Origin: a phage
Reading direction: 5' to 3' (one strand)
DNA length: 44,991 nucleotides
Sequence record: PZ379602.1
Under the pieces are notes generated by a model. That model had not been told where the DNA came from, searched no databases, and saw nothing but the letters and a program-made list of their open reading frames with translations. This document shows, piece after piece, positions 1 to 44,991 of this stretch. The position numbers were made by a program, and so were the translations under genes. Numbering within the stretch: the first letter of the stretch is position 1; every line of letters starts with the position of its first letter.

Positions 1-10539: not shown

Positions 10540-10544
10540 GAGTA

Positions 10545-10781
10545 ATGGCAATTTTAACATTTGACAAACAATGGGAACTATTTCAGGCAATGGTGGTTCA
10601 GGAATTACACAAGGCTGGATATAAAGGTGATGTTTGGGATTTGGCCTGGTGCCTTGATTACAGTTTTGAGGAAGATTACTTGCGAACCGATATCGAAACG
10701 TGGCGCGACCGCATGGTTGCAGATATCGCAGATATGAAAAAGATTGCCCGGAGGATTTTGAATAATGAAAATCGTAGATAA
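10545..10781 (+). CDS. hypothetical protein (78 aa)
   Basis: ORF tightly packed after the previous gene. Confidence 0.5.
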   Translation: MAILTFDKQWELFQAMVVQELHKAGYKGDVWDLAWCLDYSFEEDYLRTDIETWRDRMVADIADMKKIARRILNNENRR

Positions 10782-10890
10782 GGAGATGTTCGAGATTGCG
10801 CAAGTTTATGCGATTGATGCGGTTAAGAATAAATCAGAGTGGTCATGGATGTGCGCTCGTGAATATCTGAAATTGGCATACGGCTTATGA
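10765..10890 (+). CDS. hypothetical small protein (41 aa)
   Basis: ATG ORF overlapping neighbours at both ends (ATGA overlap with the next gene). Confidence 0.3.
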   Translation: MKIVDKEMFEIAQVYAIDAVKNKSEWSWMCAREYLKLAYGL

Positions 10891-11129
10891 TAGTTGAAAC
10901 AGGACGGGCCGCAGTCTGGGCCCACTGCGCAGAGGCTGGCATTCAGGACGACATTAAGATGATATCTAAGTACTTCGATATAAAAGATATCAGTGTCATC
11001 TTCAACGGTAAGTTTACGTACATGGATGAAAGGCCGCGCAAGTATCTCAGGGTTAAACCTGGCGTCACGATAAACACGAATGAGTTCCTGAAAGAGAAGG
11101 GATTCAAATTTAAGATAACGAAGGGTTAA
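10887..11129 (+). CDS. hypothetical protein (80 aa)
   Basis: ATG overlaps the upstream stop. Confidence 0.45.
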   Translation: MIVETGRAAVWAHCAEAGIQDDIKMISKYFDIKDISVIFNGKFTYMDERPRKYLRVKPGVTINTNEFLKEKGFKFKITKG

Positions 11130-11131
11130 TT

Positions 11132-11383
11132 ATGTTTGGATTAGATTTCCAGCCAAAGCATTATGATTTAGTGCATGGTAGTAGCGGAGCCAGGTTTAGA
11201 GCGATACCTATTGATGACTGGTTTCCACCTGACTATGTGGATGTTAACGCGAAGACGAAGGACGGTAAATGGGTACAGATTTACTACTCTCCAGCGTGCG
11301 GTAATCTGTGCATGACAGACATGGACCAAAAATTAGCAATTAGTGCTGATTTGTTGGATTTCTGGTTAAAAGAGGTTGAATGA
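11132..11383 (+). CDS. hypothetical protein (83 aa)
   Basis: ORF starting 3 nt after the previous stop. Confidence 0.45.
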   Translation: MFGLDFQPKHYDLVHGSSGARFRAIPIDDWFPPDYVDVNAKTKDGKWVQIYYSPACGNLCMTDMDQKLAISADLLDFWLKEVE

Positions 11384-11464
11384 GGTACGTAGCCCTAGTA
11401 GCATTAGCACCACTGGTTAGCTTTACTATCTTATATTTTATCGTGATGAACTAAGGACTTAAAA

Positions 11465-12600
11465 ATGGCAGCAGCAAAGATTACCAACGAGCAATTAATC
11501 GAAGAACTGAAAAACGGCCTTACTAACAAGGCGATTGCAGAGAAGTATGGTATGAACATTCGTAACGTTGAGATTCGTCGCAGTAAGTTGGCTAAGAGTG
11601 GCTTGTTCGGGCATGGTAACGAAGGCATTAAGAAGCTAGTACCGGACGGATACTTGGTAAAAGGCACTTCGACCATGATTGATGCGGATGGGAATGAGAA
11701 GCTGCGTTGGGTTAAGACTTCAATTGATAATGAGCGCCTTGAGATTCTGCTTGAGCAAGCACGAGAGGCATTTTGTTCTGACTTACCAAAGGCAGTTGCC
11801 AGTGAGTGCCCAGACATTGATTTTGATGATGACACGATGGCTATGTATCCGGTTTTCGACCTTCACATTGGCGCAATGGCTCATAAGCATGAGTGCGGTG
11901 AAAACTACGACACTGCAACAGCAGAGAAGGTAATGAATAGCTTCTTTGATTATGCTGTAGATAAGGCTCCTAAATCAATAAATGCGACATTAGTTTTGGG
12001 GGTGATTTTCTGCATTACGACTCTCTAGAGGCTAAAACACCAGCATCAGGACATATCTTAGACAGCGACAGTCGCTATGCTAAATTGGTTTACGTAGCAA
12101 TCCGCTCAGTGCGTCGTGCGGTTTCAAGGATGCTTGAGAAGCACCAAATCATTGATATTAAAGTAATAAGTGGAAATCACGACGAAGCTGGGATGGTTTG
12201 GTTGCGTGCAGCATTGGCGGCATTCTATGAAGACGAGGAGCGAATTACTGTCGACGTAAGCCCAGCAGCAATGCTGATGACAAGCTTCGGCTCAACATTG
12301 ATTGGTTATACTCATGGTCACCAGATGCGAAAAGCTGAAACTCGACTTACAGTAATGGCTACAGACTTTCGTAAACTATTCGGTAACAGCGAATATGTCT
12401 ATACACACTCGGGCCACTGGCATAGTCAGAAAATTACAGAAACAAACCTGGGTATCGATGAAGTTCATGGTCAGCTTGGCGCGCCAGATGCCTATTCAGC
12501 TAATGGAGGATGGCGCTCAATGCGTCAAGCAGCGGTAATCGTTTACCATAAGCGTTTTGGTGAGGTTGGTCGATTTATTTGTCGCCCTGAGATGTTCTAA
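11465..12600 (+). CDS. calcineurin-like metallophosphoesterase with N-terminal HTH domain; split by a frameshift at a G5 run
   Basis: N-terminal HTH-like NKAIAEKYGMNIRNV; motifs DLHIG, GDFLHYD (only after a +1 correction at 11998-12002) and GNHDE; two ORFs 11465..12028 and 12085..12600 in different frames. Confidence 0.6.
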
Positions 12601-12660
12601 GTAGCACTTTTGTTAATAAAGCCTCAAAGGATTGAGGCAAAATGAATAAACGATAACGAG
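12601..12660 (+). promoter_or_regulatory. promoter-like element variant (box GTAGCACTTTTGTTAATAAA, hairpin GCCTCAA...TTGAGGC)
   Basis: Starts immediately after the upstream stop; weaker -10 hexamer and leader box. Confidence 0.35.
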
Positions 12661-12673
12661 ATGAGGAGTTGTA

Positions 12674-13147
12674 ATGATTTACGTGTTTGATATTGATGGA
12701 ACTATTGCTAACAATGAACATAGAAGCCACCTCTTACCATCTAGTGACCTTCACTTGACTTCAAGTTGGAGTGATTACAATAGAGCCTGTTCTGGAGATT
12801 CACCGATAATTCCAATGATAAACATGATGAATGCGTTAGCTGAGTTATCGCCAGTTTACATCATGACTTCAAGAAGTGACGAAGTCGAATGTATGACGCT
12901 TGAATGGCTTCAGTATAATAATATTAATTATGATGGAATATATATGAGGAGTAGATTGGATAACAGAAATGACTATATCATTAAAGAGATGTGGCTAAAT
13001 GATTTGTGTAATGGTGACAAAGCAAGTGTGATAATCTTTGAGGATAATCCTAATGTTATCAGTCACCTAAGGAATTGCGGATATACTGTAATGTCAGTTT
13101 GTGAATATAAAGAATTACCAAAAGACTGCGAATCTCACGGAGAATAA
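12674..13147 (+). CDS. HAD-superfamily phosphatase
   Basis: Motif I FDIDGT near the N-terminus; IMTSR and FEDN resemble HAD motifs II and IV. Confidence 0.55.
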   Translation: MIYVFDIDGTIANNEHRSHLLPSSDLHLTSSWSDYNRACSGDSPIIPMINMMNALAELSPVYIMTSRSDEVECMTLEWLQYNNINYDGIYMRSRLDNRNDYIIKEMWLNDLCNGDKASVIIFEDNPNVISHLRNCGYTVMSVCEYKELPKDCESHGE

Positions 13148-13148
13148 A

Positions 13149-13703
13149 ATGAAAAAGTTAATCATCCTTAATGCACCCCCTGGTGCTGGAAAAGATACAG
13201 TTGCAGATATCATTGTTAATCTTGGAATTTGCAAGGATAAGGTTTCATTCAAGTCACCAATGTTTAATGTTGCAAAAGGAATACTATCAAGCGATGAGTT
13301 TGATGAATTTATTAAGAATTACGATGACCGAGAGTACAAAGAATCACCACATGAATTTCTTGGTGGAATGACGGTTCGTGAATTTATGATTTGGATTAGT
13401 GAGTCAGTTATGAAGCCAGTCTTTGGTGATGATGTTTTCGGTAAAAGGCTAGCGCAATCACTTGGTGATGGTTGCTATATCTGTGCTGATGGTGGCTTCG
13501 CTAGCGAGATTAATACTCTCATTGATTCAGGGGTTGAAGTTACTTTGATTAGACTTTTTAGGCCTGGCTATACTTTTGATGGAGATAGCCGCTCCTACAT
13601 TCGCGGTGTCTGCGCAAGAGAAATTGACGTTCATGTTGTAGATGGTGATATTGATGGAACCTCTGCTTTGGTAATGCACGTAATAAATAGCACGAATTGC
13701 TAA
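13149..13703 (+). CDS. P-loop nucleotide kinase (dNMP kinase-like)
   Basis: P-loop ILNAPPGAGKDTVADII resembles phage dNMP kinases (compared from memory); start at ATG 13149 just after the upstream stop. Confidence 0.6.
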   Translation: MKKLIILNAPPGAGKDTVADIIVNLGICKDKVSFKSPMFNVAKGILSSDEFDEFIKNYDDREYKESPHEFLGGMTVREFMIWISESVMKPVFGDDVFGKRLAQSLGDGCYICADGGFASEINTLIDSGVEVTLIRLFRPGYTFDGDSRSYIRGVCAREIDVHVVDGDIDGTSALVMHVINSTNC

Positions 13704-13748
13704 ACAATCGCCGGAGTAATCCGGCATAATTACTACATCGAAAACAAC
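13687..13748 (+). promoter_or_regulatory. modular promoter-like element (box, hairpin GCCGGA...TCCGGC, CATAAT, CATCGAAAACAAC)
   Basis: Box is inside the last codons of the kinase gene, which ends NSTNC; canonical spacing. Confidence 0.55.
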
Positions 13749-13761
13749 AGAGGATTCAAAA

Positions 13762-13935
13762 ATGACTAAATTATACTGCGTTAAAAACAACTCAAAGACA
13801 CTGCCGTTCACCGAAAACCAGCCGTACAGCGCAGAGTCTCTAGGTGACGGTTACTACAAAGTTTACGGTGACGATATGACTCACATCCTTGCGCCGATTG
13901 ATGGCTCTTTGGTGGAATTTATTATCGCAGATTAA
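13762..13935 (+). CDS. hypothetical small protein (57 aa)
   Basis: ATG ORF after AGAGGA RBS, between a promoter element and a strong terminator. Confidence 0.45.
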   Translation: MTKLYCVKNNSKTLPFTENQPYSAESLGDGYYKVYGDDMTHILAPIDGSLVEFIIAD

Positions 13936-13961
13936 CACATCAAAAACATAGATTTGCATGC

Positions 13962-13988
13962 GGGGGGCCTTTTGGCTCCCCTTTTTTT
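13962..13988 (+). terminator. rho-independent terminator
   Basis: 8-bp GC stem (GGGGGGCC / GGCTCCCC with one G-U) followed by T7. Confidence 0.7.
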
Positions 13989-14062
13989 GCTTATAATTTG
14001 CCACCGCCTAATGTATGATATTTGCACTATGTATTGACAAATTAGGATTTAAAGGTGATCAC

Positions 14063-14278
14063 ATGAGGGAAGTAATTAACGCCGCCACGGCATCAACCGG
14101 CGGAGCCGCTGTAACTGGTGCCGCAACTGGTCAAATGACTATAGCAATAATCAGCCTTGTGGCTCTTGTTGTTTTCGGGCTGTGGGGAGCATATTGGAAG
14201 TTTAAGGACAGTCAGGCAATCAGGAAGGCTCTAGAGTCGGGTGATTTAAAGACAGCTATCAATATTAGGAGTAAGTAA
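14063..14278 (+). CDS. holin (single predicted transmembrane helix)
   Basis: 71 aa from ATG after AGGTGA RBS; hydrophobic stretch IAIISLVALVVFGLWGAYW; charged C-terminus; immediately upstream of the endolysin. Confidence 0.65.
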   Translation: MREVINAATASTGGAAVTGAATGQMTIAIISLVALVVFGLWGAYWKFKDSQAIRKALESGDLKTAINIRSK

Positions 14279-14763
14279 TGAAGCAGAAGCTGGTAATTAG
14301 TGCAGCGACGGCTGTGGCAATATACATCGCAGCGCCGATTATTGAGCTAGTAGAAGGTGTGGAATACAAGCCTTACATGGACATTGCAGGCATTCCTACG
14401 GTTTGTTCAGGTATCACTGGTCCTGATGTGGTGTGGGGTAAAAAGTACAGTGCAAGGGAGTGCAGGAACTTACTGGAGAAACACATCCAGATTCATGGAA
14501 AGTATGTGCAGGATGCAGTAACTTACCCAATCTCTCCACAGACAAGGGCGGCGTTAATCAGCTTTAGCTACAACGTTGGTGGCGCTGCAATGAGGAAGTC
14601 AACGGCAGTAAGGCTGATTAATCAGGGCAAGATTGAAGAGGGTTGTAATGCTCTCGCCTCCTGGAATAAAGCTCGAGTAAATGGCAAGCTAAAAGTTGTT
14701 AAAGGCCTCGTTAACAGGCGCAACGAGGAGATTAAATTATGCTTAAGTGGGGTGGGTAAATGA
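14278..14763 (+). CDS. SAR endolysin (lysozyme-like muramidase with N-terminal signal-anchor-release domain)
   Basis: Weakly hydrophobic Ala-rich N-terminus followed by an E-x8-D-x5-T catalytic arrangement (E...MDIAGIPT). Confidence 0.8.
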   Translation: MKQKLVISAATAVAIYIAAPIIELVEGVEYKPYMDIAGIPTVCSGITGPDVVWGKKYSARECRNLLEKHIQIHGKYVQDAVTYPISPQTRAALISFSYNVGGAAMRKSTAVRLINQGKIEEGCNALASWNKARVNGKLKVVKGLVNRRNEEIKLCLSGVGK

Positions 14764-15146
14764 AGGCTGCGTTAATTGCTGCGGTAATTATACTTTCTGG
14801 TTGCTCGGCAACATCTGCGCTGACCGGGTTGATTGGTAGTAAGCCAGAGATTAGCGCTCAAGCAGGTGCGGAGAATAACAAGGTTGGAGTAGGGCTAACT
14901 AATAAGGTTGATTCAAGTTCCAGCGCAAAGGCTGAAGTGAAGAACTCTAAGGTTGACACTCTTGATAGTTCAAGCGGTAAAAAGACTTCTGATAACTCAA
15001 TCAAGGCATCAACAATCACGGCTGAGAAGATTGAAATCACCAACAATGATTCGTCTGCAATCCCGTGGATTGGGAGTGGAATCATGTTTTGCGTCATCAT
15101 CATTCTGCTCTTAATGATATTCAGGAAAAACAAAAAAGCCCCGTAA
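14760..15146 (+). CDS. unimolecular spanin (lipoprotein with C-terminal transmembrane domain)
   Basis: Lipobox ILSGC at the N-terminus and a C-terminal TMD (IMFCVIIILLLMIF); start overlaps the endolysin stop. Confidence 0.8.
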   Translation: MKAALIAAVIILSGCSATSALTGLIGSKPEISAQAGAENNKVGVGLTNKVDSSSSAKAEVKNSKVDTLDSSSGKKTSDNSIKASTITAEKIEITNNDSSAIPWIGSGIMFCVIIILLLMIFRKNKKAP

Positions 15147-15160
15147 TGGGGCTATTTTTA
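15137..15160. terminator. bidirectional rho-independent terminator
   Basis: Hairpin GCCCC-gtaat-GGGGC flanked by an A run upstream and a T run downstream; spanin stop lies in the loop. Confidence 0.65.
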
Positions 15161-15493
15161 TGCAAACAATTCGTCATCACTCATGTTGGCTATGTTCATC
15201 ATCTCACTGACGTAATCACTGGACCTACCTTCAAGGCTCATGAATTCAAACTGAAATGGTCGCTTAATTGAACCCTTACACCAGTACACTCCATTAACTC
15301 CATCAAGATACCCAGCCGTAAGCATTCTCGCCATAAACTCCTTCGAGCAACTTGAGGCAAAATACCTTTCATCAACCCCGGCAGCCTTGGCCATCCTTGC
15401 GCAATCCTTGTGCTTATAGATGAATCTTGCCAGGTGCTGGCGGTTGAAGTTCTTGTATCCTTCGCAGAAATTATACAGGTCGAGCAGGTACAT
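15158..15493 (-). CDS. hypothetical protein (111 aa)
   Basis: Minus-strand ORF tightly following the 527-aa gene. Confidence 0.5.
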   Translation of the reverse strand: MYLLDLYNFCEGYKNFNRQHLARFIYKHKDCARMAKAAGVDERYFASSCSKEFMARMLTAGYLDGVNGVYWCKGSIKRPFQFEFMSLEGRSSDYVSEMMNIANMSDDELFA

Positions 15494-15496
15494 AAA

Positions 15497-17080
15497 TTAC
15501 CCCAGCAATCGTGGATTAATGTAAATTTTATCACCAATCAGGCATGTGTAGTTTTTCTCATCAAGCATAGGAATCAAGTGGTCCTTAATGCGAGTCATAA
15601 TTCCAGCCTGAGCTTCAAAAGGTTTAACCTTGCGTGCAGCCTCATACAACGAGCGAACACCAACAACACCTTTACCATTCTTGCCTTGCTTAATCAGGAT
15701 ATCAACCAGCTTGTTCATCTCGGCATTGTCACCAGCATGACCAGCAGCACTAGCGGATGATAAATAAGTCTTGCTTAGTTCGTTGAAAATCATAACCGCT
15801 TCCTGCATTGTATCCAGTTCAATCTCTCTTGACTTTTGAGGGCTGGATCCGGCTGGTGAGAACCAGTTACGAATTACGTGCAGAACAGAAGCGATGCGGA
15901 TTGCTTGCTTATCAAACTTACCAAGAGCACCGCGCAACATTGTGTGAGAATACTTGCCACCATCACCAAGATGAGGCTCCATCTCTTGACGAGCGCGGTT
16001 AAGGTAACGCATTGATGACGCGCTTACAGTAAGTTTCGCTTCAACTTCATTCATAATCTCATGAACAAGACGGAAATAGTCTGCTTTCAGGCCGCCATCA
16101 ATAGCCTCATAGGTTGAATCACCATTCTCATCAACAAATACGCGCTCACCAAGAAATGACTTCTCACGCACCAGAAGGAAGCGCTCAGATACACCGATAC
16201 CACGCGCACCGGCATTCATAATGGCGTTAATTGTTTCATCCTGCGCAATTACAGAGATACAACCCATAGCCACGAAACTCATGTTGTTTTCTGCATTCGC
16301 GCGCGCAATAGATACATTACCCGCATCCCACGCCTTAAGCACAAGTTCGCTGTTCGTTTTCTTCGAGCCATCACCGTAAGTCATGCCTAACAGTGAGTTG
16401 ACGCTAGTAGCCTCATCAGATATTACCGCAAAATTACCCTGGCGATTGTTGATTCGCGCAAGACCTTCCGGTGTAGTATCGGAGACAGGGAATACTATAT
16501 CGCATAGCTTCTCGAGCTTCTCCTCTAAATCCTCCTTCTCCTCAAAAAGTGAAGCCATTTCAGAAGGTGATTTCTCCTGCTTCATCTCTTTAGCCAGAGC
16601 GGACAGTTTAGCCATAATCTTTTTTCGATCACGTTTACGTACTTCATTCAACCGCTCAGTCTCAGCAATCATCGGCGCAATTGATAGCGAGTTAATGGCT
16701 GATTTACCAGTTGAAGGCGGCTGACTTGTTACCACGTACAAAGATGTTGGCTGTTGGGTTCCATGATACTCGACAGTAAAACGCCCAAGCATTGCAGCAG
16801 AAACACAACCAAGAAAGTGCATGTAAGCTGACGACTCAGGGAACTGAACCGAGCGAGCGATATTAGCCGATAGCTTACCAACAACATCAATATCATTACC
16901 GAGTGAGATTACTGGATACTTATCATTACCTGTATCAATCTCGACAGGTGCTTTCCAGAACGATTGAGACTGTCGATAGCCATTGGCATTAATAGCCACG
17001 CGAAGCGGTGGTAGGTTGTCATTGGCAGCGATTGCCATAACCTGCTCAACAGATAGTTTATCTTCGTTGAAATCAAACAT
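15497..17080 (-). CDS. large early protein of unknown function (527 aa), possibly replication-associated
   Basis: Long ORF with a promoter-like element and GGAGAG RBS upstream; no P-loop or methyltransferase motifs recognised. Confidence 0.75.
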   Translation of the reverse strand: MFDFNEDKLSVEQVMAIAANDNLPPLRVAINANGYRQSQSFWKAPVEIDTGNDKYPVISLGNDIDVVGKLSANIARSVQFPESSAYMHFLGCVSAAMLGRFTVEYHGTQQPTSLYVVTSQPPSTGKSAINSLSIAPMIAETERLNEVRKRDRKKIMAKLSALAKEMKQEKSPSEMASLFEEKEDLEEKLEKLCDIVFPVSDTTPEGLARINNRQGNFAVISDEATSVNSLLGMTYGDGSKKTNSELVLKAWDAGNVSIARANAENNMSFVAMGCISVIAQDETINAIMNAGARGIGVSERFLLVREKSFLGERVFVDENGDSTYEAIDGGLKADYFRLVHEIMNEVEAKLTVSASSMRYLNRARQEMEPHLGDGGKYSHTMLRGALGKFDKQAIRIASVLHVIRNWFSPAGSSPQKSREIELDTMQEAVMIFNELSKTYLSSASAAGHAGDNAEMNKLVDILIKQGKNGKGVVGVRSLYEAARKVKPFEAQAGIMTRIKDHLIPMLDEKNYTCLIGDKIYINPRLLG

Positions 17081-17154
17081 TACTTCTCTCCGTGTTGTTC
17101 TGAGCGGCCATTATATCAATAGCCGCTTATAATGCATTATCAATTAGTGCTATT
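17081..17154 (-). promoter_or_regulatory. modular promoter-like element for the 527-aa gene (box AATAGCACTAATTGATAA, hairpin, TATAAT)
   Basis: Box at 17137-17154 overlaps the stop of the upstream minus-strand ORF; 22-bp spacing to TATAAT. Confidence 0.5.
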
Positions 17155-17310
17155 TAGTAAGATGCAATCTATCTTGTAGTAGTCAAAGTGATTTTCTGAA
17201 GATGTTTCTTTGTTATATTTAAACTCCTGTGCTTTGAATTCTTCATCGAAAGCGGCAATCACTTCGCTTCCATCATAGTGTGTGCAACCACTTACAATGT
17301 ATAATTTCAT
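17140..17310 (-). CDS. hypothetical small protein (56 aa)
   Basis: ATG ORF whose C-terminus (LNSTN) is encoded by the promoter box; start overlaps the upstream stop. Confidence 0.35.
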   Translation of the reverse strand: MKLYIVSGCTHYDGSEVIAAFDEEFKAQEFKYNKETSSENHFDYYKIDCILLNSTN

Positions 17311-17696
17311 TTGTATTGAGCCTCAAAGTGGTAAGTTTCACACAACGTATAAAAGCCAACATCTTCGCTGCGATATAGCTGCCAGGCGTTGCCATCTTCA
17401 TCGTAAATGTATCCAGCTGACTGACCAAGTCCGCTATGCATGTTGACCTGGTATCGCTTACCTTCTTTGAAGTCTTTCTTAACGCCAGACTTATGGTTAA
17501 CCTTTGTGCAGTAAAGAGTTTTGGTTTTAATGTATTTTCCACGTTCTTCCAGGTTGATCCATTTGCCGTCTTTTTTGATTTGCTCAAATTCAACTTCCTC
17601 AGCGACACCGTTAACCCACTGGTGAATCTTTTTAACGCGAGCTTTAAATAGCTTGTTGTCGTTGCTAATGAAATTTTTGGTTATCGTAGTAGTCAT
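17307..17696 (-). CDS. hypothetical protein (129 aa)
   Basis: Clean ORF with ATG start overlapping the upstream stop (TAATG). Confidence 0.55.
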   Translation of the reverse strand: MTTTITKNFISNDNKLFKARVKKIHQWVNGVAEEVEFEQIKKDGKWINLEERGKYIKTKTLYCTKVNHKSGVKKDFKEGKRYQVNMHSGLGQSAGYIYDEDGNAWQLYRSEDVGFYTLCETYHFEAQYK

Positions 17697-17857
17697 TATT
17701 TTAATCTCTTAGTTGTCCACATGAATTTGTTTGGTACTGATTTGCGCACAATACGCACAACAATCTTATCAAACTTCTGAACTAAACCGTAAATCTTACC
17801 ATCTAGCGACGCCCTGAGAACCGCCTCTTCCATCTCGTCATAAAAGTTGTCGAACAT
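17696..17857 (-). CDS. hypothetical small protein (53 aa)
   Basis: ATG (MFDNFYDEM...) downstream of a promoter-like element with a canonical leader box. Confidence 0.45.
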   Translation of the reverse strand: MFDNFYDEMEEAVLRASLDGKIYGLVQKFDKIVVRIVRKSVPNKFMWTTKRLK

Positions 17858-17932
17858 GATCTCTTGCTCTCTTCGTTTCGATGGAGTAAATATACGCCAT
17901 CCGTGGCGGTGAGTTTTAGCAATTAGTGCTAT
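17858..17932 (-). promoter_or_regulatory. modular promoter-like element (box ATAGCACTAATTGCTAAA, hairpin CGCCA...TGGCG, TATATT, CCATCGAAACGAAG)
   Basis: Read on the minus strand; box overlaps the stop of the upstream small ORF. Confidence 0.55.
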
Positions 17933-18080
17933 TTTTTCTGGCCTTCTCAATTGCCTTCAACATAATCTCGTGAGACTCAAGCAGGTCCTCGTTAAACCAG
18001 TCCCCGCAAGGCCAACCCTTTCCGCTGTAAGCACTAATTATTTCCAGATCGAAATAGTTTATCTCAGATGGTAAAAGCAT
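17916..18080 (-). CDS. hypothetical small protein (54 aa)
   Basis: ATG ORF; C-terminus KNSTNC encoded by the promoter box. Confidence 0.4.
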   Translation of the reverse strand: MLLPSEINYFDLEIISAYSGKGWPCGDWFNEDLLESHEIMLKAIEKARKNSTNC

Positions 18081-18283
18081 TATTCAATCACCTTAAAAGT
18101 TGCGATGCCGTGGATGATTACGTAATCAAGGCATTTAAGCGCCTGGAACGTGTCGTGATGCTTGTGTGGACGTTCGCCGGTAACAAGGCACACGTCATCT
18201 TTAAACTCGGTAGCGTTGTATTCAGAACCCTTATTGAAGGCATCGTTAAAGTCTTTAATTACGTTCGTGCAAATTAGCTTCAT
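18080..18283 (-). CDS. hypothetical protein (67 aa)
   Basis: In-frame ATG (MKLICTNV...) chosen within the longer ORF-track frame. Confidence 0.45.
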   Translation of the reverse strand: MKLICTNVIKDFNDAFNKGSEYNATEFKDDVCLVTGERPHKHHDTFQALKCLDYVIIHGIATFKVIE

Positions 18284-18294
18284 TATCTCATTCC

Positions 18295-18480
18295 TTACCA
18301 GGGTAAACATTCGTCGCAGCCGAGGCCATCGCAGCACAGATATTCATCATCTGACTGGAATTGCTTAGCAAGGTCGATATCGATGCGTCCGCGTAAAACC
18401 ATATCAGTATAGTCACTGTTCAATCCAATCAGCGCACATTCCTGCTTTAATTGCTCAAATGCTTCGTCTTTAAGTTTCAT
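18295..18480 (-). CDS. hypothetical Cys-rich small protein (61 aa)
   Basis: ATG after GAGGAGAGAG RBS; C-terminal CCDGLGCDEC cluster; first gene of the minus-strand early block. Confidence 0.5.
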   Translation of the reverse strand: MKLKDEAFEQLKQECALIGLNSDYTDMVLRGRIDIDLAKQFQSDDEYLCCDGLGCDECLPW

Positions 18481-18552
18481 ATCTCTCTCCTCGTTGTTGA
18501 TGGATTCATTATGGTATCGTCGCCAGTTTTTGTCATTAGCAAAAAGTGCTAT
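18481..18552 (-). promoter_or_regulatory. promoter-like element for the minus-strand early block (box ATAGCACTTTTTGCTAAT, CATAAT)
   Basis: Read on the minus strand; 23-bp spacing from TTGCTA to CATAAT. Confidence 0.45.
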
Positions 18553-18567
18553 TCGTTGGATTTATCT

Positions 18568-18980
18568 ATTGTTGCAGCTATTGCAATGATTATCATGATT
18601 ATTGCACATATAGCAATATTGCATGGAATGCAATGATGTTTTTGATTGTTGCAGAATTTGCAATGATTGATGTGGGGTGAATGAATGGTGGATGAACTAC
18701 CATACAAGTTGATTTTGATTCTTGCTGAGCCAATTTGGATATACACGTTATCGAAGTTATGGTGTGTATATGAGGTGCGCTTCCGAAGAATCATACACGC
18801 CTACCACGCTAGATTACGCAATGGTTACATAATAATATCTATATATATCAACCTTTTACTATATTATTATTATTATTATATATATGTATGTATATGGTGT
18901 AGATTGGTCGTATGGATGGGTCGATAGTTTTTCTATGAAAACTACTAATTTTATCTATATAGATACATATGCATATCCCC
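18568..18980. other. putative origin / regulatory hub: iteron-like direct repeats plus AT-rich low-complexity tract
   Basis: ATTGTTGCAG-N3-TTGCAATGATT at 18568-18591 and 18645-18668; TGCAATGAT also at 18629-18637; (TTA)n and (TA)n tracts around 18840-18960; lies between divergent transcription units. Confidence 0.4.
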
Positions 18981-19152
18981 GGCGAATCCGCGTAAAATCT
19001 TACACAGGGTAATTACACCAGCTATAGCTGGGCTGAGAGGTCAAAAAGCGTAACCAATGCAGATATAAACACAACATAACACTTGATAACGCGTATATTC
19101 ATGATACCATGGTTTCATCTTAACGAAGAGCAACCAATCAGGAGTAACGAAT

Positions 19153-19674
19153 ATGTCAGAACATAAAGAAGCAGTAAGTTTGGGTGAAATCATTCGATAC
19201 ATGGCGAGTCAGGCGCTCAAGTCAGAAGACAAAGTGTGCACAGTCCCTGTGACCATGATTGCTCGTCAATACTTCGGCATGAGTCGTGAGACGTTCGTAT
19301 CGCTAAGTGGTGAGGAGGTTCTACCTGGTGGTGAATACCACATGCCAAAACTAAAAGCGTCATACGTTTCAAACACCGTAAGCCGAATGCCTGAGATTAA
19401 GGCGGCTGACGTGCGCTCAAGGTTCTCACTTAGTTTTACCGACTTTGAGGGCGAGAGTGAGACATACTGCGCATCACTTAGCCTGGTTCCTGGCGCTGTA
19501 AAATCCGGCTCAAGAAGCAAAGCAGAGCAAGAGAAGGAGGCGGCTACCATTGAAAGGTTCAAGGCTCGATTGTTGAAACTATCACCAAGCGTCGCTGGTC
19601 TTGAAGGTGATGAACTTAAGGGTGCAGTATCAATGATTAACGCATACCAAGAAATGATTAAGGAGACTAAATAG
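19153..19674 (+). CDS. hypothetical early protein (173 aa)
   Basis: First plus-strand gene after the divergent region; AGGAG RBS. Confidence 0.6.
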   Translation: MSEHKEAVSLGEIIRYMASQALKSEDKVCTVPVTMIARQYFGMSRETFVSLSGEEVLPGGEYHMPKLKASYVSNTVSRMPEIKAADVRSRFSLSFTDFEGESETYCASLSLVPGAVKSGSRSKAEQEKEAATIERFKARLLKLSPSVAGLEGDELKGAVSMINAYQEMIKETK

Positions 19675-19676
19675 TG

Positions 19677-19700
19677 GGTATGGTAGTCTACTACCATACC
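19677..19700 (+). other. stable hairpin with perfect 10-bp stem and no U tract
   Basis: GGTATGGTAG-tcta-CTACCATACC directly after the stop codon; followed by tandem GAGGAT-like hexamers at 19713-19736. Confidence 0.5.
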
Positions 19701-19781
19701 ATCCGCGGTACAGTGAGGATGAGGATGAGGTTGAGGTGGCTATGGATTTATATCGGAAAGCTAAATTACTACTGAATGGAA

Positions 19782-19843
19782 ATAGCACTTTTTGCCTAAC
19801 GCAATAATGCCATGGATGGCATAATTATCTCATCGAAACGAGA
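19782..19843 (+). promoter_or_regulatory. modular promoter-like element (box ATAGCACTTTTTGCCTAA, hairpin TGCCAT...ATGGCA, CATAAT, CATCGAAACGAGA)
   Basis: Canonical 22-bp spacing and leader box 5 nt after the hexamer. Confidence 0.55.
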
Positions 19844-19862
19844 GGCACAAAGGAAAACGAAA

Positions 19863-20051
19863 ATGGCTAAGCGCATCACTAAAGAACTTAAAGTCCTGAA
19901 TAAAGAAAACGTAATCACCATCCTGACAATGTTCGGATACAACGAAGAGTCAGCGATTGCAAAGGTTGAGGCTGGTTACGATGTTGCAGTACGTAGTATG
20001 CCGGAAGCAACCTCAAAAGGTATCGCCGACTTCCTGGCTACCTGCTACTGA
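19863..20051 (+). CDS. hypothetical small protein (62 aa)
   Basis: ATG ORF downstream of a promoter element. Confidence 0.5.
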   Translation: MAKRITKELKVLNKENVITILTMFGYNEESAIAKVEAGYDVAVRSMPEATSKGIADFLATCY

Positions 20052-20106
20052 GTTATCTTACAAGGCATCTCGCGGGGTGCCTCAATAAGACAACTGGAGA
20101 AACAGC

Positions 20107-20292
20107 ATGAAAACTAAAATGGTACATAAGAGCGAAGTTAAGATTGGCGATACTGTTATCCATCGTGGCTATCTTAGAACTGTAAATGCCAACACTTTTA
20201 GTAAGGATGAGTTTATGGGACTACTTCTTTGGGGCGACTCCTACCGGCTTGGGCAGGAGATGGTTGAAGTCATAATTGATGTTAAGTTTTGA
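20107..20292 (+). CDS. hypothetical small protein (61 aa)
   Basis: ATG ORF after GGAGAAACAGC. Confidence 0.45.
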   Translation: MKTKMVHKSEVKIGDTVIHRGYLRTVNANTFSKDEFMGLLLWGDSYRLGQEMVEVIIDVKF

Positions 20293-20360
20293 ATAGCACG
20301 AATTGCTAAACCTTCCGCAAGGCCATTTGATATAGTGGCCTTATTGAAGCAAAGCAAAAG
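20293..20360 (+). promoter_or_regulatory. promoter-like element (box ATAGCACGAATTGCTAAA, hairpin AAGGCCA...TGGCCTT, TATAGT; degenerate leader box)
   Basis: Box begins right after the upstream TGA stop. Confidence 0.5.
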
Positions 20361-20368
20361 AGGATGTG

Positions 20369-20599
20369 ATGGAAAGGAGCAAATATGAAAGAGAGATTAT
20401 CGGGCTTAATGGCGAGCGTGCTATTGTTGATGTGTATCGCACGCTATCAGCGTTCAACGTTACAGACCCGGCGTGTCAGCATGCAATTAAAAAGCTTCTA
20501 TGCATGGGTTTGCGAGGCCACAAGGACGTAATTACTGACCTTGATGACGCAATAGACTCACTGAACAAGATGAAAACTTACCTGGAACAAACGAAATGA
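20369..20599 (+). CDS. hypothetical protein (76 aa)
   Basis: First in-frame ATG after AGAGGA RBS. Confidence 0.5.
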   Translation: MERSKYEREIIGLNGERAIVDVYRTLSAFNVTDPACQHAIKKLLCMGLRGHKDVITDLDDAIDSLNKMKTYLEQTK

Positions 20600-20829
20600 T
20601 TACAATTAACCTGTCAGAGAAAAATGCAGCAATCCTTAAATCGATCATAATGAAGCCGATGCACTCTACGCTAACATTTGAGCAGATGCGTGTCGTGAAA
20701 GAGACTGGAGCACAAATCAACAATCAGCAGTTCGACGTATCAGACTTCGAGTCATCGCGCCAGTATGAGGCATTAAGCATTCAGAACGCTGGCTACCTAA
20801 CTAACTGGGATAAGGCGACTAAGAAATGA
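20596..20829 (+). CDS. hypothetical protein (77 aa)
   Basis: ATGA start/stop overlap with the upstream gene. Confidence 0.5.
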   Translation: MITINLSEKNAAILKSIIMKPMHSTLTFEQMRVVKETGAQINNQQFDVSDFESSRQYEALSIQNAGYLTNWDKATKK

Positions 20830-20975
20830 TTTTATATATCCATGAGTACTGGACTGGGAAGTTTAACACCGTTCGACATGTTAGAGTTTATGAAGATTAT
20901 GTGAGTGCTTTCAATCAACAGAAGGTACTTGGTGGCACTGTCAAGGTTTGCGATGTTATAGATGAGATTTACTAA
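20826..20975 (+). CDS. hypothetical small protein (49 aa)
   Basis: ATGA overlap with the upstream gene; ends just before a promoter box. Confidence 0.35.
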   Translation: MILYIHEYWTGKFNTVRHVRVYEDYVSAFNQQKVLGGTVKVCDVIDEIY

Positions 20976-21037
20976 ATAGCATGAATTGCTAAACAATTGC
21001 CGGAGAAATCCGGCATAATTACCACATCGACAACGAG
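20976..21037 (+). promoter_or_regulatory. modular promoter-like element (box ATAGCATGAATTGCTAAA, hairpin GCCGGA...TCCGGC, CATAAT, CATCGACAACGAG)
   Basis: Hairpin arms nearly identical to those of the element at 13687. Confidence 0.55.
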
Positions 21038-21050
21038 ATGGAGTATAGAT

Positions 21051-21263
21051 ATGAAAATTAAAATTATCGACGTGAACTACATACCAGAAGAAGGCGTTCT
21101 GACACTTGAAGAATGCGGGTTTAAGGTTGGTGACGTATTAGAAGTAACCGGTCGGTTCGGGTGTGGTAGCTTATCAGCTCGAGCGATTCGTGATACTGAG
21201 TTAGTATCAATAGGACAGATGGTTAGTTTTGAAGAAGGCGAGTACAAGGTGGTCGAAGAATGA
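21051..21263 (+). CDS. hypothetical protein (70 aa)
   Basis: ATG ORF after a promoter element. Confidence 0.5.
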   Translation: MKIKIIDVNYIPEEGVLTLEECGFKVGDVLEVTGRFGCGSLSARAIRDTELVSIGQMVSFEEGEYKVVEE

Positions 21264-21439
21264 AATTCCAGCAAAGTAACCCTAAGCTCCAGGCTAACAA
21301 CTTCGATGGTTACACAACATTTATCATCGCCCAGGCTTTCGGTTTGCATGATGAACCTAAGGTTCATACTATCCACTTAAATGAAGAGCAAGCTCGAGAA
21401 CTGGCTTTCGAGATTCTTGATCAATTGAATAAAATTTAA
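21260..21439 (+). CDS. hypothetical small protein (59 aa)
   Basis: ATGA overlap with the upstream gene. Confidence 0.4.
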   Translation: MKFQQSNPKLQANNFDGYTTFIIAQAFGLHDEPKVHTIHLNEEQARELAFEILDQLNKI

Positions 21440-21449
21440 GGTTTATAAA

Positions 21450-21872
21450 ATGAAATTAAGCAAATCTCAAAGGGAAGAGTTGAAGGGCAAGTTCGGTGGT
21501 CGCTGCGCTTATTGTGGGTGTGAACTACCTGAGAAAGGCTGGCATGCTGACCATGTTGAACCGGTGCTACGTAAATCTGAGGTATGCATGAAGGCAGCGG
21601 AGAAAGGAACTTTCAAGCTGAAGGCGACAGGTGAGTTTAATCGACCACAAGCTGATCGAATGGAAAACCTTTACCCTGCATGTGCTCCATGCAACCTCAT
21701 GAAAACTTGCTATTCCCTTGAAATGTTCAGGGAACAGGTGTCTCTTCAAGTCGCTCGCGGGCGTAAGAGCAGCATGAATTTTCGCACGGCAGAGCGGTTC
21801 GGCCTCATCTCCATAGTGGAGGATCCAGTTGTTTTCTGGTTTGAGAAGTTTGAGCAAATTAACAAAATCTGA
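21450..21872 (+). CDS. HNH endonuclease
   Basis: CAYCG...HADHVEP...NLYPACAPCNLMK: Cys pairs flanking His and Asn as in HNH nucleases. Confidence 0.75.
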   Translation: MKLSKSQREELKGKFGGRCAYCGCELPEKGWHADHVEPVLRKSEVCMKAAEKGTFKLKATGEFNRPQADRMENLYPACAPCNLMKTCYSLEMFREQVSLQVARGRKSSMNFRTAERFGLISIVEDPVVFWFEKFEQINKI

Positions 21873-22035
21873 GGATAGAGAAATGAATACTGGGTTAATG
21901 ATGGATGAAGTTCTGGTTTAAGCATTGCCATGGTTACTCTGGTTATTGGGCTTCATGATTATTTACATGATTTCAGCAGCCGTAGATGACGCTAAAAGCG
22001 ATTCTAACGAACTATAATTTAAGTGAGGTGATTGC

Positions 22036-22197
22036 ATGATTAAGATCGTATATATTGGTGAGGATGATTATATGGCGCGCTTAAAGCATGGCGACGTATT
22101 CTATGCAGAGCCTAGCGAAGATGGCAATGGGTACTTCATTAAAAACAAGCACGATGAGGAGCTTTACATAGCAAACCACGAGGCTCTTGTTTACTAA
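22036..22197 (+). CDS. hypothetical small protein (53 aa)
   Basis: Strong RBS AAGTGAGGTGA before the ATG. Confidence 0.5.
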   Translation: MIKIVYIGEDDYMARLKHGDVFYAEPSEDGNGYFIKNKHDEELYIANHEALVY

Positions 22198-22337
22198 TGG
22201 ATAACTACGAAACACCAAGCCAGTGGGCTAAACGGATGATGGATGAGGCTAAGACTGGCGAGGTTGCCATGATGTACTTCGAGCTGATGAATCTATGGAA
22301 GGAGCGTGAAGATAAAATAAACAGCACGAATAGCTAA
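22197..22337 (+). CDS. hypothetical small protein (46 aa)
   Basis: ATG overlapping the upstream stop; C-terminus INSTNS encoded by the box variant. Confidence 0.4.
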   Translation: MDNYETPSQWAKRMMDEAKTGEVAMMYFELMNLWKEREDKINSTNS

Positions 22338-22385
22338 ACACCAAAGGCATGGATGCCATATAATTTATATATCAAACAGCGAGAG
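22322..22385 (+). promoter_or_regulatory. promoter-like element variant (box CAGCACGAATAGCTAAA, hairpin GGCAT...ATGCC, TATAAT)
   Basis: 22-bp spacing to a perfect TATAAT; degenerate leader box. Confidence 0.45.
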
Positions 22386-22393
22386 GTTAGAAA

Positions 22394-22630
22394 ATGTTCG
22401 GGTTAGACGACGCATACTTTAACGCAGTTAAGCGACAGGCTGACAAGCTGAATGACGAATACGGCAAATTGGGCGCAAAAAAGAAAGATGATAAGGTTGT
22501 TGCGGCGCTTATCACTCAGATATGGGGGCCGGTATCCACGATAATCGCACGTGATAAGTTTGTGTGGATAGCGGGCTATCGTCGAGGGCGTGTGGGTCAT
22601 GATGAGAATGGGAATAGCCTTTATGAGTGA
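22394..22630 (+). CDS. hypothetical protein (78 aa)
   Basis: ATG after GAGAGG RBS. Confidence 0.5.
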   Translation: MFGLDDAYFNAVKRQADKLNDEYGKLGAKKKDDKVVAALITQIWGPVSTIIARDKFVWIAGYRRGRVGHDENGNSLYE

Positions 22631-22814
22631 TAACGACAATAATCACAAACATCATTACATTTACGTGTTCACATCAATCATTAACGATTTTGACATTAAG
22701 GCGATAAGCTATGCATACCACGAGTCAACAAAACCAAGTGTATCAATAGGTGAAACATGTGCGTTCTACGAGTGCAAAGATTGTGGCAAGATGCTTATAA
22801 CTGAGGAGTTTTGA
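22623..22814 (+). CDS. hypothetical Cys-containing protein (63 aa)
   Basis: ATG overlapping the upstream gene; C-terminal CAFYECKDCG suggests a zinc-binding knuckle. Confidence 0.45.
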   Translation: MSDNDNNHKHHYIYVFTSIINDFDIKAISYAYHESTKPSVSIGETCAFYECKDCGKMLITEEF

Positions 22815-23011
22815 TGAATAAAATTATTAAGAAAGGCGATGCTATCAAGTGCACAAAGGCGGCATCGGATGACTTCATGGATGGATGCGATTACCAGGTC
22901 GAAAAGGTATCGAAGACTGGCCACGTATTCTGCTACAGCGATAATGGCGAATTGGTGAGCATTGACTACCCGTATGACCAGAATTATGGGAAATTCGAAA
23001 GAGTAAGTTGA
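22811..23011 (+). CDS. hypothetical protein (66 aa)
   Basis: ATGA overlap with the upstream gene. Confidence 0.45.
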   Translation: MMNKIIKKGDAIKCTKAASDDFMDGCDYQVEKVSKTGHVFCYSDNGELVSIDYPYDQNYGKFERVS

Positions 23012-23199
23012 CACATCTAACCCTGACTGGTACATTAACAACTGTAGACAGACGAGGCCACCAAGTGGCAACGGCGCACGGAGCGCAACACAAAGTCCAT
23101 AGCTCACTAAGCAGCGTATATGGCGAAATCGGTCGAGAAACTCGACGCTGGAAGCGTAACCAGCAATCCTTCAATAGCGCAATCGCTACTCAAGGATTT

Positions 23200-23275
23200 G
23201 TTCTGCTGGCGTAACAGGATAACGCAAAGACCTCCTAAGTCTTAGTTACTGGTTCGAGTCCAGTGCGGAACACCA
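23200..23275 (+). tRNA. tRNA-Arg (anticodon CCU, reads AGG), CCA encoded
   Basis: Manual fold: acceptor GTTCTGC/GCGGAAC (one G-U), D stem GCGT/ACGC, anticodon stem AAGAC/GTCTT with loop CTCCTAA, T arm ACTGG-TTCGAGT-CCAGT, discriminator A, CCA. Confidence 0.85.
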
Positions 23276-23306
23276 AATTAAGAAACCAATAATCCTGGGG
23301 GATTAA

Positions 23307-23519
23307 ATGAAAAAAGTAACAATCATCGTAAAAGATATTGAAAGCGGCACTTCCCAAAAATTCAACGCAACACTTGACCGTGAACATAAATGCTTAAAGG
23401 GTGTGATTGGCGGGGTTTCAGTTAGCGCGGATATTAAAGGTTATCTCGAGCTTGAAAGAGAAACTCAAAACTATAGCAATCAGAGCGGGAAGATAAAAAA
23501 TGCAGCTTTGGGATGTTAA
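23307..23519 (+). CDS. hypothetical protein (70 aa)
   Basis: ATG after GGGGGA RBS, just downstream of the tRNA. Confidence 0.5.
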   Translation: MKKVTIIVKDIESGTSQKFNATLDREHKCLKGVIGGVSVSADIKGYLELERETQNYSNQSGKIKNAALGC

Positions 23520-23688
23520 GCTTTCAATCCGATTAATGGGTCGTAGTTGCAAAAGTTGCACTCAAGAATTTATCGCGTCGGTTACTGCTAAGTCCTCAGA
23601 GGAAGCAGTAGCGAAAGTTAAGGTAATGTCTGGTGCCGACCCGGATTACCACAAATTCCTAGTAGCTTACGTTCGTGAGCGAAAGTAA
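23500..23688 (+). CDS. hypothetical protein (62 aa)
   Basis: ATG ORF overlapping the end of the previous gene. Confidence 0.45.
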   Translation: MQLWDVKLSIRLMGRSCKSCTQEFIASVTAKSSEEAVAKVKVMSGADPDYHKFLVAYVRERK

Positions 23689-23741
23689 AAGAAGTTCTAC
23701 TCTCTGTTTGTTTCATATCTCTCGTTGTTGTTCGATACTTC

Positions 23742-23766
23742 GCCCTCTTCTTGAGGGCTTTTTTTC
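23742..23766 (+). terminator. rho-independent terminator at the early/late boundary
   Basis: Hairpin GCCCTC-ttctt-GAGGGC followed by T7; then TATAAT and AAGGAGGT RBS before terminase. Confidence 0.7.
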
Positions 23767-23812
23767 GTTTGCTATATGATATAATGCATCTCTAAACAAA
23801 GGAGGTAACAAA

Positions 23813-24337
23813 ATGAAAGACGAAAACTTCACCAGTCAGGCGCAAGAAAAGGTCCGCTCTGGCAACTTTAAAGCCATGTACAATAAAAAGTACTCAGACA
23901 TTACAACGCTAGCCAAAAACCGAAGCATGACACCCGAACAGCTATTTGAATTCGCCGTGAAATACTTCTCATGGGCTGAGGACCAGGCAATCAAGGCAAT
24001 CGAGACAGCCAGCTTCCAGGGTGTGGTAAAAGAGAGCCTGGTGCACAAACCACGAGTCTTCACGCTAACCGGATTCTGCCTTTACTGCGGTGTCACCCAT
24101 AGCGCCATCGAGAAATGGAGGAAGTCGGCTGGTTATGATGAGGTGATTGCGTTCATTGATTCCGTGATTCGCGAGCAGAAATACCAGCTTGCAGCATCTG
24201 GCATTGTTAACCCTGGCATGATTTCCAAGGAGCTTGGAATCGACAAACCGCAGGAGATCACTATAAGCAATAACTCTTCTGCTAACGACGTCGAAACGAT
24301 GAAGGAAGCTCTGGAGTCTGTGATTAGTAAGCTGTAA
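23813..24337 (+). CDS. terminase small subunit (by position)
   Basis: 174-aa ORF immediately upstream of the large terminase; strong RBS. Confidence 0.55.
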   Translation: MKDENFTSQAQEKVRSGNFKAMYNKKYSDITTLAKNRSMTPEQLFEFAVKYFSWAEDQAIKAIETASFQGVVKESLVHKPRVFTLTGFCLYCGVTHSAIEKWRKSAGYDEVIAFIDSVIREQKYQLAASGIVNPGMISKELGIDKPQEITISNNSSANDVETMKEALESVISKL

Positions 24338-24457
24338 TAACATGGGGTAGATTGGCGTGATCAAATTAATGAAGGCGTTATTGGTGTATTACATGATGGC
24401 AGCTACATGCTTCACAACTGGATTCTTAATTGGCGTGATGGTTGGATTGGTGAAATT

Positions 24458-26026
24458 ATGGCTAATTTAGTTTGGGAGGAAATGACGCCAGCAGAAAAGA
24501 TGGCGGTTAAGGCGATATCCACTCATAGCTTCGAGGGTTTCTTACGAGTGTGGTTCCAGCTTACCCAGGGAGAGCGATACATACCTAACTGGCACCATAG
24601 ATACCTTTGCAGAATTATCGATGAGATTATTGCTGGTGAGCGTAAGGACACAATCATTAACATCGCTCCTGGCAGTGGGAAGACAGAGATTGCCTCAATT
24701 CACTTCCCAGCCTACTCAATGGTTAAGTTGAGAAAGGTAAGGAACCTGAATATATCGTATGCTGACTCACTGGTTAAGCGTAACTCCAAGCGTGTGCGCG
24801 ACTTAATTAAGTCTGTTGAGTTCCAGGAGTTGTTCCCATGTAAGTTTGGTACGTGTAAGGATGATGAGCTACAGGTCCTGGATGACTATGGCAAGGTCAG
24901 GTTTGAGTCAATCTCTAAAGCCACTGGCGGCCAAATTACAGGCGCGAGGGGTGGATATATAACCGATTCGTATAGTGGTGCGGTACTGTTAGATGATTTT
25001 GACAAACCAGCCGACATGCTTTCTGCTGTTTTTCGCGCTAACAATCACGTGATGCTAAAGAATACAATACGCTCTCGTAGGGCGAGCTCCGTAAAAGGAA
25101 AGGCGACGCCGATTATCTCTATCCAACAGCGCCTTCATGTGAACGATAGTACGTGGTTCATGATGAATGGCGGTATGGGTATTAGCTTCGACTTGATTAA
25201 AATACCGGCGCTCGTAACTGAGGATTACGTCGACACGCTTCCTGACTGGATTAAGCAGCAATTCATTGATGACGTTCTATCAAGCGAATATATTGAGCGT
25301 GATGGTGTTAGGTACTATAGCTATTTCCCTGGCAAGGAATCTGTTCACGACCTAGTTGCAATGTGGGATTCTGATAGCTATACATTCCTTAGCCAGTATC
25401 AGCAAGAACCAGTAGCACTTGGCGGCAACCTGATTAACGTAGACTGGCTTCAACGCATTAGCGACACTCTGCGACCGCCAGCTAAGTACGATTACAGGTT
25501 TATGGTCCTTGATACTGCGATGACAACCAAAAGTTACAGCGACTTTAGCGTCATGCAGCTATGGGGTTATAAGGATGGGAAGATTTATCTGCTTGACCAG
25601 CGGCGCGGTAAATTTGAAGCTCCTGAGCTCGAGGCTGAGTTATTGGATTTCGAGAAGATGGCTAGGGCATCCAATCAGATAGATGGCATCCTTCGTAAAA
25701 TCATCATCGAGAAGAAAGCCTCTGGTATTGGCCTGATTCAATCAGCCGGAAGGGTTATGCGAACGCCTATCGAGCCGTACGTTCCGGATAACGATAAGCT
25801 GACTCGCGTAATGAGTGCATTGCCGCAGATTAAAGCTGGTAACGTAATCCTTCCGGAGTCTGCTACTTGGCTTAATGGCTTGCTAACGGAGATTGCGGCA
25901 TTCACGGCAGATGATTCACATGTTCACGATGACCAGATAGACTGTTTGACAATGGCTGTCAACCTGGTACTGAACATTGCAGAAGACCCTAAATCGAGGA
26001 TGATGCGCCTCGCTGGCATCAAATAG
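24458..26026 (+). CDS. terminase large subunit
   Basis: Walker A-like NIAPGSGKTEI; acidic nuclease-type C-terminal half; start at ATG 24458 (an alternative ATG exists at 24407). Confidence 0.85.
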   Translation: MANLVWEEMTPAEKMAVKAISTHSFEGFLRVWFQLTQGERYIPNWHHRYLCRIIDEIIAGERKDTIINIAPGSGKTEIASIHFPAYSMVKLRKVRNLNISYADSLVKRNSKRVRDLIKSVEFQELFPCKFGTCKDDELQVLDDYGKVRFESISKATGGQITGARGGYITDSYSGAVLLDDFDKPADMLSAVFRANNHVMLKNTIRSRRASSVKGKATPIISIQQRLHVNDSTWFMMNGGMGISFDLIKIPALVTEDYVDTLPDWIKQQFIDDVLSSEYIERDGVRYYSYFPGKESVHDLVAMWDSDSYTFLSQYQQEPVALGGNLINVDWLQRISDTLRPPAKYDYRFMVLDTAMTTKSYSDFSVMQLWGYKDGKIYLLDQRRGKFEAPELEAELLDFEKMARASNQIDGILRKIIIEKKASGIGLIQSAGRVMRTPIEPYVPDNDKLTRVMSALPQIKAGNVILPESATWLNGLLTEIAAFTADDSHVHDDQIDCLTMAVNLVLNIAEDPKSRMMRLAGIK

Positions 26027-26087
26027 CACGTTTTGCTAAAGACGCGCCGCCAAGGATGGCTTATAGTTACTTCACGCAAACGAGAGG
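26023..26087 (+). promoter_or_regulatory. promoter-like element (box ATAGCACGTTTTGCTAAA, hairpin GCCA...TGGC, TATAGT)
   Basis: Box overlaps the TAG stop of terminase; 23-bp spacing. Confidence 0.45.
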
Positions 26088-26095
26088 AGTAAAAA

Positions 26096-26449
26096 ATGAA
26101 AGCAGTATTTAAAGGGTATAAAAAAGCTGGTTATTTTGATTTTACCGTTGGTAAGATTTATGACTTATCAAGAACGCCTGGAAGTAATAATGAATACGTC
26201 AAAGTTAAGGATGATAAAGGCTATTTGGGCGTAATTAATCTTAGTGTTTATGATTTCGAAGTTATAGAGCCTACCGATTTTGTCGTTAAAGGTGATAATT
26301 TTAAAGTTGAAAAGGCTGGGATTAAATACTTCATCAACAAAGACATAGTAACTAAAGAGGCATTTTATGAAGTCAGAAGGGAGGTTCGCCAGTTAACACT
26401 TAATGGAGTGAAAACATCATCAATCAAGTTCGAAGTAAAATTCGAGTAA
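26096..26449 (+). CDS. hypothetical protein (117 aa), moron-like insert between terminase and portal
   Basis: Own promoter-like element upstream and own terminator downstream; Lys-rich. Confidence 0.55.
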   Translation: MKAVFKGYKKAGYFDFTVGKIYDLSRTPGSNNEYVKVKDDKGYLGVINLSVYDFEVIEPTDFVVKGDNFKVEKAGIKYFINKDIVTKEAFYEVRREVRQLTLNGVKTSSIKFEVKFE

Positions 26450-26471
26450 CCATAAAAGCTATGCTAAACTA

Positions 26472-26493
26472 AGCCCCTAAATGGGGCTTTTTA
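26472..26493 (+). terminator. rho-independent terminator
   Basis: Hairpin AGCCCC-taaat-GGGGCT followed by T5. Confidence 0.65.
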
Positions 26494-26507
26494 TTGGAGC
26501 AAATAAA

Positions 26508-27785
26508 ATGGTAAAAGCAGATTCATACGCCACGCAATTTCTTGGTGGCCCCAGTGATGGTAGCGAGATTTACGGGCACTTTGGCAACACGTATCTTACA
26601 CCTCCTTTCGCTGATTCACTGTACGCATCAAACTCAATTGTACGCCGCATCGTCGACACCATACCGGAGACAGCAATCGCCGCAGGTTTCCATATCGATG
26701 GTATTGATGACGAAGGTGAATTCTGGTCCAGGTGGGATTACCTGAAGGTTAACGAGTCAATCTCTGACGCATGGTCATGGGCGAGGTTATTTGGCGGCTC
26801 TGCAATTGTGGCTATCGTTAAGGACAATCGTGCGCTAACTAGCCCGGTACGTGAAGGCGCGGAACTTGAATCACTTCGCGTTTATGAGCGTAGCCAGGTA
26901 AGAGTTCAGACTAAGGAGGAAAACCCTCGCAATGTGCGATTCGGTAAGCCATTAACGTACCGCATCACGCCAGAAGGTGGCGCCATGTTTTATGATGTGC
27001 ACTACTCGCGAGTTCACATTATGGATGGCGAGAAGATTCCTAGTTCATTGCGTCGCGGTAATGACGGGTGGGGTGCTAGCGTTCTGGTTCCTGACCTGCT
27101 TGAATCAATCAAGGATTATCAGACGTGTGAGAAACTGGCAACTCAGTTATTGCGCCGCAAGCAGCAGGCGGTGTGGAAGGCTAAAGGCCTTGCTGAACTG
27201 TGTGACGACGCGGAAGGTTTTGGTGCGGCCAGGTTGAGGCTTGCTCAGGTTGATGATAACTCTGGCGTTGGTCGCGCGATTGGTATCGACGCTGAAGCTG
27301 AAGAGTACAGCGTTCTTAACTCGGATATTGGTGGGATTGATGGATTCCTCGATAAGAAGTTCGACAGAATTGTTGCTCTGAGCGGTATCCATGAAATCAT
27401 TCTCAAAGGTCGTAACGTTGGCGGGTTATCATCTAGCCAAAACACAGCGCTAGAGACATTCCATAAGTTGATTGACCGCAAGCGTAACGAAGAGCTACTT
27501 CCAGTTCTTGGGTTCTTAATCCCGTTCATCACAACCGAGCAAGAATGGTCAGTTGAGTTTAACCCTCTAGCTCAGGAATCGAAGAAAGACCGCGCTGAAA
27601 TACTGAAGAATAACGTTGATTCAATTACTGCTCTTATCACTAACGGCGTGATGGATGCAGACGAAGCACGAGATACCTTGCGCGCATTAGCCCCTGAGGT
27701 TAAGATTGGTGAAGGTTCAATTGAGACAGAGGTAACAATCAATGAAACCAGTGAAGACCCGCTGGAAGTACCCGCAGACAATTGA
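26508..27785 (+). CDS. portal protein
   Basis: 425-aa ORF between terminase and head morphogenesis genes. Confidence 0.75.
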   Translation: MVKADSYATQFLGGPSDGSEIYGHFGNTYLTPPFADSLYASNSIVRRIVDTIPETAIAAGFHIDGIDDEGEFWSRWDYLKVNESISDAWSWARLFGGSAIVAIVKDNRALTSPVREGAELESLRVYERSQVRVQTKEENPRNVRFGKPLTYRITPEGGAMFYDVHYSRVHIMDGEKIPSSLRRGNDGWGASVLVPDLLESIKDYQTCEKLATQLLRRKQQAVWKAKGLAELCDDAEGFGAARLRLAQVDDNSGVGRAIGIDAEAEEYSVLNSDIGGIDGFLDKKFDRIVALSGIHEIILKGRNVGGLSSSQNTALETFHKLIDRKRNEELLPVLGFLIPFITTEQEWSVEFNPLAQESKKDRAEILKNNVDSITALITNGVMDADEARDTLRALAPEVKIGEGSIETEVTINETSEDPLEVPADN

Positions 27786-28470
27786 GAATCAGGTAAACCG
27801 CAACCTTAGCGTTGCGGTAACTGAGCTAATATCTGCAATGAAAGAATCAGCTACGCGGCTTAAGATTGACACTGCCGAGGAGCTAGAGCAGGAAGATAAT
27901 TATCTCGACGCAATCATAGCAGCGCTTATAGCTTCTGTTGTAGCTACACTTCCGGCAATTGGAGCGTCAATATACAGGTATAATTCATCGCAGTTTCTTG
28001 TGCTGGCAATCAAGACTGGTGGCGGCTCGGTTCAGTCAGTTATGGACTTGAGACTTAACGGTATAAATGGAGATGAAGATTGGTATCAGCCGGATTTAAA
28101 CCAGTGGCTTTACACATCAAATAAGTCCGTTGAAAAGTTACTCAACAATATCAAGGACGACTTTATTCAGTCTGCATCAATCATACAGAGTGGTGACTAC
28201 CTTAAGATTAACGAAAGGTACAAGATTTACCGCAAGAGAACTGCTAATATAGCCTCAGGCATCACGTCCAGTATTAACTCTACGTTCATGCGCAGGAGGC
28301 TAGAGGATGCTGGTGTTACCCATTACATTTGGCACGGCATGCTTGATGAAAGGGAGCGAATGACCCATTTCAAGAAAGAGGGCCTAAGCTTCAGGTTGAG
28401 CGGTAACGATCTCTTCCCTGGTCAGGAATACGGCTGTCGTTGTTGGGCTGTGCCGGATTGGGAGTCATAA
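27742..28470 (+). CDS. head morphogenesis protein (Mu F / SPP1 gp7-like)
   Basis: C-terminal ...GQEYGCRCWAVPDWES resembles the conserved C-terminus of this family; overlaps the portal end. Confidence 0.7.
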   Translation: MKPVKTRWKYPQTIENQVNRNLSVAVTELISAMKESATRLKIDTAEELEQEDNYLDAIIAALIASVVATLPAIGASIYRYNSSQFLVLAIKTGGGSVQSVMDLRLNGINGDEDWYQPDLNQWLYTSNKSVEKLLNNIKDDFIQSASIIQSGDYLKINERYKIYRKRTANIASGITSSINSTFMRRRLEDAGVTHYIWHGMLDERERMTHFKKEGLSFRLSGNDLFPGQEYGCRCWAVPDWES

Positions 28471-28518
28471 CATGAGGATGAAAGATGAATTCGATGGATT
28501 TTAGTGAGGAGAATTGGG

Positions 28519-29625
28519 ATGTATAAGAATCGCTTTGATACAGCAACATTCAAAGCCACCATTGACGAGAATGGTTTTCTCGTCGATACGCCAGTAGTAG
28601 CAAGGGTTGGTGTGCAGGTTTATTTCACAGAGGACGGTTCGACTGTTCGAGAGTTCAGGCCAGCAGAAGAAGTCTTCAAAGAGGAGTCGCTAGCCAGTTA
28701 CCAGGGTAAGCCAATGACTCTTGACCACGTCTTTGTAAACTCCGATAACGCTAAAGACGTAGTGGTCGGCTCGGTAACTGGTAAAGCTGAGGCTCTAGGA
28801 AGTACGGTAATTGCGCCAATTGTCGTATACTCTCAAGAAGCTATTGACGAGGCTCGCTCAGGTAACGCTAAGGAATTATCTGTAGGTTACTCGGCAGTTC
28901 TTGATGAAACTCCAGGTTGGGGCGACCCGGCAACTGGTAAGTACATTCTTAGGACTGACAACACGCAGGGTTTGGATATACCCCCTGACTGGCAAGAGTT
29001 CGACGCAATCCAGAGAGACATTAAGGTAAACCATTTAGCTATGGTCTTCAGGGGTAGGGCTGGAATTGCTAAGCTAAATATGGACGGGCAGCAAGAAAAC
29101 CCGTATACTGACAACGTTGATTTAAATACTAAGGAAAACAAAATGACAGTTAAGATTAAGATTGACTCTGTTGAAGTTGAGGTGTCTAAAGAGGTTGCAG
29201 ACCACATCTCCAAAATTAACTCCGCTGTTGAAGCACAGAAAGCTAAGGTTGATTCCATCGAAGCTGAGCGTGACGCACTGAAAGCCAAAGTAGACGCAAT
29301 GCCCGCTGAAATCGAGAAAGCAGTCAAAGCTGCCAAAGCTGACGCTGAAGCACTTGCCGCTCTGGTTACTGTAGCCACTGAAGCTGGTGTTAAGACTGAT
29401 GGCCTGGATGCTAAAGGCATTAAGGTATTATACGTTAAAGAAGTTTCCGGCCTTGATGTTTCCGAGAAGTCCGACGCATACATCGATGCAGCGTTCGACA
29501 TTGCCAAAGATTCTGATAAAATGGCTGAAGTTCGCAAGGCAACCGCAGCTTCCGACAAATCTGATGCTGCCGACGCACCTAAGAAATTAGACCCGCGCAC
29601 TCGTTTAGCAAAAATTAAAAAGTAA
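28519..29625 (+). CDS. capsid scaffolding protein, possibly with protease function
   Basis: C-terminal half is Ala/Lys/Glu-rich coiled-coil-like; position between minor head and major capsid genes; GAGGAG RBS. Confidence 0.55.
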   Translation: MYKNRFDTATFKATIDENGFLVDTPVVARVGVQVYFTEDGSTVREFRPAEEVFKEESLASYQGKPMTLDHVFVNSDNAKDVVVGSVTGKAEALGSTVIAPIVVYSQEAIDEARSGNAKELSVGYSAVLDETPGWGDPATGKYILRTDNTQGLDIPPDWQEFDAIQRDIKVNHLAMVFRGRAGIAKLNMDGQQENPYTDNVDLNTKENKMTVKIKIDSVEVEVSKEVADHISKINSAVEAQKAKVDSIEAERDALKAKVDAMPAEIEKAVKAAKADAEALAALVTVATEAGVKTDGLDAKGIKVLYVKEVSGLDVSEKSDAYIDAAFDIAKDSDKMAEVRKATAASDKSDAADAPKKLDPRTRLAKIKK

Positions 29626-29636
29626 GGAGATAGATA

Positions 29637-30167
29637 ATGGCAATTCGTTCTGTAGCACTGGCAGGTATGGTGGCTGATACTTCCCTGTACAATATCGATG
29701 GCGCTTGTGTAGTTGGCGGTACTGCCGCCACACGTATCCCTGTTGGCACATTCGTGGGTGTTAGCACCGCTCAGCCTGTAGATGGTCACAAGGTTGTCGC
29801 CCTTCCAGCCGTATCAGGGACTGCAATTAAACCTTACGGTGTTGTTGTTCGTTCTCACTACGAGACTCCGGATGGTCAGGCTCGCGGCCTTGAAGCAGTT
29901 AACGTCATGACCTCTGGCCGTATTTGGGTTCGCACCACTCTGTCTGCGGCTCCGGCATTTGGCGATAAAGTTTACGTAAATGCTTCTGGTGTTGTGACAG
30001 CTAAAGCAGCTACTACAACTTGGGAAACTGGTTACAGGTTCGCTGGTGGTTTCCTTTCTGGTTACGTTCCCGGAAGCGACCATATCAAGCAAGGTGAGAG
30101 CTACGACGGCGCTCTGGTTGAAGTTCAATTGATTCAATCCGCAGATTCGGTATTAGCTACTGCTTAA
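29637..30167 (+). CDS. hypothetical head protein (176 aa)
   Basis: Gly/Val/Thr-rich ORF between scaffold and major capsid genes. Confidence 0.45.
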   Translation: MAIRSVALAGMVADTSLYNIDGACVVGGTAATRIPVGTFVGVSTAQPVDGHKVVALPAVSGTAIKPYGVVVRSHYETPDGQARGLEAVNVMTSGRIWVRTTLSAAPAFGDKVYVNASGVVTAKAATTTWETGYRFAGGFLSGYVPGSDHIKQGESYDGALVEVQLIQSADSVLATA

Positions 30168-30188
30168 CAATATTTGAATGCACGAATA

Positions 30189-30212
30189 AGCCTCCTTCGG
30201 GAGGTTTTTTGT
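30189..30212 (+). terminator. rho-independent terminator
   Basis: Hairpin CCTCC-ttcg-GGAGG followed by T6. Confidence 0.7.
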
Positions 30213-30318
30213 GTCTTTTGCCATCCAGATTTAAGCCTCATGTATGATGCTATTGTAACAACCACAAAGTCGTGTATAATTGACTCGTACATACCTAACT
30301 GAAAAGGAATAAACAAGA

Positions 30319-31259
30319 ATGGCCATTAAATTTGATGCAGAACAAGCAAAAATCACCGCTCACCTTGAGCAAATGGGTGTAGATAAAGCTGATGCTGCTG
30401 GTATCTGGACCGTCAAGCAGTTGACCGCCAACCTGGCGCGTGCGTACGAAGCAGAATATCCGGAAAACTCCGTAGTTAATATCTTCCCAGTAACTAACGA
30501 AATCCCGGCCCATGCAAAGTATTTTGAGTACCCTGAGTTTGACGGAACGGCAATCGCACAGATTATCGCTGATTACTCTGATGACCTTCCGCTGGTTGAT
30601 GCGTTCATGACCGAGAAGCAAGGCAAAGTTTTCCGTTTTGGTAACGCGTTCCTGATTTCCACCGACGAAATCAAAGCTGGCGCAGCAACTAGTCAGTCAC
30701 TGTCAGCTCGTAAACAGGCTTTGGCTTTTGAAGCTCATGACAACCTGCTCGATAAACTGGTATGGTCTGGCTCTGCACCGCACGGCATTCCTGGCGTATT
30801 CAATGCGCCGAACGTTAACCAGGTTGTTGCTGGTACTTGGAACTCCGCGGCTGCTGCTATGACTGATATCACAGCGCTTATCGATGCTATCGAAACAGCT
30901 ACCAATGGTGCTCACACCGCGACTGATATCCTGCTGCCTGCTTCCGCTCGCCGCCTGATGCAAGAACTGGTGCCGAACACCTCTATCAGCTACGCGCAGT
31001 TGTTTGCAACCAATAACTCCGGCATCACTCTGCGTTATCTGCAATTCCTGGATAACTACGACGGTGCTGGTGGCAAAGCTGCACTGGCATTTGAAAAAAT
31101 CCGCTCAACCTGAGTATTGAGATTCCGGAAGTGACGAACGTGCTACCTGGCCAGCCGAAGGATTTGCATTTCAAGTACCCGGTAACCTCTAAAGCGACGG
31201 GCTTGATCATCTATAGGCCGCTAACTGTATCAGTACTGAAGGGCATTACCTACGCCTAA
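30319..31259 (+). CDS. major capsid protein; ORF ends at 31113 but coding continues in the -1 frame to 31259
   Basis: 264-aa ORF after AAAAGGAAT RBS; about 50 more codons of protein-like sequence follow in the -1 frame after an A6 run 31094-31099, up to a TAA and terminator. Confidence 0.75.
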
Positions 31260-31265
31260 TAAATC

Positions 31266-31288
31266 GCCCTCTACGGAGGGCTTTTTTC
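31266..31288 (+). terminator. rho-independent terminator after the capsid gene
   Basis: Hairpin GCCCTC-tacg-GAGGGC followed by T6. Confidence 0.7.
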
Positions 31289-31351
31289 GCCTGTACCAAA
31301 ATGATATGATGGGTTATAATCAACCATCAATTAATAAAAGGAGAGCAATAA

Positions 31352-31597
31352 ATGATTCGTTTAGAACACACTGGCGCGTGCATGATTACCTTTCGTGGAG
31401 TGAATTACATGCCAGGTGAATTCATTGAGGTTGAGGAAATCAACGCTGGACTTAAAAGCCTCATTGCAGAAGGTCGCTTGCAGGTTGATGGAGACGCGAA
31501 GGCAACCAAAGAGATTATCGCAGAGGTTAAATCAAAATCTAAGCGCAAAGAACCGAAGACCATTGACGAAGCTCAGACTGGTCAGGAATATAAATAA
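31352..31597 (+). CDS. hypothetical protein (81 aa)
   Basis: ATG after AAAGGAGAG RBS. Confidence 0.45.
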   Translation: MIRLEHTGACMITFRGVNYMPGEFIEVEEINAGLKSLIAEGRLQVDGDAKATKEIIAEVKSKSKRKEPKTIDEAQTGQEYK

Positions 31598-31638
31598 CCA
31601 AATGGGCGCTTAGGCGTCCGTTTTTGTATGGAGGTTTT

Positions 31639-32034
31639 ATGAACGAACAAGCATTAGCCTTTATGAAGTCGCTGGTTCCTGCTCTTAAGAATATTCCAGA
31701 TGAAACGCTGGACGTATGGCTTGAGTTAGCTAAGCTATACATCTGCACCAGTAAGTTTGGTGATGATGCTTATAAAGCGCTGTCGCTATACACTCTGCAC
31801 ATTGCCTTTCTTGATGGCGCGCTTAAGCAGAATGAGTCGCTGGATGATTATGGCAAGAAGGTGGCAAGTTACTCCCTGAGCGGTGAATTTTCTATCAGCT
31901 ATGAATCCACCTCGCAAACTCAATCATCATTGACAGCTACGCCGTGGGGCCGACTTTACTGGAATCTCCTGCGCAAGAAAGGCGGCGGATTTGGCTTGAT
32001 TACGTCCGCTGGGCGTGAGTGCGGTTGCCAATGA
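31639..32034 (+). CDS. head-tail connector / adaptor protein (by position)
   Basis: 131-aa ORF with ATG after GGAGG RBS. Confidence 0.45.
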   Translation: MNEQALAFMKSLVPALKNIPDETLDVWLELAKLYICTSKFGDDAYKALSLYTLHIAFLDGALKQNESLDDYGKKVASYSLSGEFSISYESTSQTQSSLTATPWGRLYWNLLRKKGGGFGLITSAGRECGCQ

Positions 32035-32402
32035 ATTACTCCCAAGTAGAATCATTAATGCGCACGGGCATCAATATCTTTAGTGATGGCGATGGTACAT
32101 TCACGATGAATACTGGTAAAGGTGGTGTCGAAATTGTTGACGGCGTTGAGGTTCCTGTAGCTGGCGGCACTGCATTAATCAATGGGCTGGTGAGGGAGAT
32201 TAAAACCAGAGATATTGATGGCGAATATATCCAGTTTGGTGACAAGCGTGGAATTTTCACTTCTGAAGTCCCAATCTTGCAGGGCTACAGGATTATAGTT
32301 GACGATGAAACTTACACTGTAGTCGACCCGAGGCCAGTCAAACCAACAGGAACTATAGTGGCTTACAGACCAATTCTAAGGAGGGTTGCTACCTATGGCT
32401 AG
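32019..32402 (+). CDS. head closure / neck protein (by position)
   Basis: 127-aa ORF overlapping the upstream gene. Confidence 0.45.
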   Translation: MRLPMNYSQVESLMRTGINIFSDGDGTFTMNTGKGGVEIVDGVEVPVAGGTALINGLVREIKTRDIDGEYIQFGDKRGIFTSEVPILQGYRIIVDDETYTVVDPRPVKPTGTIVAYRPILRRVATYG

Positions 32403-32832
32403 AAATATTGGTGGGTTGGCTACATTTACGAATAGTATTGCTGATTGGATTGATAGAGCTGATGATAACTTCTCTGATATTGTTTCTGGCACTGTAATTA
32501 AGGCTGCTAACGCCATCGTTGATTTATCGCCTGTTGATACTGGTAGGTTTAAGGCTAACTGGCAGATTACAGCGAACTCCCCAGCCGCTCAGTCTCTGAA
32601 TGATTACGACAAAACAGGTGGAGATACAAAAAGGTATCTGGCAAGGCAAGCTCGAGCTGTGGCTAATTCACCAGCGACAAAGGTTATCTACATAACTAAC
32701 AGGCTTGATTACGCCTCTGACCTTGAGTATGGATCGTCACAACAAGCGCCAGCAGGTGTACTTGGTGTAGTCAATATCCGGCTTGGGCGTTACTTCGAAG
32801 AAGCCGTAGCTGAAGCAAGGAGTAAACGATAA
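32386..32832 (+). CDS. neck / tail-component protein (by position)
   Basis: 148-aa ORF overlapping the upstream gene. Confidence 0.45.
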   Translation: MLPMARNIGGLATFTNSIADWIDRADDNFSDIVSGTVIKAANAIVDLSPVDTGRFKANWQITANSPAAQSLNDYDKTGGDTKRYLARQARAVANSPATKVIYITNRLDYASDLEYGSSQQAPAGVLGVVNIRLGRYFEEAVAEARSKR

Positions 32833-33229
32833 TGCAGTATGAATTATCTTTGGCGGCAAGGAGGTTTGTGACTGATTTGGTTAAAACGTTTCCAGTCAGG
32901 TATCCAATCTCCTATGAAAACGTAGCCTTTTCCCCTCAAGAAATGGCGGCATGTGGCTGAAGTACGATTATACCGAGGCTGACACAGTAACCTATAGCTT
33001 GAGTCGCAAGTGTAAGTATTATGTTGGCATGGTTCAGGTATCTGTCTTTTTCTCACCAGGTGATGGTGTTGATAGTGCGAGGAGAATTGCTAATCAATTG
33101 GCAGAATCAATGCTTGATGGTACAATGCTTGACACAGGCTACATTTATGAGGGCGGAGTAGTTCACCCGGTAGTGAAGTCAAAATCTGGCTGGTTTATTC
33201 CAGTTCGTTTCTATGTTCGTCTTGACTAA
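32832..33229 (+). CDS. tail completion-like protein, apparently split by a frameshift near 32928-32950
   Basis: 42-codon ORF 32832..32960 and ORF 32951..33229 together give about 133 aa; T4 and C4 runs at 32928-32935 are candidate sites. Confidence 0.4.
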
Positions 33230-33239
33230 AAGGTTGCAA

Positions 33240-33725
33240 ATGAAAGAGTTCTTAAATTCTCTTTACGATTATCGCGATGGTCAAATCTTTCATAAAGGAG
33301 GTTCAAAGCCATGTGGGTATGGAAAGCCTAACGGATACATTCAAACTTACGTCTCAAAGACTGGTAAGAAGTATGTTCACAGGATTATTTGGACAATGCA
33401 TAATGGAGACATCCCAGAAGGCATGCAAATTGACCATTTAAATGGCAATAGGAGCGACAACCGCATTGAGAATTTAAGGTGCGCATCAGTAACTGAAAAT
33501 AGAAGAAATTCAGGAACGAAATATAGGTATCGTAGATTCCCTGGTGTTAATGGTGTAAACTACAATAAGCGCGATAATCTTTGGCATGCAATGATTTCTG
33601 ATAATGGCGTAGCTAAGAGCCTTGGTCATTACAAGTCATTTGTTAGTGCATGTGAAGCTAGAATTATCGCAGAAGTAAATCTTGGATACCACGTAAATCA
33701 CGCGATGCGTGATAGCGTATATTAA
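33240..33725 (+). CDS. free-standing HNH homing endonuclease with AP2-like DNA-binding domain
   Basis: HRIIWTMHNG...QIDHLNGNRSDNRIENLRCASVTENRRN is an HNH motif; C-terminal YRGV-like region; inserted between tail completion and major tail genes. Confidence 0.8.
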   Translation: MKEFLNSLYDYRDGQIFHKGGSKPCGYGKPNGYIQTYVSKTGKKYVHRIIWTMHNGDIPEGMQIDHLNGNRSDNRIENLRCASVTENRRNSGTKYRYRRFPGVNGVNYNKRDNLWHAMISDNGVAKSLGHYKSFVSACEARIIAEVNLGYHVNHAMRDSVY

Positions 33726-33734
33726 CTTAACTCT

Positions 33735-34412
33735 TTGAATTGGAGGTGTATTATTGCCCATCTCAGCAATGGCACTCAGGTCTTCGTAGAAGGCACTAGG
33801 GGAGCTGCTATCGACGTAACCGCAATTTCCAACGCGGTTAATCCTGTTTTAACTTTGTCCAGCGTTGCAGATATTGCACGCGGTGACTACCTGTTGTTTA
33901 CCAGCTCCGCTTCAACTCTGCTGGCTGATAAGCAAGTTCGCGTTACCGCAGTGTCTGGTTCAACCGTAACTGTTGAAGGTATTGACACCTCCAGCACCAC
34001 CAAGTTCCCGGCCGGTTTAACTGGTGAAGTGGTTAAGATTCTTAGCTGGTTTGAGGTTCCTTGCGTTCAGGACGTATCCACTGACGGCGGCGAACAGCAG
34101 TTCGTTAACTTCCAGTGTTTATCCGATGACCGTGAGCAACAGATTCCAACTTATAAATCTGCGGTAACTAATACCTACACTTTCGCGCACGAATACACCA
34201 ACCCGATATATCCGATTCTGCGTAACTATGACGAAGCTGGTACTGTTGTTGCTATCCGTCTGTTCGTACCTCGCGCTAGTGAGATGCGTCTTCAGTCTGG
34301 CACTATCGCTTTCAACGACACGCCGAGCATTGGTGTTAACGAAATCGAAACGGTATCCATTGCGGTATCTATTCGCGGCAGGCTGAGTTCTGTAGCTTCT
34401 GAACTGGCATAA
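33735..34412 (+). CDS. major tail protein (start codon uncertain)
   Basis: Thr/Ser/Val-rich 225-codon frame; no in-frame ATG near the GGAGG RBS at 33742-33746. Confidence 0.55.
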   Translation: MNWRCIIAHLSNGTQVFVEGTRGAAIDVTAISNAVNPVLTLSSVADIARGDYLLFTSSASTLLADKQVRVTAVSGSTVTVEGIDTSSTTKFPAGLTGEVVKILSWFEVPCVQDVSTDGGEQQFVNFQCLSDDREQQIPTYKSAVTNTYTFAHEYTNPIYPILRNYDEAGTVVAIRLFVPRASEMRLQSGTIAFNDTPSIGVNEIETVSIAVSIRGRLSSVASELA

Positions 34413-34418
34413 AAATTA

Positions 34419-34441
34419 ACCCTCTTCGGAGGGTTTTTTAT
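34419..34441 (+). terminator. rho-independent terminator after the major tail gene
   Basis: Hairpin ACCCTC-ttcg-GAGGGT followed by T6. Confidence 0.7.
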
Positions 34442-34443
34442 TG

Positions 34444-34505
34444 ATAGCACTTTTTGTTAAAGGCTAAGTCGCGGATTGCTGTATAGTTCATTCATCGAAA
34501 AGAAA
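34444..34505 (+). promoter_or_regulatory. modular promoter-like element inside the tail module (box ATAGCACTTTTTGTTAAA, TATAGT, CATCGAAAAGAAA)
   Basis: 22-bp spacing; leader box 5 nt after the hexamer. Confidence 0.5.
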
Positions 34506-34520
34506 TGAGAGATTAATGAA

Positions 34521-34769
34521 ATGAACAACGTTAAAAATATCATCAAACTTGCTGCTGCTCTTGGTGCTTTCTACCTGGCAATTCAGATTGTCAACCCAAC
34601 TGGTGGCGCAACCGCTAACTCTGATGCAATAAAGTATGAACATGAATTTAATAGTGCATATTCTCATTGTGAAAAAGTAGCTGGCGATAAGACAAATCAG
34701 ATTCTGCATTATGGTCGCGAGGTGTGCACCGAAGTTGCTCACAACATTGTAAAAAACGAATCAAAGTAA
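34521..34769 (+). CDS. small secreted protein with predicted signal peptide (82 aa), moron-like
   Basis: N-terminal hydrophobic segment IIKLAAALGAFYLAIQIV; own promoter-like element; located between the major tail and chaperone genes. Confidence 0.5.
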   Translation: MNNVKNIIKLAAALGAFYLAIQIVNPTGGATANSDAIKYEHEFNSAYSHCEKVAGDKTNQILHYGREVCTEVAHNIVKNESK

Positions 34770-34804
34770 TATAATCATTCAACACAAACAAAGGAGATAA
34801 CGAG

Positions 34805-35119
34805 ATGGCAAAATTTAAACTTTCACTTAAGGCGCTGCCTGACTTTAAACTTCCGGTTAAGTTTCAGTTAGCGAATGGTGAAGATGCAGAGGTGGTACTA
34901 ACAGTTAAGCACAAGAAATCATCTGAACTTCAGGAGATTCTTAATCGTGAAAACTTCAGCACTAAAGAATTGATTAACGAAATCTGCTCTGACTGGGATT
35001 TAGAAGAACCATTTAACGATGAGAACGTCGATGAGTTTGCAAACCTATTCCCAGGTGCAGTTCCATCATTGATGGATAGCTACATGAAAGCGCTGGCTGG
35101 GCAGCGAGTAAAAAACTAA
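34805..35119 (+). CDS. tail assembly chaperone (G-like)
   Basis: 104-aa acidic ORF immediately upstream of the tape measure gene, ending at a slippery sequence. Confidence 0.65.
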   Translation: MAKFKLSLKALPDFKLPVKFQLANGEDAEVVLTVKHKKSSELQEILNRENFSTKELINEICSDWDLEEPFNDENVDEFANLFPGAVPSLMDSYMKALAGQRVKN

Positions 35120-35433
35120 AACGCGCAGTATACTTACAATACCAGTCACCACCAACGGATGCCGAACTCGAAGCTATCGGAATGAAACGTTCCGATTATG
35201 AAGGTGATGAGCCTGAAGAGTTATACTTCGATGAAACAATGATGCAAAGCTGGGATGTGTACTGTGCCATGTCAACTCAATGGCGAGTAGGGGCTTGCGG
35301 TGCCACAGGCCTTGATTATAATTGCCTTCCATTCTTGTTCAAAGTCTATAAAATAGATGATGACGAAATGGTACTTAACGACATCAGAATACTTGAGGCT
35401 AAAGCCTTAGATATGATGAACGCCAAGAAATAG
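34805..35433 (+). CDS. tail assembly chaperone frameshift product (GT-like), via -1 programmed frameshift
   Basis: Heptamer A AAA AAC at 35110-35116 in the zero frame; the -1 frame is open from there through ORF 35182..35433. Confidence 0.55.
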
Positions 35434-35456
35434 CCATCCTTCGGGGTGGCTTTTTT
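35433..35456 (+). terminator. rho-independent terminator
   Basis: Stem GCCATCC / GGGTGGC (one G-U) with ttcg loop, followed by T6. Confidence 0.6.
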
Positions 35457-35470
35457 ATTATGGAGACAAC

Positions 35471-38443
35471 ATGGCAACTAACGAAATTGCTGGTATCACG
35501 CTAGCCGTCGACGTAGCTCAGGTCGATAAGGGTACGCAATCCTTACAGAAATTCAGGCAAGCAAACGAGCAAGCTGCAACAGGCATTAATAGCTTCGTCA
35601 ACGCCGAACTTGTAGCCAAGACTCAAGCAAGGGACACTGCAAGGCAGCTTGAGGAGCAGCGCAAATCTTTCGCATCACTTCAGCAAGCCATAGACCCAAC
35701 CGCTGCTAAATTCCTGAAGTTGCAGAAAGCAGCAACAGATTTGGACAAAGCATTTGAATCCGGGATAGTTCCTGATGATGAATTCTTCAGGCTTGGCTCT
35801 GTTATTGAAACTCAAATCAATAAGCTAAACAGGTCTAAAGCCGCTCTTAGCGAAGAAGGCAGGGCTGCACTACAGGCATCAATAGATAAAGAGAAAGCAA
35901 CAACAGCAGCACAAAAGTTCATTCAATCTCTTGAGAACGAGGCGAATGCAGCAAGCCTGACAAGGACTGAACTTCTTCAGCTTAAGGCTGCTCAGCTAGG
36001 AGTTAGTGACCAGGCTGCACCGATTATCGACAGGATTGGAAAGGCTGCCGAGGCATCTGCGGTACAATTGCAGAAGCAAAGCTCCGCTTTTGTTAAGTCT
36101 GGGCTTAGTGCCGGTCAATACAAGCAAGCAATTCGACAGCTTCCAGTGCAGATTACAGATATCGGAACCTCTCTAGCTGGTGGTATCCCAATCTGGCTAA
36201 TTGCAATTCAGCAGGGTGGGCAGATTAAGGATAGCTTTGGTGGTATTGCTAACACCGCAAGGTTCGCACTGGCAGCCATTAACCCATTAACGGCAGTTGT
36301 TGGGACTTTGGGCTTGGCCCTCGGCGCTCTTGGTGTTGCTGCTTATCAGGCTGACAAGAACACTCGCGGACTAGCATCAACGATAACATTGGTTGGCAAC
36401 TCAACTATCACGTCGACAGCGCAGATAAATCAGGTTGTTGATGGAATTGAGAGTTCAACACTAGCCACGCGCGGACTTATCCAGGAGATAGCTAACAGCC
36501 TGGTAGCAAACGGTAATCTGACTCTTACGCAGATAGATAAGATAACCAAGGCGACAGCACAATGGGCAACTGTAACATCAACAGACTCGAAAACTATTCT
36601 TGGATACTTTGATCAGATTACAAAGGACCCAATTCAAGGTCTGATTGCACTCGATAAGCAGTTCAACTTCCTTCAGTCTGGGCAATTGAAATACATTGAG
36701 AATATCAGGAAGACGGCTGGAGAAACAGAGGCTGTAACCGCAGCTACTGAGCTATTCGCTAACGTTATGGAAAACAGGCTAGCAGACGTAGCACTAAGCC
36801 TTAACCCTCTTGAGAGCGCATGGAATAGCTTCAGGAAGTTTGTAAGTGAGATTTGGGATGATATAAGCAAAAGGACGCTTGGGGCGCTTAACTTAATAAC
36901 TGACGTTGTTGCTGGGACTATTGAGCAGATAAGGTCGTTAATAAACTCCGGTGATATCCTATTGGGCGAGTTTGCAATAGCAGCAACCAAGACACTTCAG
37001 TCAATACCTGGACTTGGCGATTTAGGCAATGAAGCAATCGCTGAGCAGCAAAAGATTGTTGATGCAGCTAAGAAGCAAAATGAGGAGTTAGCAAAAAGCA
37101 TAGCTGAGCGAGATGCGAGAATCAGGAAGGGTGAGCTTGGTTATGTCGAGAACAACAATAACACCAACCTTAGCGGAAATAATGCATCAACCGATAAGGA
37201 GTTTGCAGCAAGGAAGAAGGCTCTTGCCGATGAGTATGATGCGATAAAGAAAGCAGGGAGTGAGAGGAAAAAGGCTGTAAAAGAAGAAAGGGATTTAACT
37301 TTATCTTATGAATCTGGCGTTCTTGCACTTCAGGCTCAGTTAAAGGTCTTACAAGAGCACAGAACGATAAATGATGTAATAAGCAATGAAAGAAAGCAGT
37401 TATTCCAGGAAGAAGCGAAGTTTGCAATACTTGAACAAAGACAAGCGGATGGTACGCTTACAAAATCACAGGCTAAGCTACTTGCGCAGAAGAATATCAT
37501 TCTTGAACAGGCTAAACAGAAGGCTGAACTTGGTGACCAGATTGTGCTTCAGGAGAGGTCAAACAAGTTACTTGATGACAACCTTAAGAAGACTGTGCAG
37601 ATTACAAATGAAGCAAATAATTTTTCACTTGCTGCTAATTTATCTGACAGGGAGAAGCAAAGAGCAAAAGAGCTTCAGGCACTTCAATCCAATCAGGTAA
37701 ACAAAGGTGGTTCTGTAGATGATACTGATTTTCAGGCATTACTAGAAGCCAGGCGTAATTTCTATGCTCAAGAGGATGCGCTACGTGAAAACTGGCTTGC
37801 TGGTGTGCAATCATCCTTCGCTAATTGGGCAGAGAGCGCGACAGATGCATTCTCTATCGCTGGTGAATTGACCACTTCCGTCTTTACCGGAATTACCGAG
37901 CAGATCACCAGCCTTGTAACAACTGGCACGGCAGACTTCAGGAGTTTTACCGTTGAGATCCTGAAACAGATTGCCAGGATTGCGACTCAACTCTTAATTG
38001 TTAAGGCCATTGAGTCAAGTCTGAGTAGTTTTGGTGGTACTGGCGGCGCTATTGGTTCAATTGGTAGTGCGCTTGGTTTTGCTGGCGGAGGTTATACTGG
38101 TGATGGCGGGAAATATCAACCTGCTGGGACTGTTCACCGTGGTGAGTTTGTATTCACAAAAGAGGCTACAAGCAGGATTGGTGTTAAGAATCTGTACAAG
38201 CTGATGCGCGGTTATGCAAATGGAGGTGCTGTTGGTGGGCCATCTGGTTATGCTAATGGTGGGGTTGTCGGCGGTACTAATGTCAGTGTTGGTGGTGTGA
38301 CGGTTAACGTAAACTCTGGAATCGGTGGCGGAAATGATGCTAAGGCGATAGAATCTGGAGTTAAGGTTATCGTGGCTGAGGAAATCAGCAAATCATTCCA
38401 ACAGGGTGGCAGAGCGTATCAGTTCTTGCGCGGTTACAACTAA
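35471..38443 (+). CDS. tail tape measure protein
   Basis: 990 aa; long Ala/Gln/Lys-rich helical N-terminal part and Gly-rich C-terminal region; position after the chaperones. Confidence 0.9.
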   Translation: MATNEIAGITLAVDVAQVDKGTQSLQKFRQANEQAATGINSFVNAELVAKTQARDTARQLEEQRKSFASLQQAIDPTAAKFLKLQKAATDLDKAFESGIVPDDEFFRLGSVIETQINKLNRSKAALSEEGRAALQASIDKEKATTAAQKFIQSLENEANAASLTRTELLQLKAAQLGVSDQAAPIIDRIGKAAEASAVQLQKQSSAFVKSGLSAGQYKQAIRQLPVQITDIGTSLAGGIPIWLIAIQQGGQIKDSFGGIANTARFALAAINPLTAVVGTLGLALGALGVAAYQADKNTRGLASTITLVGNSTITSTAQINQVVDGIESSTLATRGLIQEIANSLVANGNLTLTQIDKITKATAQWATVTSTDSKTILGYFDQITKDPIQGLIALDKQFNFLQSGQLKYIENIRKTAGETEAVTAATELFANVMENRLADVALSLNPLESAWNSFRKFVSEIWDDISKRTLGALNLITDVVAGTIEQIRSLINSGDILLGEFAIAATKTLQSIPGLGDLGNEAIAEQQKIVDAAKKQNEELAKSIAERDARIRKGELGYVENNNNTNLSGNNASTDKEFAARKKALADEYDAIKKAGSERKKAVKEERDLTLSYESGVLALQAQLKVLQEHRTINDVISNERKQLFQEEAKFAILEQRQADGTLTKSQAKLLAQKNIILEQAKQKAELGDQIVLQERSNKLLDDNLKKTVQITNEANNFSLAANLSDREKQRAKELQALQSNQVNKGGSVDDTDFQALLEARRNFYAQEDALRENWLAGVQSSFANWAESATDAFSIAGELTTSVFTGITEQITSLVTTGTADFRSFTVEILKQIARIATQLLIVKAIESSLSSFGGTGGAIGSIGSALGFAGGGYTGDGGKYQPAGTVHRGEFVFTKEATSRIGVKNLYKLMRGYANGGAVGGPSGYANGGVVGGTNVSVGGVTVNVNSGIGGGNDAKAIESGVKVIVAEEISKSFQQGGRAYQFLRGYN

Positions 38444-38474
38444 TTAATGGGGCTTCGGCCCCTAAGGATTTTAA

Positions 38475-38822
38475 ATGGCATTGCAAACTTTTAATTGGTG
38501 CTTGAACGTTCAGGCTGGATTATCATTCTCAAACCAGAATAACGTCAGAGTTGTATCATTTGGGAATGGATTCCAGCAGCGTGGAACTGGTGGGTACAGG
38601 ACAAACAAAAGGACTTACACGGTTAGCTACGTTGGTCGTGAGTGGGAGGCAGTAATGAACTTCTGCTTTGACCATATCGTAAAACCTTTCGCATGGACTA
38701 CGCCGCAGGGTGAGCTAAAACTTTTTGTTATTCAGCAGGATAGCATTAGCGTCTCTCCGAGCACAAAAGAAGTTCAGACTGTTAGTATGCAATTTACTGA
38801 AGTTTTCACGTCAATGAGTTAA
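38475..38822 (+). CDS. minor tail protein (lambda M-like)
   Basis: 115-aa ORF directly after the tape measure gene. Confidence 0.65.
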   Translation: MALQTFNWCLNVQAGLSFSNQNNVRVVSFGNGFQQRGTGGYRTNKRTYTVSYVGREWEAVMNFCFDHIVKPFAWTTPQGELKLFVIQQDSISVSPSTKEVQTVSMQFTEVFTSMS

Positions 38823-38826
38823 ACTA

Positions 38827-38848
38827 AGGCTCATGTGGGCCTTTTTTT
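38827..38848 (+). terminator. rho-independent terminator or attenuator inside the tail operon
   Basis: Short GC stem followed by T7. Confidence 0.5.
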
Positions 38849-38860
38849 ATTGGAGAGAAT

Positions 38861-39616
38861 ATGGCAAGTGTAAAGTTTGAGAACCAGCTTCAATCACTTT
38901 TCCCTGGTGAGGTGGTTACGCTTATTGAGGTTGACGGCAGTAAGTTTGGCGCAAGGGTTTACAGGTTCCATGGTGAGAACATCTCATACACGCCTGAAGA
39001 AATCATGCAATCACAATCCTCTGGCCAGCCACTGCCAGCCAAGACAATTACATTTCGTGGTGAAGAATATGGAGCAAGGCCATTCGGTATTAGCGGAATT
39101 AACCTAACTTCTGACGGCAAAGCAAACAAACTCACGCTAATTCTATCAAACGTTGACCAGGCTGTTTCAGCGCTAATCCGTCAGTATAATGGTATGGTTC
39201 AGGCTAAGGTGACAATCTGGGTTACCATCAAGGATAATATCAATGAGGATGGCAGCATTGCAGATGGCGATTATCGTAAGATGGTTTACTTTATTGAGCG
39301 ACCAAAGCAGGTTGACTACAAAACTGCTTCTTTTGAGCTATCTAGTCCAATTGACATGGATGGTATTTATATTCCTGCGAGGTTAGTCCAGTCAGTATGC
39401 CATTGGGCTTCTCGTGGCTGGTATCGTAGTGGTAACGGTTGTGATTATGCCGGGAATCGATACTTTGATAAAGACAATAATCCGGTTGATGACCCTGGCC
39501 TGGATTTCTGCGCCGGAACTGTTGATGCATGTAAGTTAAGGTTTGGTGAAAACAACCAGCTATCATTTGGAGGTTGTGCCTCCGCTAGCTTGCAAGCCAA
39601 GAATAACCAGAACTAA
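38861..39616 (+). CDS. minor tail protein (lambda L-like)
   Basis: 251 aa; C-terminal Cys cluster CHWASRGW...GCDYAG...CAGTVDAC, as in L-type proteins. Confidence 0.7.
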   Translation: MASVKFENQLQSLFPGEVVTLIEVDGSKFGARVYRFHGENISYTPEEIMQSQSSGQPLPAKTITFRGEEYGARPFGISGINLTSDGKANKLTLILSNVDQAVSALIRQYNGMVQAKVTIWVTIKDNINEDGSIADGDYRKMVYFIERPKQVDYKTASFELSSPIDMDGIYIPARLVQSVCHWASRGWYRSGNGCDYAGNRYFDKDNNPVDDPGLDFCAGTVDACKLRFGENNQLSFGGCASASLQAKNNQN

Positions 39617-39626
39617 GGAGTCTAAA

Positions 39627-40385
39627 ATGCTTACACCAAAAGTTAAACTAGAAATCATGCGCCACGCAAAAGAGGATTACCCAAACGAGTGCTGCGGCGT
39701 AGTCACCCAAAAAGGCATGGCACAAAAATACCATAGAATCACCAACGCATCGAAAGACCCTGAAAATGAGTTCATTCTTGACGCCAGTGAGTACATGAAT
39801 ATTGTCTTTAATCTTGGCTACAGCGAGTCAATTGTTTACGTAGCTCACTCACACACTGGAGATGGTGCAACTACAAGGCCTAGCCCGGCAGACATATGCA
39901 GTTGCAATGAGTGCGAGATTCCATATGTCATCGTTAGTTACCCGGAAGGAGATCTGCGAATCCTTGAACCAGTTGATATGCCGCTAGCAGGAAGACCGTG
40001 GGGTTTGGGTAGCTTCGATTGCTGGGGATTGATAATGTCATTCCACGCAAAGCACGGCGTCAAACTGGCTGACTACCGCGTTAATTACCCATGGTGGAAC
40101 AAGGAGTATGGAGAAAATATCTATGATGACAACTGGATTAAGGAAGGATTTGAGCTAGTCGAAACTGATGATATTCCAGTTGGCTCCATGATTATGATGC
40201 AGATTCAAAGTGAGGCCACAAACCACGCAGGAATCTACATTGGAGACAATAAGTTCTTGCACCATCTTTACGGCAAGATGAGTAAAGTGGATACCTATAG
40301 TGATTACTGGCGTGAGCGTACCGTTCGAATCGTTCGCCACAAAGATTTACCAGAAGGAGCAAATTACAATGCAGAGACTGATTAA
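39627..40385 (+). CDS. tail assembly protein (lambda K-like; JAB/MPN plus NlpC/P60 peptidase domains)
   Basis: CCGVV...AHSHTGDGATTRPSPAD resembles a JAMM motif; FDCWGLIMSFH resembles the NlpC/P60 catalytic Cys region. Confidence 0.8.
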   Translation: MLTPKVKLEIMRHAKEDYPNECCGVVTQKGMAQKYHRITNASKDPENEFILDASEYMNIVFNLGYSESIVYVAHSHTGDGATTRPSPADICSCNECEIPYVIVSYPEGDLRILEPVDMPLAGRPWGLGSFDCWGLIMSFHAKHGVKLADYRVNYPWWNKEYGENIYDDNWIKEGFELVETDDIPVGSMIMMQIQSEATNHAGIYIGDNKFLHHLYGKMSKVDTYSDYWRERTVRIVRHKDLPEGANYNAETD

Positions 40386-40944
40386 GGTTAAGCTGGGCTT
40401 GTCACTTGGCAGAAGGTACGGGAAAGTCCATGAGTTGTGCGTGGAGTCTGTACCGGAAGCAATTCGAGCATTATCGGTAAACATTCCAGCATTTAAAGAG
40501 TTCATGCAAAGCCATGCTGGACAAAGGACTAGGTTCGCAATATTTGCTGACGGGAAGAACCTTAATGAACATCGTATCAAGGATTTTAAGGCAGTTGGTG
40601 AGATTCGTATTATGCCAATACCTCAAGGAAGAAAAAGCGGAGGGTTATTCCAGACAGTACTAGGTGCGGCGCTCATTGGTGCTAGCTTCTTCCTTACTGG
40701 TGGTATTGCAACCGCTGTTCTTGGTGCTGGTATCTCACTAGCTGCTGGCGGTGTAGCTCAGTTACTTTCCCCACAAGCAACTGGATTAAAGACGCAGGAG
40801 TCTGCGCAAAACAGGGCTTCATACGCATTCGGGTCGGCTGTTAACACTGTAGCTGCTGGATACCCAATATGTTTGCCATACGGTTATCGAAGTGTTGGCG
40901 GCTCTGTATTTAGTGCTGGGAGTTACTCAGAAGATATCGCTTAA
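40369..40944 (+). CDS. tail assembly protein (lambda I-like)
   Basis: 191 aa; Gly/Ala-rich hydrophobic C-terminal region; overlaps the end of the K-like gene. Confidence 0.7.
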   Translation: MQRLIKVKLGLSLGRRYGKVHELCVESVPEAIRALSVNIPAFKEFMQSHAGQRTRFAIFADGKNLNEHRIKDFKAVGEIRIMPIPQGRKSGGLFQTVLGAALIGASFFLTGGIATAVLGAGISLAAGGVAQLLSPQATGLKTQESAQNRASYAFGSAVNTVAAGYPICLPYGYRSVGGSVFSAGSYSEDIA

Positions 40945-40950
40945 ATTAAG

Positions 40951-40972
40951 ACCCGCCTAGTGCGGGTTTTTT
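40951..40972 (+). terminator. rho-independent terminator
   Basis: Hairpin ACCCGC-ctagt-GCGGGT followed by a T run. Confidence 0.65.
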
Positions 40973-40984
40973 ATTTAGTGTAGA

Positions 40985-43900
40985 ATGGCACAAATGGTCA
41001 AAACAAATGCGGAGCTATGTGATATGGCGGAAGAAATTAAGATTTATGGAAGTAAGGGCGGACAGCCAAAGCAGCACCAACCTGTAGAGCAGCCTGATAA
41101 CCTGATATCCGTAAACAAGGTTAAGGTTTTGCTAGCTGTCTCTGATGGTGAGGTTGATAGCTCATTCTCCCTAAAGGACCTTTACCTTGCTGACGTTCCT
41201 GTACAGAACCAGAATGGCACATACAACTACGAGGGTGTAACGGCAGAGTTTCGCCCTGGCACACAGAGTCAGGATTACATTGCCGGGCTAGAGGGTGCTA
41301 ACTCGGAAGTGCAAGTGAACAGGGAGATTAAAAACTCAACTCCTTACATCATTGCTGTTAATAACACCCAGCTATCAGCGATTAGGGTTAAGCTGTTTTG
41401 GCCTCGTCTGATTAATCAGGAAAGTAACGGAGATCTTAACGGTACCACTTGCGAGTATGCGATTGACCTGTCCGTTGATGGCGCTACATACACTGAGTAC
41501 ACGCGCGGAGTAGCTAATGGCAAGACAACTAGCGGGTACGACAGAAGTATCAGGGTTAACCTTCCTGCTGAGTTCTCGAGTGCGTTGGTGAGGGTTCGTA
41601 AGATAACGGCAGATTCAGAAAGTTCGACGCTGGTTAACGACATGCAAATTACGACCTATCAGGAAGTAATTGATGCTAAATTCCGCTACCCACTTACAGC
41701 GCTGGTTTACGTTGAGTTCAGTTCTGACCTCTTCCCTAACGGAATCCCGACGATTTCAATCAAGAAGAAGTGGAAGTTGATTCGCGTTCCAACTAACTAC
41801 AACCCAGAGACAAGGACTTACAGCGGAACCTGGAACGGCACCTTTAAGATGGCGTATTCCAATAACCCGGCGTGGGTTCTTTACGACTTGGTGACGAATC
41901 AGCGTTACGGACTTGACCAGCGAGAGCTTGGCATTACTATTGATAAGTGGGGTCTGTATGAGGCGGCGCAATTCTGTGACCAGATGGTTCCAGATGGTAA
42001 GGGTGGAGTTGAGCCGCGCTACCTGTGTGATGTTGTCATTCAGCAGAAAGTTGAAGCATATCAGGTAATCCGTGATATTTGCTCTATCTTCCGTGGGCTG
42101 ACATTCTATGACGGCGAGCAGATAGGTATTGTTGTCGATAAGCCGCGTCAACCATCGTACGTATTCACCAATGACAACGTTGTTGATGGATTGTTCAACC
42201 GTACATTTGGTAGCGATAAGTCACTTTACACGGTTGCCAACGTTCAGTTTGATGACGTTGAAAACTCATACCAACAGGATGTTGAGCCAGTATTCGAGTT
42301 AGAGGCAACAAGGCGTTTTGGTTACAACCCGGTCGACCTTACAGCTATTGGATGTACTCGCAGGAGTGAGGCAAACCGCCGCGGGCGCTGGTTATTAAAG
42401 ACGAACATTCGCAGCGAGACTATTAGTTTCACTACTGGTCTGGAAGGTATGATTCCAATGATTGGTGAGGTTATTGCAGTTAATGACCAGGCATGGTCTA
42501 GCAACTACACCCTTAACCTTTCTGGTCGTATCGAGTCAGTAAGTGGGTTGCAAGTTTTTGTGCCATTTAAGATTGATGCTACTGCTGGCGACAGGATTCT
42601 AATAAACAAGCCTGATGGAATGCCAGAGTACAGGACCATTGCATCTGTATCTGAAGATGGTATGACGCTGCAACTTAATACAGCGTTTAGCTTTACTCCT
42701 CAGCCTGACACAGTATTTGCGATTGATAAGGAAAATCTTGCTCTTCAGCAATATGTTGTGACCGGTATTCAAAAAGCAGACAGCGATGGAGATGATGCGT
42801 TTGGTTACACGATTACCGCAGTTGAGTACGACCCGAACAAATACGACGAGATTGATTACGGCGTAAACATTCAGGACAGGCCAACTTCAATCGTGGAGCC
42901 AGATACATTACTGGCACCCGAGAATGTTCAGGTTAGCAGTTACAGTAAGGTTGTTCAGGGTTTATCAGTTGAGACAATGGTAATCACGTGGGACAAGGTT
43001 CAGTACGCGAAAACCTACACGGTCCAGTGGCGCAAGGAGAACGGAAACTGGATTAACGTGCCGCGCACAGCAAGCACAGAGGTTGATATTGAAGGTATCT
43101 ATGCCGGAATTTACCAGGTTCGCGTAAGGGCCGTTTCTGATACTGAAAACGTATCCGCATGGTCTGACATTGTTTCAGTAAGCCTCACAGGCAAGATTGG
43201 GACCCCTTCTTCACCTACAGTAATCACCGCTTCAGATGATGAAATATTCGGCATTAGGGTTAAGTGGGGATTTCCTGAAAACTCAGCCGATACGTCATAC
43301 ACTGAATTGCAGCAAGTAGCCGACAATGGTGATGGTACTTATACACCAGAGAATGCTAGCCTTCTGACTCTGGTGCCTTACCCGAGTTACGAGTACTGGC
43401 ATACTACACTTCCTGCTGGAAAGGTCATCTGGTACAGGGCGCGACTGATTGACAAGATTGGTAACGTCTCACCATGGACTGATTTTGTAAGGGGTATGGC
43501 AAGCGATGATGTGTCGTCAATCATTGGTGATATTAAGGTTGATATAGAAAACTCAGATGGGTTCAAGTATCTCCAACAGAATGCCATTGAGTCAAACGGA
43601 GCTATTCAGGCGCAAGCGGAATCAATAATTGAGAACGCCCTGGCTAATGATGGTGACGTGCGTAGAATGACGAAGGAAAACGGCAAGAGGAAGGCCGAAT
43701 TTGTTCAGGCTGTGAATCTTATCGCCGATGAAGAAAGGGCTCGCGTAGAGGCTCTGACGCAGCTTAAGGCGCAGATTGATGATGAGATTGTAGCTTCATT
43801 GACAAGGATTGATACGGCGCTAGCGGAAGAGACGCAAGCAAGGACCACTGCGGACACTGCTTTATCTGCAAGGCTAGGTGATAATGAGGCTGCGTTAAAT

Positions 43901-44410
43901 GAGAAGTTGGACACTTACGTTACTGCCGATTCAATTGGTGCTCAGTACGGGATTAAACTTGGCCTCAAATACAATGGCGTTGAGTACAGTTCTGGCATGA
44001 GTATGGAGCTAACTGGTTCTGATGGCAATGTTCGTAGTCAGGTCATCTTTGATGCTAACAGGTTAGCAATCAGTAACGGCATTAGCTCTGGATCCGGTCA
44101 GTGGTCATTGCCTTTCGTAGTTGAAGGTAATCAGGTATTCATTCAAAGCGCAGTGATTCAGGATGGTTCAATCACTAACGCGAAGATTGGTAACCGGATT
44201 CAATCTAATAACTACGTGGCTGGTTCTCAGGGTTGGGCCATTGATAAGTCAGGCAGTGCGGAACTTAACAATGCAACTGTAAGGGGTAGTCTGTACGCAA
44301 GTAACGGCAACTTTGCGTTTAACGGAACCAACAACACTGTTCAGATTAACAATAATGGAATTACAGTTAATTTACCGAATGGTGGAAGGGTTGTAGTTGG
44401 AGTGTGGTAA
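40985..44410 (+). CDS. tail tip / host specificity protein (lambda J-like)
   Basis: 1141 aa; N-terminus GSKGGQPKQHQPVEQPDNLISV... follows the J-type pattern; position after the I-like gene. Confidence 0.85.
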   Translation: MAQMVKTNAELCDMAEEIKIYGSKGGQPKQHQPVEQPDNLISVNKVKVLLAVSDGEVDSSFSLKDLYLADVPVQNQNGTYNYEGVTAEFRPGTQSQDYIAGLEGANSEVQVNREIKNSTPYIIAVNNTQLSAIRVKLFWPRLINQESNGDLNGTTCEYAIDLSVDGATYTEYTRGVANGKTTSGYDRSIRVNLPAEFSSALVRVRKITADSESSTLVNDMQITTYQEVIDAKFRYPLTALVYVEFSSDLFPNGIPTISIKKKWKLIRVPTNYNPETRTYSGTWNGTFKMAYSNNPAWVLYDLVTNQRYGLDQRELGITIDKWGLYEAAQFCDQMVPDGKGGVEPRYLCDVVIQQKVEAYQVIRDICSIFRGLTFYDGEQIGIVVDKPRQPSYVFTNDNVVDGLFNRTFGSDKSLYTVANVQFDDVENSYQQDVEPVFELEATRRFGYNPVDLTAIGCTRRSEANRRGRWLLKTNIRSETISFTTGLEGMIPMIGEVIAVNDQAWSSNYTLNLSGRIESVSGLQVFVPFKIDATAGDRILINKPDGMPEYRTIASVSEDGMTLQLNTAFSFTPQPDTVFAIDKENLALQQYVVTGIQKADSDGDDAFGYTITAVEYDPNKYDEIDYGVNIQDRPTSIVEPDTLLAPENVQVSSYSKVVQGLSVETMVITWDKVQYAKTYTVQWRKENGNWINVPRTASTEVDIEGIYAGIYQVRVRAVSDTENVSAWSDIVSVSLTGKIGTPSSPTVITASDDEIFGIRVKWGFPENSADTSYTELQQVADNGDGTYTPENASLLTLVPYPSYEYWHTTLPAGKVIWYRARLIDKIGNVSPWTDFVRGMASDDVSSIIGDIKVDIENSDGFKYLQQNAIESNGAIQAQAESIIENALANDGDVRRMTKENGKRKAEFVQAVNLIADEERARVEALTQLKAQIDDEIVASLTRIDTALAEETQARTTADTALSARLGDNEAALNEKLDTYVTADSIGAQYGIKLGLKYNGVEYSSGMSMELTGSDGNVRSQVIFDANRLAISNGISSGSGQWSLPFVVEGNQVFIQSAVIQDGSITNAKIGNRIQSNNYVAGSQGWAIDKSGSAELNNATVRGSLYASNGNFAFNGTNNTVQINNNGITVNLPNGGRVVVGVW

Positions 44411-44415
44411 TGATT

Positions 44416-44440
44416 AGGCCCCTTTCGGGGCCTTTTCTTT
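44416..44440. terminator. bidirectional rho-independent terminator
   Basis: Hairpin GGCCCC-tttc-GGGGCC followed by TTTTCTTTT; the convergent minus-strand gene ends at 44440. Confidence 0.65.
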
Positions 44441-44897
44441 TAGTAGAAGTTTGGTATGAATGGTAGAGCCATTGATATGTTTGTGTCGAATGGGAATTGG
44501 GCTCCCGTCTGCGTTGAGTAGTTCCCTATCACAGTGCCTGGAACTGCCCTTACGGCACCACCAGACATGCATATTCCCTTGTACCTTAAGTTGTTATACC
44601 CTCCAGTAACTCTTGTTGTAGCGCCGCACCTGAGCAGTGGGAAGAACCCTCCATTTATTGACTGGAAACCATTGGTTATTTGTATAAAGCCACCAAGCAC
44701 GAACGGTCGCCTGACGCTTGAAAAACAATCTGTCCAGAACTATTAGACATTGTGAGTCCTGGGCCAGCTACTGGAGGGTCATTCCTGAATATCACTAACT
44801 GTACGTAAGTACTTGCTGCAACGTCATCTATGCCGCTGTAGTTTATGTTGCGTGCACCAAATTGTATTACCGTCGTTCTCCAGATGCAGCGGCGCAC
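44440..44897 (-). CDS. hypothetical protein (about 150 aa), apparently split by a frameshift at an A5 run
   Basis: ORFs 44676..44897 and 44440..44700 join into one Gly/Asn/Thr-rich protein if the run at 44721-44725 is one base longer; alternative start codon upstream. Confidence 0.4.
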
Positions 44898-44991
44898 GAA
44901 AAACGCGAAAGCGTTTCACGATAAATGCGAAAACTGTTTCCTCCTCTAACTGGGACATGGTTAAACACCTACCGAATTGAACGAAGTAAGG

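What the first reader, a model, noticed from the sequence alone, without database searches (positions are those of the whole stretch)
11465..12600. HTH-fused metallophosphoesterase split at a G5 run
An N-terminal HTH-like domain is fused to a calcineurin-type phosphoesterase (DLHIG, GDFLHYD, GNHDE). Motif II is only read if one G is added at 11998-12002. A DNA-binding phosphoesterase is an unusual architecture and is a candidate regulator or a host-takeover enzyme; if the break is real, the phage carries a recently inactivated gene.
Basis: partly seen in the sequence, partly recalled or inferred. Interest (0 to 1): 0.55.

Follow-up and report, generated by a model that had tools for sequence, protein, structure and literature searches.

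The report
Common phage phosphoesterase, split by sequencing error
The two open reading frames are one ordinary, widely conserved phage gene (a DNA-binding helix-turn-helix domain fused to a metallophosphoesterase), and it looks broken only because the window is one G short in a G6 run, one of at least seven homopolymer miscounts that also "break" the capsid, tail and helicase genes.

Summary
ORF 11465-12028 and the frame-shifted ORF ending at 12600 join into a 378-aa protein if one G is added to the G5 run at 11998-12002. That protein has an N-terminal HTH and a calcineurin-type metallophosphoesterase (MPE) domain with all five metal-binding motifs.

1. The architecture is not unusual. The protein is a full-length member of PHROG 704 (E=4e-148). 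Relatives occur in 2,037 deposited phage genomes and 4,586 50%-identity clusters. They are annotated as "DNA repair exonuclease", "phosphoesterase" or "wHTH domain protein".

2. The break is almost certainly a sequencing artefact.
- A 99.7%-identical independent contig, and two at 95%, read G6 and have an intact ORF.
- dN/dS downstream of the break is 0.02-0.03.
- The window carries the same kind of homopolymer miscount in the major capsid gene, the tail-terminator gene, the helicase (three times) and two intergenic runs. Near-identical contigs are intact at all of these sites.

A programmed -1 frameshift is formally possible at U_UUG_GGG. It has no downstream RNA structure and is not conserved.

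The enzyme's substrate is untested. The most likely role is a DNA-directed phosphodiesterase or nuclease that acts without a Rad50/SbcC partner. Interest is low.

The parts
11465..12002 (+). 5' part of the HTH-metallophosphoesterase gene (codons 1-179 plus the first base of codon 180), frame 2. ATG at 11465, preceded by AAGGA at 11452-11456.
   Evidence: The full-length match to PHROG 704 starts at residue 4.
11477..11608 (+). N-terminal tri-helical HTH domain (about residues 5-48; helices at 8-16, 21-28 and 32-44).
11642..11779 (+). Linker module: a beta-hairpin (about residues 63-87) plus a long helix (89-104). No recognised family.
   Evidence: AF2 secondary structure. W82, K84 and D88 are invariant.
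11858..11866 (+). MPE motif I, D-L-H (residues 132-134).
   Evidence: Sequence. Invariant in the family as D131 and H133 of P0001.
11998..12002 (+). G5 run. It is G6 in the 99.7%-identical contig L013 and in L021 and L022, and GGA GGA or GGT GGT in more distant relatives. This is the site of the apparent frameshift, inside the Gly-Gly of motif II.
12003..12600 (+). 3' part of the same gene, frame 1, with stop TAA at 12598-12600. It carries the rest of motif II (D-F-L-H-Y-D, 12004-12021), motif III G-N-H-D (12172-12183), motif IV H-G-H (12313-12321) and motif V G-H-W-H (12412-12423).
   Evidence: dN/dS is 0.023-0.027 against L005 and L007.
11822..12597 (+). Calcineurin-like metallophosphoesterase domain (about residues 120-378 of the repaired protein). 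It spans the G-run.

Best explanation
The locus is a single gene for a roughly 378-aa protein of the widespread phage family PHROG 704. The protein has an N-terminal helix-turn-helix domain, a short beta-hairpin/helix linker and a calcineurin-like two-metal phosphoesterase domain. The apparent split is not biological. The window under-counts a G6 homopolymer by one base, as it does at several other homopolymers, so the real phage makes the full-length protein. Shown here: family membership, the fold, conservation of all metal-binding motifs, an intact G6 allele in near-identical genomes, and the genome-wide pattern of homopolymer miscounts. Inferred: the enzyme is a Mn2+/dimetal phosphodiesterase or nuclease that its HTH brings to DNA. 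It is expressed with the replication, recombination and nucleotide-metabolism genes that surround it (RecE-like exonuclease, Erf, helicase, VRR-NUC, a HAD phosphatase of the PNKP type, a dNMP-kinase-like protein). It works alone, without a Rad50/SbcC-type ATPase, in DNA-end processing or DNA degradation.
For: PHROG 704 matches at E=4.4e-148 over residues 4-377. There are 691 close homologues, all listed ones intact at 374-383 aa. There are 4,586 50%-identity cluster representatives and 2,037 phage records, 1,955 of them covering at least 80% of the query. Motif residues are invariant. The G6 allele is present in L013 (99.74% nt identity, 377 of 378 aa) and in L021 and L022 (95%). dN/dS is 0.045-0.048 upstream of the break and 0.023-0.027 downstream. 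Other one-base homopolymer discrepancies, where near-identical contigs are intact: 9009 C5 vs C6, 9559 G2 vs G3 and 9290 (one extra base) in the helicase; 31094 A6 vs A7 in the major capsid gene (five contigs at 98.8-99.6% local identity); 32937 C vs CC in the tail-terminator gene; 7286 A4 vs A5; intergenic 12608 T4 vs T5 and 31282 T6 vs T7. No exact copy of the truncated 187-aa product is on record in the contig collection. No SbcC/Rad50-like gene appears in the close relatives' gene lists.
Confidence: 0.85

Rival explanations
1. The frameshift is real and very recent. This isolate lost one G by replication slippage in the G6 run. It now makes a 187-aa HTH-only fragment, and the phosphoesterase is inactivated because the gene is dispensable.
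For: Homopolymer slippage is a common real mutation. The region downstream of the gene differs between relatives (HNH endonuclease or PNKP-type genes), which suggests an accessory region. At least two deposited phage records also show the gene in several pieces (H67 and H91).
Against: The same kind of miscount breaks the major capsid, tail-terminator and helicase genes in the same window, and a viable phage could not carry those. dN/dS downstream of the break is 0.02-0.03. The 99.7%-identical contig is intact. The truncated product is not on record anywhere else.
Confidence: 0.08
2. The split is a programmed -1 ribosomal frameshift. The zero-frame sequence U_UUG_GGG fits X_XXY_YYZ, and a -1 slip would yield exactly the LVLGGDFLH protein. 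The phage would then make both an HTH-only product and the full-length enzyme.
For: The formal slippery heptamer GTT TTG GGG lies at 11993-12001. The zero-frame stop follows 24 nt later, as in some programmed sites.
Against: There is no stimulatory structure downstream: the 88 nt after the site fold no better than shuffles (z=+0.24). There is no Shine-Dalgarno-like element upstream. The site is not conserved: near-identical genomes have an uninterrupted ORF with G6, and others use GGA GGA, GGT GGT or GGC GGC. All listed homologues are single ORFs.
Confidence: 0.02
3. The protein is a true Mre11/SbcD-type DNA repair exonuclease, as many GenBank records name it, and acts in double-strand-break processing.
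Confidence: 0.25

Closest known systems
PHROG 704 ('DNA repair exonuclease'): the phosphoesterase of T1-like phages, e.g. ECH1_60 (WEL95487.1), vB_ecoS_OzMSK_058 'putative phosphatase', JMPW2_063, TR2 UXQ90351.1 'DNA binding protein'
   Same: Full-length homology (E=4e-148; 70-97% aa identity to Braunvirinae members). Same length, same HTH+MPE architecture, and the same position between the small early ORFs and the PNKP/HNH and lysis genes.
   Different: Nothing except the one-base shortfall in the G run. The 3' two-thirds of the gene is a different allele from that of the genome's closest GenBank relative, phage ES (42-70% nt there against about 85% in the first 200 columns of the alignment).
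Mre11 / SbcD nucleases
   Different: No capping domain, no Rad50/SbcC partner, an added N-terminal HTH, and no detectable sequence similarity.
Small stand-alone phosphodiesterases MJ0936 / YfcE (the YfcE-type group of MPEs, by my recollection)
   Different: Those proteins are 165-184 aa with no DNA-binding domain. Here the core carries insertions (low-confidence loops at about 186-201 and 341-349) and an HTH plus linker of about 115 aa.
Mycobacteriophage A10ZJ24 Gp48 metallophosphoesterase (EMBO Rep 2025, PMC12287305)
   Same: A phage-encoded MPE with the five motifs. The paper reports early expression, phosphodiesterase activity and damage to host genomic DNA that silences defence genes. It is a precedent for the 'host-takeover' reading.
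   Different: It is a Cluster A mycobacteriophage family whose motif I lies at residue 10, so it has no N-terminal HTH. Homology to the present family beyond superfamily level was not tested.

Membership tests
Calcineurin-like metallophosphoesterase superfamily | Five metal-binding motifs in order: DxH, GD, GNH[D/E], H, GHxH | tested here: met
   DLH at 132, GGD at 179-181, GNHD at 237, HGH at 284-286 and GHWH at 317 in the repaired protein. All are invariant across 34 homologues.
Calcineurin-like metallophosphoesterase superfamily | Beta-sandwich MPE fold | tested here: met
Calcineurin-like metallophosphoesterase superfamily | Passes the Pfam Metallophos (PF00149 / PF12850) gathering score | tested here: inconclusive
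   The repaired protein has no hit at E<=1. Distant family members P0194 (24.0 bits against a cut-off of 21.5) and P0173 (25.1 bits) pass, so membership is linked transitively.
Calcineurin-like metallophosphoesterase superfamily | Metal-dependent phosphoester hydrolysis | not testable with these tools
   Needs an enzyme assay.
PHROG 704 phage 'DNA repair exonuclease / phosphoesterase' | Full-length profile match | tested here: met
   E=4.4e-148, protein residues 4-377 on profile positions 2-388 of 390.
Helix-turn-helix DNA-binding domains (LuxR/NarL, resolvase, sigma-70 region 4 type) | Tri-helical HTH fold | tested here: met
Helix-turn-helix DNA-binding domains (LuxR/NarL, resolvase, sigma-70 region 4 type) | Significant sequence-profile match | tested here: inconclusive
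   This protein is sub-threshold only (HTH_24 E=0.12, GerE E=0.16; SsrB E=0.08). Relatives pass Pfam cut-offs (P0135 for HTH_8; P0217 for HTH_11, Sigma70_r4 and HTH_24).
Helix-turn-helix DNA-binding domains (LuxR/NarL, resolvase, sigma-70 region 4 type) | Binds DNA | not testable with these tools
   Needs EMSA or a footprint.
Mre11 / SbcD nuclease family | Capping domain C-terminal to the phosphoesterase core | tested here: not met
Mre11 / SbcD nuclease family | Rad50/SbcC ATPase partner encoded in the genome, usually adjacent | tested here: not met
   No such gene appears in the gene lists of close relatives (L005; TR2 complete genome) or next to distant members.
Programmed -1 ribosomal frameshift sites | Slippery heptamer X_XXY_YYZ in the zero frame | tested here: met
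   G TTT TGG GGG read in frame as GTT TTG GGG gives U_UUG_GGG.
Programmed -1 ribosomal frameshift sites | Downstream stimulatory RNA structure | tested here: not met
   Region 12003-12090 folds at MFE -14.4 kcal/mol against a shuffle mean of -15.2, z=+0.24.
Programmed -1 ribosomal frameshift sites | Two-frame arrangement conserved in relatives | tested here: not met
   All relatives have a single ORF. The site reads G6, GGAGGA, GGTGGT or GGCGGC.

The most novel reading that the evidence does not exclude
Setting the artefactual split aside, the HTH-metallophosphoesterase family is present in about 4% of deposited phage genomes and has not been assayed in anything I could find. It could be a DNA-targeted nuclease that phages use for host-genome degradation or counter-defence, analogous to mycobacteriophage Gp48, with the HTH giving it sequence or structure selectivity. 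It might also act with the adjacent HAD-phosphatase and kinase-like genes as a nucleic-acid end-processing module.
Probability: 0.2. Interest if true: 0.45.

Novelty: already known. Interest (0 to 1): 0.1.

Why it matters
For biology it matters little. The gene is a routine, already annotated member of a very common phage family, and the 'inactivation' is a sequencing artefact. It matters for quality control. The window has roughly one homopolymer miscount per 2 kb wherever near-identical references allow a check. Any other 'split gene', 'pseudogene' or 'programmed frameshift' called in this window at a homopolymer should therefore be presumed artefactual. The one open point of wider interest is that the PHROG 704 family remains functionally uncharacterised despite its abundance.

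Tried and rejected
- Programmed -1 frameshifting was rejected. There is no downstream structure and the site is not conserved.
- Direct Pfam and NCBIfam assignment of the repaired protein gave no significant MPE or HTH hit. I needed PHROGs, distant relatives and fold searches instead.
- A sequence search of the family profile against PDB chains gave only sub-threshold LuxR-type HTH hits and no MPE.
- A search for the exact truncated 187-aa product in public assemblies, which would have shown an independent occurrence of the frameshift, found nothing on record.
- A search for a conserved gene partner found none. Contexts differ in Jerseyvirus, Rhodobacter and Vibrio phages.
- A search for a palindromic operator or a promoter near the gene found that promoter-like and terminator-like sites are at chance level. 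The only inverted repeat found within 11300-12700 is a hairpin downstream, at 12609-12650.
- Literature searches for an experimentally characterised member of this family found only genome-annotation mentions and an unrelated mycobacteriophage MPE. One search failed on a term that was too short.

Full report
**What is in the sequence**

The window is a T1-like siphophage genome of the Drexlerviridae, subfamily Braunvirinae. Its closest GenBank relative is Escherichia phage ES, at about 92% identity over 82% of the first 25 kb.

At the stated coordinates an ATG ORF runs from 11465 to 12028 (187 aa). A second frame is open from 11974 to the stop at 12598-12600. A G5 run lies at 11998-12002. Inserting one G fuses the two frames into a 378-aa protein reading ...ATLVLGGDFLHYDSLEAK....

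**What the protein is**

- The repaired protein matches PHROG 704 ("DNA repair exonuclease") over its full length, at E=4.4e-148.
- Pfam and NCBIfam give no significant hit to this protein itself.
- Distant members of the same family pass Pfam's Metallophos gathering score (P0194, P0173). Others pass several HTH families (P0135, P0217).
- In a 34-sequence alignment the residues of all five calcineurin-type motifs are invariant: D-x-H, G-D, G-N-H-D, H-G-H and G-H-x-H (positions in the repaired protein).

So "HTH fused to a calcineurin-type phosphoesterase" is correct.

**The architecture is common, not unusual**

- The word-indexed protein search found 691 homologues. All 120 listed are single proteins of 374-383 aa.
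- The exhaustive search found 4,586 cluster representatives at 50% identity with E<=1e-3. Most are 370-420 aa and many align from the first 5-60 residues, so they retain the N-terminal region.
- tblastn found the gene in 2,037 of 50,697 deposited phage records, and 1,955 of them cover at least 80% of the query. Hosts include Escherichia, Klebsiella, Salmonella, Vibrio and Rhodobacter. The annotations read "DNA repair exonuclease", "putative phosphoesterase", "calcineurin-like phosphoesterase", "winged helix-turn-helix domain-containing protein" or "metallophosphoesterase".

**The break is almost certainly an artefact**

1. Intact alleles exist in the closest relatives.
   - All four GenBank relatives examined have an intact gene, with GGT GGT, GGT GGA or GGC GGC at the Gly-Gly of motif II.
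   - Logan contigs at 88% nt identity read GGA GGA or GGT GGT.
   - Looking up the exact downstream HAD-phosphatase protein found contig L013. Its gene is 99.74% identical in nucleotides (1134 of 1137) and 377 of 378 in amino acids to the repaired gene. It reads TTTTGGGGGGTGAT, which is G6.
   - Two NCBI metagenome contigs, L021 and L022 (95% nt identity), also read G6.

2. Selection has acted on the downstream half. Against L005 and L007, where dS is about 0.63-0.81, dN/dS is 0.045-0.048 upstream of the break and 0.023-0.027 downstream. The 3' half has been under strong purifying selection for essentially all of its divergence.

3. The window has the same defect elsewhere. tblastn with the ORFs of four relatives flagged frame changes in the helicase, the major capsid gene and a minor tail (tail-terminator) gene. 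Alignment to near-identical contigs shows homopolymer miscounts at each site:

   | Window position | Gene or region | Window | Relatives |
   |---|---|---|---|
   | 9009 | helicase | C5 | C6 |
   | 9290 | helicase | one extra base | one base fewer |
   | 9559 | helicase | G2 | G3 |
   | 31094 | major capsid | A6 | A7 (five contigs at 98.8-99.6% local identity) |
   | 32937 | tail terminator | C | CC |
   | 7286 | insertion inside the helicase gene | A4 | A5 |
   | 12608 | intergenic | T4 | T5 |
   | 31282 | intergenic | T6 | T7 |

   In the segments that match a contig at more than 99% identity, every uncompensated indel is a one-base shortfall in a homopolymer on the window's side. A phage with frameshifted capsid, tail-terminator and helicase genes would not be viable. 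The simplest reading is systematic homopolymer under-calling in the sequence, and the G5 run is one more instance.

4. No independent copy of the truncated product exists. The 187-aa protein is not on record in the contig collection.

**Alternatives**

- A real, very recent slippage mutation in this one gene cannot be excluded without reads. I give it about 8%.
- A programmed -1 frameshift is formally possible. The zero-frame sequence GTT TTG GGG fits X_XXY_YYZ, and a -1 slip would give exactly the conserved protein. Against it, the 88 nt downstream fold no better than shuffles (z=+0.24), and the two-frame arrangement is absent from every relative. I give it about 2%.

**How the protein probably works (inference)**

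All metal ligands are conserved, so the protein is very probably an active two-metal phosphoesterase. The HTH argues that it acts on, or is recruited to, DNA.

The gene sits at the end of the early/middle block: RecE-like exonuclease, Erf, SSB, primase, helicase and VRR-NUC. It is followed here by a PNKP-type HAD phosphatase (Pfam E=8.6e-15; PHROG 415) and a dNMP-kinase-like P-loop protein (PHROG 139).

No Rad50/SbcC partner is encoded, and the protein lacks a capping domain. It is therefore not a canonical Mre11/SbcD, despite the common database label. Gene neighbourhoods of distant members differ, so it acts as a stand-alone enzyme.

The only experimental precedent I found for a phage MPE is mycobacteriophage A10ZJ24 Gp48. 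It has phosphodiesterase activity, damages host DNA and blunts defence-gene expression (PMC12287305). It belongs to a different family without an HTH, so it is an analogy only.

**Verdict**

Novelty: already known. Interest: low.

The practical lesson is that homopolymer-associated "frameshifts" in this window should not be trusted.

Noticed in passing
window 8137-9845 (sites 9009, 9290, 9559): The 3' part of the helicase gene is broken into four ORFs by three one-base discrepancies: C5 vs C6, one extra base, and G2 vs G3. Phage ES, L021, L022, L005 and TR2 are intact there. These are almost certainly the same kind of sequencing error.
   Followed up: yes
window ~7177-8263 (ORF 7350-8204): The helicase gene is interrupted by an insertion of about 1.1 kb that carries a LAGLIDADG_2 homing-endonuclease ORF (Pfam E=5e-7). 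The same insertion is in phage ES, L021 and L022. It is absent from L005 and TR2, which have an uninterrupted 664-aa helicase. I did not determine whether it is an intron or an intein. An A4 vs A5 discrepancy at 7286 lies inside it.
   Followed up: partly
window 30319-31260 (site ~31094): The major capsid gene (PF09950 in relatives, 313-314 aa) is frameshifted at an A6 run. Five contigs at 98.8-99.6% local identity and IMM-001 have A7 and an intact gene.
   Followed up: yes
window 32826-33229 (site ~32937): The tail-terminator / minor tail gene (132 aa in relatives, PF13554) is frameshifted: the window reads CCCCT-CAAG where L015 and L016 read CCCCTCCAAG.
   Followed up: yes
window 12608 and 31282: Two intergenic T runs are one base shorter than in near-identical contigs (T4 vs T5 and T6 vs T7). 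This shows that the miscounts are not confined to coding sequence.
   Followed up: yes
window 12674-13147 and 13149-13703: Directly downstream of the target lie a PNKP-type HAD phosphatase (Pfam HAD_PNKP E=8.6e-15; PHROG 415 'polynucleotide kinase') and a P-loop protein (PHROG 139 'deoxynucleoside monophosphate kinase', E=6e-42). In other relatives an HNH endonuclease occupies this position instead. I did not explore a possible nucleic-acid or nucleotide end-processing module with the phosphoesterase.
   Followed up: partly
window 11465-12600 vs phage ES (L001): The gene is mosaic. The first 200 alignment columns, which include the HTH, are about 85% identical to phage ES, and the next hundred 75%. 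The rest is only 42-70% identical, apart from the final short stretch at 81%. Contig L013 is 99.7% identical throughout. This suggests allele exchange downstream of the conserved 5' end.
   Followed up: partly
window 12609-12650: There is an imperfect inverted repeat / hairpin (core GCCTCAAAGGATTGAGGC, 12621-12638) in the 73-nt spacer between the phosphoesterase and HAD-phosphatase genes. It scores as terminator-like only on the minus strand.
   Followed up: no

What the first reader, a model, noticed from the sequence alone, without database searches (positions are those of the whole stretch)
13687..13704. Regulatory box overlaps stop codons and dictates the C-termini of upstream proteins
In most copies the box contains the stop codon of the preceding gene (TAG in aTAGcac, or TAA in gcTAAa), so several unrelated proteins end with box-encoded residues: NSTNC (kinase 13149..13703, ORF 17916..18080), LNSTN (17140..17310), INSTNS (22197..22337). 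Each spacer hairpin would also form in any read-through transcript. The element may therefore act at RNA level as well (processing site, stabiliser or insulator between cistrons), and it looks like a cassette boundary.
Basis: seen in the sequence. Interest (0 to 1): 0.6.

Follow-up and report, generated by a model that had tools for sequence, protein, structure and literature searches.

The report
Marbox promoters that end phage genes
The repeated 18-base box is the upstream half of this T1-like phage's standard promoter; it matches the DNA site of the host stress activators MarA/SoxS/Rob almost perfectly, and because it carries two stop codons the preceding genes run into it and end there.

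Summary
ATAGCACGAATTGCTAAA occurs 11 times at 3 mismatches or fewer (0.06 expected). With looser variants there are 14 forward cassettes and one reversed copy. In 9 of the 14 the upstream gene's stop lies inside the box (TAG at positions 2-4, TAA at 15-17, TGA at 12-14), and in 2 more it abuts the box. The tails NSTNC, LNSTN and INSTNS are real.

The window is a T1-like coliphage (Drexlerviridae, Braunvirinae). The box is the 21-nt direct repeat already published for TLS, T1, Rtp and Rogue1, with function unknown. What I add: it is a near-optimal marbox, the binding site of MarA/SoxS/Rob. It faces forward and lies 20 bp upstream of a near-consensus -10. That places GCAC at -47 to -44, the class II register seen in the Rob-micF cryo-EM complex. 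I found no phage AraC-family protein, so a host activator, probably Rob, is the likely reader. This is inferred, not shown.

Orthologous proteins carry different tails depending on frame and on whether the box is present, so the tails are incidental. Gene modules are gained and lost exactly between boxes, which supports the cassette-boundary idea. Hairpins are enriched (71% of cassettes) but not universal, and an RNA-level role is untested.

The parts
13687..13706 (+). 20-bp marbox-type box. The A site GCAC is at 13690..13693 and the B site TGCTAAA at 13698..13704. The inferred promoter position is -50 to -31.
   Evidence: Sequence. It scores 17.0 bits on a matrix built from ChIP-seq sites for MarA/SoxS/Rob/RamA. 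It matches the consensus AYnGCACnnWnnRYYAAAYn with 0 mismatches.
13701..13703 (+). TAA stop of the dNMP kinase gene 13149..13703, at box positions 15-17. The last five residues, NSTNC, are encoded by the box.
   Evidence: The kinase matches phrog_139 at E 6e-42.
13710..13725 (+). Spacer inverted repeat GCCGGA-GTAA-TCCGGC. The folded segment has MFE -11.9 kcal/mol.
13725..13730 (+). -10 hexamer CATAAT, 20 bp after the 18-bp box.
13735..13745 (+). Conserved start region aCATCGAAAAC. The predicted +1 is the A at 13737. This is inferred, not mapped.
   Evidence: Consensus tacc.cAtcgAAAc. The +1 base is A in 102 of 121 cassettes.
13762..13935 (+). Downstream gene served by this promoter (57 aa, phrog_4788).
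1316..1333 (+). Box copy. The TAG at 1317..1319 ends the RecE-like gene 348..1319. The -10 is at 1354..1359 and the next gene starts at 1390.
6120..6137 (-). Box copy. Its TAG ends the HTH-regulator gene 6134..6616(-). The -10 is at 6094..6099, and it precedes the primase gene 5142..6080(-).
6629..6646 (+). Box copy of the TTTTT-centre variant, in the divergent intergenic region upstream of the helicase gene that starts at 6713. There is no upstream co-directional gene.
10263..10280 (+). Box copy. The TAG at 10264..10266 ends the VRR-NUC gene 9847..10266. The -10 is at 10301..10306.
17136..17153 (-). Box copy of the TTGATAAT variant. The TGA at box positions 12-14 ends ORF 17140..17310(-) with the tail LNSTN. 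It precedes the DUF3987 gene 15497..17080(-).
17915..17932 (-). Box copy. The TAA at positions 15-17 ends ORF 17916..18080(-) with the tail NSTNC.
18535..18552 (-). Box copy of the TTTTT variant. Its TAG ends ORF 18549..18794(-). The -10 lies at 21 bp.
19782..19799 (+). Degenerate box copy (ATAGCACTTTTTGCCTAA) with a -10 at 19820..19825 and the conserved start region. It does not overlap a stop codon.
20293..20310 (+). Box copy. The TGA of ORF 20107..20292 abuts it.
20976..20993 (+). Box copy. The TAA of ORF 20826..20975 abuts it.
22321..22338 (+). Box copy (ACAGCACGAATAGCTAAA). The TAA at positions 15-17 ends ORF 22197..22337 with the tail INSTNS.
26023..26040 (+). Box copy (ATAGCACGTTTTGCTAAA). 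The TAG at 26024..26026 ends the large terminase gene 24407..26026.
34444..34461 (+). Box copy of the TTTTT variant, downstream of a terminator in the tail-gene region. The upstream stop lies 33 nt before it.
5078..5095 (+). Reverse-oriented copy relative to its neighbours. It lies between the primase terminator (5121..5141) and the side tail-fibre gene 2526..5054(-). On the minus strand an extended -10 (TG at 5107..5108, TACAAT at 5100..5105) puts the box at about -2 to +16 of that gene's promoter. Its role is unexplained.

Best explanation
The box is the activator-binding half of the phage's standard promoter.

Proposed mechanism:
1. One monomer of a host MarA/SoxS/Rob-type activator binds the asymmetric 20-bp site in forward orientation. 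Rob is the most likely reader at the start of infection because it is constitutive.
2. The site has GCAC at -47 to -44 and TGCTAAA at -39 to -33. The activator occupies the place of the missing -35 hexamer.
3. The activator recruits sigma-70 RNA polymerase to a near-consensus -10 hexamer lying 18 bp beyond the 20-bp site.
4. Transcription starts at the A of the conserved CATCGAAACGA, about 25 nt ahead of the ribosome-binding site of the next gene.

The fixed box sequence contains TAG at positions 2-4 and TAA at positions 15-17. In a tightly packed genome the upstream gene therefore runs into the box and is closed there. In the third frame the gene is closed by a stop placed flush against the box. 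This leaves short, functionally incidental tails such as ...K, ...NSTNC and ...NSTN.

The 18-bp spacer is free of sequence constraint and often holds a GC-rich inverted repeat. Its role is not established. It may be a weak terminator, or a 3'-end stabiliser for the upstream message.

The roughly 60-bp cassette recurs about 15 times per genome, so it also serves as a homology patch at which gene modules are gained, lost and swapped.

Shown here: the sequence match, the geometry relative to the -10, the stop-codon overlap, the variable tails, and the module boundaries. Inferred: the start site, the identity of the binding protein, and activation.
For: Identity of the box:
- It fits the marbox consensus AYnGCACnnWnnRYYAAAYn (consensus quoted from memory). 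Hits at 1 mismatch or fewer: 15 in the window (0.6 after shuffling), 21 in T1 (0.5), 13 in KP36 (0.8).
- On a matrix built from 87 experimental ChIP-seq sites (PMC10268841, Table 1) the window boxes score 15.3-17.9 bits. The ChIP sites themselves have a leave-one-out median of 10.6, a 90th percentile of 15.6 and a maximum of 17.6.
- The variant GCACAAATTGCTAAA, found in relatives, is identical to the best-scoring site in that table.
- The base-frequency matrices correlate at r = 0.88 at the correct offset and orientation, and at no more than 0.46 elsewhere.
- The conservation pattern is asymmetric. G4 is 97% conserved, while its would-be palindrome partner at position 14 varies among C, T and A, exactly as in marboxes.

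Geometry:
- The -10 hexamer lies exactly 20 bp after the box in 116 of 141 cassettes.
- The -10 averages 5.0 of 6 matches to consensus. The -35 region is weak.
- This puts GCAC at -47 to -44 and G/T at -38/-37. These are the same positions Rob contacts on micF in the cryo-EM complex (PMC9178005).
- It fits the class II rule of forward orientation, overlap with the -35, and a site centre near -41 (PMC10268841 section 18; PMC6900184).
- A plain sigma-70 scan finds no excess of canonical promoters (41 found, 40.1 expected).

No phage-encoded reader found:
- tblastn with MarA and SoxS gives E > 1 in 7 genomes.
- Pfam and PHROGs scans covered about 20 of the larger ORFs, not all of them. They show only one Cro/MerR-like single-HTH protein.
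- Rob is constitutively present at a high level (PMC9178005).

Conservation: the same cassette occurs 13-21 times in T1, KP36 and six Braunvirinae genomes. It is at background level in two outgroup phages that share only the terminase and head genes.

Tails are incidental: the same protein ends differently according to frame or box presence. The kinase ends NSTNC, NSTN...FINK or has no box. RecE ends ...K...I or ...GTNS.
Against: - There are no binding, start-site or genetic data. The +1 is inferred from the -10.
- Position 19 of the 20-bp consensus (Y) is matched in only about 35% of copies.
- Rob is largely held inactive by sequestration in unstimulated cells (PMC9178005; PMC10268841). MarA and SoxS are scarce unless induced. 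That makes them awkward drivers for a fast lytic phage.
- 'Pseudomonas phage Motto' keeps about 15 cassettes. If P. aeruginosa is its real host, a MarA/SoxS/Rob reader is less obvious there.
- All these phages keep a conserved HTH regulator (phrog_2856) whose target is unknown.
- The very high identity among copies could partly reflect gene conversion between cassettes rather than selection for affinity.
- The 20-bp IUPAC consensus and the '18-19 bp to the -10' rule are quoted from memory (Martin et al. 1999).
Confidence: 0.62

Rival explanations
1. The box is read by a phage-encoded protein rather than a host factor. One candidate is the conserved 160-aa HTH regulator (6134..6616(-), phrog_2856). 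It would act either as an activator centred near -42 or as a stoperator-like repressor.
For: The regulator is conserved in T1 (ST23), KP36 (gp55), Motto and the window. The box contains a partial palindrome, TAGCA-N5-TGCTA. The TLS authors raised the stoperator and enhancer ideas (PMC11447400). The reversed copy at the tail-fibre promoter looks like an operator. Motto keeps the boxes on a reported Pseudomonas host.
Against: Conservation is asymmetric and does not follow the palindrome. The match to an independent MarA/SoxS/Rob matrix is at the top of the range of real sites. A stoperator has no reason to sit exactly 20 bp from a -10 hexamer. If a phage protein were needed, the promoters of the earliest genes could not fire, yet few canonical promoters exist.
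Confidence: 0.17
2. RNA polymerase reads the box directly, with no activator. The box would act as an UP-like element or as an unusual -35 (TTGCTA).
For: TTGCTA matches TTGACA at 4 of 6 positions. The box spans -50 to -33, where alpha-CTD contacts occur. The TLS paper suggests UP elements. Some copies create TAAACA with an 18-bp spacer.
Against: TTGCTA lies 22 bp from the -10, outside the working range of sigma-70 spacers (established knowledge; geometry). The best-conserved bases are GCAC and TG, not the A/T tracts of an UP element.
Confidence: 0.12
3. The element works mainly in RNA. The hairpin, in read-through transcripts, would be a processing site, a stabiliser or an insulator, and the box would be secondary.
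For: Hairpins are enriched: mean MFE is -7.9 against -3.8 kcal/mol for background segments (Mann-Whitney p = 5e-23, orthologous copies not independent). The T1 and KP36 annotators called several of them rho-independent terminators or stem-loops. Some spacers hold a true stem plus T-run, for example GCCCTTCGGGGCTTTT.
Against: 33 of 114 distinct cassettes have no stable hairpin. In 63 the hairpin encloses the -10 and has no U-tract. Only 2 meet a simple terminator rule. Orthologous promoters carry unrelated hairpins or none. Covariation is inconclusive. The stems are too short for RNase III (inference). There is no Rfam match. The invariant parts are the box and the -10, not the hairpin.
Confidence: 0.06

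Closest known systems
The 21-nt direct repeat of T1-like phages (aaATAGCACnnnTTGnTAAAA; TLS re-annotation, PMC11447400)
   Same: It is the same sequence and has the same orientation along transcription. The distance to start codons agrees: 72-84 nt here for 13 of 14 cassettes, about 76 nt in TLS. The same subgroups by central triplet (GAA, TTT, AAA) are present. The paper reports it for TLS, T1, Rtp and Rogue1.
   Different: The paper leaves the function open, suggesting a stoperator, an enhancer site or an UP element. It does not mention the marbox, the fixed -10 partner, the stop-codon overlap, or the module boundaries.
Class II MarA/SoxS/Rob-dependent promoters of E. coli and Salmonella (for example micF)
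   Same: An asymmetric 20-bp site in forward orientation that overlaps a poor -35. GCAC lies at -47 to -44 and the B site at -38 to -33. A good -10 is present.
   Different: The promoters are carried by a virulent phage. There are about 15 near-optimal copies in 45 kb. They are fused to the stop codon of the preceding gene and often to an inverted repeat. Binding and activation have not been shown.
Stoperators of mycobacteriophage L5 (Brown et al. 1997, cited in PMC11447400)
   Same: Many copies of an asymmetric, oriented protein-binding site placed at gene boundaries throughout a phage genome.
   Different: Stoperators bind the phage repressor to block elongation in a temperate phage, and they have no fixed partner -10. 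Here the site is locked 20 bp from a -10, and the annotations of its closest relatives and the ORFs scanned list no integrase or immunity repressor.
PeSL (promoter-early stem-loop) cassettes of T4-type phages (Arbiol et al. 2010, from memory)
   Same: A short promoter-plus-stem-loop unit flanks small early genes and acts as a recombination junction for modular shuffling.
   Different: In PeSL the stem-loop precedes an ordinary sigma-70 early promoter. Here the inverted repeat lies inside the promoter, between the activator box and the -10 or around the -10, and the promoter is of the activator-box type.

Membership tests
T1-family 21-nt direct repeat (PMC11447400) | Consensus aaATAGCACnnnTTGnTAAAA, with conservation highest at ATAGCAC and TAAA | tested here: met
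   The logo from 116 cassettes is aAATAGCACgAATTGcTAAA.
T1-family 21-nt direct repeat (PMC11447400) | Oriented with transcription, about 76 nt upstream of start codons | tested here: met
   14 of 15 window copies face the downstream gene. The distance from box start to ATG is 72-84 nt for 13 of the 14, and 57 nt for one.
Class II MarA/SoxS/Rob (marbox) promoter | A 20-bp asymmetric marbox with GCAC (A site) and YYAAA (B site) | tested here: met
   15 consensus hits at 1 mismatch or fewer, against 0.6 after shuffling. Scores of 15.3-17.9 bits on the ChIP-derived matrix, at or above the 90th percentile of real sites. r = 0.88 only in the right register. Position 19 (Y) is mostly not matched.
Class II MarA/SoxS/Rob (marbox) promoter | Forward orientation, overlapping the -35, with the site centre near -41 | tested here: met
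   The box ends 20 bp before the -10 in 116 of 141 cassettes. This gives GCAC at -47 to -44, as in the Rob-micF complex. It rests on a +1 inferred from the -10, not on a mapped start.
Class II MarA/SoxS/Rob (marbox) promoter | Poor -35 hexamer together with a good -10 | tested here: met
   The best -35 match over three spacings averages 3.0 of 6. The -10 averages 5.0 of 6. There is no excess of canonical promoters.
Class II MarA/SoxS/Rob (marbox) promoter | Bound by MarA, SoxS or Rob, with transcription dependent on them | not testable with these tools
   This needs gel shift, footprinting or ChIP, and promoter fusions in a rob marA soxS mutant.
Sigma-54 (-24/-12) promoter | TGGCAC-N5-TTGC with strict spacing | tested here: not met
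   The box has TAGCAC-N3-TTGC, which is 2 bp too short and has AG in place of GG (sequence). A sigma-70-type -10 lies at a fixed distance.
Intrinsic (rho-independent) terminator | GC-rich hairpin immediately followed by a U-tract | tested here: inconclusive
   81 of 114 cassettes have a hairpin of -5 kcal/mol or stronger, but only 2 have a T-rich tail by a simple rule, and 63 enclose the -10. A few relatives have a clear stem plus TTTT. T1 and KP36 annotate some as terminators.
L5-type stoperator | Repressor-binding site with no fixed relation to promoter hexamers, acting on elongation | tested here: not met
   The strict 20-bp spacing to a -10 contradicts this. Binding of a phage repressor is not testable here.
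Dimer-bound palindromic operator (CRP/FNR-like class II site) | Both half-sites equally conserved and complementary | tested here: not met
   TAGCA-N5-TGCTA is only a partial palindrome. G4 is 97% conserved against 66% for C14. C7 with T11, and A17/A18 with A1/A0, are not complementary.

The most novel reading that the evidence does not exclude
T1-family phages (Drexlerviridae) run most of their early and middle transcription from about 15-20 class II promoters that depend on the host MarA/SoxS/Rob activators. Their gene expression would then be wired into the same stress regulon that controls antibiotic efflux and porins. Bile salts, salicylate or redox stress could tune infection. The many near-optimal boxes on replicating phage DNA could also soak up these activators. 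The same box doubles as a two- or three-frame translational stop and as the junction for module shuffling.
Probability: 0.5. Interest if true: 0.8.

Novelty: new member of a known kind. Interest (0 to 1): 0.66.

Why it matters
T1-like phages have no RNA polymerase or sigma factor of their own. The TLS authors reported, to their surprise, only three sigma-70-like promoters, and they left the 21-nt repeat unexplained.

Reading the repeat as a class II marbox gives these phages a complete promoter set. It also names a concrete, testable host dependency: Rob, MarA or SoxS.

If this is right, it links infection by a very common family of coliphages and Klebsiella phages to the host regulon for multidrug efflux and oxidative or bile stress. 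That family includes therapy candidates and fermentation contaminants. The link bears on phage-antibiotic interactions and on phage behaviour in the gut.

The stop-codon overlap is by itself a modest point. It does show how a fixed regulatory word shapes protein ends. It also explains the heavy use of TAG, which is E. coli's rarest stop codon (background knowledge), at these gene boundaries: 38 of 117 cassettes across 8 genomes, and 5 of the 11 overlapping or abutting stops in the window.

Tried and rejected
- Sigma-54 promoter. GCAC...TTGC looks similar, but the spacing is 2 bp short and a sigma-70 -10 is present. Rejected.
- Palindromic operator for a dimer at -41.5. This was my first reading. 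The asymmetric conservation pattern rules it out.
- TTGCTA as a -35 hexamer. It lies 22 bp from the -10. Rejected.
- Phage-encoded MarA-like protein. tblastn with MarA and SoxS found nothing in the window or the 7 relatives then loaded, T1 and KP36 not included. The Pfam, PHROGs and PDB-sequence scans I ran, which covered about 20 of the window's ORFs, show only a single-HTH Cro/MerR-like protein.
- Rfam. Only a tRNA matched.
- Hairpin covariation in the promoter set downstream of VRR-NUC. One compensatory pair and a weak consensus fold, so inconclusive.
- Host-range test of the host-factor idea. The Vibrio phage 1.122.B and the Pantoea phage PSKM share only packaging and head genes and lack the box, so they are weak controls. 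'Pseudomonas' phage Motto is a true family member and keeps the boxes, so the test did not discriminate.
- Scan of IMG/VR for the box. Multi-copy hits fall in contigs of about 27-53 kb, but the result gave nothing beyond the complete genomes and was not pursued.
- Literature. No paper links T1-like phages to MarA/SoxS/Rob. No start-site data exist for the family. The Rtp genome paper is not held in the library.
Full report
**1. What is at the coordinates**

Window 13687..13704 reads ATAGCACGAATTGCTAAA. The TAA at 13701..13703 closes ORF 13149..13703. That ORF is a deoxynucleoside monophosphate kinase (phrog_139, E 6e-42).

The 18-mer has 11 matches at 3 mismatches or fewer, against 0.06 expected from dinucleotide-preserving shuffles. 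Every forward copy is followed by the same layout:
- a 20-nt spacer of variable sequence;
- a TATAAT-like hexamer;
- the conserved string tacc.CATCGAAACGA;
- a purine-rich ribosome-binding site and an ATG.

Allowing a variant with a TTTTT centre raises the count to 14 forward cassettes. One further copy, at 5078..5095, lies in the opposite orientation to its neighbouring genes.

**2. The stop-codon observation holds**

The upstream gene's stop codon falls as follows in the window:

| Stop position | Copies |
|---|---|
| TAG at box positions 2-4 | 1316, 6137(-), 10263, 18552(-), 26023 |
| TAA at positions 15-17 | 13687, 17932(-), 22321 |
| TGA at positions 12-14 | 17153(-) |
| Stop flush against the box | 20293, 20976 |
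| No overlap | 6629, 19782, 34444 |

Of the three without overlap, one lies in a divergent intergenic region, one follows a 108-bp gap, and one follows a terminator.

The quoted tails NSTNC, LNSTN and INSTNS are correct.

Across eight related genomes, 88 of 117 cassettes with an upstream ORF of at least 40 aa have the stop inside the box, overlapping its first base, or flush against it. These counts include orthologous copies and are not independent.

The reason is built into the word. TAG closes one frame in 96% of 118 distinct cassettes, and TAA closes a second frame in 91%. When the gene arrives in the third frame, its stop is usually placed directly against the box. A TAA precedes the box in 28% of cassettes. 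37% close all three frames within 27 nt, against 1.7% of random windows.

**3. The tails are incidental**

The same orthologous protein ends differently in different genomes:
- The kinase ends ...INSTNC in the window, AN_ECEAS and SU57. It ends ...INSTN in Msk, where a C-to-A change creates a TGA. It ends ...FINK in T1, where the gene meets the box in the TAG frame. It ends ...ALKL in KP36, which has no box there.
- RecE ends ...LLK (TAG), ...KEI (abutting TAA), or ...GTNS (TAA at position 15) in different genomes.
- Orthologues of ORF 22197 that lack the box end ...DKSNG or ...EEKQ.

Those residues are not conserved for the sake of the proteins.

**4. Where the window comes from, and prior knowledge**

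The window is a T1-like siphovirus of the family Drexlerviridae, subfamily Braunvirinae. It is about 92-95% identical to Escherichia phages ES and AN_ECEAS.

The repeat has already been published. The 2024 re-annotation of phage TLS reports a 21-nt direct repeat, aaATAGCACnnnTTGnTAAAA. It has 21 copies, is oriented with transcription, and sits about 76 nt upstream of start codons. The authors say it is also present in T1, Rtp and Rogue1. They found only three sigma-70-like promoters and left the function open, suggesting a stoperator-like element, an enhancer-binding site or an UP element (PMC11447400).

An earlier paper mentions 'phage-specific promoters' in Rtp-like phages without identifying them (PMC6301781). 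In the window, the distance from box to ATG is 72-84 nt for 13 of 14 cassettes.

**5. What the box is**

A text search for part of the box turned up a ChIP-seq table of MarA/SoxS/Rob/RamA sites. The box fits the marbox consensus AYnGCACnnWnnRYYAAAYn, which I quote from memory (Martin et al. 1999).

To avoid relying on memory, I built a weight matrix from the 87 experimentally located sites in Table 1 of PMC10268841. Results:
- The window boxes score 15.3-17.9 bits. The ChIP sites themselves have a leave-one-out median of 10.6, a 90th percentile of 15.6 and a maximum of 17.6.
- The base-frequency matrix of 105 distinct phage boxes correlates with the ChIP matrix at r = 0.88 in the correct register and orientation. 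At any other offset or on the other strand the correlation is no more than 0.46.
- The pattern of tolerated variation is that of a marbox. Position 14 varies among C, T and A, while GCAC, TG and AAA stay fixed. This is not the pattern of the partial palindrome TAGCA-N5-TGCTA that I had first taken for a dimer site.

Counts of consensus hits at 1 mismatch or fewer:

| Genome | Hits | After shuffling |
|---|---|---|
| Window | 15 | 0.6 |
| T1 | 21 | 0.5 |
| Klebsiella phage KP36 | 13 | 0.8 |
| Six other Braunvirinae genomes | 13-15 | 0.2-0.8 |

The two outgroup phages, which share only packaging and head genes, are at background level.

**6. Geometry**

The -10 hexamer follows the 18-bp box after exactly 20 bp in 116 of 141 cassettes. 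It averages 5.0 of 6 matches to TATAAT. The best -35 match, taken over three spacings, averages only 3.0 of 6. A plain sigma-70 scan finds no excess of canonical promoters (41 found, 40.1 expected).

I take the start as the seventh base after the -10, which is an A in 84% of cassettes. On that basis the box spans -50 to -33, with GCAC at -47 to -44 and G/T at -38/-37.

In the cryo-EM structure of Rob with RNA polymerase on micF, Rob contacts -47G and -45A at the A site, and -38G, -37T, -35 and -34 at the B site, and it displaces sigma region 4 from the -35 (PMC9178005). Class II marbox promoters are defined by forward orientation and overlap of the -35, and in the ChIP-seq study forward-oriented sites cluster about 41 bp upstream of the start site (PMC10268841 section 18; PMC6900184). 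The phage cassettes meet each of these criteria, subject to the inferred start.

**7. Who reads the box**

I found no AraC-family protein in these phages:
- tblastn with MarA and SoxS gives nothing better than E = 1.6 in the window and seven relatives.
- Pfam, PHROGs and PDB-sequence scans covered about 20 of the larger ORFs, not all of them. They show only one conserved single-HTH protein of Cro/MerR type, the ORF at 6134..6616(-) in phrog_2856.

A host activator is therefore the simplest reader. Rob is the obvious candidate because it is constitutive and abundant. MarA and SoxS would add to it under stress.

This step is inference, and several points count against it:
- Rob is largely sequestered in unstimulated cells.
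- Position 19 of the consensus is usually not matched.
- There are no start-site or binding data for this phage family.
- 'Pseudomonas phage Motto', a 45% GC member of the family, keeps about 15 cassettes. If its reported host is correct, this is hard to reconcile with a strictly enterobacterial activator.

**8. Hairpins**

The segment from spacer to +2 folds more stably than random genomic segments. Mean MFE is -7.9 against -3.8 kcal/mol, Mann-Whitney p = 5e-23, with the caveat that orthologous copies are not independent.

Breakdown of 114 distinct cassettes:

| Class | Count |
|---|---|
| Inverted repeat that puts the -10 in the loop and ends at the predicted +1 | 63 |
| Hairpin in the spacer or overlapping the 5' edge of the -10 | 18 |
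| No stable hairpin | 33 |

Only two have a T-rich tail by a simple rule. Some relatives do carry a clear stem plus TTTT inside the spacer. The T1 and KP36 records annotate several of these hairpins as rho-independent terminators or stem-loops.

Orthologous promoters can carry unrelated hairpins or none. Covariation in one orthologous set is inconclusive, with one compensatory pair. No Rfam family matches.

An RNA-level role remains possible and untested.

**9. Cassette boundaries**

BLAST homology-block endpoints between the window and seven relatives fall within cassettes 42 times out of 233, against 3% expected.

I repeated the test with AN_ECEAS as reference, controlling for gene boundaries. 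Boundaries with a cassette carry 5.06 endpoints each, against 1.89 for boundaries without one (p = 1.5e-4). The contrast holds against cassette-free intergenic gaps of at least 40 bp (p = 0.0015).

Plotted on cassette coordinates, endpoints peak sharply at the box (-10 to +19) and again at +50 to +79. Part of this could come from local divergence of the spacer.

The cleanest evidence comes from module gains and losses. In each case below, the stretch between two consecutive boxes in one genome is replaced in another by exactly one cassette, leaving a residual gap of about 53 bp:
- AN_ECEAS 29564..29818 and Msk 25088..25298, against a single cassette in five genomes, including the window at 10263.
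- Window 19782..20293, against phiA2-1.
- The two-gene phosphatase-plus-kinase module, which includes the kinase of this finding. It is present in the window, AN_ECEAS, SU57 and Msk, and absent from 12469II and A110b.
- Msk 15553..14798, against AN_ECEAS and SU57.

The same upstream gene, ORF 17916..18080, is joined through the box to three different spacers and different downstream genes.

This supports exchange of genes as units delimited by the box. It resembles the promoter-stem-loop cassettes of T4-type phages (comparison from memory).

**10. Verdict**

The element itself is already in the literature as an unexplained repeat.

What appears to be new is its identification as a near-optimal, correctly placed class II marbox. 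That reading turns an open annotation puzzle into a few simple experiments. I put 0.62 on the host-activator promoter model. The main rival is a phage-encoded reader.

**11. Unresolved**

- The conserved reversed copy at 5078..5095 sits at about -2 to +16 of an extended -10 promoter for the side tail-fibre gene (TG at 5107..5108, TACAAT at 5100..5105, minus strand). It is conserved in the six Braunvirinae relatives and in T1, and absent in KP36 and Motto.
- The purpose of the hairpins that enclose the -10 is unknown.

Noticed in passing
window 5078..5095 (+), with 5100..5108 and 5121..5141 on the minus strand: A near-perfect box lies in reverse orientation between the primase terminator and the side tail-fibre gene 2526..5054(-). 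An extended -10 (TGaTACAAT) on the minus strand sits just upstream, so the box covers the start of the tail-fibre transcript. It is conserved in six Braunvirinae genomes and in T1, and absent in KP36 and Motto. Possible readings are a repression site, a 5' RNA hairpin, or a weak antisense promoter.
   Followed up: partly
window 6713..9582: The helicase region is broken into ORFs 6713..7306, 7350..8204 (LAGLIDADG endonuclease domain) and 8137..9036 (intein splicing domain plus helicase C-terminal domain). Window 7159..8295 has no counterpart in Msk or phiA2-1. This looks like an intein or homing-endonuclease insertion, and the reading frames are not continuous.
   Followed up: partly
window 11465..12600: The DNA-repair exonuclease appears split into 11465..12028 (N-terminal half, phrog_704) and 12085..12600 (weak metallophosphoesterase match). 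AN_ECEAS has one 377-aa gene there.
   Followed up: no
window 6146..6163 (-): A second marbox-like word (GCAGCACGAAAAGATAAA, 13.9 bits) lies inside the 3' end of the HTH-regulator gene and encodes AARKDK. In AN_ECEAS, SU57 and phiA2-1 it is this inner copy, not the outer box, that has a -10 at 20 bp.
   Followed up: partly
window 1298..1315 (+): A degenerate 18-mer (GTATCAAGAATTACTAAA, 4 mismatches) sits directly against the true box at 1316 and encodes ...YQELLK of the RecE-like protein. It is also present in phiA2-1. It may be a relic of a tandem box.
   Followed up: no
window 23200..23275 (+): tRNA-Arg (anticodon CCU), as in related Braunvirinae genomes.
   Followed up: yes
L132 (Pseudomonas phage Motto, ON843697); L004 (Campylobacter phage A110b); PP134917 (Pseudomonas phage PsgS01F): Genomes closely related to coliphages carry non-enterobacterial host labels. 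Motto (45% GC) keeps about 15 box-plus-(-10) cassettes. Either the labels are unreliable or the box is also read in other hosts.
   Followed up: partly
window 13709..13726 and 20998..21015 (minus strand): Read on the opposite strand, two spacer hairpins are followed by ATTGTTTAGC, the complement of the box's 3' end, and they pass a simple terminator rule. They could stop antisense transcription.
   Followed up: no

What the first reader, a model, noticed from the sequence alone, without database searches (positions are those of the whole stretch)
14063..15146. Lysis cassette with SAR endolysin and a unimolecular spanin
The endolysin has a weakly hydrophobic N-terminal signal-anchor-release segment, and the third gene encodes one protein with both an N-terminal lipobox (LSGC) and a C-terminal transmembrane helix. 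That is a single-component spanin rather than the usual two-protein pair. The cassette is bracketed by strong terminators.
Basis: partly seen in the sequence, partly recalled or inferred. Interest (0 to 1): 0.4.

Follow-up and report, generated by a model that had tools for sequence, protein, structure and literature searches.

The report
T1-type phage lysis cassette
This is the ordinary three-gene cell-bursting module of a T1-like E. coli phage (holin, membrane-tethered lysozyme, single-protein spanin); it is correctly read, but the same protein is already in GenBank and its phage T1 homologue has been tested experimentally.

Summary
Window 14063-15146 holds three translationally coupled genes:
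- a 71-aa holin;
- a 161-aa GH24 lysozyme with an uncharged, Ala/Ser/Thr-rich N-terminal anchor (SAR type);
- a 128-aa protein with the lipobox LSGC (Cys15) and a C-terminal transmembrane helix (about residues 101-121).

GC-rich hairpins followed by T-runs flank the cassette.

The interpretation also holds, but it is not new. The three proteins are homologues of phage T1 gp13, gp12 and gp11, in the same gene order. T1 gp11 is the founding unimolecular spanin and complements a lambda RzRz1 defect (PMC6139136). It has the same LSGC lipobox.

The window comes from a Drexlerviridae (Braunvirinae) coliphage. Two GenBank phages carry this cassette at 99.9% DNA identity, and one of them (AN_ECEAS) encodes an identical third protein. 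Close relatives annotate that gene as "u-spanin".

All 120 listed homologues keep a lipobox, a C-terminal hydrophobic helix and a Cys-free periplasmic region. No second lipoprotein ORF or i-spanin candidate exists.

The one feature I could not confirm is the beta-strand-rich periplasmic domain, because the AlphaFold2 model was low-confidence there.

Verdict: real, correctly interpreted, already known, low interest.

The parts
13762..13935 (+). Small DUF7244 / SH3-like protein (57 aa), homologue of T1 gp14. It neighbours the cassette and has been proposed elsewhere as an accessory lysis-module gene.
   Evidence: Pfam PF23896 E 4.7e-28; 40% identity to T1 gp14; PMC13164509.
13962..13988 (+). Upstream intrinsic-terminator-like hairpin: an 8-bp stem with 7 G-C pairs, followed by T7.
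   Evidence: Folds at -19.1 kcal/mol, and 0 of 200 shuffles fold as well. A hairpin plus T-run is present at the same place in 4 relatives.
14063..14278 (+). Holin, 71 aa, T1 gp13 type. It has one strong transmembrane helix (residues 25-45, nt 14135-14197) preceded by a Gly/Ala/Thr-rich segment (residues 4-23). The literature predicts a pinholin.
   Evidence: PHROG 2877 'holin' E 5.9e-37; 54% identity to T1 gp13; hydropathy; strong SD AAAGGTGAT; T1/TLS holins proposed as class II pinholins (PMC11447400).
14278..14763 (+). SAR endolysin, 161 aa, GH24 lysozyme. The SAR segment is residues 5-22 (nt 14290-14343). The catalytic triad is Glu26, Asp35 and Thr41 (nt 14353-14400). There is no Cys in the SAR segment, so it is the R21 type.
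   Evidence: PF00959 E 4.3e-35; best PDB matches RrrD 4zpu and R21 3hde/3hdf; 48% identity to T1 gp12; hydropathy and composition; E23, E26, D35 and T41 invariant in alignment A2.
14760..15146 (+). Unimolecular spanin, 128 aa, T1 gp11 family. Signal peptide with lipobox LSGC (nt 14793-14804, Cys15); Cys-free periplasmic domain (residues 16-100); C-terminal transmembrane helix (about residues 101-121, nt 15060-15122); basic tail RKNKKAP.
   Evidence: PHROG 1804 E 1.9e-46; 38% identity and E 3e-24 to T1 gp11; alignment A1; 120 of 120 homologues keep the three features; AF2 helix 103-123; 100% identical product in AN_ECEAS.
15137..15153 (.). Bidirectional terminator-like hairpin overlapping the spanin stop codon, with a T-run on each strand. 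It separates the rightward cassette from the leftward genes.
   Evidence: Folds at -12.2 (+ strand) and -14.4 (- strand) kcal/mol, and 0 of 200 shuffles fold as well. T1 has an annotated terminator at the equivalent place, 43966-43988.

Best explanation
This is the late lysis cassette of a T1-like (Drexlerviridae, Braunvirinae) coliphage. It is orthologous to T1 genes 13, 12 and 11.

The mechanism below is inferred from the T1, phage 21 and lambda paradigms. None of its steps was shown for this phage.

1. The 71-aa holin accumulates in the inner membrane. At a set time it triggers, forms small holes and collapses the membrane potential.
2. Meanwhile the endolysin has been exported by Sec. It sits inactive, tethered by its uncleaved, weakly hydrophobic N-terminal SAR segment, with the catalytic Glu26 only three residues from the membrane.
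3. Depolarisation lets the SAR segment leave the bilayer. The enzyme refolds and cuts the peptidoglycan.
4. The third protein is lipidated at Cys15 and sorted to the outer membrane (Ser at +2), while its C-terminal helix stays in the inner membrane. One polypeptide therefore spans the periplasm, threaded through the wall.
5. Once the wall is removed, the spanin molecules can diffuse, oligomerise and collapse. This fuses the inner and outer membranes and releases the progeny.

The three genes are translationally coupled. They lie between a terminator upstream and a bidirectional terminator downstream.
For: Shown here:
- The three ORFs, their start/stop overlaps and their ribosome-binding sites.
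- Family matches: PHROG holin E 6e-37, endolysin E 1e-49 and Rz-like spanin E 2e-46; Pfam Phage_lysozyme E 4e-35.
- Pairwise homology to T1 gp13, gp12, gp11 and gp14 of 54%, 48%, 38% and 40%, with identical gene order and a terminator after the spanin gene.
- The closest solved structures to the endolysin are the SAR endolysins R21 and RrrD, and the E-8-D-5-T triad aligns with them.
- Lipobox, C-terminal helix and absence of periplasmic Cys are conserved in 120 of 120 homologues and across siphophage and podophage members.
- No alternative spanin ORFs exist.
- Relatives annotate the gene as u-spanin or unimolecular spanin.

From the literature:
- T1 gp11 complements lambda RzRz1. Its LSGC lipobox is functional. 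The family is associated with a pinholin plus a SAR endolysin (PMC6139136).
- The same module is described for T1, KanT1 and TLS (PMC13164509; PMC11447400).
Against: - Nothing was tested functionally for this phage.
- AlphaFold2 gave no beta strands in the periplasmic domain. pLDDT was below 50 over residues 16-96, so the beta-rich signature of the family is unconfirmed.
- Direct identity to T1 gp11 is 37-38%, just under the 40% family cut-off of Kongari et al. The link is through intermediates: 51% to PaulSarasin, which is 42% to T1.
- No sigma-70-like promoter was detected between the upstream terminator and the holin start. How the cassette is transcribed, by read-through or from an unrecognised promoter, is open.
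- The pinholin status of the holin rests on a weakly hydrophobic first segment (KD 0.84) and on literature proposals.
Confidence: 0.93

Rival explanations
1. The third gene encodes an ordinary phage lipoprotein, for example a Cor/Llp-like superinfection-exclusion or receptor-blocking protein, that happens to have a hydrophobic C-terminus. Outer-membrane disruption is done by something else.
For: Lipoproteins with non-lysis roles exist in T1-like phages; T1 Cor is annotated. Two near-identical GenBank records call this gene only 'hypothetical protein'. Other records call homologues 'lipoprotein'.
Against: Homology runs over the full length to T1 gp11, which was shown to replace Rz/Rz1 (PMC6139136). 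The gene is the last one of the lysis cassette and is translationally coupled to the endolysin gene. The dual-anchor topology is invariant in 120 of 120 homologues. No other spanin candidate is present in the cassette.
Confidence: 0.03
2. The endolysin's N-terminal segment is a cleavable Sec signal peptide or a permanent signal anchor, not a releasable SAR domain. Wall degradation would then not be gated by membrane depolarisation.
For: The segment is moderately hydrophobic on the Kyte-Doolittle scale (1.98) and more so than T1 gp12's (1.13). No dedicated predictor (SignalP, TMHMM) was available.
Against: It is 42% Gly/Ala/Ser/Thr with a positive summed Hessa scale of +3.4, against negative values for the two true transmembrane helices. 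By my inspection there is no usable AXA cleavage site: AVA at 12-14 leaves too short an h-region, and IAA at 17-19 is followed by Pro. The closest solved relatives are the SAR endolysins R21 and RrrD. T1-family spanins are reported to travel with SAR endolysins (PMC6139136).
Confidence: 0.05
3. A conventional two-component spanin is hidden in the region, embedded, overlapped or separated, and the third gene is only its o-spanin half.
For: Embedded o-spanin genes are often missed by annotators.
Against: A six-frame scan of 14000-15300 finds a single lipobox preceded by a signal peptide, the one in the third gene. The other motif hits lack a start codon, a signal peptide or conservation. The third protein itself carries the inner-membrane anchor. 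The next gene downstream is on the opposite strand beyond a bidirectional terminator. The same holds in 5 relatives.
Confidence: 0.01

Closest known systems
Phage T1 lysis cassette: gp13 holin, gp12 SAR endolysin, gp11 u-spanin (NC_005833, 42878-43982)
   Same: - Same three genes in the same order, with nearly the same lengths (71/161/128 aa against 71/162/133 aa).
- Same LSGC lipobox, C-terminal transmembrane helix and Cys-free periplasmic domain.
- Same E-8-D-5-T lysozyme triad.
- Same small DUF7244 gene upstream, and a terminator and leftward helicase-side genes downstream.
   Different: - Sequence identity is only 54%, 48% and 38%.
- T1 has an HNH endonuclease gene between the exonuclease and gp14, where this window has a kinase-like and a HAD-like gene.
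- The SAR segment here is more hydrophobic than T1's (KD 1.98 against 1.13).
- The periplasmic domain here is very Ser/Lys/Asn-rich.
Lysis cassettes of Braunvirinae coliphages ES (OR466728), AN_ECEAS (PP944860), TR1, TR2 and phiA2-1
   Same: ES and AN_ECEAS have 99.9% DNA identity over 13900-15250, and the u-spanin protein is 100% identical in AN_ECEAS. TR1, TR2, TR3 and phiA2-1 are 84-87% identical and annotate holin, lysozyme and u-spanin.
   Different: The rest of the window is only about 90-92% identical to ES and AN_ECEAS, over 78-90% of its length. The cassette is therefore a nearly identical block in a mosaic relative. ES and AN_ECEAS leave the third gene as 'hypothetical protein', and AN_ECEAS calls the holin 16 codons too long.
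Phage 21 S21 68 / R21 pinholin and SAR endolysin system
   Same: The endolysin is a GH24 lysozyme whose closest solved structures are R21 and RrrD. It has an N-terminal Gly/Ala/Ser/Thr-rich anchor without Cys, so regulation is expected to be of the R21 type and not P1 Lyz disulfide caging.
   Different: Phage 21 uses a two-component Rz/Rz1 spanin (from my own knowledge, not checked here). From memory of the R21 sequence, its SAR-to-Glu spacer is about 9 residues, against 3 here. The holin here is unrelated in sequence to any Pfam holin family, and its first segment is much less hydrophobic.
Lambda Rz/Rz1 two-component spanin
   Same: Same inferred job (disrupting the outer membrane by inner-outer membrane fusion after wall removal), the same position at the end of the lysis cassette and the same outer-membrane lipoprotein anchor. 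T1 gp11 complements an RzRz1 defect (PMC6139136).
   Different: One polypeptide instead of two. There are no coiled coils and no periplasmic cysteines or disulfide-linked dimers. There is no detectable sequence similarity: only a sub-threshold NCBIfam 'spanin2' hit over the signal-peptide region (19 bits against a cut-off of 80).

Membership tests
T1 gp11-type unimolecular spanin | N-terminal lipoprotein signal peptide with a lipobox and an invariant Cys | tested here: met
   The protein begins MKAALIAAVIILSGC, which fits [LVI][ASTVI][GAS]C. The lipobox is identical to T1 gp11's LSGC (PMC6139136). Cys15 is invariant in A1, and 120 of 120 homologues have a lipobox. No LipoP or SignalP run was possible.
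T1 gp11-type unimolecular spanin | Outer-membrane sorting: the residue after the lipidated Cys is not Asp | tested here: met
   Ser16 is invariant in A1, and Ser is at +2 in 119 of 120 homologues. The sorting rule itself is from established knowledge of the Lol pathway.
T1 gp11-type unimolecular spanin | Single C-terminal transmembrane helix followed by a short basic cytoplasmic tail | tested here: met
   Residues 103-121 have KD 2.74 and a Hessa sum of -3.9, followed by RKNKKAP. AF2 models a helix at 103-123, with a mean pLDDT of 86 for the 10-residue block at 111-120. All 120 homologues have this feature.
T1 gp11-type unimolecular spanin | No cysteine in the periplasmic domain | tested here: met
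   Cys occurs only at position 15 (lipobox) and position 111 (inside the helix). None of 120 homologues has a periplasmic Cys.
T1 gp11-type unimolecular spanin | Periplasmic domain with a short helix followed by four or more beta strands | tested here: inconclusive
   AF2 with 42 sequences gives a short helix at 18-24 but no strands. pLDDT is below 50 over residues 16-96, and mean pLDDT is 53. The alignment was shallow (at least 68% identity) and only a monomer was modelled.
T1 gp11-type unimolecular spanin | Sequence relationship to T1 gp11 (Kongari et al. clustered at 40% identity over 40% of length) | tested here: met
   BLASTP gives 38% identity over 118 aa, E 3e-24, just under 40% directly. 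It is linked through PaulSarasin: 51% to the window and 42% to T1. PHROG 1804 matches at E 1.9e-46.
T1 gp11-type unimolecular spanin | Last gene of the lysis cassette, next to the endolysin gene | tested here: met
   Its start overlaps the endolysin stop (ATGA), and a bidirectional terminator follows. T1, PaulSarasin, SP-126 and ISF001 have the same layout.
T1 gp11-type unimolecular spanin | Functionally replaces a two-component spanin and is needed for outer-membrane disruption | not testable with these tools
   Shown only for T1 gp11 (PMC6139136).
SAR endolysin, R21 type | Muralytic catalytic domain with an intact active site | tested here: met
   PF00959 matches at E 4.3e-35. Glu26, Asp35 and Thr41 (E-8aa-D-5aa-T) align with R21 and RrrD and are invariant in A2.
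SAR endolysin, R21 type | N-terminal uncharged segment enriched in weakly hydrophobic residues (Gly/Ala/Ser/Thr), with basic residues before it | tested here: met
   The sequence is MKQK followed by LVISAATAVAIYIAAPII. It is 42% Gly/Ala/Ser/Thr with a Hessa sum of +3.4, against -1.3 and -3.9 for the two true helices. The relatives' segments vary in sequence but have the same character.
SAR endolysin, R21 type | Segment is not cleaved by signal peptidase, and leaves the membrane on depolarisation | not testable with these tools
   Only manual inspection was possible. It shows no plausible AXA site with an adequate h-region, and Pro20 follows IAA.
SAR endolysin, P1 Lyz type (disulfide caging) | Cysteine inside the SAR segment that isomerises with a caged catalytic Cys | tested here: not met
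   The Cys residues are at 43, 62, 123 and 155 only, with none in residues 1-25. The catalytic position holds Asp35, not Cys.
Pinholin (class II, S21 68-like topology) | Two transmembrane segments, the first weakly hydrophobic and able to exit the membrane | tested here: inconclusive
   There is one clear helix at 25-45 (KD 2.34). Residues 4-23 (VINAATASTGGAAVTGAATG) reach only KD 0.84. T1 and TLS holins are proposed as class II pinholins in PMC11447400 and PMC6139136. The T1 GenBank note says 'single transmembrane domain'.
Two-component spanin (Rz/Rz1) | Separate i-spanin (N-terminal transmembrane helix plus coiled coil) and o-spanin (small lipoprotein) genes | tested here: not met
   No second credible lipobox ORF was found by the six-frame motif scan of 14000-15300. 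No ORF with the look of an i-spanin appears in the ORF list around the cassette; no transmembrane or coiled-coil predictor was run.

The most novel reading that the evidence does not exclude
The most novel reading left open concerns how the spanin works, not what it is. The Braunvirinae version has a periplasmic domain that is 20% Ser and rich in Lys, Asn and Thr, and AlphaFold2 models it as unstructured. It might therefore act as a disordered tether that only forms intermolecular beta sheets after the wall is removed.

A related possibility is that the adjacent signal-less SH3-like DUF7244 gene, cut off from the cassette by a terminator, is a genuine fourth lysis factor. In that case it would have to reach the wall through what is predicted to be a pinholin.

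Neither idea is supported by positive evidence here.
Probability: 0.08. Interest if true: 0.4.

Novelty: already known. Interest (0 to 1): 0.08.

Why it matters
It matters little beyond correct annotation. The pinholin, SAR endolysin and u-spanin cassette is the standard lysis module of T1-like phages. The same third protein is already public, and its T1 homologue has been tested genetically.

Two practical points follow:
- The third gene of phages ES and AN_ECEAS, deposited as 'hypothetical protein', should be annotated as a u-spanin.
- The AN_ECEAS holin start should move 48 nt downstream.

How u-spanins fuse membranes without coiled coils or disulfides is still open. This sequence offers no special handle on that question.

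Tried and rejected
- AlphaFold2 of the spanin, using 42 homologues at 68% identity or more, was meant to test the beta-rich periplasmic signature. The model was low-confidence (mean pLDDT 53) and showed no strands, so it is uninformative rather than negative.
- A search of the spanin against PDB sequences gave no meaningful hit; the best E-value was 0.27.
- NCBIfam gave nothing for the holin, and only a sub-threshold 'spanin2' hit over the signal peptide of the third protein. Pfam has no family for the holin or the spanin.
- The 25-aa TTG ORF at 14157-14234 (MWLLLFSGC...) inside the holin gene was considered as a hidden lipoprotein. I rejected it: it has no basic n-region and is not conserved even in phiA2-1.
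- The in-frame upstream ATG at 14015, used in the AN_ECEAS record, was considered as a dual-start or antiholin form. I rejected it: it has no SD, and in phiA2-1 the ATG is ATT and the frame carries a TAA.
- I looked for a sigma-70 promoter between the upstream terminator and the holin start. None passed the scan. The conserved TTGACA at 14035-14040 lies too close to the start codon to serve as a -35 element for this gene.
- The J Virol 2018 paper on T1 gp11 localisation (PMC6206483) is not held in the library. Its content is cited only through reviews.
Full report
**What is there**

The region 14063-15146 contains three rightward ORFs that abut or overlap:
- 14063-14278, 71 aa;
- 14278-14763, 161 aa;
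- 14760-15146, 128 aa.

The first stop and second start share a base (TAATG). The second stop and third start overlap by four bases (ATGA). The first two starts are preceded by purine-rich Shine-Dalgarno-like sequences (AAAGGTGAT, AGGAG); the stretch before the third (GGGTGGG) is a weaker match.

**Gene 1, the holin**

- It matches PHROG 2877 'holin' over its full length (E 5.9e-37) and is 54% identical to T1 gp13. No Pfam or NCBIfam family matches.
- It has one clearly hydrophobic helix at residues 25-45 (KD 2.34).
- A Gly/Ala/Thr/Ser-rich stretch at residues 4-23 precedes it, with KD only 0.84.
- The literature treats the T1 and TLS homologues as two-segment class II pinholins (PMC11447400; PMC6139136). 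I could not confirm or refute that topology.
- GenBank record AN_ECEAS starts this gene 48 nt upstream, at the position matching window 14015. That ATG has no SD. In phiA2-1 it is ATT and the frame contains a stop, so 14063 is the real start.

**Gene 2, the endolysin**

- It matches Pfam Phage_lysozyme (GH24) at E 4.3e-35.
- Its best solved relatives are RrrD (4zpu) and the phage 21 SAR endolysin R21 (3hde, 3hdf), at E about 1e-27. In those alignments Glu26, Asp35 and Thr41 sit on the catalytic E-8-D-5-T triad. The three residues are invariant among six Drexlerviridae homologues.
- The N-terminus is MKQK followed by LVISAATAVAIYIAAPII and then Glu23. This stretch is 18 uncharged residues and 42% Gly/Ala/Ser/Thr.
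- On the Hessa scale (values entered from memory) the best 19-residue window sums to +3.4. The holin helix gives -1.3 and the spanin helix -3.9. 'Weakly hydrophobic' is therefore a fair description.
- By inspection there is no usable signal-peptidase site.
- The segment has no Cys. Regulation should therefore be of the R21 kind and not the P1 Lyz disulfide-caging kind.
- It is 48% identical to T1 gp12.

**Gene 3, the spanin**

- The protein begins MKAALIAAVIILSGC-S and ends IPWIGSGIMFCVIIILLLMIF-RKNKKAP.
- It matches PHROG 1804 'Rz-like spanin' at E 1.9e-46.
- It aligns with T1 gp11 from the lipobox to the basic tail: 38% identity, E 3e-24. T1 gp11 has the same LSGC lipobox.
- Kongari et al. 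(PMC6139136) define the unimolecular spanin by these properties: an outer-membrane lipoprotein signal, a C-terminal transmembrane domain, last position in the lysis cassette, a Cys-free and beta-rich periplasmic domain, and, for the T1 family, partnership with a pinholin and a SAR endolysin. They report that gene 11 complements the lambda RzRz1 defect.

I tested these features one by one.
- Lipobox and Cys15: present, and invariant in an 11-sequence alignment that includes T1, TLS-like, Klebsiella, Erwinia and Dickeya phage members.
- Ser at +2: present.
- C-terminal helix: present by hydropathy and in the AlphaFold2 model (helix 103-123).
- Periplasmic Cys: none.
- Across the 120 listed database homologues, 120 have a lipobox, 120 have a C-terminal hydrophobic 19-mer and none has a periplasmic Cys.
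- The 40% identity criterion is met by linkage through PaulSarasin (51% to the window, 42% to T1) but not directly.
- The beta-rich signature could not be confirmed. The AF2 model has a short helix at 18-24, as described for the family. The rest of the periplasmic domain is coil with pLDDT below 50.

**No hidden two-component spanin**

A six-frame scan of 14000-15300 for lipobox-like motifs finds one with a proper signal peptide, the third gene's own. The only other + strand hit is a 25-aa TTG ORF within the holin gene. It lacks a basic n-region and is absent from every relative examined. The next gene downstream is on the opposite strand.

**Terminators**

- The hairpin at 13962-13981 has 8 bp, 7 of them G-C, and is followed by T7. 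It folds at -19.1 kcal/mol.
- The hairpin at 15137-15153 overlaps the spanin stop codon and has T-runs on both strands. It folds at -12.2 and -14.4 kcal/mol.
- In each case none of 200 dinucleotide shuffles folds as well.
- Relatives from three subfamilies have a hairpin plus T-run at the same upstream position with different stem sequences.
- T1 has an annotated terminator at the equivalent downstream position.
- 'Bracketed by strong terminators' is therefore confirmed.
- No sigma-70-like promoter was found between the upstream terminator and the holin start, so how the cassette is transcribed is not settled.

**Where the window comes from**

- The cassette is 99.9% identical in DNA to Escherichia phages ES and AN_ECEAS (Drexlerviridae, Braunvirinae). 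The spanin protein is 100% identical to that of AN_ECEAS.
- TR1, TR2, TR3 and phiA2-1 are 84-87% identical and annotate 'holin / lysozyme / u-spanin'.
- The rest of the window is only about 90-92% identical to ES and AN_ECEAS over 78-90% of its length. Identity falls off on both sides of the cassette. The phage is therefore a mosaic relative sharing a nearly identical lysis block.
- tblastn finds spanin homologues in 1175 phage records.
- A 2026 survey found the exonuclease-holin-endolysin-spanin module in 508 of 522 Drexlerviridae genomes (PMC13164509).
- Gene order around the cassette matches T1. A DUF7244/SH3-like gene (the gp14 homologue) lies upstream, and a bidirectional terminator, a small leftward gene and a helicase-like gene lie downstream.

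**Mechanism (inferred by homology, not shown here)**

1. The holin triggers and depolarises the inner membrane.
2. The SAR segment of the pre-exported, membrane-tethered lysozyme leaves the bilayer, and the enzyme becomes active.
3. The peptidoglycan is degraded.
4. The spanin is lipid-anchored in the outer membrane and helix-anchored in the inner membrane. It is no longer held apart by the wall meshwork, so it oligomerises and collapses, fusing the two membranes.

How u-spanins do this without coiled coils or disulfides remains unknown (PMC6139136; PMC7830690; PMC9636201).

**Verdict**

The feature is already known: it is the standard T1-type lysis cassette, and the same third protein is already in GenBank. 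Interest is low. The only practical outputs are the annotation corrections for phages ES and AN_ECEAS.

Noticed in passing
window 11465-12600 (G-run at 11998-12002): The DNA-repair exonuclease gene (T1 gp16 homologue) is split into two ORFs: 11465-12028 (187 aa) and 12085-12600 (171 aa). They match the N- and C-terminal halves of the intact 377-aa AN_ECEAS protein at 69% and 67% identity. The frame changes at a run of five G; one more G would restore ...LVLGGDFLHYDS.... This could be a sequencing error, a pseudogene or a real frameshift. No near-identical relative exists to decide (best match 78.6%).
   Followed up: partly
window 13762-13935: A 57-aa DUF7244 / SH3-like protein (T1 gp14 homologue) lies just upstream of the cassette. 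It was recently proposed as an accessory lysis-module component (PMC13164509). It has no obvious N-terminal hydrophobic or signal segment by inspection of its sequence, and the strong terminator at 13962-13988 separates it from the holin gene. Both points sit awkwardly with a periplasmic wall-binding role alongside a predicted pinholin.
   Followed up: partly
window about 13870-15310 against its flanks: Mosaicism. The lysis block differs from phage AN_ECEAS at only two positions (13981 and 15050). The DNA on either side is much more divergent, about 70-94% identical. This suggests recent exchange of the lysis module between Braunvirinae phages.
   Followed up: partly
window 14015-14062: GenBank AN_ECEAS annotates the holin from an upstream in-frame ATG, giving 87 aa. 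That start lacks an SD and is not conserved: in phiA2-1 it is ATT and an in-frame TAA follows. The start at 14063 (71 aa, as in T1) is the real one.
   Followed up: yes
window 14035-14040: A perfect TTGACA lies 22 nt upstream of the holin ATG and is kept (as ATTGACA) in 4 of 5 Drexlerviridae compared. It is too close to the start codon to be a normal -35 element for this gene. Its function is unknown.
   Followed up: no
window 23200-23275: ARAGORN predicts a tRNA-Arg (anticodon CCT) gene on the + strand.
   Followed up: no
loci L005, L006, L007 (Klebsiella RCIP0104, Erwinia Loshitsa2, Dickeya BF25/12): The same u-spanin family occurs in podophages (two of the three records are classified Autographiviridae; the Klebsiella record carries no family), at 34-48% identity. 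The gene order there differs. In the Erwinia and Dickeya phages it is spanin, then holin, then endolysin; in the Klebsiella record the downstream genes are unannotated. Klebsiella phages make up 628 of the 1175 phage records with a homologue.
   Followed up: partly
window 14157-14234: A 25-aa TTG ORF in the +1 frame of the holin gene begins MWLLLFSGC, which looks like a lipobox. It is not conserved in any relative and is judged to be chance.
   Followed up: yes

What the first reader, a model, noticed from the sequence alone, without database searches (positions are those of the whole stretch)
18568..18980. Putative replication origin: iteron-like direct repeats next to an AT-rich unwinding-type tract
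Between the divergent early transcription units there is a largely non-coding region with two 24-bp direct repeats (ATTGTTGCAG-N3-TTGCAATGATT at 18568 and 18645), a third TGCAATGAT copy at 18629, then about 150 bp of very AT-rich low-complexity DNA with (TTA)5 and (TA)n tracts. This is the classic layout of an origin with initiator-binding iterons and a DNA unwinding element. The ORFs called here by the six-frame track are probably not genes.
Basis: inference. Interest (0 to 1): 0.6.

Follow-up and report, generated by a model that had tools for sequence, protein, structure and literature searches.

The report
Packaging start site of T1-like phage
The repeats and the AT-rich tract are real, conserved, non-coding DNA, but they bracket the spot where related T1-like phages begin packaging DNA into heads (the pac site), so a packaging signal between two early promoters fits better than a replication origin, which remains untested.

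Summary
Two 24-bp direct repeats (18568-18591, 18645-18668; 21/24 identical; 0 of 300 shuffles match this) lie in a dense TTGCA/TGCAAT array. A 150-bp AT-rich tract (18826-18976) is the least stable DNA in the window. The overlapping ORFs are not conserved genes.

The window is an Rtp-like Drexlerviridae coliphage, 99% identical to phage ES. The finding lies in the 672-bp gap between the divergent early gene blocks, which is where T1-family genomes have their packaging end.
- PhageTerm termini of relatives MSK and UDF157lw map to window 18700 and 18693.
- The Rao1 record starts at 18692.
- The T1 RefSeq terminal repeat starts at about 18618 and Rtp at 18612.
- The restriction-mapped TLS pac lies in the same gap.

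So the cut falls between the array and the AT tract. The small terminase is of the P22 gp3 type.

Best reading: a pac region flanked by divergent promoters, with the array as the likely terminase recognition element. Which protein binds the array is unresolved. An origin role is unsupported but not excluded, because the origin of T1-like phages is still unmapped. This is a known kind of element described in finer detail; interest is modest.

The parts
18508..18536 (-). Leftward early promoter candidate: -35 ATGACA, 17-nt spacer, -10 CATAAT. It would drive the gene that starts at 18480.
   Evidence: Consensus scan gives 10/12 matches. The -10 (TATAGT/TATGAT/CATAAT) and -35 positions are kept in the 15-phage alignment. 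Function is inferred.
18536..18552 (-). One copy of the dispersed T1-family motif ATAGCAC-N3-TTGNTAA, lying just upstream of the -35. It is promoter-associated and not part of the repeat array.
   Evidence: There are 14 copies in the window, 13 of them co-oriented with local transcription. It matches the 21-nt direct repeat reported for TLS about 76 nt upstream of start codons (PMC11447400). It is nearly invariant in the alignment.
18555..18670 (+). It contains the 24-mers at 18568-18591 and 18645-18668, the 46-nt unit repeated at 18572-18617 and 18619-18664, the palindrome GCAATATTGC at 18613-18622, and the inverted repeat ATTGCAT-GGA-ATGCAAT at 18618-18634. It is the candidate recognition element of the pac site.
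   Evidence: establish the repeats. The array is about 77-92% conserved across Braunvirinae, Rogunavirinae and Nouzillyvirus, with invariant motif cores and variable spacers. It is unique within the window. It has no match in plasmids or E. coli genomes.
18612..18618 (+). Positions equivalent to base 1 of the Rtp record (18612) and base 1 of the T1 RefSeq record (18618). T1 base 1 is the start of the annotated 2,800-bp terminal repeat.
18676..18696 (+). GGTGAATGAAT tandem (1.9 copies). GTGAATGAA is a conserved block immediately left of the inferred cut.
18692..18700 (+). Inferred pac cleavage position, the start of the first headful. Packaging proceeds rightward from here.
   Evidence: The MSK PhageTerm terminus at 36,862 (forward, p=1.6e-9; PMC8421802) maps to 18700. 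Base 1 of the UDF157lw record, which was re-ordered by PhageTerm (PMC10838988), maps to 18693. Base 1 of the Rao1 record maps to 18692. The position is inferred by homology and was not measured for this phage.
18710..18728 (+). Third, degenerate copy of the first half of the repeat (TGATTTTGATTCTTGCTGA), lying right of the cut. Repeat copies therefore flank the cut, with spacings of 77 and 73 bp.
   Evidence: Repeat family D4 is 84% identical to 18637-18655. It is conserved in Braunvirinae, Sd1 and ESCO41.
18826..18976 (.). AT-rich tract. It contains (TAT)6 at 18862-18879, (TA)n runs, five ATATA, and a perfect IHF core TATCAACCTTTTA at 18846-18858. Its role is unknown; a bend or melting element for packaging, promoters, or an origin unwinding element are all possible.
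   Evidence: It is the least stable 150 bp in the window, z=5.5. The (ATT)5-6 run and flanks are conserved across subfamilies, and analogous tracts occur in T1 and TLS. The IHF core occurs 3 times in the whole window, with 0.04 expected here.
19018..19031 (.). Perfect palindrome CCAGCTATAGCTGG upstream of the rightward promoter. It is a possible operator.
   Evidence: It is conserved in Rtp and nearly so in the DTL, TR2 and BEK2 rows. Function is inferred.
19083..19110 (+). Rightward early promoter candidate: TTGATA, 16-nt spacer, TGaTACCAT (extended -10). It would drive the gene that starts at 19153.
   Evidence: TTGAyw and TGnTAnnAT are kept in most rows of the alignment.
23813..24337 (+). 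Small terminase, P22 gp3 type. It is the most likely protein to read the pac region.
   Evidence: phrog_606 at 1.6e-57. Pfam PF16677 GP3_package at 1.4e-12. PDB 3P9A (P22 gp3) at 2.4e-13.
24407..26026 (+). Large terminase, the nuclease/ATPase that would make the cut.
   Evidence: phrog_38 at 7e-107.
15497..17080 (-). DUF3987 (superfamily 6, MCM-like) replicative helicase, the '527-aa early protein'. It is the alternative candidate binder if the array is an origin.
   Evidence: phrog_2373 at 9e-255. PF13148 at 2.6e-40. The family is described as replicative helicases with a C-terminal winged-helix domain (PMC4889955).

Best explanation
The finding sits in the terminus/control region of a T1-like (Rtp-like, Drexlerviridae) headful-packaging phage. 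The 672-bp non-coding gap holds two outward-facing early promoters and, between them, the pac site.

Proposed mechanism:
- The P22-gp3-type small terminase ring binds the oriented TGATT/TTGCA repeat array at 18555-18670, and probably the degenerate copy at 18710-18728 as well.
- The large terminase cuts the concatemer at about 18692-18700.
- DNA is then packaged rightward through the AT-rich tract towards the terminase and structural genes.
- Later headful cuts give terminally redundant, partly permuted genomes.
- The AT-rich tract, with its IHF-core match, may help by bending or melting the DNA.

What is shown and what is inferred:
- Shown: the anatomy, its conservation, its non-coding nature, the terminase type, and the mapping of relatives' packaging ends onto this spot.
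- Inferred: that this phage cuts at the same place, that the small terminase is what reads the array, and any role for the AT tract.
For: - Identity of the phage and the gap.
- T1 RefSeq base 1 begins the annotated 2,800-bp terminal repeat and aligns inside the array. T1 shares GATTGTTGC-N6-TGCAATGATTG with the window.
- Ends from relatives cluster within 9 bp. Two are PhageTerm-derived: MSK at 18700 and UDF157lw at 18693. Rao1 is a record start at 18692 whose method is unknown.
- Rtp, FP, ESCO41, XT34, IMM-001, Rogue1 and CEB_EC3a also have a record end in this gap.
- The TLS pac, mapped by restriction digests, lies in the homologous gap and has the same layout: a dispersed-motif promoter, lineage-specific repeats, the end, then an AT tract.
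- The SU57 paper states that the T1 pac lies in this untranslated region.
- Oriented TGATT is enriched beside the end in the window, T1 and TLS: 6, 4 and 5 copies against about 0.5 expected. GATT runs 7:0 on the top strand.
- The small terminase is homologous to P22 gp3.
- Repeat copies lie on both sides of the cut.
- The array is conserved as motif cores, with no coding signal.
Against: - No reads or virion DNA exist for this phage, so its own end is not measured.
- Some record starts follow the T1/Rtp convention and are not independent measurements.
- T1 base 1 lies about 75 bp left of the PhageTerm ends.
- Small terminases of phages sharing the array are only 59-68% identical, with a variable putative helix-turn-helix. 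The large terminase falls to 47% identity in ESCO41.
- By contrast, the helicase is 88-97% identical in the same phages. The binder is therefore not identified.
- The P22-pac-like 9-mer GATTTATCT at 18559 also occurs at two other places in the window, so it is at chance level.
Confidence: 0.55

Rival explanations
1. This is the first reader's view: a replication origin. In this reading the array is a set of initiator-binding sites. A likely binder is the C-terminal winged-helix domain of the DUF3987 MCM-like helicase, working with the separate primase. The AT-rich tract is the unwinding element, and flanking transcription helps opening. The origin might coexist with pac in the same gap.
For: - The AT tract is the least stable DNA in the window.
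- The array is the only non-coding local direct-repeat cluster in the 45 kb.
- The region lies between divergent early promoters.
- DUF3987 helicases are replicative and carry a C-terminal winged-helix domain.
- The helicase, including residues 436-527, is 85-100% conserved in phages that share the array. It is only about 50-57% conserved in T1 and TLS, whose arrays differ.
- The origin of T1-like phages is reported as not found.
- There is one perfect IHF core in the AT tract.
Against: - No replication data exist for this region.
- There are only two long repeats, 77 bp apart, and the cores run in mixed orientation.
- The AT tract is 157 bp from the array, and the packaging cut falls between them.
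- There is no adjacent initiator gene; the helicase is 1.4 kb away and the primase 12 kb away.
- There is no consensus DnaA box.
- The helicase covariation is just as well explained by lineage and linkage, and the small terminase shows the same grouping.
- GC skew simply follows gene orientation.
Confidence: 0.2
2. The array is a transcriptional control element. It would be a multi-site operator or enhancer for a phage regulator (for example the 160-aa Cro-like protein encoded at 6134-6616) or for a host factor. It would tune the leftward and rightward early promoters, and its closeness to the pac end would be coincidental.
For: - The array lies about 20-135 bp upstream of the -35 of the leftward promoter, between divergent promoters.
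- The regulator is 82-90% conserved in phages that share the array.
- The inverted repeat ATTGCAT-N3-ATGCAAT looks like a dimer-binding operator.
Against: - The array does not overlap either promoter core, and it is about 415 bp from the rightward promoter.
- The motif occurs nowhere else in the window, whereas the phage's promoters share a different dispersed motif.
- Scans for CytR-like and CRP-like sites were not above background.
- This reading does not explain why packaging ends map here.
Confidence: 0.1
3. The repeats lie in real small protein-coding genes, as some GenBank records annotate ('membrane protein', 'hypothetical protein').
For: - ORFs of 81 aa (minus strand), 80 aa (plus strand) and 61 aa (plus strand) are open in this window.
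- A few records annotate ORFs here.
- A 33-aa minus-strand ORF at 18562-18663 stays open in 10 of 14 relatives.
Against: - The longer ORFs have frameshifts or stops in most relatives, and the annotations disagree in strand and position.
- Substitutions by codon position are 17/25/26, with no third-position excess.
- The start codon of the 33-aa ORF is TTT in five relatives.
- Most records, including the RefSeq entries for T1, Rtp, DTL, IME253 and IME542, leave the gap unannotated.
Confidence: 0.03

Closest known systems
pac region of coliphage T1 (left end of the T1 genome; RefSeq NC_005833, repeat_region 1..2800)
   Same: - Same family and the same position: between the leftward and rightward small-gene blocks, about 160-210 bp from the leftward start codon.
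- Shared sequence GATTGTTGC-N6-TGCAATGATTG.
- The same dispersed promoter motif beside it.
- An AT-rich (TA)n tract about 200-290 bp inside the end.
- A gp3-type small terminase several kb downstream.
   Different: - T1 keeps only the right 47-bp unit. Its left half is different (TGGAAT-type repeats with GATC sites).
- T1 record base 1 is about 75 bp left of the ends seen in Rtp-like and Rogue-like relatives.
- How T1 base 1 was determined could not be checked, because the paper is not held.
SPP1 pac (pacL - pacC - pacR) of Bacillus phage SPP1
   Same: From general knowledge: a roughly 270-bp non-coding site in which small-terminase-binding repeat boxes lie on both sides of a fairly precise cut, with unidirectional headful packaging. 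Here, repeat copies at 18568 and 18645 lie left of the cut at about 18692-18700 and a copy at 18718 lies right of it.
   Different: The small terminase family is unrelated, the sequences are unrelated, and binding has not been tested here. The SPP1 pac lies next to its terminase genes, whereas this site is 5.1 kb upstream of terS.
P22 pac and gp3 small terminase
   Same: The small terminase is homologous (PF16677; PDB 3P9A at E=2.4e-13). Packaging is headful with a pac site.
   Different: The P22 pac is a single 22-bp site inside gene 3 (sequence quoted in PMC11447400). Here the site is intergenic, repeated and 5 kb from terS. Only a 9-mer (GATTTATCT) is shared, and it occurs three times in the window, which is chance level.
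Lambda-type or plasmid iteron origins, and P4 ori/crr
   Same: Repeated protein-binding motifs plus an AT-rich, easily melted tract. P4 uses a primase/helicase with a DNA-binding C-terminal domain, and the T1 primase is annotated as similar to P4-family alpha proteins.
   Different: - Only two long repeats, with irregular phasing.
- The AT tract is not adjacent to the repeats.
- No initiator gene at the site, and no DnaA boxes.
- No functional data.

Membership tests
pac site of a headful-packaging tailed phage | The phage encodes a small and a large terminase of a headful (pac) type. | tested here: met
   TerS at 23813-24337 matches phrog_606, PF16677 and P22 gp3 (PDB 3P9A). TerL at 24407-26026 matches phrog_38.
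pac site of a headful-packaging tailed phage | The first packaging cut (a sub-molar or over-represented DNA end) maps to the site, with one packaging direction. | tested here: met
   Met at the homologous position in relatives only.
- MSK PhageTerm maps to 18700, forward direction.
- UDF157lw PhageTerm maps to 18693.
- The Rao1 record start maps to 18692.
- The T1 terminal repeat start maps to about 18618.
- The TLS restriction-mapped pac lies in the same gap.
This phage's own ends cannot be measured with these tools.
pac site of a headful-packaging tailed phage | The site is a conserved cis-acting sequence and not a gene. | tested here: met
   About 77-92% conserved across three subfamilies or genera, with broken ORFs and no codon periodicity.
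pac site of a headful-packaging tailed phage | The small terminase binds the site specifically. | not testable with these tools
   Covariation was tried and does not discriminate. TerS is 59-68% identical among phages sharing the array, against 48-57% for T1 and TLS. The helicase shows the same grouping.
pac site of a headful-packaging tailed phage | The site cloned in a plasmid directs high-frequency packaging or transduction. | not testable with these tools
   This needs an experiment.
iteron-type replication origin | Three or more same-orientation iterons (about 17-22 bp) with regular, helically phased spacing. | tested here: not met
   There are two 24-mers 77 bp apart plus a degenerate half copy 73 bp further on. 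The TTGCA cores occur on both strands at irregular spacings of 9 to 30 bp.
iteron-type replication origin | An AT-rich unwinding element directly beside the iterons. | tested here: inconclusive
   An AT tract exists and is the least stable DNA in the window (z=5.5). However, it starts 157 bp from the last repeat, and the packaging cut lies in between.
iteron-type replication origin | An initiator gene overlaps or adjoins the iterons. | tested here: not met
   The neighbouring genes are small ORFs with no Pfam match and a DUF7174 protein. The helicase is 1.4 kb away and the primase is at 5142-6104.
iteron-type replication origin | Host initiation sites (DnaA boxes). | tested here: not met
   There is no TTWTNCACA in the gap. 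Three one-mismatch sites were found against 0.9 expected.
iteron-type replication origin | Replication initiates here, or the fragment replicates autonomously. | not testable with these tools
   No data are available. The literature reports that the origin of T1-like phages has not been found.
dispersed T1-family promoter-associated repeat (the TLS 21-nt direct repeat), for 18536-18552 only | Consensus ATAGCAC-N3-TTGNTAA, many intergenic copies, oriented with transcription, about 76 nt upstream of a start codon. | tested here: met
   There are 14 copies, 13 of them co-oriented with transcription. This copy starts 74 nt from the ATG at 18480.

The most novel reading that the evidence does not exclude
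The array plus the AT tract is the long-sought replication origin of T1-like phages. It would be read by the winged-helix C-terminal domain of the MCM-like DUF3987 helicase, and it would physically overlap the pac site, so that replication initiation and packaging initiation share one roughly 450-bp control region.
Probability: 0.15. Interest if true: 0.6.

Novelty: new member of a known kind. Interest (0 to 1): 0.3.

Why it matters
T1-like phages are common laboratory and fermentation contaminants, therapy candidates and generalized transducers. In the papers I could read, their pac site is given only as a map position or is guessed from a 6-base resemblance to P22.

This analysis gives a nucleotide-level, family-wide anatomy: a repeat array, a cut at about 18692-18700, and a conserved AT tract. 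That supplies a concrete fragment to test for terminase binding, for building transducible plasmids, and for setting genome start coordinates consistently.

It also marks the only obvious candidate site if the unmapped origin of these phages turns out to be repeat-based.

Tried and rejected
- Coding potential of the six-frame ORFs: rejected. Frames are broken and there is no codon periodicity.
- Rfam scan of 18300-19300: one sub-threshold hit only (DapZ, 20 bits against a gathering score of 56), treated as chance.
- Terminator scan: none found. The promoter scan was not above shuffles (5 against 4.6), so promoter calls rest on conservation.
- DnaA boxes: none. CytR-like octamers and CRP sites: not above background.
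- P22 pac resemblance (GATTTATCT): the 9-mer occurs three times in the window, so it was downgraded to chance.
- GC skew: it changes sign with gene orientation at this gap and also near 6.6 kb, so it does not indicate an origin.
- Covariation of the array with TerS, TerL, helicase, primase and regulator across the window, IME542, Sd1, ESCO41, e4/1c, AHS24, Rtp, T1 and TLS: every protein gives the same grouping, so the test does not discriminate. The helicase C-terminal divergence in TLS and T1 is compatible with, but not specific for, origin binding.
- Search for the array in plasmids and in 5,426 E. coli genomes: no match, so there is no sign of a satellite or plasmid borrowing it.
- Pattern scans of genome contigs and viral contigs with GATTGTTGC-N7-GCAATGA: single hits in unrelated taxa at about the number expected by chance, plus the known T1-like phages. 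Uninformative.
- The search for related loci with the 173-aa protein and with the helicase returned mainly the same GenBank phages.
- The Rtp and T1 genome papers could not be read. How their base 1 was chosen is therefore unverified.
- Sequence search of the helicase against PDB: no useful hit.

Full report
**What the window is.** The 1-kb stretch around the finding is 99% identical to Escherichia phages ES and AN_ECEAS. It is 70-80% identical to Rtp, IME542, JulesPiccard, MSK and many other Drexlerviridae. The window is therefore a T1-like, Rtp-type virulent coliphage.

The finding lies in a 672-bp gap (18481-19152). On the left is a block of leftward genes, whose first gene starts at 18480. 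On the right is a block of rightward genes, whose first gene is a DUF7174 protein at 19153. The two nearest relatives leave this gap unannotated. Homologous gaps in 12 other phages are 634-710 bp long.

Other genes in the window:
- Small terminase at 23813-24337 (PF16677; P22 gp3, PDB 3P9A at E=2.4e-13).
- Large terminase at 24407-26026.
- DUF3987 helicase at 15497-17080 (minus strand).
- Primase at 5142-6104 (minus strand).
- Cro-like regulator at 6134-6616 (minus strand).

**Checking the observation.** The two 24-mers are at 18568-18591 and 18645-18668 and match at 21 of 24 positions. No other copy exists in the window, even allowing four mismatches. None of 300 dinucleotide shuffles of the gap gave a pair this good; the best was 20/24. 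The extra ATGCAATGAT is at 18628.

The repeats belong to a larger array:
- A 46-nt unit is repeated at 47-bp spacing (18572-18617 and 18619-18664).
- TTGCA occurs six times in 116 bp, against 0.18 expected.
- There is a central palindrome GCAATATTGC (18613-18622) and an inverted repeat ATTGCAT-GGA-ATGCAAT (18618-18634).
- GATT occurs seven times on the top strand and never on the bottom strand.

The AT tract at 18826-18976 has 22% GC, contains (TAT)6 and (TA)n runs, and is the least stable 150 bp of the whole window (z=5.5).

One correction is needed. The tract is not next to the repeats. About 157 bp of ordinary composition, with its own conserved blocks, lies between them.

**Coding or not.** The ORFs of 81 aa (minus strand), 80 aa (plus strand), 61 aa (plus strand) and the shorter ones are frame-shifted or stopped in most of 14 relatives. 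Across the array, minimum substitution counts by codon position are 17/25/26 for the one short ORF that stays open, and its start codon is TTT in five relatives. GenBank annotations that place genes here disagree in strand and position. Rfam gives nothing above threshold.

**Conservation.** A 15-phage alignment of the gap shows islands of conservation separated by diverged DNA.
- 18536-18552 is one copy of a motif, ATAGCAC-N3-TTGNTAA. It occurs 14 times in the window, and 13 copies are oriented with local transcription. This is the 21-nt direct repeat described for phage TLS. It sits just upstream of a leftward promoter candidate, ATGACA-17-CATAAT.
- The array at 18555-18670 is 77-92% conserved across Braunvirinae, Rogunavirinae and Nouzillyvirus. 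The motif cores are invariant and the spacers vary. The genes on either side are much less conserved or are replaced.
- GTGAATGAA and GGACTACCATACAAGTTGATTTTGATTCT (18680-18722) form the next island.
- The (ATT)5-6/(TA)n block at 18826-18900 is also conserved.
- The rightward promoter candidate TTGATA-16-TGaTACCAT lies at 19083-19110.

**Where packaging starts.** Several independent lines place the packaging end in this gap.
- The T1 RefSeq record annotates bases 1-2800 as the terminal repeat. Its first bases (GTTGCATGGTGTGCAAC...GATTGTTGCTTAGAATGCAATGATTG) align with window 18618 onwards, inside the array.
- Rtp base 1 aligns with 18612.
- The MSK paper reports a PhageTerm terminus at 36,862 in the forward direction (p=1.6e-9). 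That position aligns with window 18700.
- The UDF157lw record was re-ordered according to PhageTerm. Its base 1 aligns with 18693.
- Rao1 base 1 aligns with 18692.
- FP, ESCO41, XT34, IMM-001, Rogue1 and CEB_EC3a also break within 18543-18735.
- Among 43 near-identical records with assembler-chosen starts, at least six break within about 540 bp of the site, against about 0.5 expected. Low-complexity DNA could also cause such breaks.
- In TLS, pac was located by restriction mapping to the same gap, 195 bp from the leftward gene. The order there is the same: promoter motif, lineage-specific repeats, the end, then an AT-rich tract.
- The SU57 paper says that the T1 pac lies in this untranslated region.

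The most likely cut in this phage is therefore at about 18692-18700. That is 25-30 bp right of the second 24-mer and 130 bp left of the AT tract. A degenerate copy of the repeat's first half (18710-18728) lies just to the right of the cut.

**How it most likely works.** I read the gap as the pac/terminus control region. The gp3-type small terminase assembles on the oriented repeat array. The large terminase cuts nearby, and packaging runs rightward.

Supporting this, TGATT in one orientation is enriched next to the end in three subfamilies whose sequences otherwise do not align. The counts are 6 in the window, 4 in T1 and 5 in TLS, each against about 0.5 expected. The layout resembles SPP1 pacL-pacC-pacR; that comparison rests on general knowledge and was not tested here.

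The role of the AT tract is open. It has one perfect IHF core (18846-18858), a pattern found only three times in the whole window. An analogous tract is present in T1 and TLS. The MSK paper relays that ATATA repeats were discussed in the search for the T1 pac site.

**Why the binder is not settled.** Small terminases of phages that share the array are only 59-68% identical, and the putative helix-turn-helix varies. The ESCO41 large terminase is only 47% identical.

The DUF3987 helicase is 88-97% identical in the same phages. Its C-terminal 90 residues are 85-100% identical there, but about 50% in T1 and about 56% in TLS, whose arrays differ. This family is described as MCM-like replicative helicases with a C-terminal winged-helix domain. 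That pattern fits an origin reading, but it also fits simple lineage and linkage. The small terminase shows the same grouping (48-57% against T1 and TLS). I treat the covariation test as inconclusive.

**The origin hypothesis.**
- For: the AT tract is the least stable DNA in the window. The array is the only non-coding local repeat cluster in the 45 kb. The site lies between divergent early promoters. The origin of T1-like phages is reported as not found.
- Against: there are only two long repeats with irregular phasing and mixed core orientation. The AT tract is 157 bp away with the packaging cut in between. No initiator gene adjoins the site, and there is no consensus DnaA box. GC skew just follows gene direction. 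No replication data exist.

I give this reading about 0.2, including the case where the origin and pac overlap.

**Other readings.** An operator or enhancer array for a regulator is possible, at about 0.1. However, the array overlaps neither promoter core, and the motif is found nowhere else in the genome. The array is absent from plasmids and from E. coli genomes. Collection-wide pattern scans returned only chance-level hits.

**Comparison with known systems, and novelty.** The element is a member of a known kind, the pac region of T1-family phages. It meets the membership features that could be tested: terminase type, ends mapping here in relatives, and a conserved non-coding site. The functional features, terminase binding and sufficiency in cis, cannot be tested with these tools.

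It fails or is inconclusive on the structural features of an iteron-type origin.

What is new is modest. In the papers I could read, pac in these phages is given as a map position or is guessed from a six-base resemblance to P22. Here it is resolved into a conserved array, a cut position supported by three relatives, and a conserved AT tract. Interest is about 0.3.

Noticed in passing
window, 14 sites: 1316, 5078, 6121, 6629, 8034, 10263, 13687, 17137, 17916, 18536, 20293, 20976, 26023, 34444: The dispersed 17-nt motif ATAGCAC-N3-TTGNTAA is mostly intergenic, and 13 of 14 copies are oriented with local transcription. It corresponds to the 21-nt direct repeat reported for phage TLS. It is probably a promoter-associated element shared across T1-like phages.
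   Followed up: partly
whole window: GATC occurs only 29 times in 44,991 bp, about six-fold fewer than base composition predicts, and never in the 672-bp gap. T1 and TLS are reported to carry more than 200 methylated GATC sites. This suggests GATC avoidance in this lineage.
   Followed up: no
window 19018-19031: A perfect 14-bp palindrome CCAGCTATAGCTGG lies about 52 bp upstream of the -35 of the rightward early promoter. It is conserved or nearly so in Rtp, DTL, TR2 and BEK2. It may be a regulator binding site.
   Followed up: no
window 18925-18944: A hairpin-like element TAGTTTT-TCTATG-AAAACTA lies inside the AT-rich region. It is conserved in Rtp and IME542 and partly conserved in JulesPiccard.
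   Followed up: no
L001 (OR466728, phage ES), around the gap: Product names in the ES record look mis-assigned. ORFs of 61 and 67 aa are called 'DNA helicase', a 79-aa ORF is called 'capsid maturation protease', and a 53-aa ORF is called 'endolysin'. The real 527-aa helicase is labelled hypothetical.
   Followed up: no
MK9072xx records (43 near-identical phages), positions equivalent to window 18450-18991: At least six of the 43 assembler-opened records break within about 540 bp of the pac region, against about 0.5 expected at random. This fits physical DNA ends there, or assembly breaks in the low-complexity AT tract.
   Followed up: partly
window 2412-2473: [quoted passage not shown] It would encode a glutamine-rich tail.
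   Followed up: no
L050 (ESCO41) compared with window 24407-26026: The ESCO41 large terminase is only 47% identical to this phage's. Its helicase is 91% identical and its pac-region array is almost the same. This looks like mosaic exchange of the packaging motor without change of the array.
   Followed up: partly
window 6617-6712: This is the second divergent switch point, with regulator and primase genes leftward and other genes rightward. It is the global minimum of cumulative GC skew and carries a copy of the dispersed motif at 6629. It is the other natural place to look for an origin.
   Followed up: no

What the first reader, a model, noticed from the sequence alone, without database searches (positions are those of the whole stretch)
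23200..23275. Phage-encoded tRNA-Arg(CCU) in the early region
A complete cloverleaf with anticodon CCT (reads AGG, rare in enterobacterial hosts) and encoded CCA lies between small early genes, overlapped by a spurious six-frame ORF (23008..23214). A single tRNA for a rare Arg codon suggests codon-usage compensation or protection against a host anticodon nuclease.
Basis: seen in the sequence. Interest (0 to 1): 0.5.

Follow-up and report, generated by a model that had tools for sequence, protein, structure and literature searches.

The report
Known phage tRNA-Arg for AGG codons
This is a real arginine tRNA gene in a T1/Rtp-like E. coli phage that reads AGG, a codon rare in the host but the phage's most-used arginine codon; the same tRNA was already published for related phages, so the finding is correct but ordinary.

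Summary
Window 23200-23275 (+) is a complete tRNA-Arg(CCU) gene with encoded CCA. ARAGORN calls it, Rfam scores it 58.9 bits against a threshold of 29, and it is the only tRNA in the window. The window is an Rtp-like Drexlerviridae coliphage. The same tRNA (96-100% identical) occurs in about 40 phage records and was published for phage Rogue1 in 2012 as "recognizing the rare codon AGG".

Codon compensation is well supported. AGG is the top arginine codon here (12.7 per 1000, against 2.8 in a host sample). It is twice as frequent in packaging and structural genes as elsewhere. Relatives carrying a UCU version at the same locus prefer AGA instead, and this shift is specific to the AGG/AGA pair. 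The anticodon-nuclease idea has no specific support, because the anticodon loop is identical to that of host argW. ORF 23008-23214 is not conserved.

Side finding: the tRNA sits behind a conserved promoter and an unannotated, structured leader of about 155 nt with compensatory hairpins. The leader is also present in tRNA-less T1. At least four different tRNA-Arg gene bodies occupy this slot in relatives.

The parts
23200..23275 (+). tRNA-Arg(CCU) gene, 76 nt, CCA encoded
   Evidence: ARAGORN; Rfam RF00005 58.9 bits; cloverleaf is the MFE fold; covariation over 15 homologues. By reading the sequence: U8, A14, G18G19, A20, U33, A37, G53-T54-T55-C56, A58, C61 and discriminator A73 are all present.
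23234..23236 (+). Anticodon CCT (reads AGG only)
   Evidence: ARAGORN 'anticodon (cct) at position 35'. In alignment A2, position 34 is the only anticodon position that varies between homologues (C or T).
23008..23036 (+). Sigma-70-type promoter-like site: TTGACA, 17 nt, TG-TACATT (-35 at 23008-23013, -10 at 23031-23036)
   Evidence: Consensus scan, 10 of 12 matches plus an extended -10 TG. Relatives have hexamers at the same place: TTGCAT-17-TAATAT in Rtp-like phages and TTGACC-17-TAGTAT in T1. Activity is inferred, not shown.
23043..23199 (+). Conserved, structured, unannotated leader between promoter and tRNA. Hairpins: H1 23057-23069, H2 23074-23086, H3 23097-23123, H4 23132-23146, H5 23147-23164 (loop ends CGUAA), H6 23165-23198.
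   Evidence: MFE -48.4 kcal/mol, z -2.79. The 5' half is shared by 92 phage records and carries no annotated feature in any of the 45 records listed. Over 17 sequences, 93.8% of cells pair against 17-45% when slid, and 6 pairs change on both sides. RNAalifold recovers the same helices. H1 across subfamilies: 4 of 4 pairs change on both sides. H5 has three stem versions. No Rfam family matches even at E<=10. A covariance model finds it in T1 and 14 tRNA-less loci at the syntenic site.
23008..23214 (+). Six-frame ORF (68 aa, TTG start) overlapping leader and tRNA: not a gene
   Evidence: The same frame has 2-7 stops in each of the 16 relatives translated. Its TTG start is the -35 hexamer. The nearest relative AN_ECEAS does not annotate it.
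23307..23688 (+). Two small ORFs downstream of the tRNA (23307-23519 and 23500-23688), probably co-transcribed with it
   Evidence: phrog_16862 and phrog_2919, function unknown. They resemble Rtp16 (47%) and Rtp17 (78%), and the Rtp record notes Rtp17 as similar to T1 gp56. A GGGGGA ribosome-binding site and ATG follow the tRNA by 31 nt.
23742..23768 (+). Intrinsic-terminator-like hairpin with T run, just before the small terminase gene
   Evidence: Scan result GCCCTC-TTCTT-GAGGGC followed by TTTTTTT. The T1 record annotates a terminator at the equivalent place, 8322-8344, before TerS.
23813..26026 (+). Small terminase (23813-24337) and large terminase (24407-26026): start of the AGG-rich packaging and structural block
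   Evidence: PF16677 and phrog_606 for TerS. TerL is 89% identical to that of IME253 and CEB_EC3a. Packaging and structural ORFs have 16.3 AGG per 1000 codons against 8.8 elsewhere.

Best explanation
The 76-nt gene encodes a functional arginine tRNA with anticodon CCU. It is probably transcribed by host RNA polymerase from its own conserved promoter as part of a leader-tRNA-small-ORF transcript. It would then be cut out by the host tRNA-processing enzymes and charged by host arginyl-tRNA synthetase. Its job is to raise the supply of the AGG decoder. E. coli has only one gene for this tRNA (argW) and uses AGG rarely. This phage uses AGG more than any other arginine codon, especially in its packaging, head and tail genes.

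Shown here:
- the gene and its fold;
- selection on the fold;
- presence of the Arg identity nucleotides;
- the phage's AGG demand;
- the family-wide match between anticodon and codon preference.

Inferred: transcription, processing, charging and the fitness benefit.
For: Gene and fold:
- establish the tRNA.
- In 15 homologues the cloverleaf keeps 99.7% pairing with 13 of 21 compensatory pairs. A20, C35 and U36 never vary and the discriminator is A or G. These are the known E. coli ArgRS identity elements (established knowledge).

Demand in the phage:
- The window has 164 AGG codons, 12.7 per 1000 and 26.6% of all Arg codons.
- The same ORF heuristic gives 2.8 per 1000 in a 50-kb E. coli K-12 sample and 5.2 in tRNA-less T1.
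- AGG is 16.3 per 1000 in packaging and structural ORFs against 8.8 elsewhere. AGG/Arg is 0.35 against 0.18, Fisher p=1.2e-6.
- There are 8 tandem AGR pairs, 3 of them AGG-AGG.

Anticodon tracks codon preference:
- CCU carriers (window, L010, L012, L013, L037) have AGG/(AGG+AGA) of 0.62-0.71.
- UCU carriers (Rtp, T145P1, 12397V, Msk, A110b, IME253, CEB_EC3a) have 0.37-0.44.
- The CCU-minus-UCU difference is +0.25 for AGG/AGA. It is -0.01 to +0.06 for 11 other NNG/NNA pairs and +0.11 for CTG/CTA.
- In TerL, which is 89% identical in protein to UCU carriers, the window has AGG where they have AGA at aligned Arg columns 165, 364 and 531. Gene totals AGG:AGA are 9:3 against 3:6 and 5:6.

Context:
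- A conserved promoter lies upstream.
- K-12 has single argW (CCU) and argU (UCU) genes at the two loci fetched.
Against: - No expression, aminoacylation or fitness data exist here.
- The carriers are related, so the association rests on about three independent contrasts: Rogunavirus-like phages, the window's own sub-clade within Braunvirinae, and L037. Cause and effect cannot be separated, since the tRNA may simply permit drift toward AGG.
- Some loci with no tRNA in the stretch held also lean toward AGG (L015-L017, ratio 0.58-0.60). Their genomes were not scanned whole.
- Several ORFs use no AGG at all despite having Arg codons (for example 30319-31113, with 7 Arg codons, and 15497-17080 on the - strand), so AGG is not free of cost even with the tRNA.
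- Gene calls came from a simple longest-ORF heuristic.
- The host sample is a single 50-kb region rich in ribosomal protein genes.
Confidence: 0.75

Rival explanations
1. Counter-defence: the phage tRNA replaces or outlasts host tRNA-Arg that is destroyed during infection by a host or competitor tRNA nuclease. Candidates would be a colicin D-type enzyme, which cuts arginine tRNAs in the anticodon loop, or a defence system yet to be described. The parallels are T5 tRNA-Lys against PARIS and T5 tRNA-Tyr against retron Eco7.
For: - Phage tRNAs are known to neutralise tRNA-cleaving defences (PMC11464382 and PMC11555353, listed), and the general hypothesis is laid out in PMC10264068.
- Retron Eco2 cuts host tRNA-Arg among other tRNAs and did not protect against the Drexlerviridae tested (PMC12916289). 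That paper does not link the two facts.
- The phage's acceptor, D and anticodon stems differ from argW.
- The phage encodes a T4-type polynucleotide kinase homologue at about 12665-13141, an enzyme class used in tRNA repair by T4 (established knowledge).
- The Rtp record annotates an Stp-like PrrC activator.
Against: - The anticodon loop CUCCUAA is identical to host argW's, and all 15 homologues keep host-like loops, CU[C/U]CUAA. The predicted loop mutations are therefore absent.
- No defence nuclease specific for tRNA-Arg(CCU) or (UCU) turned up in the literature searches.
- This idea does not explain why the anticodon tracks the phage's own AGG/AGA preference specifically, nor why T1-like relatives with few AGR codons have no tRNA.
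- A minor isoacceptor is an odd target for a host trying to stop translation.
Confidence: 0.12
2. Passenger or processing signal: the tRNA is mainly a mobile cassette, or an RNase P/RNase E cleavage point that separates the structured leader from the downstream mRNA. Decoding would be incidental.
For: - At least four different tRNA-Arg bodies, plus extra tRNAs in L013 and L037, occupy the same slot behind the same promoter and leader.
- The window's tRNA body is 97% identical to that of phiKP26-type phages, while both its flanks resemble those of UCU-carrying Rtp-like phages. That looks like exchange of the gene alone.
- T1 has the leader and ORFs without any tRNA.
Against: - Every occupant examined in the Rtp-like slot is an AGR-reading tRNA-Arg with an intact, covarying cloverleaf and conserved Arg identity nucleotides.
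- A mere cleavage signal would not need a conserved anticodon, nor co-variation of that anticodon with genome-wide codon use.
Confidence: 0.08
3. Not a working gene: a chance cloverleaf, a decayed tRNA, or part of protein-coding ORF 23008-23214.
For: - The MFE z-score is only -1.6.
- The nearest records (AN_ECEAS, ES, IMM-001) do not annotate a tRNA, and IMM-001 annotates a hypothetical protein across it.
Against: - Rfam scores it 58.9 bits against a threshold of 29.
- 13 of 21 pairs are compensatory.
- The ORF frame is broken in all relatives.
- Many other records annotate the homologue as tRNA-Arg.
Confidence: 0.02

Closest known systems
tRNA-Arg(CCU) of T1-like coliphages Rogue1 and JK06 (Kropinski et al. 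2012, PMC3496638), also in AKS96, AHS24, phiKP26, Sf12, Sd1, TR1-TR3
   Same: It is the same gene: 92-97% identical over all 76 nt, with the same anticodon, encoded CCA and position about 0.8-1.1 kb upstream of the large terminase gene. It was published as 'recognizing the rare codon AGG'.
   Different: In the window the gene sits behind the Rtp-type promoter and leader. That leader was not detected in L010 (Sf12), L012 (phiKP26) or L013 (Sd1). The window's TerL is closer to UCU-carrying phages.
tRNA-Arg(UCU) of Rtp-like phages (Rtp, MSK, CEB_EC3a, and BASEL phages JeanPiccard and JulesPiccard, annotated 'codon recognized: AGA')
   Same: Same locus, promoter, leader and downstream ORFs. The gene is homologous, 79-85% identical, with an identical T arm core. 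It also reads AGR codons.
   Different: Position 34 is U rather than C. The D arm and acceptor stem differ through compensatory changes, and the variable loop is one base longer. These genomes prefer AGA over AGG.
E. coli argW (tRNA-Arg CCU) and argU (tRNA-Arg UCU)
   Same: The anticodon loop is the same as argW's (CUCCUAA). The Rtp-type phage tRNA shares its D arm and anticodon arm almost exactly with argU, and the window's anticodon stem has the argU-like GAC/GUC core.
   Different: The phage gene is not a copy of a host gene. A blastn search of the 76 nt against 5,426 complete E. coli genomes finds nothing at E<=0.01. Acceptor and T stems differ.
Rare-codon tRNA genes of Shiga-toxin prophages (ileZ-argN-argO) and tRNA clusters of T4 and T5 (from memory, not tested here)
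   Same: These are phage-borne tRNAs for codons rare in E. coli, classically explained by codon compensation for late genes.
   Different: Here it is a single tRNA in a virulent 45-kb siphophage. There is no sequence match in E. coli genomes, prophages included.
T5 tRNA-Lys against PARIS and T5 tRNA-Tyr against retron Eco7 (PMC11464382, PMC11555353)
   Same: A phage-encoded tRNA that could in principle replace a depleted host tRNA.
   Different: Those tRNAs differ from the host target where the nuclease recognises or cuts it. This tRNA has a host-identical anticodon loop, and no matching nuclease is known.

Membership tests
tRNA (Rfam RF00005) | Covariance-model score above the curated threshold | tested here: met
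   58.9 bits against a gathering score of 29, full-length match 1-71. ARAGORN agrees.
tRNA (Rfam RF00005) | Four-helix cloverleaf maintained by selection | tested here: met
   99.7% of cells pair. 13 of 21 pairs change on both sides. Slid controls give 29-48%.
tRNA (Rfam RF00005) | Conserved tertiary and loop nucleotides: U8, A14, G18G19, U33, purine 37, T54-T55-C56, A58; 7-nt anticodon loop | tested here: met
   Read directly from the sequence and from the invariant columns of alignment A2.
Arginine-accepting tRNA (E. coli ArgRS substrate) | Identity elements A20, C35, U36 or G36, A73 or G73 (established knowledge) | tested here: met
   A20, C35 and U36 are invariant in 15 homologues. The discriminator is A in the window and A or G in relatives.
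Arginine-accepting tRNA (E. coli ArgRS substrate) | Actual charging with arginine in vivo | not testable with these tools
   Needs an aminoacylation assay or charged-tRNA sequencing.
Codon-compensating phage tRNA | The cognate codon is rare in the host and common in the phage | tested here: met
   AGG is 12.7 per 1000 in the window and 2.8 per 1000 in a 50-kb K-12 sample measured the same way. The genome-wide K-12 value is lower still (own knowledge, about 1-2 per 1000).
Codon-compensating phage tRNA | The cognate codon is enriched in late, highly expressed genes | tested here: met
   16.3 against 8.8 per 1000, p=1.2e-6. Caveat: some structural-block ORFs, for example 30319-31113, use no AGG.
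Codon-compensating phage tRNA | Anticodon and codon use co-vary among related phages | tested here: met
   CCU carriers 0.62-0.71 against UCU carriers 0.37-0.44 for AGG/(AGG+AGA). The shift is specific to this codon pair. Few independent contrasts.
Codon-compensating phage tRNA | Loss of the tRNA lowers translation of phage genes or burst size | not testable with these tools
   Needs a deletion mutant.
Nuclease-evading (counter-defence) phage tRNA | Anticodon-loop differences from the host tRNA at or near the cleavage site (PMC10264068) | tested here: not met
   The loop CUCCUAA is identical to argW's. All homologues have CU[C/U]CUAA.
Nuclease-evading (counter-defence) phage tRNA | A known host defence nuclease depletes the cognate host tRNA | tested here: inconclusive
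   The literature searches found colicin D listed as an E. coli tRNase and Eco2 cutting tRNA-Arg among many tRNAs. Neither is tied to Drexlerviridae or to the CCU isoacceptor.

The most novel reading that the evidence does not exclude
The tRNA is exchangeable cargo of a conserved expression module: a promoter plus a structured leader RNA. The module sits at the entrance to the packaging and structural genes throughout T1-like phages (Drexlerviridae), is not annotated in the records examined, and matches no Rfam family. The leader keeps two hairpins through several different stem sequences, has invariant flanks (CGUAGACA-ACGAG ... AACG, and a loop ending CGUAA), and is present even in T1, which has no tRNA. 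It could be a new cis-acting phage RNA. One possibility is an element that lets RNA polymerase read through the many terminators of the late operon. Another is a processing or stabilising platform. Swapping the tRNA cassette behind it (CCU against UCU) may then have re-tuned arginine codon choice genome-wide.
Probability: 0.3. Interest if true: 0.55.

Novelty: already known. Interest (0 to 1): 0.2.

Why it matters
The tRNA itself adds little, because it is a published and widely annotated feature of T1-like coliphages. The comparison across the family has more value. Closely related phages carry either a CCU or a UCU arginine tRNA at one fixed locus, and their genomes prefer AGG or AGA to match, with no comparable shift in other codon pairs. 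This is a clean natural test in favour of the codon-supply explanation for phage tRNAs, at a time when the counter-defence explanation is gaining ground. It also sets up a simple experiment: swap one anticodon base.

There are practical points too. Several database records (AN_ECEAS, ES, IMM-001, Rtp, phiKP26) miss the gene, and one paper states that Rtp lacks it. The conserved structured leader upstream is an unstudied candidate regulatory RNA in a classic phage family.

Tried and rejected
- An Rfam scan of 22950-23350 at E<=10 gave only the tRNA and three chance-level hits, so the leader belongs to no known family.
- A blastn search of the tRNA against 5,426 E. coli genomes gave no match. 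The idea that it is a recent copy of host argW/argU or of a prophage tRNA was dropped.
- The exact 16-mer search AACGGCGCACGGAGCG in IMG/VR gave 18 loci, but only 7 carry a tRNA-Arg beside the motif and just 3 of those added new leader sequences. The rest carry no tRNA-Arg or repeat genomes already held.
- The retron Eco2 paper mentions both Drexlerviridae and tRNA-Arg, but it makes no link between them.
- A large codon-usage preprint (PMC13015707) had nothing specific on this tRNA.
- A search for transcriptome or antitermination work on Drexlerviridae listed no paper containing the term Drexlerviridae among those shown.
- A leader peptide was considered because of GAGG followed by GTG in H1. 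It was rejected: the start codon is lost in the other stem versions and stops follow within 9-17 codons.
- A DNA-level role for H1 as a protein-binding palindrome was considered. It is unlikely, because the stem sequence changes while pairing is kept.
- The pac site was considered and rejected, because the T1 and Rtp records place the genome ends 4.6-7.6 kb to the left.
- L014 and L036 have CCU-like codon ratios, but their tRNA region is cut off by the contig end, so they were not counted as carriers.
- They were corrected in the last entry.

Full report
**1. Observation**

ARAGORN reports a single tRNA in the window: tRNA-Arg, anticodon cct, at 23200-23275 on the + strand. Rfam's tRNA model matches 23200-23272 end to end at 58.9 bits, against a gathering score of 29. 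The minimum-free-energy fold of the 76 nt is the cloverleaf. Its energy z-score of -1.6 is unremarkable, as is usual for tRNAs. The sequence ends ...GGAAC-A-CCA, so the CCA is encoded. The anticodon occupies 23234-23236.

By direct reading, the gene has U8, A14, G18G19, A20, U33, A37, G53-T54-T55-C56, A58, C61 and discriminator A73.

**2. What genome this is**

The window is a T1-like siphophage of E. coli (Drexlerviridae, Braunvirinae, Rtp-like). The nearest records are Escherichia phages AN_ECEAS and ES, 98-99% identical around the tRNA and about 92% over 22 kb.

The gene lies in a run of small rightward ORFs:
- Upstream: 22811-23011 (phrog_4927, function unknown).
- Downstream: 23307-23519 (Rtp16-like) and 23500-23688 (Rtp17-like; the Rtp record notes Rtp17 as similar to T1 gp56).
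- Then a terminator-like hairpin at 23742-23768.
- Then the small terminase (23813-24337; PF16677, phrog_606) and the large terminase (24407-26026).

**3. Is it known?**

Yes. The 76-nt query hits 121 phage records, 39 of them at 90% identity or more. Many annotate it as tRNA-Arg. The Rogue1 paper of 2012 describes "an arginyl-tRNA ... recognizing the rare codon AGG" and notes the same for JK06 (PMC3496638). The Rogue1 gene is 96% identical to the window's.

Some records miss the gene:
- AN_ECEAS and phiKP26 show no feature there.
- IMM-001 annotates a hypothetical protein across it.
- Rtp has no annotation there.

The MSK paper states that Rtp and DTL lack the tRNA-Arg gene (PMC8421802). ARAGORN finds a tRNA-Arg(UCU) in Rtp at 4893-4969. 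DTL has a blastn match at 79% identity.

**4. Selection on the fold and identity**

I collected 15 distinct tRNA-Arg sequences from this locus in relatives. On the cloverleaf:
- 99.7% of cells form standard pairs, against 29-48% when partners are slid by 1-3 columns.
- 13 of 21 pairs show changes on both sides.
- A20, C35 and U36 are invariant and the discriminator is A or G. These are the known identity elements for E. coli arginyl-tRNA synthetase (established knowledge).
- Within the anticodon, only position 34 varies, C or U.

**5. Codon demand**

I used a simple longest-non-overlapping-ORF heuristic (74 ORFs, 12,911 codons).
- AGG: 164 codons, 12.7 per 1000, 26.6% of Arg codons, the most-used Arg codon.
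- AGA: 6.7 per 1000.

The same procedure gives AGG 2.8 and AGA 4.0 per 1000 in a 50-kb E. coli K-12 sample, and AGG 5.2 and AGA 6.9 in phage T1, which has no tRNA. In-frame AGG (12.7 per 1000) is no higher than off-frame AGG (26.5 and 11.7), so this is codon choice among arginine codons rather than an overall excess of the trinucleotide.

Within the window, packaging and structural ORFs carry 16.3 AGG per 1000 against 8.8 in the other ORFs. AGG/Arg is 0.35 against 0.18, Fisher p=1.2e-6. The tape measure gene has 24 AGG, the J-like tail gene 22, the tail fibre gene 17 and TerL 9. There are 8 tandem AGR pairs, three of them AGG-AGG. Some ORFs avoid AGG entirely (section 10).

**6. Anticodon and codon preference change together**

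At the same locus, relatives carry either a CCU or a UCU tRNA-Arg.

| Group | Members | AGG/(AGG+AGA) | Other |
|---|---|---|---|
| CCU carriers | window, L010 Sf12, L012 phiKP26, L013 Sd1, L037 | 0.62-0.71 | |
| UCU carriers | Rtp, T145P1, vB_EcoS-12397V, Msk, A110b (whole genomes); IME253, CEB_EC3a (partial) | 0.37-0.44 | AGA 10-12 per 1000 in the whole genomes |
| T1-like loci with no tRNA | T1 and others | mostly 0.34-0.52 | AGR only 11-27% of Arg |

The key control is. The CCU-minus-UCU difference in NNG/(NNG+NNA) is +0.25 for AGG/AGA. It is between -0.01 and +0.06 for eleven other codon pairs and +0.11 for CTG/CTA. This is therefore not a general third-position shift.

Inside TerL, the window is 89% identical in protein to the UCU carriers IME253 and CEB_EC3a. 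It has AGG where they have AGA at aligned Arg columns 165, 364 and 531. Gene totals AGG:AGA are 9:3 against 3:6 and 5:6.

The phages are related, so I count about three independent contrasts rather than twelve. Direction of causation is open.

**7. Origin**

The tRNA has no match in 5,426 complete E. coli genomes, so it is not a recent host or prophage copy. The Rtp-type UCU tRNA shares its D arm and anticodon arm almost exactly with host argU. The window's anticodon stem keeps the argU-like GAC/GUC core, not the argW-like CCC/GGG core. This suggests the CCU form descends from an argU-like phage tRNA by a U34-to-C change plus later compensatory drift (inference).

The window's tRNA body is 97% identical to that of phiKP26-type phages. 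Its upstream leader and its downstream ribosome-binding region match UCU-carrying Rtp-like phages instead. The leader model does not hit L010, L012 or L013. That pattern fits replacement of the tRNA gene alone, with breakpoints close to its ends (inference).

**8. The rival: anticodon-nuclease protection**

The published signature for nuclease-evading phage tRNAs is mutation of the anticodon loop relative to the host tRNA (PMC10264068). Here the loop CUCCUAA equals argW's, and all homologues keep CU[C/U]CUAA.

I found no defence nuclease aimed at this isoacceptor. Colicin D is listed as an E. coli tRNase. Retron Eco2 cuts tRNA-Arg among many tRNAs and does not protect against Drexlerviridae, but the paper draws no connection.

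The phage does encode a T4-type polynucleotide kinase homologue at about 12665-13141. That is weak circumstantial support for RNA-damage countermeasures. The rival also fails to explain the codon-specific co-variation. I rate it at about 0.12.

**9. The overlapping ORF**

ORF 23008-23214 starts at the TTG of the -35 hexamer and runs into the tRNA. The equivalent frame has 2-7 stop codons in each of the 16 relatives translated.

**10.

*Promoter.* A sigma-70-type promoter (TTGACA, 17 nt, TG-TACATT, at 23008-23036) lies about 165 nt upstream of the tRNA. It is conserved in position in Rtp-like phages (TTGCAT-17-TAATAT) and in T1 (TTGACC-17-TAGTAT).

*Leader.* The intervening stretch, about 23043-23199, folds into six hairpins (-48.4 kcal/mol, z -2.79).
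- Its 5' half is shared by 92 phage records, and none of the 45 listed carries an annotated feature over the match.
- Over 17 sequences the proposed helices pair in 93.8% of cells, against 17-45% when slid. Six pairs change on both sides. RNAalifold recovers the same helices.
- Hairpin H1 (23057-23069) keeps pairing through five different stem sequences across subfamilies, with invariant flanks. All four shared pairs change on both sides, and 97.9% of cells pair against 15-35% when slid.
- Hairpin H5 (23147-23164) has a loop ending CGUAA and three stem versions: GCUGG/CCAGC, CCCGG/CCGGG and GCCGC/GCGGC.
- No Rfam family matches it.

*Leader without the tRNA.* A covariance model of the 5' block finds weak (about 21 bits) but positionally consistent matches in T1 (7619-7736, an unannotated gap between ST58 and ST57). 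It also finds them in 14 other tRNA-less T1-like loci, all on the same strand about 1.3 kb upstream of TerL. The leader is therefore independent of the tRNA, and the tRNA looks like an insert between the leader and the first small ORF.

*Function.* Its function is unknown. Given its place just after a promoter and before a terminator-rich late operon (the T1 record annotates many terminators), candidates are a read-through (antitermination) element or a processing or stability element. This is speculation.

*Variable cargo.* The slot holds different contents in different phages:
- At least four tRNA-Arg bodies.
- An extra tRNA-Trp in Sd1.
- A six-tRNA cluster at a similar position in L037.
- A duplicated hairpin module in JulesPiccard.

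*ORFs without AGG.* ORF 30319-31113 and its two neighbours, 15497-17080 (-) with 27 Arg codons, and 6134-6616 (-) with 17 Arg codons use no AGG.

**11. Verdict**

The identity call and the codon-compensation reading are right and are now backed by comparative evidence. The nuclease reading is unsupported. The feature is already known, so interest is low (0.2). The conserved structured leader and the anticodon-codon co-variation are the parts worth a follow-up.

Noticed in passing
window 23008-23199 (+); also L006 (T1) 7584-7745: A conserved promoter plus a structured leader RNA of about 155 nt with compensatory hairpins. The leader's 5' half is shared by 92 phage records with no feature annotated over the match in the 45 listed, matches no Rfam family, and is present in tRNA-less T1 at the syntenic site before the small ORFs and terminase genes.
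   Followed up: partly
L004/L005 (Rtp) 4893-4969; L051, L059, L064, L065 and others: At least four different tRNA-Arg gene bodies occupy the same slot behind the same leader: type A CCU; types B, C and D UCU. The window's type A body is 97% identical to that of phiKP26-type phages, while its flanks are Rtp-like. This suggests exchange of the tRNA gene alone.
   Followed up: partly
L005 (Rtp, NC_007603) 4893-4969: Rtp carries an unannotated tRNA-Arg(UCU). The MSK paper (PMC8421802) states that Rtp and DTL lack this gene. AN_ECEAS, phiKP26 and IMM-001 also lack the annotation.
   Followed up: yes
L059 (vB_EcoS_SCS31) 668-742: The annotated tRNA-Arg looks like a chimera of the type C 5' part and the type B 3' part. 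Its T stem does not pair properly (GGTGG against CCAGT), so it may be defective.
   Followed up: no
L013 8633-8706; L037 8322-8969: Sd1 has an extra tRNA-Trp 5 nt upstream of the tRNA-Arg. The more distant phage L037 has a six-tRNA cluster (Arg, Ser, Ser, Asn, Trp, Met) at a comparable position 1.0-1.6 kb upstream of TerL.
   Followed up: partly
window 15497-17080 (-), 6134-6616 (-), 348-1319 (+), 30319-31113 (+): These ORFs contain 7-27 Arg codons but no AGG at all, unlike their neighbours. This may reflect different ancestry (a codon-usage mosaic) or selection in highly expressed genes.
   Followed up: no
window about 12665-13141 (+): A homologue of the T4-type polynucleotide kinase of Rtp (Rtp4, 41% identity) and T1 (ST64, 40%). 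This enzyme class is used by T4 to repair nuclease-cut tRNA. My ORF heuristic missed the gene.
   Followed up: partly
L070 (MG065688, 'Campylobacter phage A110b'): This record is a Braunvirinae genome about 78-80% identical to the window, with the same leader and a tRNA-Arg(UCU). The Campylobacter host label looks doubtful.
   Followed up: no
L061 (JulesPiccard) leader, locus positions about 480-810: The leader is 333 nt from the conserved motif to the tRNA and contains two copies of the 'GGTCG...CGACC CCGG-loop-CCGG' hairpin module, so the leader is built from repeatable units.
   Followed up: no
window 21450-21872 (+): This ORF matches HNH endonuclease families (phrog_2118 at 7e-55; PF01844), but its counterpart in AN_ECEAS is annotated 'DNA repair ATPase'.
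   Followed up: no

What the first reader, a model, noticed from the sequence alone, without database searches (positions are those of the whole stretch)
30319..31259. Major capsid gene: stop at 31113 but about 50 further codons of capsid-like sequence in the -1 frame
The ORF ends ...ALAFEKIRST, yet the -1 frame from the A6 run continues as NPLNLSIEIPEVTNVLPGQPKDLHFKYPVTSKATGLIIYRPLTVSVLKGITYA up to a TAA and a terminator. Either there is a one-base undercall or two capsid isoforms are made by slippage on the A-run. A wrong capsid C-terminus would mislead structural or proteomic work.
Basis: seen in the sequence. Interest (0 to 1): 0.55.

Follow-up and report, generated by a model that had tools for sequence, protein, structure and literature searches.

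The report
Capsid gene split by one-base miscall
The phage's major capsid gene looks broken only because the sequence is one A short in a run of A's; with that base restored it is an ordinary, fully conserved 313-residue capsid protein, so no recoding or second isoform is involved.

Summary
ORF 30319-31113 (264 aa) stops at TGA 31111-31113, and from the A6 run (31094-31099) the -1 frame continues as capsid sequence to TAA 31257-31259, followed by a terminator.

It is not recoding. The window is an Rtp/T1-like coliphage (Drexlerviridae, Braunvirinae). All 8 relatives aligned by hand, 80 of 80 IMG/VR loci and nearly all of the 120 best protein clusters encode this protein as one ORF of 313-323 aa.

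The closest relative is 96.4% identical over 18.6 kb. It has identical flanks and A7 where the window has A6. Most other relatives interrupt the run with G, so no slippery site is conserved.

The 53 "extra" codons are the most conserved part of the HK97-fold protein and hold six core beta-strands. Their substitutions are about 90% at third codon positions.

The same window has other one-base frame breaks in conserved genes (tail terminator, helicase, two others), whereas two control genomes have none confirmed. The window's real tail-chaperone frameshift site is strictly conserved.

Verdict: most likely a one-base undercall, or less likely a real deletion in defective DNA. The gene should be read as 30319-31259 with one A added. 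Interest is low.

The parts
30253..30280 (+). Sigma-70-like promoter candidate (TTGTAA, 16 nt, TATAAT) upstream of the capsid gene
   Evidence: Consensus scan, 10 of 12 matches. This is a pattern match only; function was not tested.
30304..30309 (+). Shine-Dalgarno-like AAGGAA, 9 nt before the ATG
   Evidence: Read directly from the sequence.
30319..31098 (+). Major capsid protein, codons 1-260 (M1...E259 K260), window frame 1
   Evidence: ORF list. PF09950 match. 98% aa identity to phiA2-1 GP04 residues 1-260.
31094..31099 (+). A6 homopolymer, the site where the window is one base short. Relatives have A7, or the same 7 positions interrupted by G.
   Evidence: Alignments with L008 (GAAAAAAATCC), IMM-001 (A7), phiA2-1 (GAAAAGAAT), ES, TR2, EcG8, Rtp and L009. 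In 76 IMG/VR loci where the site could be located, the run is 5 or shorter in 75 and 7 in one.
31099..31113 (+). Spurious out-of-frame tail (I R S T + TGA) created by the missing base
   Evidence: No homolog ends this way.
31098..31259 (+). Major capsid protein, codons 261-313 (NPLNLS...GITYA) plus TAA, window frame 3 (-1 relative to the 5' part). Contiguous with the 5' part once one A is added.
   Evidence: tblastn of phiA2-1 GP04 residues 260-313 at 94%. One difference in 54 codons against L008. Against phiA2-1, 22 of 25 substitutions are at third codon positions; against IMM-001, 23 of 25. 20 of 69 invariant alignment columns lie in this segment. It holds six of the predicted beta-strands, at pLDDT 78-88.
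31266..31288 (+). Intrinsic terminator (6-bp GC-rich stem, 4-nt loop, T6), 7 nt after the TAA of the extended ORF
   Evidence: Terminator scan. It lies after the long ORF, not after the TGA at 31113. Its T-run is T7 in L008 and L009 and T6 in the window.

Best explanation
The capsid gene is a single ordinary gene of 313 codons, running from ATG 30319 to TAA 31259, and it encodes an HK97-fold major capsid protein of the Drexlerviridae type (PF09950). The window's sequence is one A short in a homopolymer: A6 at 31094-31099 where the true sequence is most likely A7. That puts the last 53 codons into the apparent -1 frame and creates a false stop four codons later. The most likely cause is a base-calling, consensus or assembly undercall. 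The phage is then expected to make one capsid protein of about 33.75 kDa and no 28.4 kDa isoform. The repair, the conservation and the other broken genes are shown by tool results. That the missing base is an artefact rather than a real deletion in the DNA is inferred.
For: 1. The closest relative found is Logan contig DRR232302_252 (L008), 96.4% nt identity over 18.6 kb in one HSP. It reads CTGGCATTTGAAAAAAATCCG where the window reads CTGGCATTTGAAAAAATCCG. IMM-001 also has A7.
2. Inserting one A gives a 942-nt ORF whose product is 97% identical to the phiA2-1 and IMM-001 proteins, 92% to EcG8 and 81% to Rtp over its full length.
3. All relatives encode one ORF:
- 8 of 8 aligned genomes or contigs.
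- 80 of 80 IMG/VR loci, each with a single HSP and ORFs of 313-323 aa.
- 118 of the 120 best protein clusters are 310-318 aa. The exceptions are one fragment on an 892-nt contig and one 426-aa protein.
4. The extension evolves as coding sequence in that frame: 21 synonymous against 3 nonsynonymous codon changes versus phiA2-1, and 22 against 1 versus IMM-001.
5. The extension is structurally indispensable:
- Pfam coverage rises from 170/251 to 251/251 profile positions.
- 20 of 69 invariant columns lie in the last 54 residues.
- The AlphaFold model places strands 266-269, 272-276, 280-282, 285-294, 297-299 and 305-311 there.
- The model matches the cryo-EM capsids of T1 (9kzj) and FCWL1 (9kmg) over about 295 columns.
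- The fused sequence aligns end to end with the 314-aa ZL19 capsid protein in PDB 9n01.
6. The terminator follows the long ORF.
7. The same window has other one-base frame breaks in conserved genes, with high identity on both sides:
- tail terminator at 32933 (100% and 94% aa identity on the two sides);
- helicase at 7286 (A5 to A4), 9009 (C6 to C5), 9290 and 9559;
- a 377-aa gene at about 11996;
- a DUF6453 gene at about 44725.
The same test on phiA2-1 and TR2 returned 0-3 hits per query genome, which I judged to come from non-coding-strand ORFs or divergent short ORFs rather than broken genes.
8. Positive control: the window's real -1 frameshift site in the tail assembly chaperone gene (A_AAA_AAC TAA, 35110-35119) is strictly conserved in 5 of 5 relatives, down to 49.5% protein identity. 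The capsid A-run is not conserved.
Against: No reads are available, so an artefact cannot be told apart from a real deletion in the sequenced DNA. The window is not grossly error-ridden: 143 of 144 aligned runs of length 4-6 agree with L008, while 2 of 3 runs of length 7 are shorter in the window. Some of the other frame breaks (9290 insertion, 32933, 9559) are not in long homopolymers, so the error profile is not purely a homopolymer undercall. Capsid frameshifting at lysine codons does exist in some T7-like phages (PMC2579914), so the idea was not unreasonable beforehand.
Confidence: 0.85

Rival explanations
1. The one-base deletion is real in the DNA that was sequenced. The genome, or the dominant template in the sample, would be a defective variant or decaying copy whose capsid gene is a pseudogene. 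It could be a non-viable genome carried in a mixed population or a metagenomic assembly.
For: A7 runs are natural hot spots for replication slippage. Several other genes in the window are also frame-broken, as expected for a decaying copy. The source of the window is unknown: its exact sequence was not found in IMG/VR, JGI metagenomes or GTDB genomes.
Against: Apart from the single-base indels the genes look pristine. There is one substitution in the last 54 capsid codons against L008 and strongly synonymous divergence against the others, and the tail terminator is 100% and 94% identical on either side of its break. There are no in-frame stops and no larger deletions. Drexlerviridae are generally regarded as virulent phages (general knowledge, not checked here), which leaves no obvious way for a defective copy to persist. 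At least two virion genes expected to be essential, plus the helicase, would all have to be dead at once.
Confidence: 0.1
2. Programmed -1 ribosomal frameshifting on the A-run makes two capsid isoforms, 264 aa and 313 aa, as in gene 10A/10B of T7-like phages.
For: The geometry resembles 10A/10B: a -1 shift near the 3' end, an extension of about 50 aa, and a lysine-codon A-run. T3 and phiYeO3-12 are reported to frameshift at lysyl residues (PMC2579914). E. coli tRNA-Lys is slippery on A-runs (general knowledge).
Against: The 0-frame reads GAA AAA ATC, so there is no X_XXY_YYZ heptamer. The split architecture occurs in none of the relatives examined and the A-run is not conserved. The downstream RNA folds no better than shuffles (z = 0.16). 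The short product would be an incomplete HK97 fold, not a complete capsid protein with an optional appendage. A few percent frameshifting could not supply a capsid protein needed in hundreds of copies per virion (inference).
Confidence: 0.02
3. The DNA really has A6, and RNA polymerase slippage on the A/T run adds an A to a fraction of transcripts, restoring the frame.
For: Transcriptional slippage on homopolymer runs is a known bacterial and phage recoding mechanism (general knowledge).
Against: Efficient slippage is described for runs of about 8-9 or more (general knowledge), and this run is only 6. The comparative arguments against ribosomal frameshifting apply here too.
Confidence: 0.02

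Closest known systems
Major capsid protein of Drexlerviridae (T1 gp47, Rtp27, phiEB49 gp52, ZL19 MCP; Pfam PF09950; PDB 9kzj T1 capsid, 9kmg FCWL1 capsid, 9n01 ZL19 MCP bound to Avs7)
   Same: The repaired 313-aa protein is 81-98% identical to the proteins of Rtp-like phages (Rtp 81%, Logan cluster P0001 98%). It matches PF09950 over the whole profile and aligns 1-313 to the 314-aa chain of 9n01. It sits in the same gene order: protease, decoration-like protein, capsid protein, DUF7444 protein.
   Different: Nothing apart from the missing A in the window's sequence.
Homopolymer-indel gene fragmentation in phage and other small-genome assemblies
   Same: A one-base length error in a homopolymer splits a conserved gene into two adjacent ORFs in different frames. 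Published phage assembly work reports such frameshift errors, often in homopolymer regions, for example a DNA polymerase split into three annotations (PMC10438801). Tools such as Homopolish (PMC8011154) and Kastor (PMC12007338) exist to fix them; I saw only their abstracts.
   Different: The sequencing platform and the reads for this window are unknown, so the artefact is inferred by comparison and not demonstrated.
Capsid gene 10A/10B -1 programmed frameshift of T7-like phages (Condron et al. 1991, cited in PMC2579914)
   Same: A -1 shift near the 3' end of the capsid gene, giving a longer product with about 50 extra residues.
   Different: According to PMC2579914 the system has a slippery site and a downstream stem-loop or pseudoknot, and the frameshift product 10B is the minor form. 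From general knowledge, 10A is a complete capsid protein and the extension is dispensable. Here the extension is the conserved core of the fold, relatives have one ORF, and no slip site or structure is conserved.
Tail assembly chaperone -1 programmed frameshift of long-tailed phages (the lambda G/GT type; general knowledge)
   Same: A true -1 frameshift of this type is present in the same window: A_AAA_AAC at 35110-35116, directly before TAA, with the -1 frame continuing into the DUF1799-like ORF.
   Different: That site is a canonical heptamer and is strictly conserved in all five relatives checked. The capsid A-run is neither.

Membership tests
Sequencing/assembly single-base indel artefact | The break lies in a homopolymer or low-complexity run | tested here: met
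   A6 run at 31094-31099.
Sequencing/assembly single-base indel artefact | Closest relatives have the run one base longer with otherwise identical flanks | tested here: met
   L008 and IMM-001 have A7. The flanks of L008 are identical.
Sequencing/assembly single-base indel artefact | Adding one base restores a full-length ORF collinear with homologs, with no other change needed | tested here: met
   The repaired ORF is 942 nt and 313 aa, 97% identical to the phiA2-1 and IMM-001 proteins.
Sequencing/assembly single-base indel artefact | Other conserved genes in the same assembly carry similar frame breaks, while comparable genomes do not | tested here: met
   The window has 6-7 breaks per query genome. 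phiA2-1 and TR2 gave 0-3 hits per query genome, judged spurious. Individual breaks confirmed.
Sequencing/assembly single-base indel artefact | Read-level evidence (pile-up or Sanger) shows the longer run | not testable with these tools
   No reads are available, and the window's record could not be identified.
Programmed -1 ribosomal frameshift (capsid 10A/10B type) | Slippery heptamer X_XXY_YYZ in the 0 frame | tested here: not met
   The 0 frame is TTT GAA AAA ATC. Only a single AAA-to-AAA P-site slip is possible.
Programmed -1 ribosomal frameshift (capsid 10A/10B type) | Slip site and two-ORF architecture conserved among relatives | tested here: not met
   None of the 8 aligned relatives and none of the 80 IMG/VR loci is split. 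The run is interrupted by G in most. Contrast: the tail-chaperone site is conserved in 5 of 5.
Programmed -1 ribosomal frameshift (capsid 10A/10B type) | Downstream stimulatory RNA structure | tested here: not met
   MFE -18.9 kcal/mol against a shuffle mean of -19.4, z = 0.16. Pseudoknots were not modelled.
Programmed -1 ribosomal frameshift (capsid 10A/10B type) | The short (0-frame) product is a complete, functional capsid protein | tested here: not met
   The 264-aa ORF covers only 170 of 251 Pfam positions and lacks six predicted core strands and 20 invariant residues.
Programmed -1 ribosomal frameshift (capsid 10A/10B type) | Both products detected in virions | not testable with these tools
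   Needs SDS-PAGE or mass spectrometry.
Transcriptional slippage recoding | Long A or T run (about 8-9 or more) conserved at the frame junction | tested here: not met
   The run is A6 and is not conserved. The length threshold comes from general knowledge.
PF09950 / HK97-fold major capsid protein of Drexlerviridae | Pfam match above the gathering score over the whole profile | tested here: met
   125.3 bits against a cutoff of 26.8, profile positions 3-251 of 251, for the fused protein.
PF09950 / HK97-fold major capsid protein of Drexlerviridae | HK97 fold and close similarity to solved capsid proteins of the family | tested here: met
   phmmer E = 5e-173 to 9n01 chain C over the full length. 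The Foldseek top hits of the model built on the 98%-identical homolog P0001 are the FCWL1 and T1 capsids.
PF09950 / HK97-fold major capsid protein of Drexlerviridae | Conserved head-module gene order | tested here: met
   Portal, Mu-F-like, Pa193_gp24-type protease/scaffold, cement protein, capsid protein and DUF7444 protein occur in that order in L008 and L009, and the window is collinear with them.

The most novel reading that the evidence does not exclude
The A6 allele is real in a viable phage, and the essential full-length capsid protein is made by unusually efficient -1 slippage of tRNA-Lys (or RNA polymerase) on a short, non-canonical GAA_AAA_A site. That would be a recently arisen frameshift mutation rescued by recoding, and it would yield a truncated 28.4 kDa by-product.
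Probability: 0.03. Interest if true: 0.6.

Novelty: not a real feature. Interest (0 to 1): 0.08.

Why it matters
The value is practical. The capsid gene of this genome should be annotated as one 313-codon gene (30319-31259, with one A restored), not as a 264-aa protein plus an orphan ORF. A truncated entry would give a wrong mass (28.4 instead of 33.75 kDa). It would also miss the tryptic peptides NPLNLSIEIPEVTNVLPGQPK, DLHFK, YPVTSK, ATGLIIYRPLTVSVLK and GITYA, and remove the most conserved part of the fold from structural or phylogenetic work. Capsid proteins of Drexlerviridae are also the ligands sensed by the Avs7 and Dsr1 defence proteins (bioRxiv 10.64898/2026.01.04.697583), so accurate sequences matter there too. 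The finding also flags the whole window as carrying several single-base frame errors, so other split genes in it should not be over-interpreted.

Tried and rejected
- The exact 264-aa product is not on record in the gene-position collection, so the source record and its platform could not be identified.
- A degenerate pattern scan of IMG/VR for the A6/A7 site returned 17 loci, none of them capsid homologs. These were chance matches.
- Exact scans for the A6 version in IMG/VR, JGI metagenomes and GTDB genomes, and for the A7 version in JGI metagenomes and GTDB genomes, found nothing. This is uninformative beyond showing that no independent assembly carries the A6 allele.
- An RNA fold of 31090-31190 looking for a frameshift stimulator showed nothing beyond shuffles.
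- TR2's annotation lists "major capsid protein" twice, which suggested a similarly split gene. The second entry is the major tail protein, misnamed, and TR2's capsid gene is intact at 945 nt.
- The tail comparison with phage ES is out of register because of an indel, and was ignored.
- Several frame-break hits come from non-coding-strand ORFs and were not counted as gene breaks.

Full report
**Observation**

- An ORF starts at ATG 30319, preceded by AAGGAA at 30304-30309 and a TTGTAA-16-TATAAT promoter-like site at 30253-30280.
- It reads ...GCA TTT GAA AAA ATC CGC TCA ACC TGA and ends at 31113 (264 aa, ...ALAFEKIRST).
- The run 31094-31099 is A6.
- Re-reading A31098 gives AAT CCG CTC AAC..., that is NPLNLSIEIPEVTNV...KGITYA, up to TAA 31257-31259.
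- Seven bases later comes a GC-rich hairpin (31266-31281) followed by T6.
- So the transcription unit is built around the long reading frame, not around the TGA at 31113.

**What the gene is**

The 264-aa ORF matches Pfam PF09950 (Major_capside) over profile positions 3-170 of 251. The fused 313-aa sequence matches positions 3-251 of 251, with the score rising from 93 to 125 bits.

The window belongs to the Rtp/T1-like coliphages (Drexlerviridae, Braunvirinae). 91 phage records match the region, led by phiA2-1 at 92.4% and IMM-001 at 91.2% nucleotide identity.

In phiA2-1, IMM-001, vB_Ec-G8, Rtp, ES and TR2 the homolog is annotated as one CDS of 942-945 nt. Their proteins align with the fused window sequence end to end at 97, 97, 92 and 81% identity for the first four.

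The fused sequence also aligns 1-313 with the 314-aa capsid protein in PDB 9n01 (E = 5e-173). That entry is the ZL19 (Drexlerviridae) capsid protein bound to the Avs7 defence sensor (bioRxiv 10.64898/2026.01.04.697583).

**The site itself**

| Sequence | Bases at the site |
|---|---|
| Window | TTTGAAAAAATCC (A6) |
| L008 (Logan DRR232302_252) | TTTGAAAAAAATCC (A7) |
| IMM-001 | TTTGAAAAAAATCC (A7) |
| phiA2-1 | GAAAAGAAT |
| ES | GAAAAAGAC |
| TR2 | GAAAAGGAT |
| EcG8 | GAGAAGGAT |
| L009 | GAGAAGAAC |
| Rtp | GAGAAGAGT |

- L008 is the closest relative found, at 96.4% identity over window 22604-41252 in a single HSP, and its flanks at the site are identical to the window's.
- All the relatives are in frame.
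- In 80 IMG/VR loci encoding relatives, every one gives a single-frame tblastn match and an ORF of 313-323 aa.
- The longest A-run at the site is 5 or shorter in 75 of the 76 loci where the site could be located, and 7 in one.
- Of the 120 best protein clusters in the 5.8-billion-protein collection, 118 are 310-318 aa. The two exceptions are a 261-aa fragment on an 892-nt contig and a 426-aa Vibrio phage protein.
- So the window is simply one A short, and no slippery run is conserved.

**Is the extension dispensable?**

No.
- Against phiA2-1, 22 of 25 substitutions in the last 54 codons fall at third codon positions of the -1 frame (21 synonymous, 3 nonsynonymous codon changes).
- Against IMM-001 the figures are 23 of 25 (22 to 1). 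Against L008 there is a single difference.
- In a 46-sequence alignment reaching down to 52% identity, 20 of the 69 invariant columns lie in the last 54 residues.
- An AlphaFold2 model was built on the 98%-identical homolog P0001 (mean pLDDT 73.5). It places six beta-strands there (266-269, 272-276, 280-282, 285-294, 297-299, 305-311) at pLDDT 78-88.
- The model's best structural matches are the cryo-EM capsids of phages FCWL1 and T1, followed by other HK97-fold shells.
- A 264-aa product would therefore be an incomplete fold, unlike T7 10A.

**Tests for programmed recoding**

- The 0-frame codons GAA AAA ATC contain no X_XXY_YYZ heptamer. Only a single-tRNA AAA-to-AAA slip is conceivable.
- The 101 nt from the site fold at -18.9 kcal/mol against -19.4 +/- 3.1 for shuffles (z = 0.16).
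- A built-in positive control exists in the same window. The tail assembly chaperone gene ends ...CGA GTA AAA AAC TAA. It carries the canonical heptamer A_AAA_AAC at 35110-35116, and the -1 frame continues into the DUF1799-like ORF.
- That GTAAAAAACTAA string is identical in phiA2-1, ES, TR2, L008 and L009, even though the L009 chaperone is only 49.5% identical in protein.
- A real programmed frameshift in this phage group is thus visibly conserved, and the capsid A-run is not.

**The window has other frame breaks**

tblastn of phiA2-1 proteins against the window shows frame switches in four genes. An ORF-versus-genome screen gives 6-7 breaks in the window per query genome. The same screen on phiA2-1 and TR2 gave 0-3 hits per query genome, which I judged to come from non-coding-strand or divergent short ORFs rather than broken genes.

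Confirmed cases:

| Gene | Position of break | Detail |
|---|---|---|
| Tail terminator (PF13554) | 32933 | Split into 32832-32960 and 32951-33229; 100% and 94% aa identity to L008 on the two sides |
| Helicase | 7286, 9009, 9290, 9559 | A5 to A4; C6 to C5; an insertion; GGG to GG. The gene falls into six ORFs, whereas its C-terminal part is one 569-aa ORF in phage ES |
| 377-aa gene | about 11996 | Split into two ORFs |
| DUF6453 gene (minus strand) | about 44725 | Frame switch |
| Small ORF 10545-10781 | 10737 | A6 to A5 |

- Against L008, the uncompensated single-base differences are all deletions in the window: A7 to A6 in the capsid gene, T7 to T6 in its terminator, 32933, and TTT to TT at 38444.
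- The window is not grossly bad. 143 of 144 runs of length 4-6 agree with L008, while 2 of 3 runs of length 7 are shorter.
- Frameshift errors, often in homopolymer regions, that split essential genes are a documented problem of phage assemblies (PMC10438801).

**Conclusion**

The best explanation (about 0.85) is a one-base undercall or consensus error. The true gene is 30319-31259 with A7, encoding one 313-aa, 33.75 kDa capsid protein.

- A real deletion in defective DNA cannot be excluded without reads (about 0.10). It fits poorly with otherwise pristine coding sequence and with several genes expected to be essential being broken at the same time.
- Programmed ribosomal or transcriptional slippage making two isoforms is unlikely (a few percent together). 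The precedent in T7-like phages (PMC2579914) differs in every testable respect.
- Trypsin cleaves after K260. The diagnostic peptide for the full-length protein is therefore NPLNLSIEIPEVTNVLPGQPK, and the truncated form would give only IR and ST.

**What led nowhere**

- The exact 264-aa product is not on record.
- Exact-sequence scans of IMG/VR, JGI metagenomes and GTDB genomes for the A6 or A7 context found nothing.
- A degenerate pattern scan gave only chance matches.

**Side observation**

The helicase gene carries a split-intein arrangement. In phage ES, which lacks the window's extra indels, there are three ORFs:
- ORF1: N-extein plus an intein N-terminal part of about 121 aa (CLTGDTM...TSTH).
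- ORF2: an overlapping 284-aa LAGLIDADG endonuclease ORF in another frame.
- ORF3: an intein C-terminal part (...VVAHN|C) plus the C-extein.

The same three-ORF layout, with the same frame relationship, occurs in Pectobacterium phage Abuela at only 42-52% protein identity. Both reading frames are conserved in the overlap. phiA2-1 and TR2 have an uninterrupted 664-aa helicase. This resembles the "fractured genes" of Dassa et al. 2009 (PMC2677866) and probably deserves its own look.

Noticed in passing
window 6713-9845 (+); compare L006 30372-33506 and L108 1884-4994: The helicase gene is interrupted at its DExH motif by an intein-like element that appears to be split. The N-extein plus an intein N-part (CLTGDTM...TSTH) end in a stop. 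A 284-aa LAGLIDADG endonuclease ORF (7350-8204, PF03161) lies in another frame and overlaps both neighbours. A third ORF starts with an intein C-part (...VVAHN|C) followed by the rest of the helicase. The same three-ORF, same-frame layout is conserved in Pectobacterium phage Abuela at 42-52% aa identity, with both frames conserved in the overlap. It looks like a 'fractured gene' with a natural split intein (Dassa 2009, PMC2677866). phiA2-1 and TR2 have an uninterrupted 664-aa helicase.
   Followed up: partly
window 7286, 9009, 9290, 9559: Four further single-base indels relative to phage ES (A5 to A4, C6 to C5, one insertion, GGG to GG). They chop the helicase into six ORFs in the window, whereas its C-terminal part is one 569-aa ORF in ES.
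   Followed up: yes
window 32832-33229 (+), break at about 32933: The tail terminator gene (PF13554) is split into 42-aa and 92-aa ORFs by a one-base deletion. It is 100% and 94% identical to the intact 132-aa protein of L008 on the two sides. This is a second virion gene broken in the same way as the capsid gene.
   Followed up: yes
window 11465-12600 (+), break at about 11980-12010: The homolog of a 377-378-aa conserved gene (phiA2-1 GP44; 'DNA binding protein' in TR2; weak Metallophos_2 match) is split into two ORFs in different frames near a TTTT GGGGG stretch.
   Followed up: partly
window 44443-44855 (-), break at about 44715-44727; also 10737: The DUF6453-family gene on the minus strand changes frame at an A-run (GAAAA-ACAA against GAAAAGACAA in ES). 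The small ORF 10545-10781 has A5 where ES has A6 near its 3' end.
   Followed up: partly
window 35110-35119 (+): A canonical -1 programmed frameshift site of the tail assembly chaperone pair: A_AAA_AAC directly before TAA, with the -1 frame continuing into the DUF1799-like ORF (to about 35421). GTAAAAAACTAA is identical in all five relatives checked, including one with only 49.5% protein identity.
   Followed up: yes
window 33240-33707 (+): An HNH endonuclease ORF (PF13392 in L008's gene calls) is inserted between the tail terminator and major tail protein genes. It is present in L008 but absent at this position in phiA2-1, ES and TR2. phiA2-1 has related endonucleases elsewhere. It is probably a mobile homing endonuclease.
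   Followed up: no
window 31282-31287; 38444: The T-tail of the capsid-gene terminator is T6 in the window and T7 in L008 and L009. TT against TTT after the tape-measure gene. These are further single-base shortenings at runs, in non-coding DNA.
   Followed up: partly
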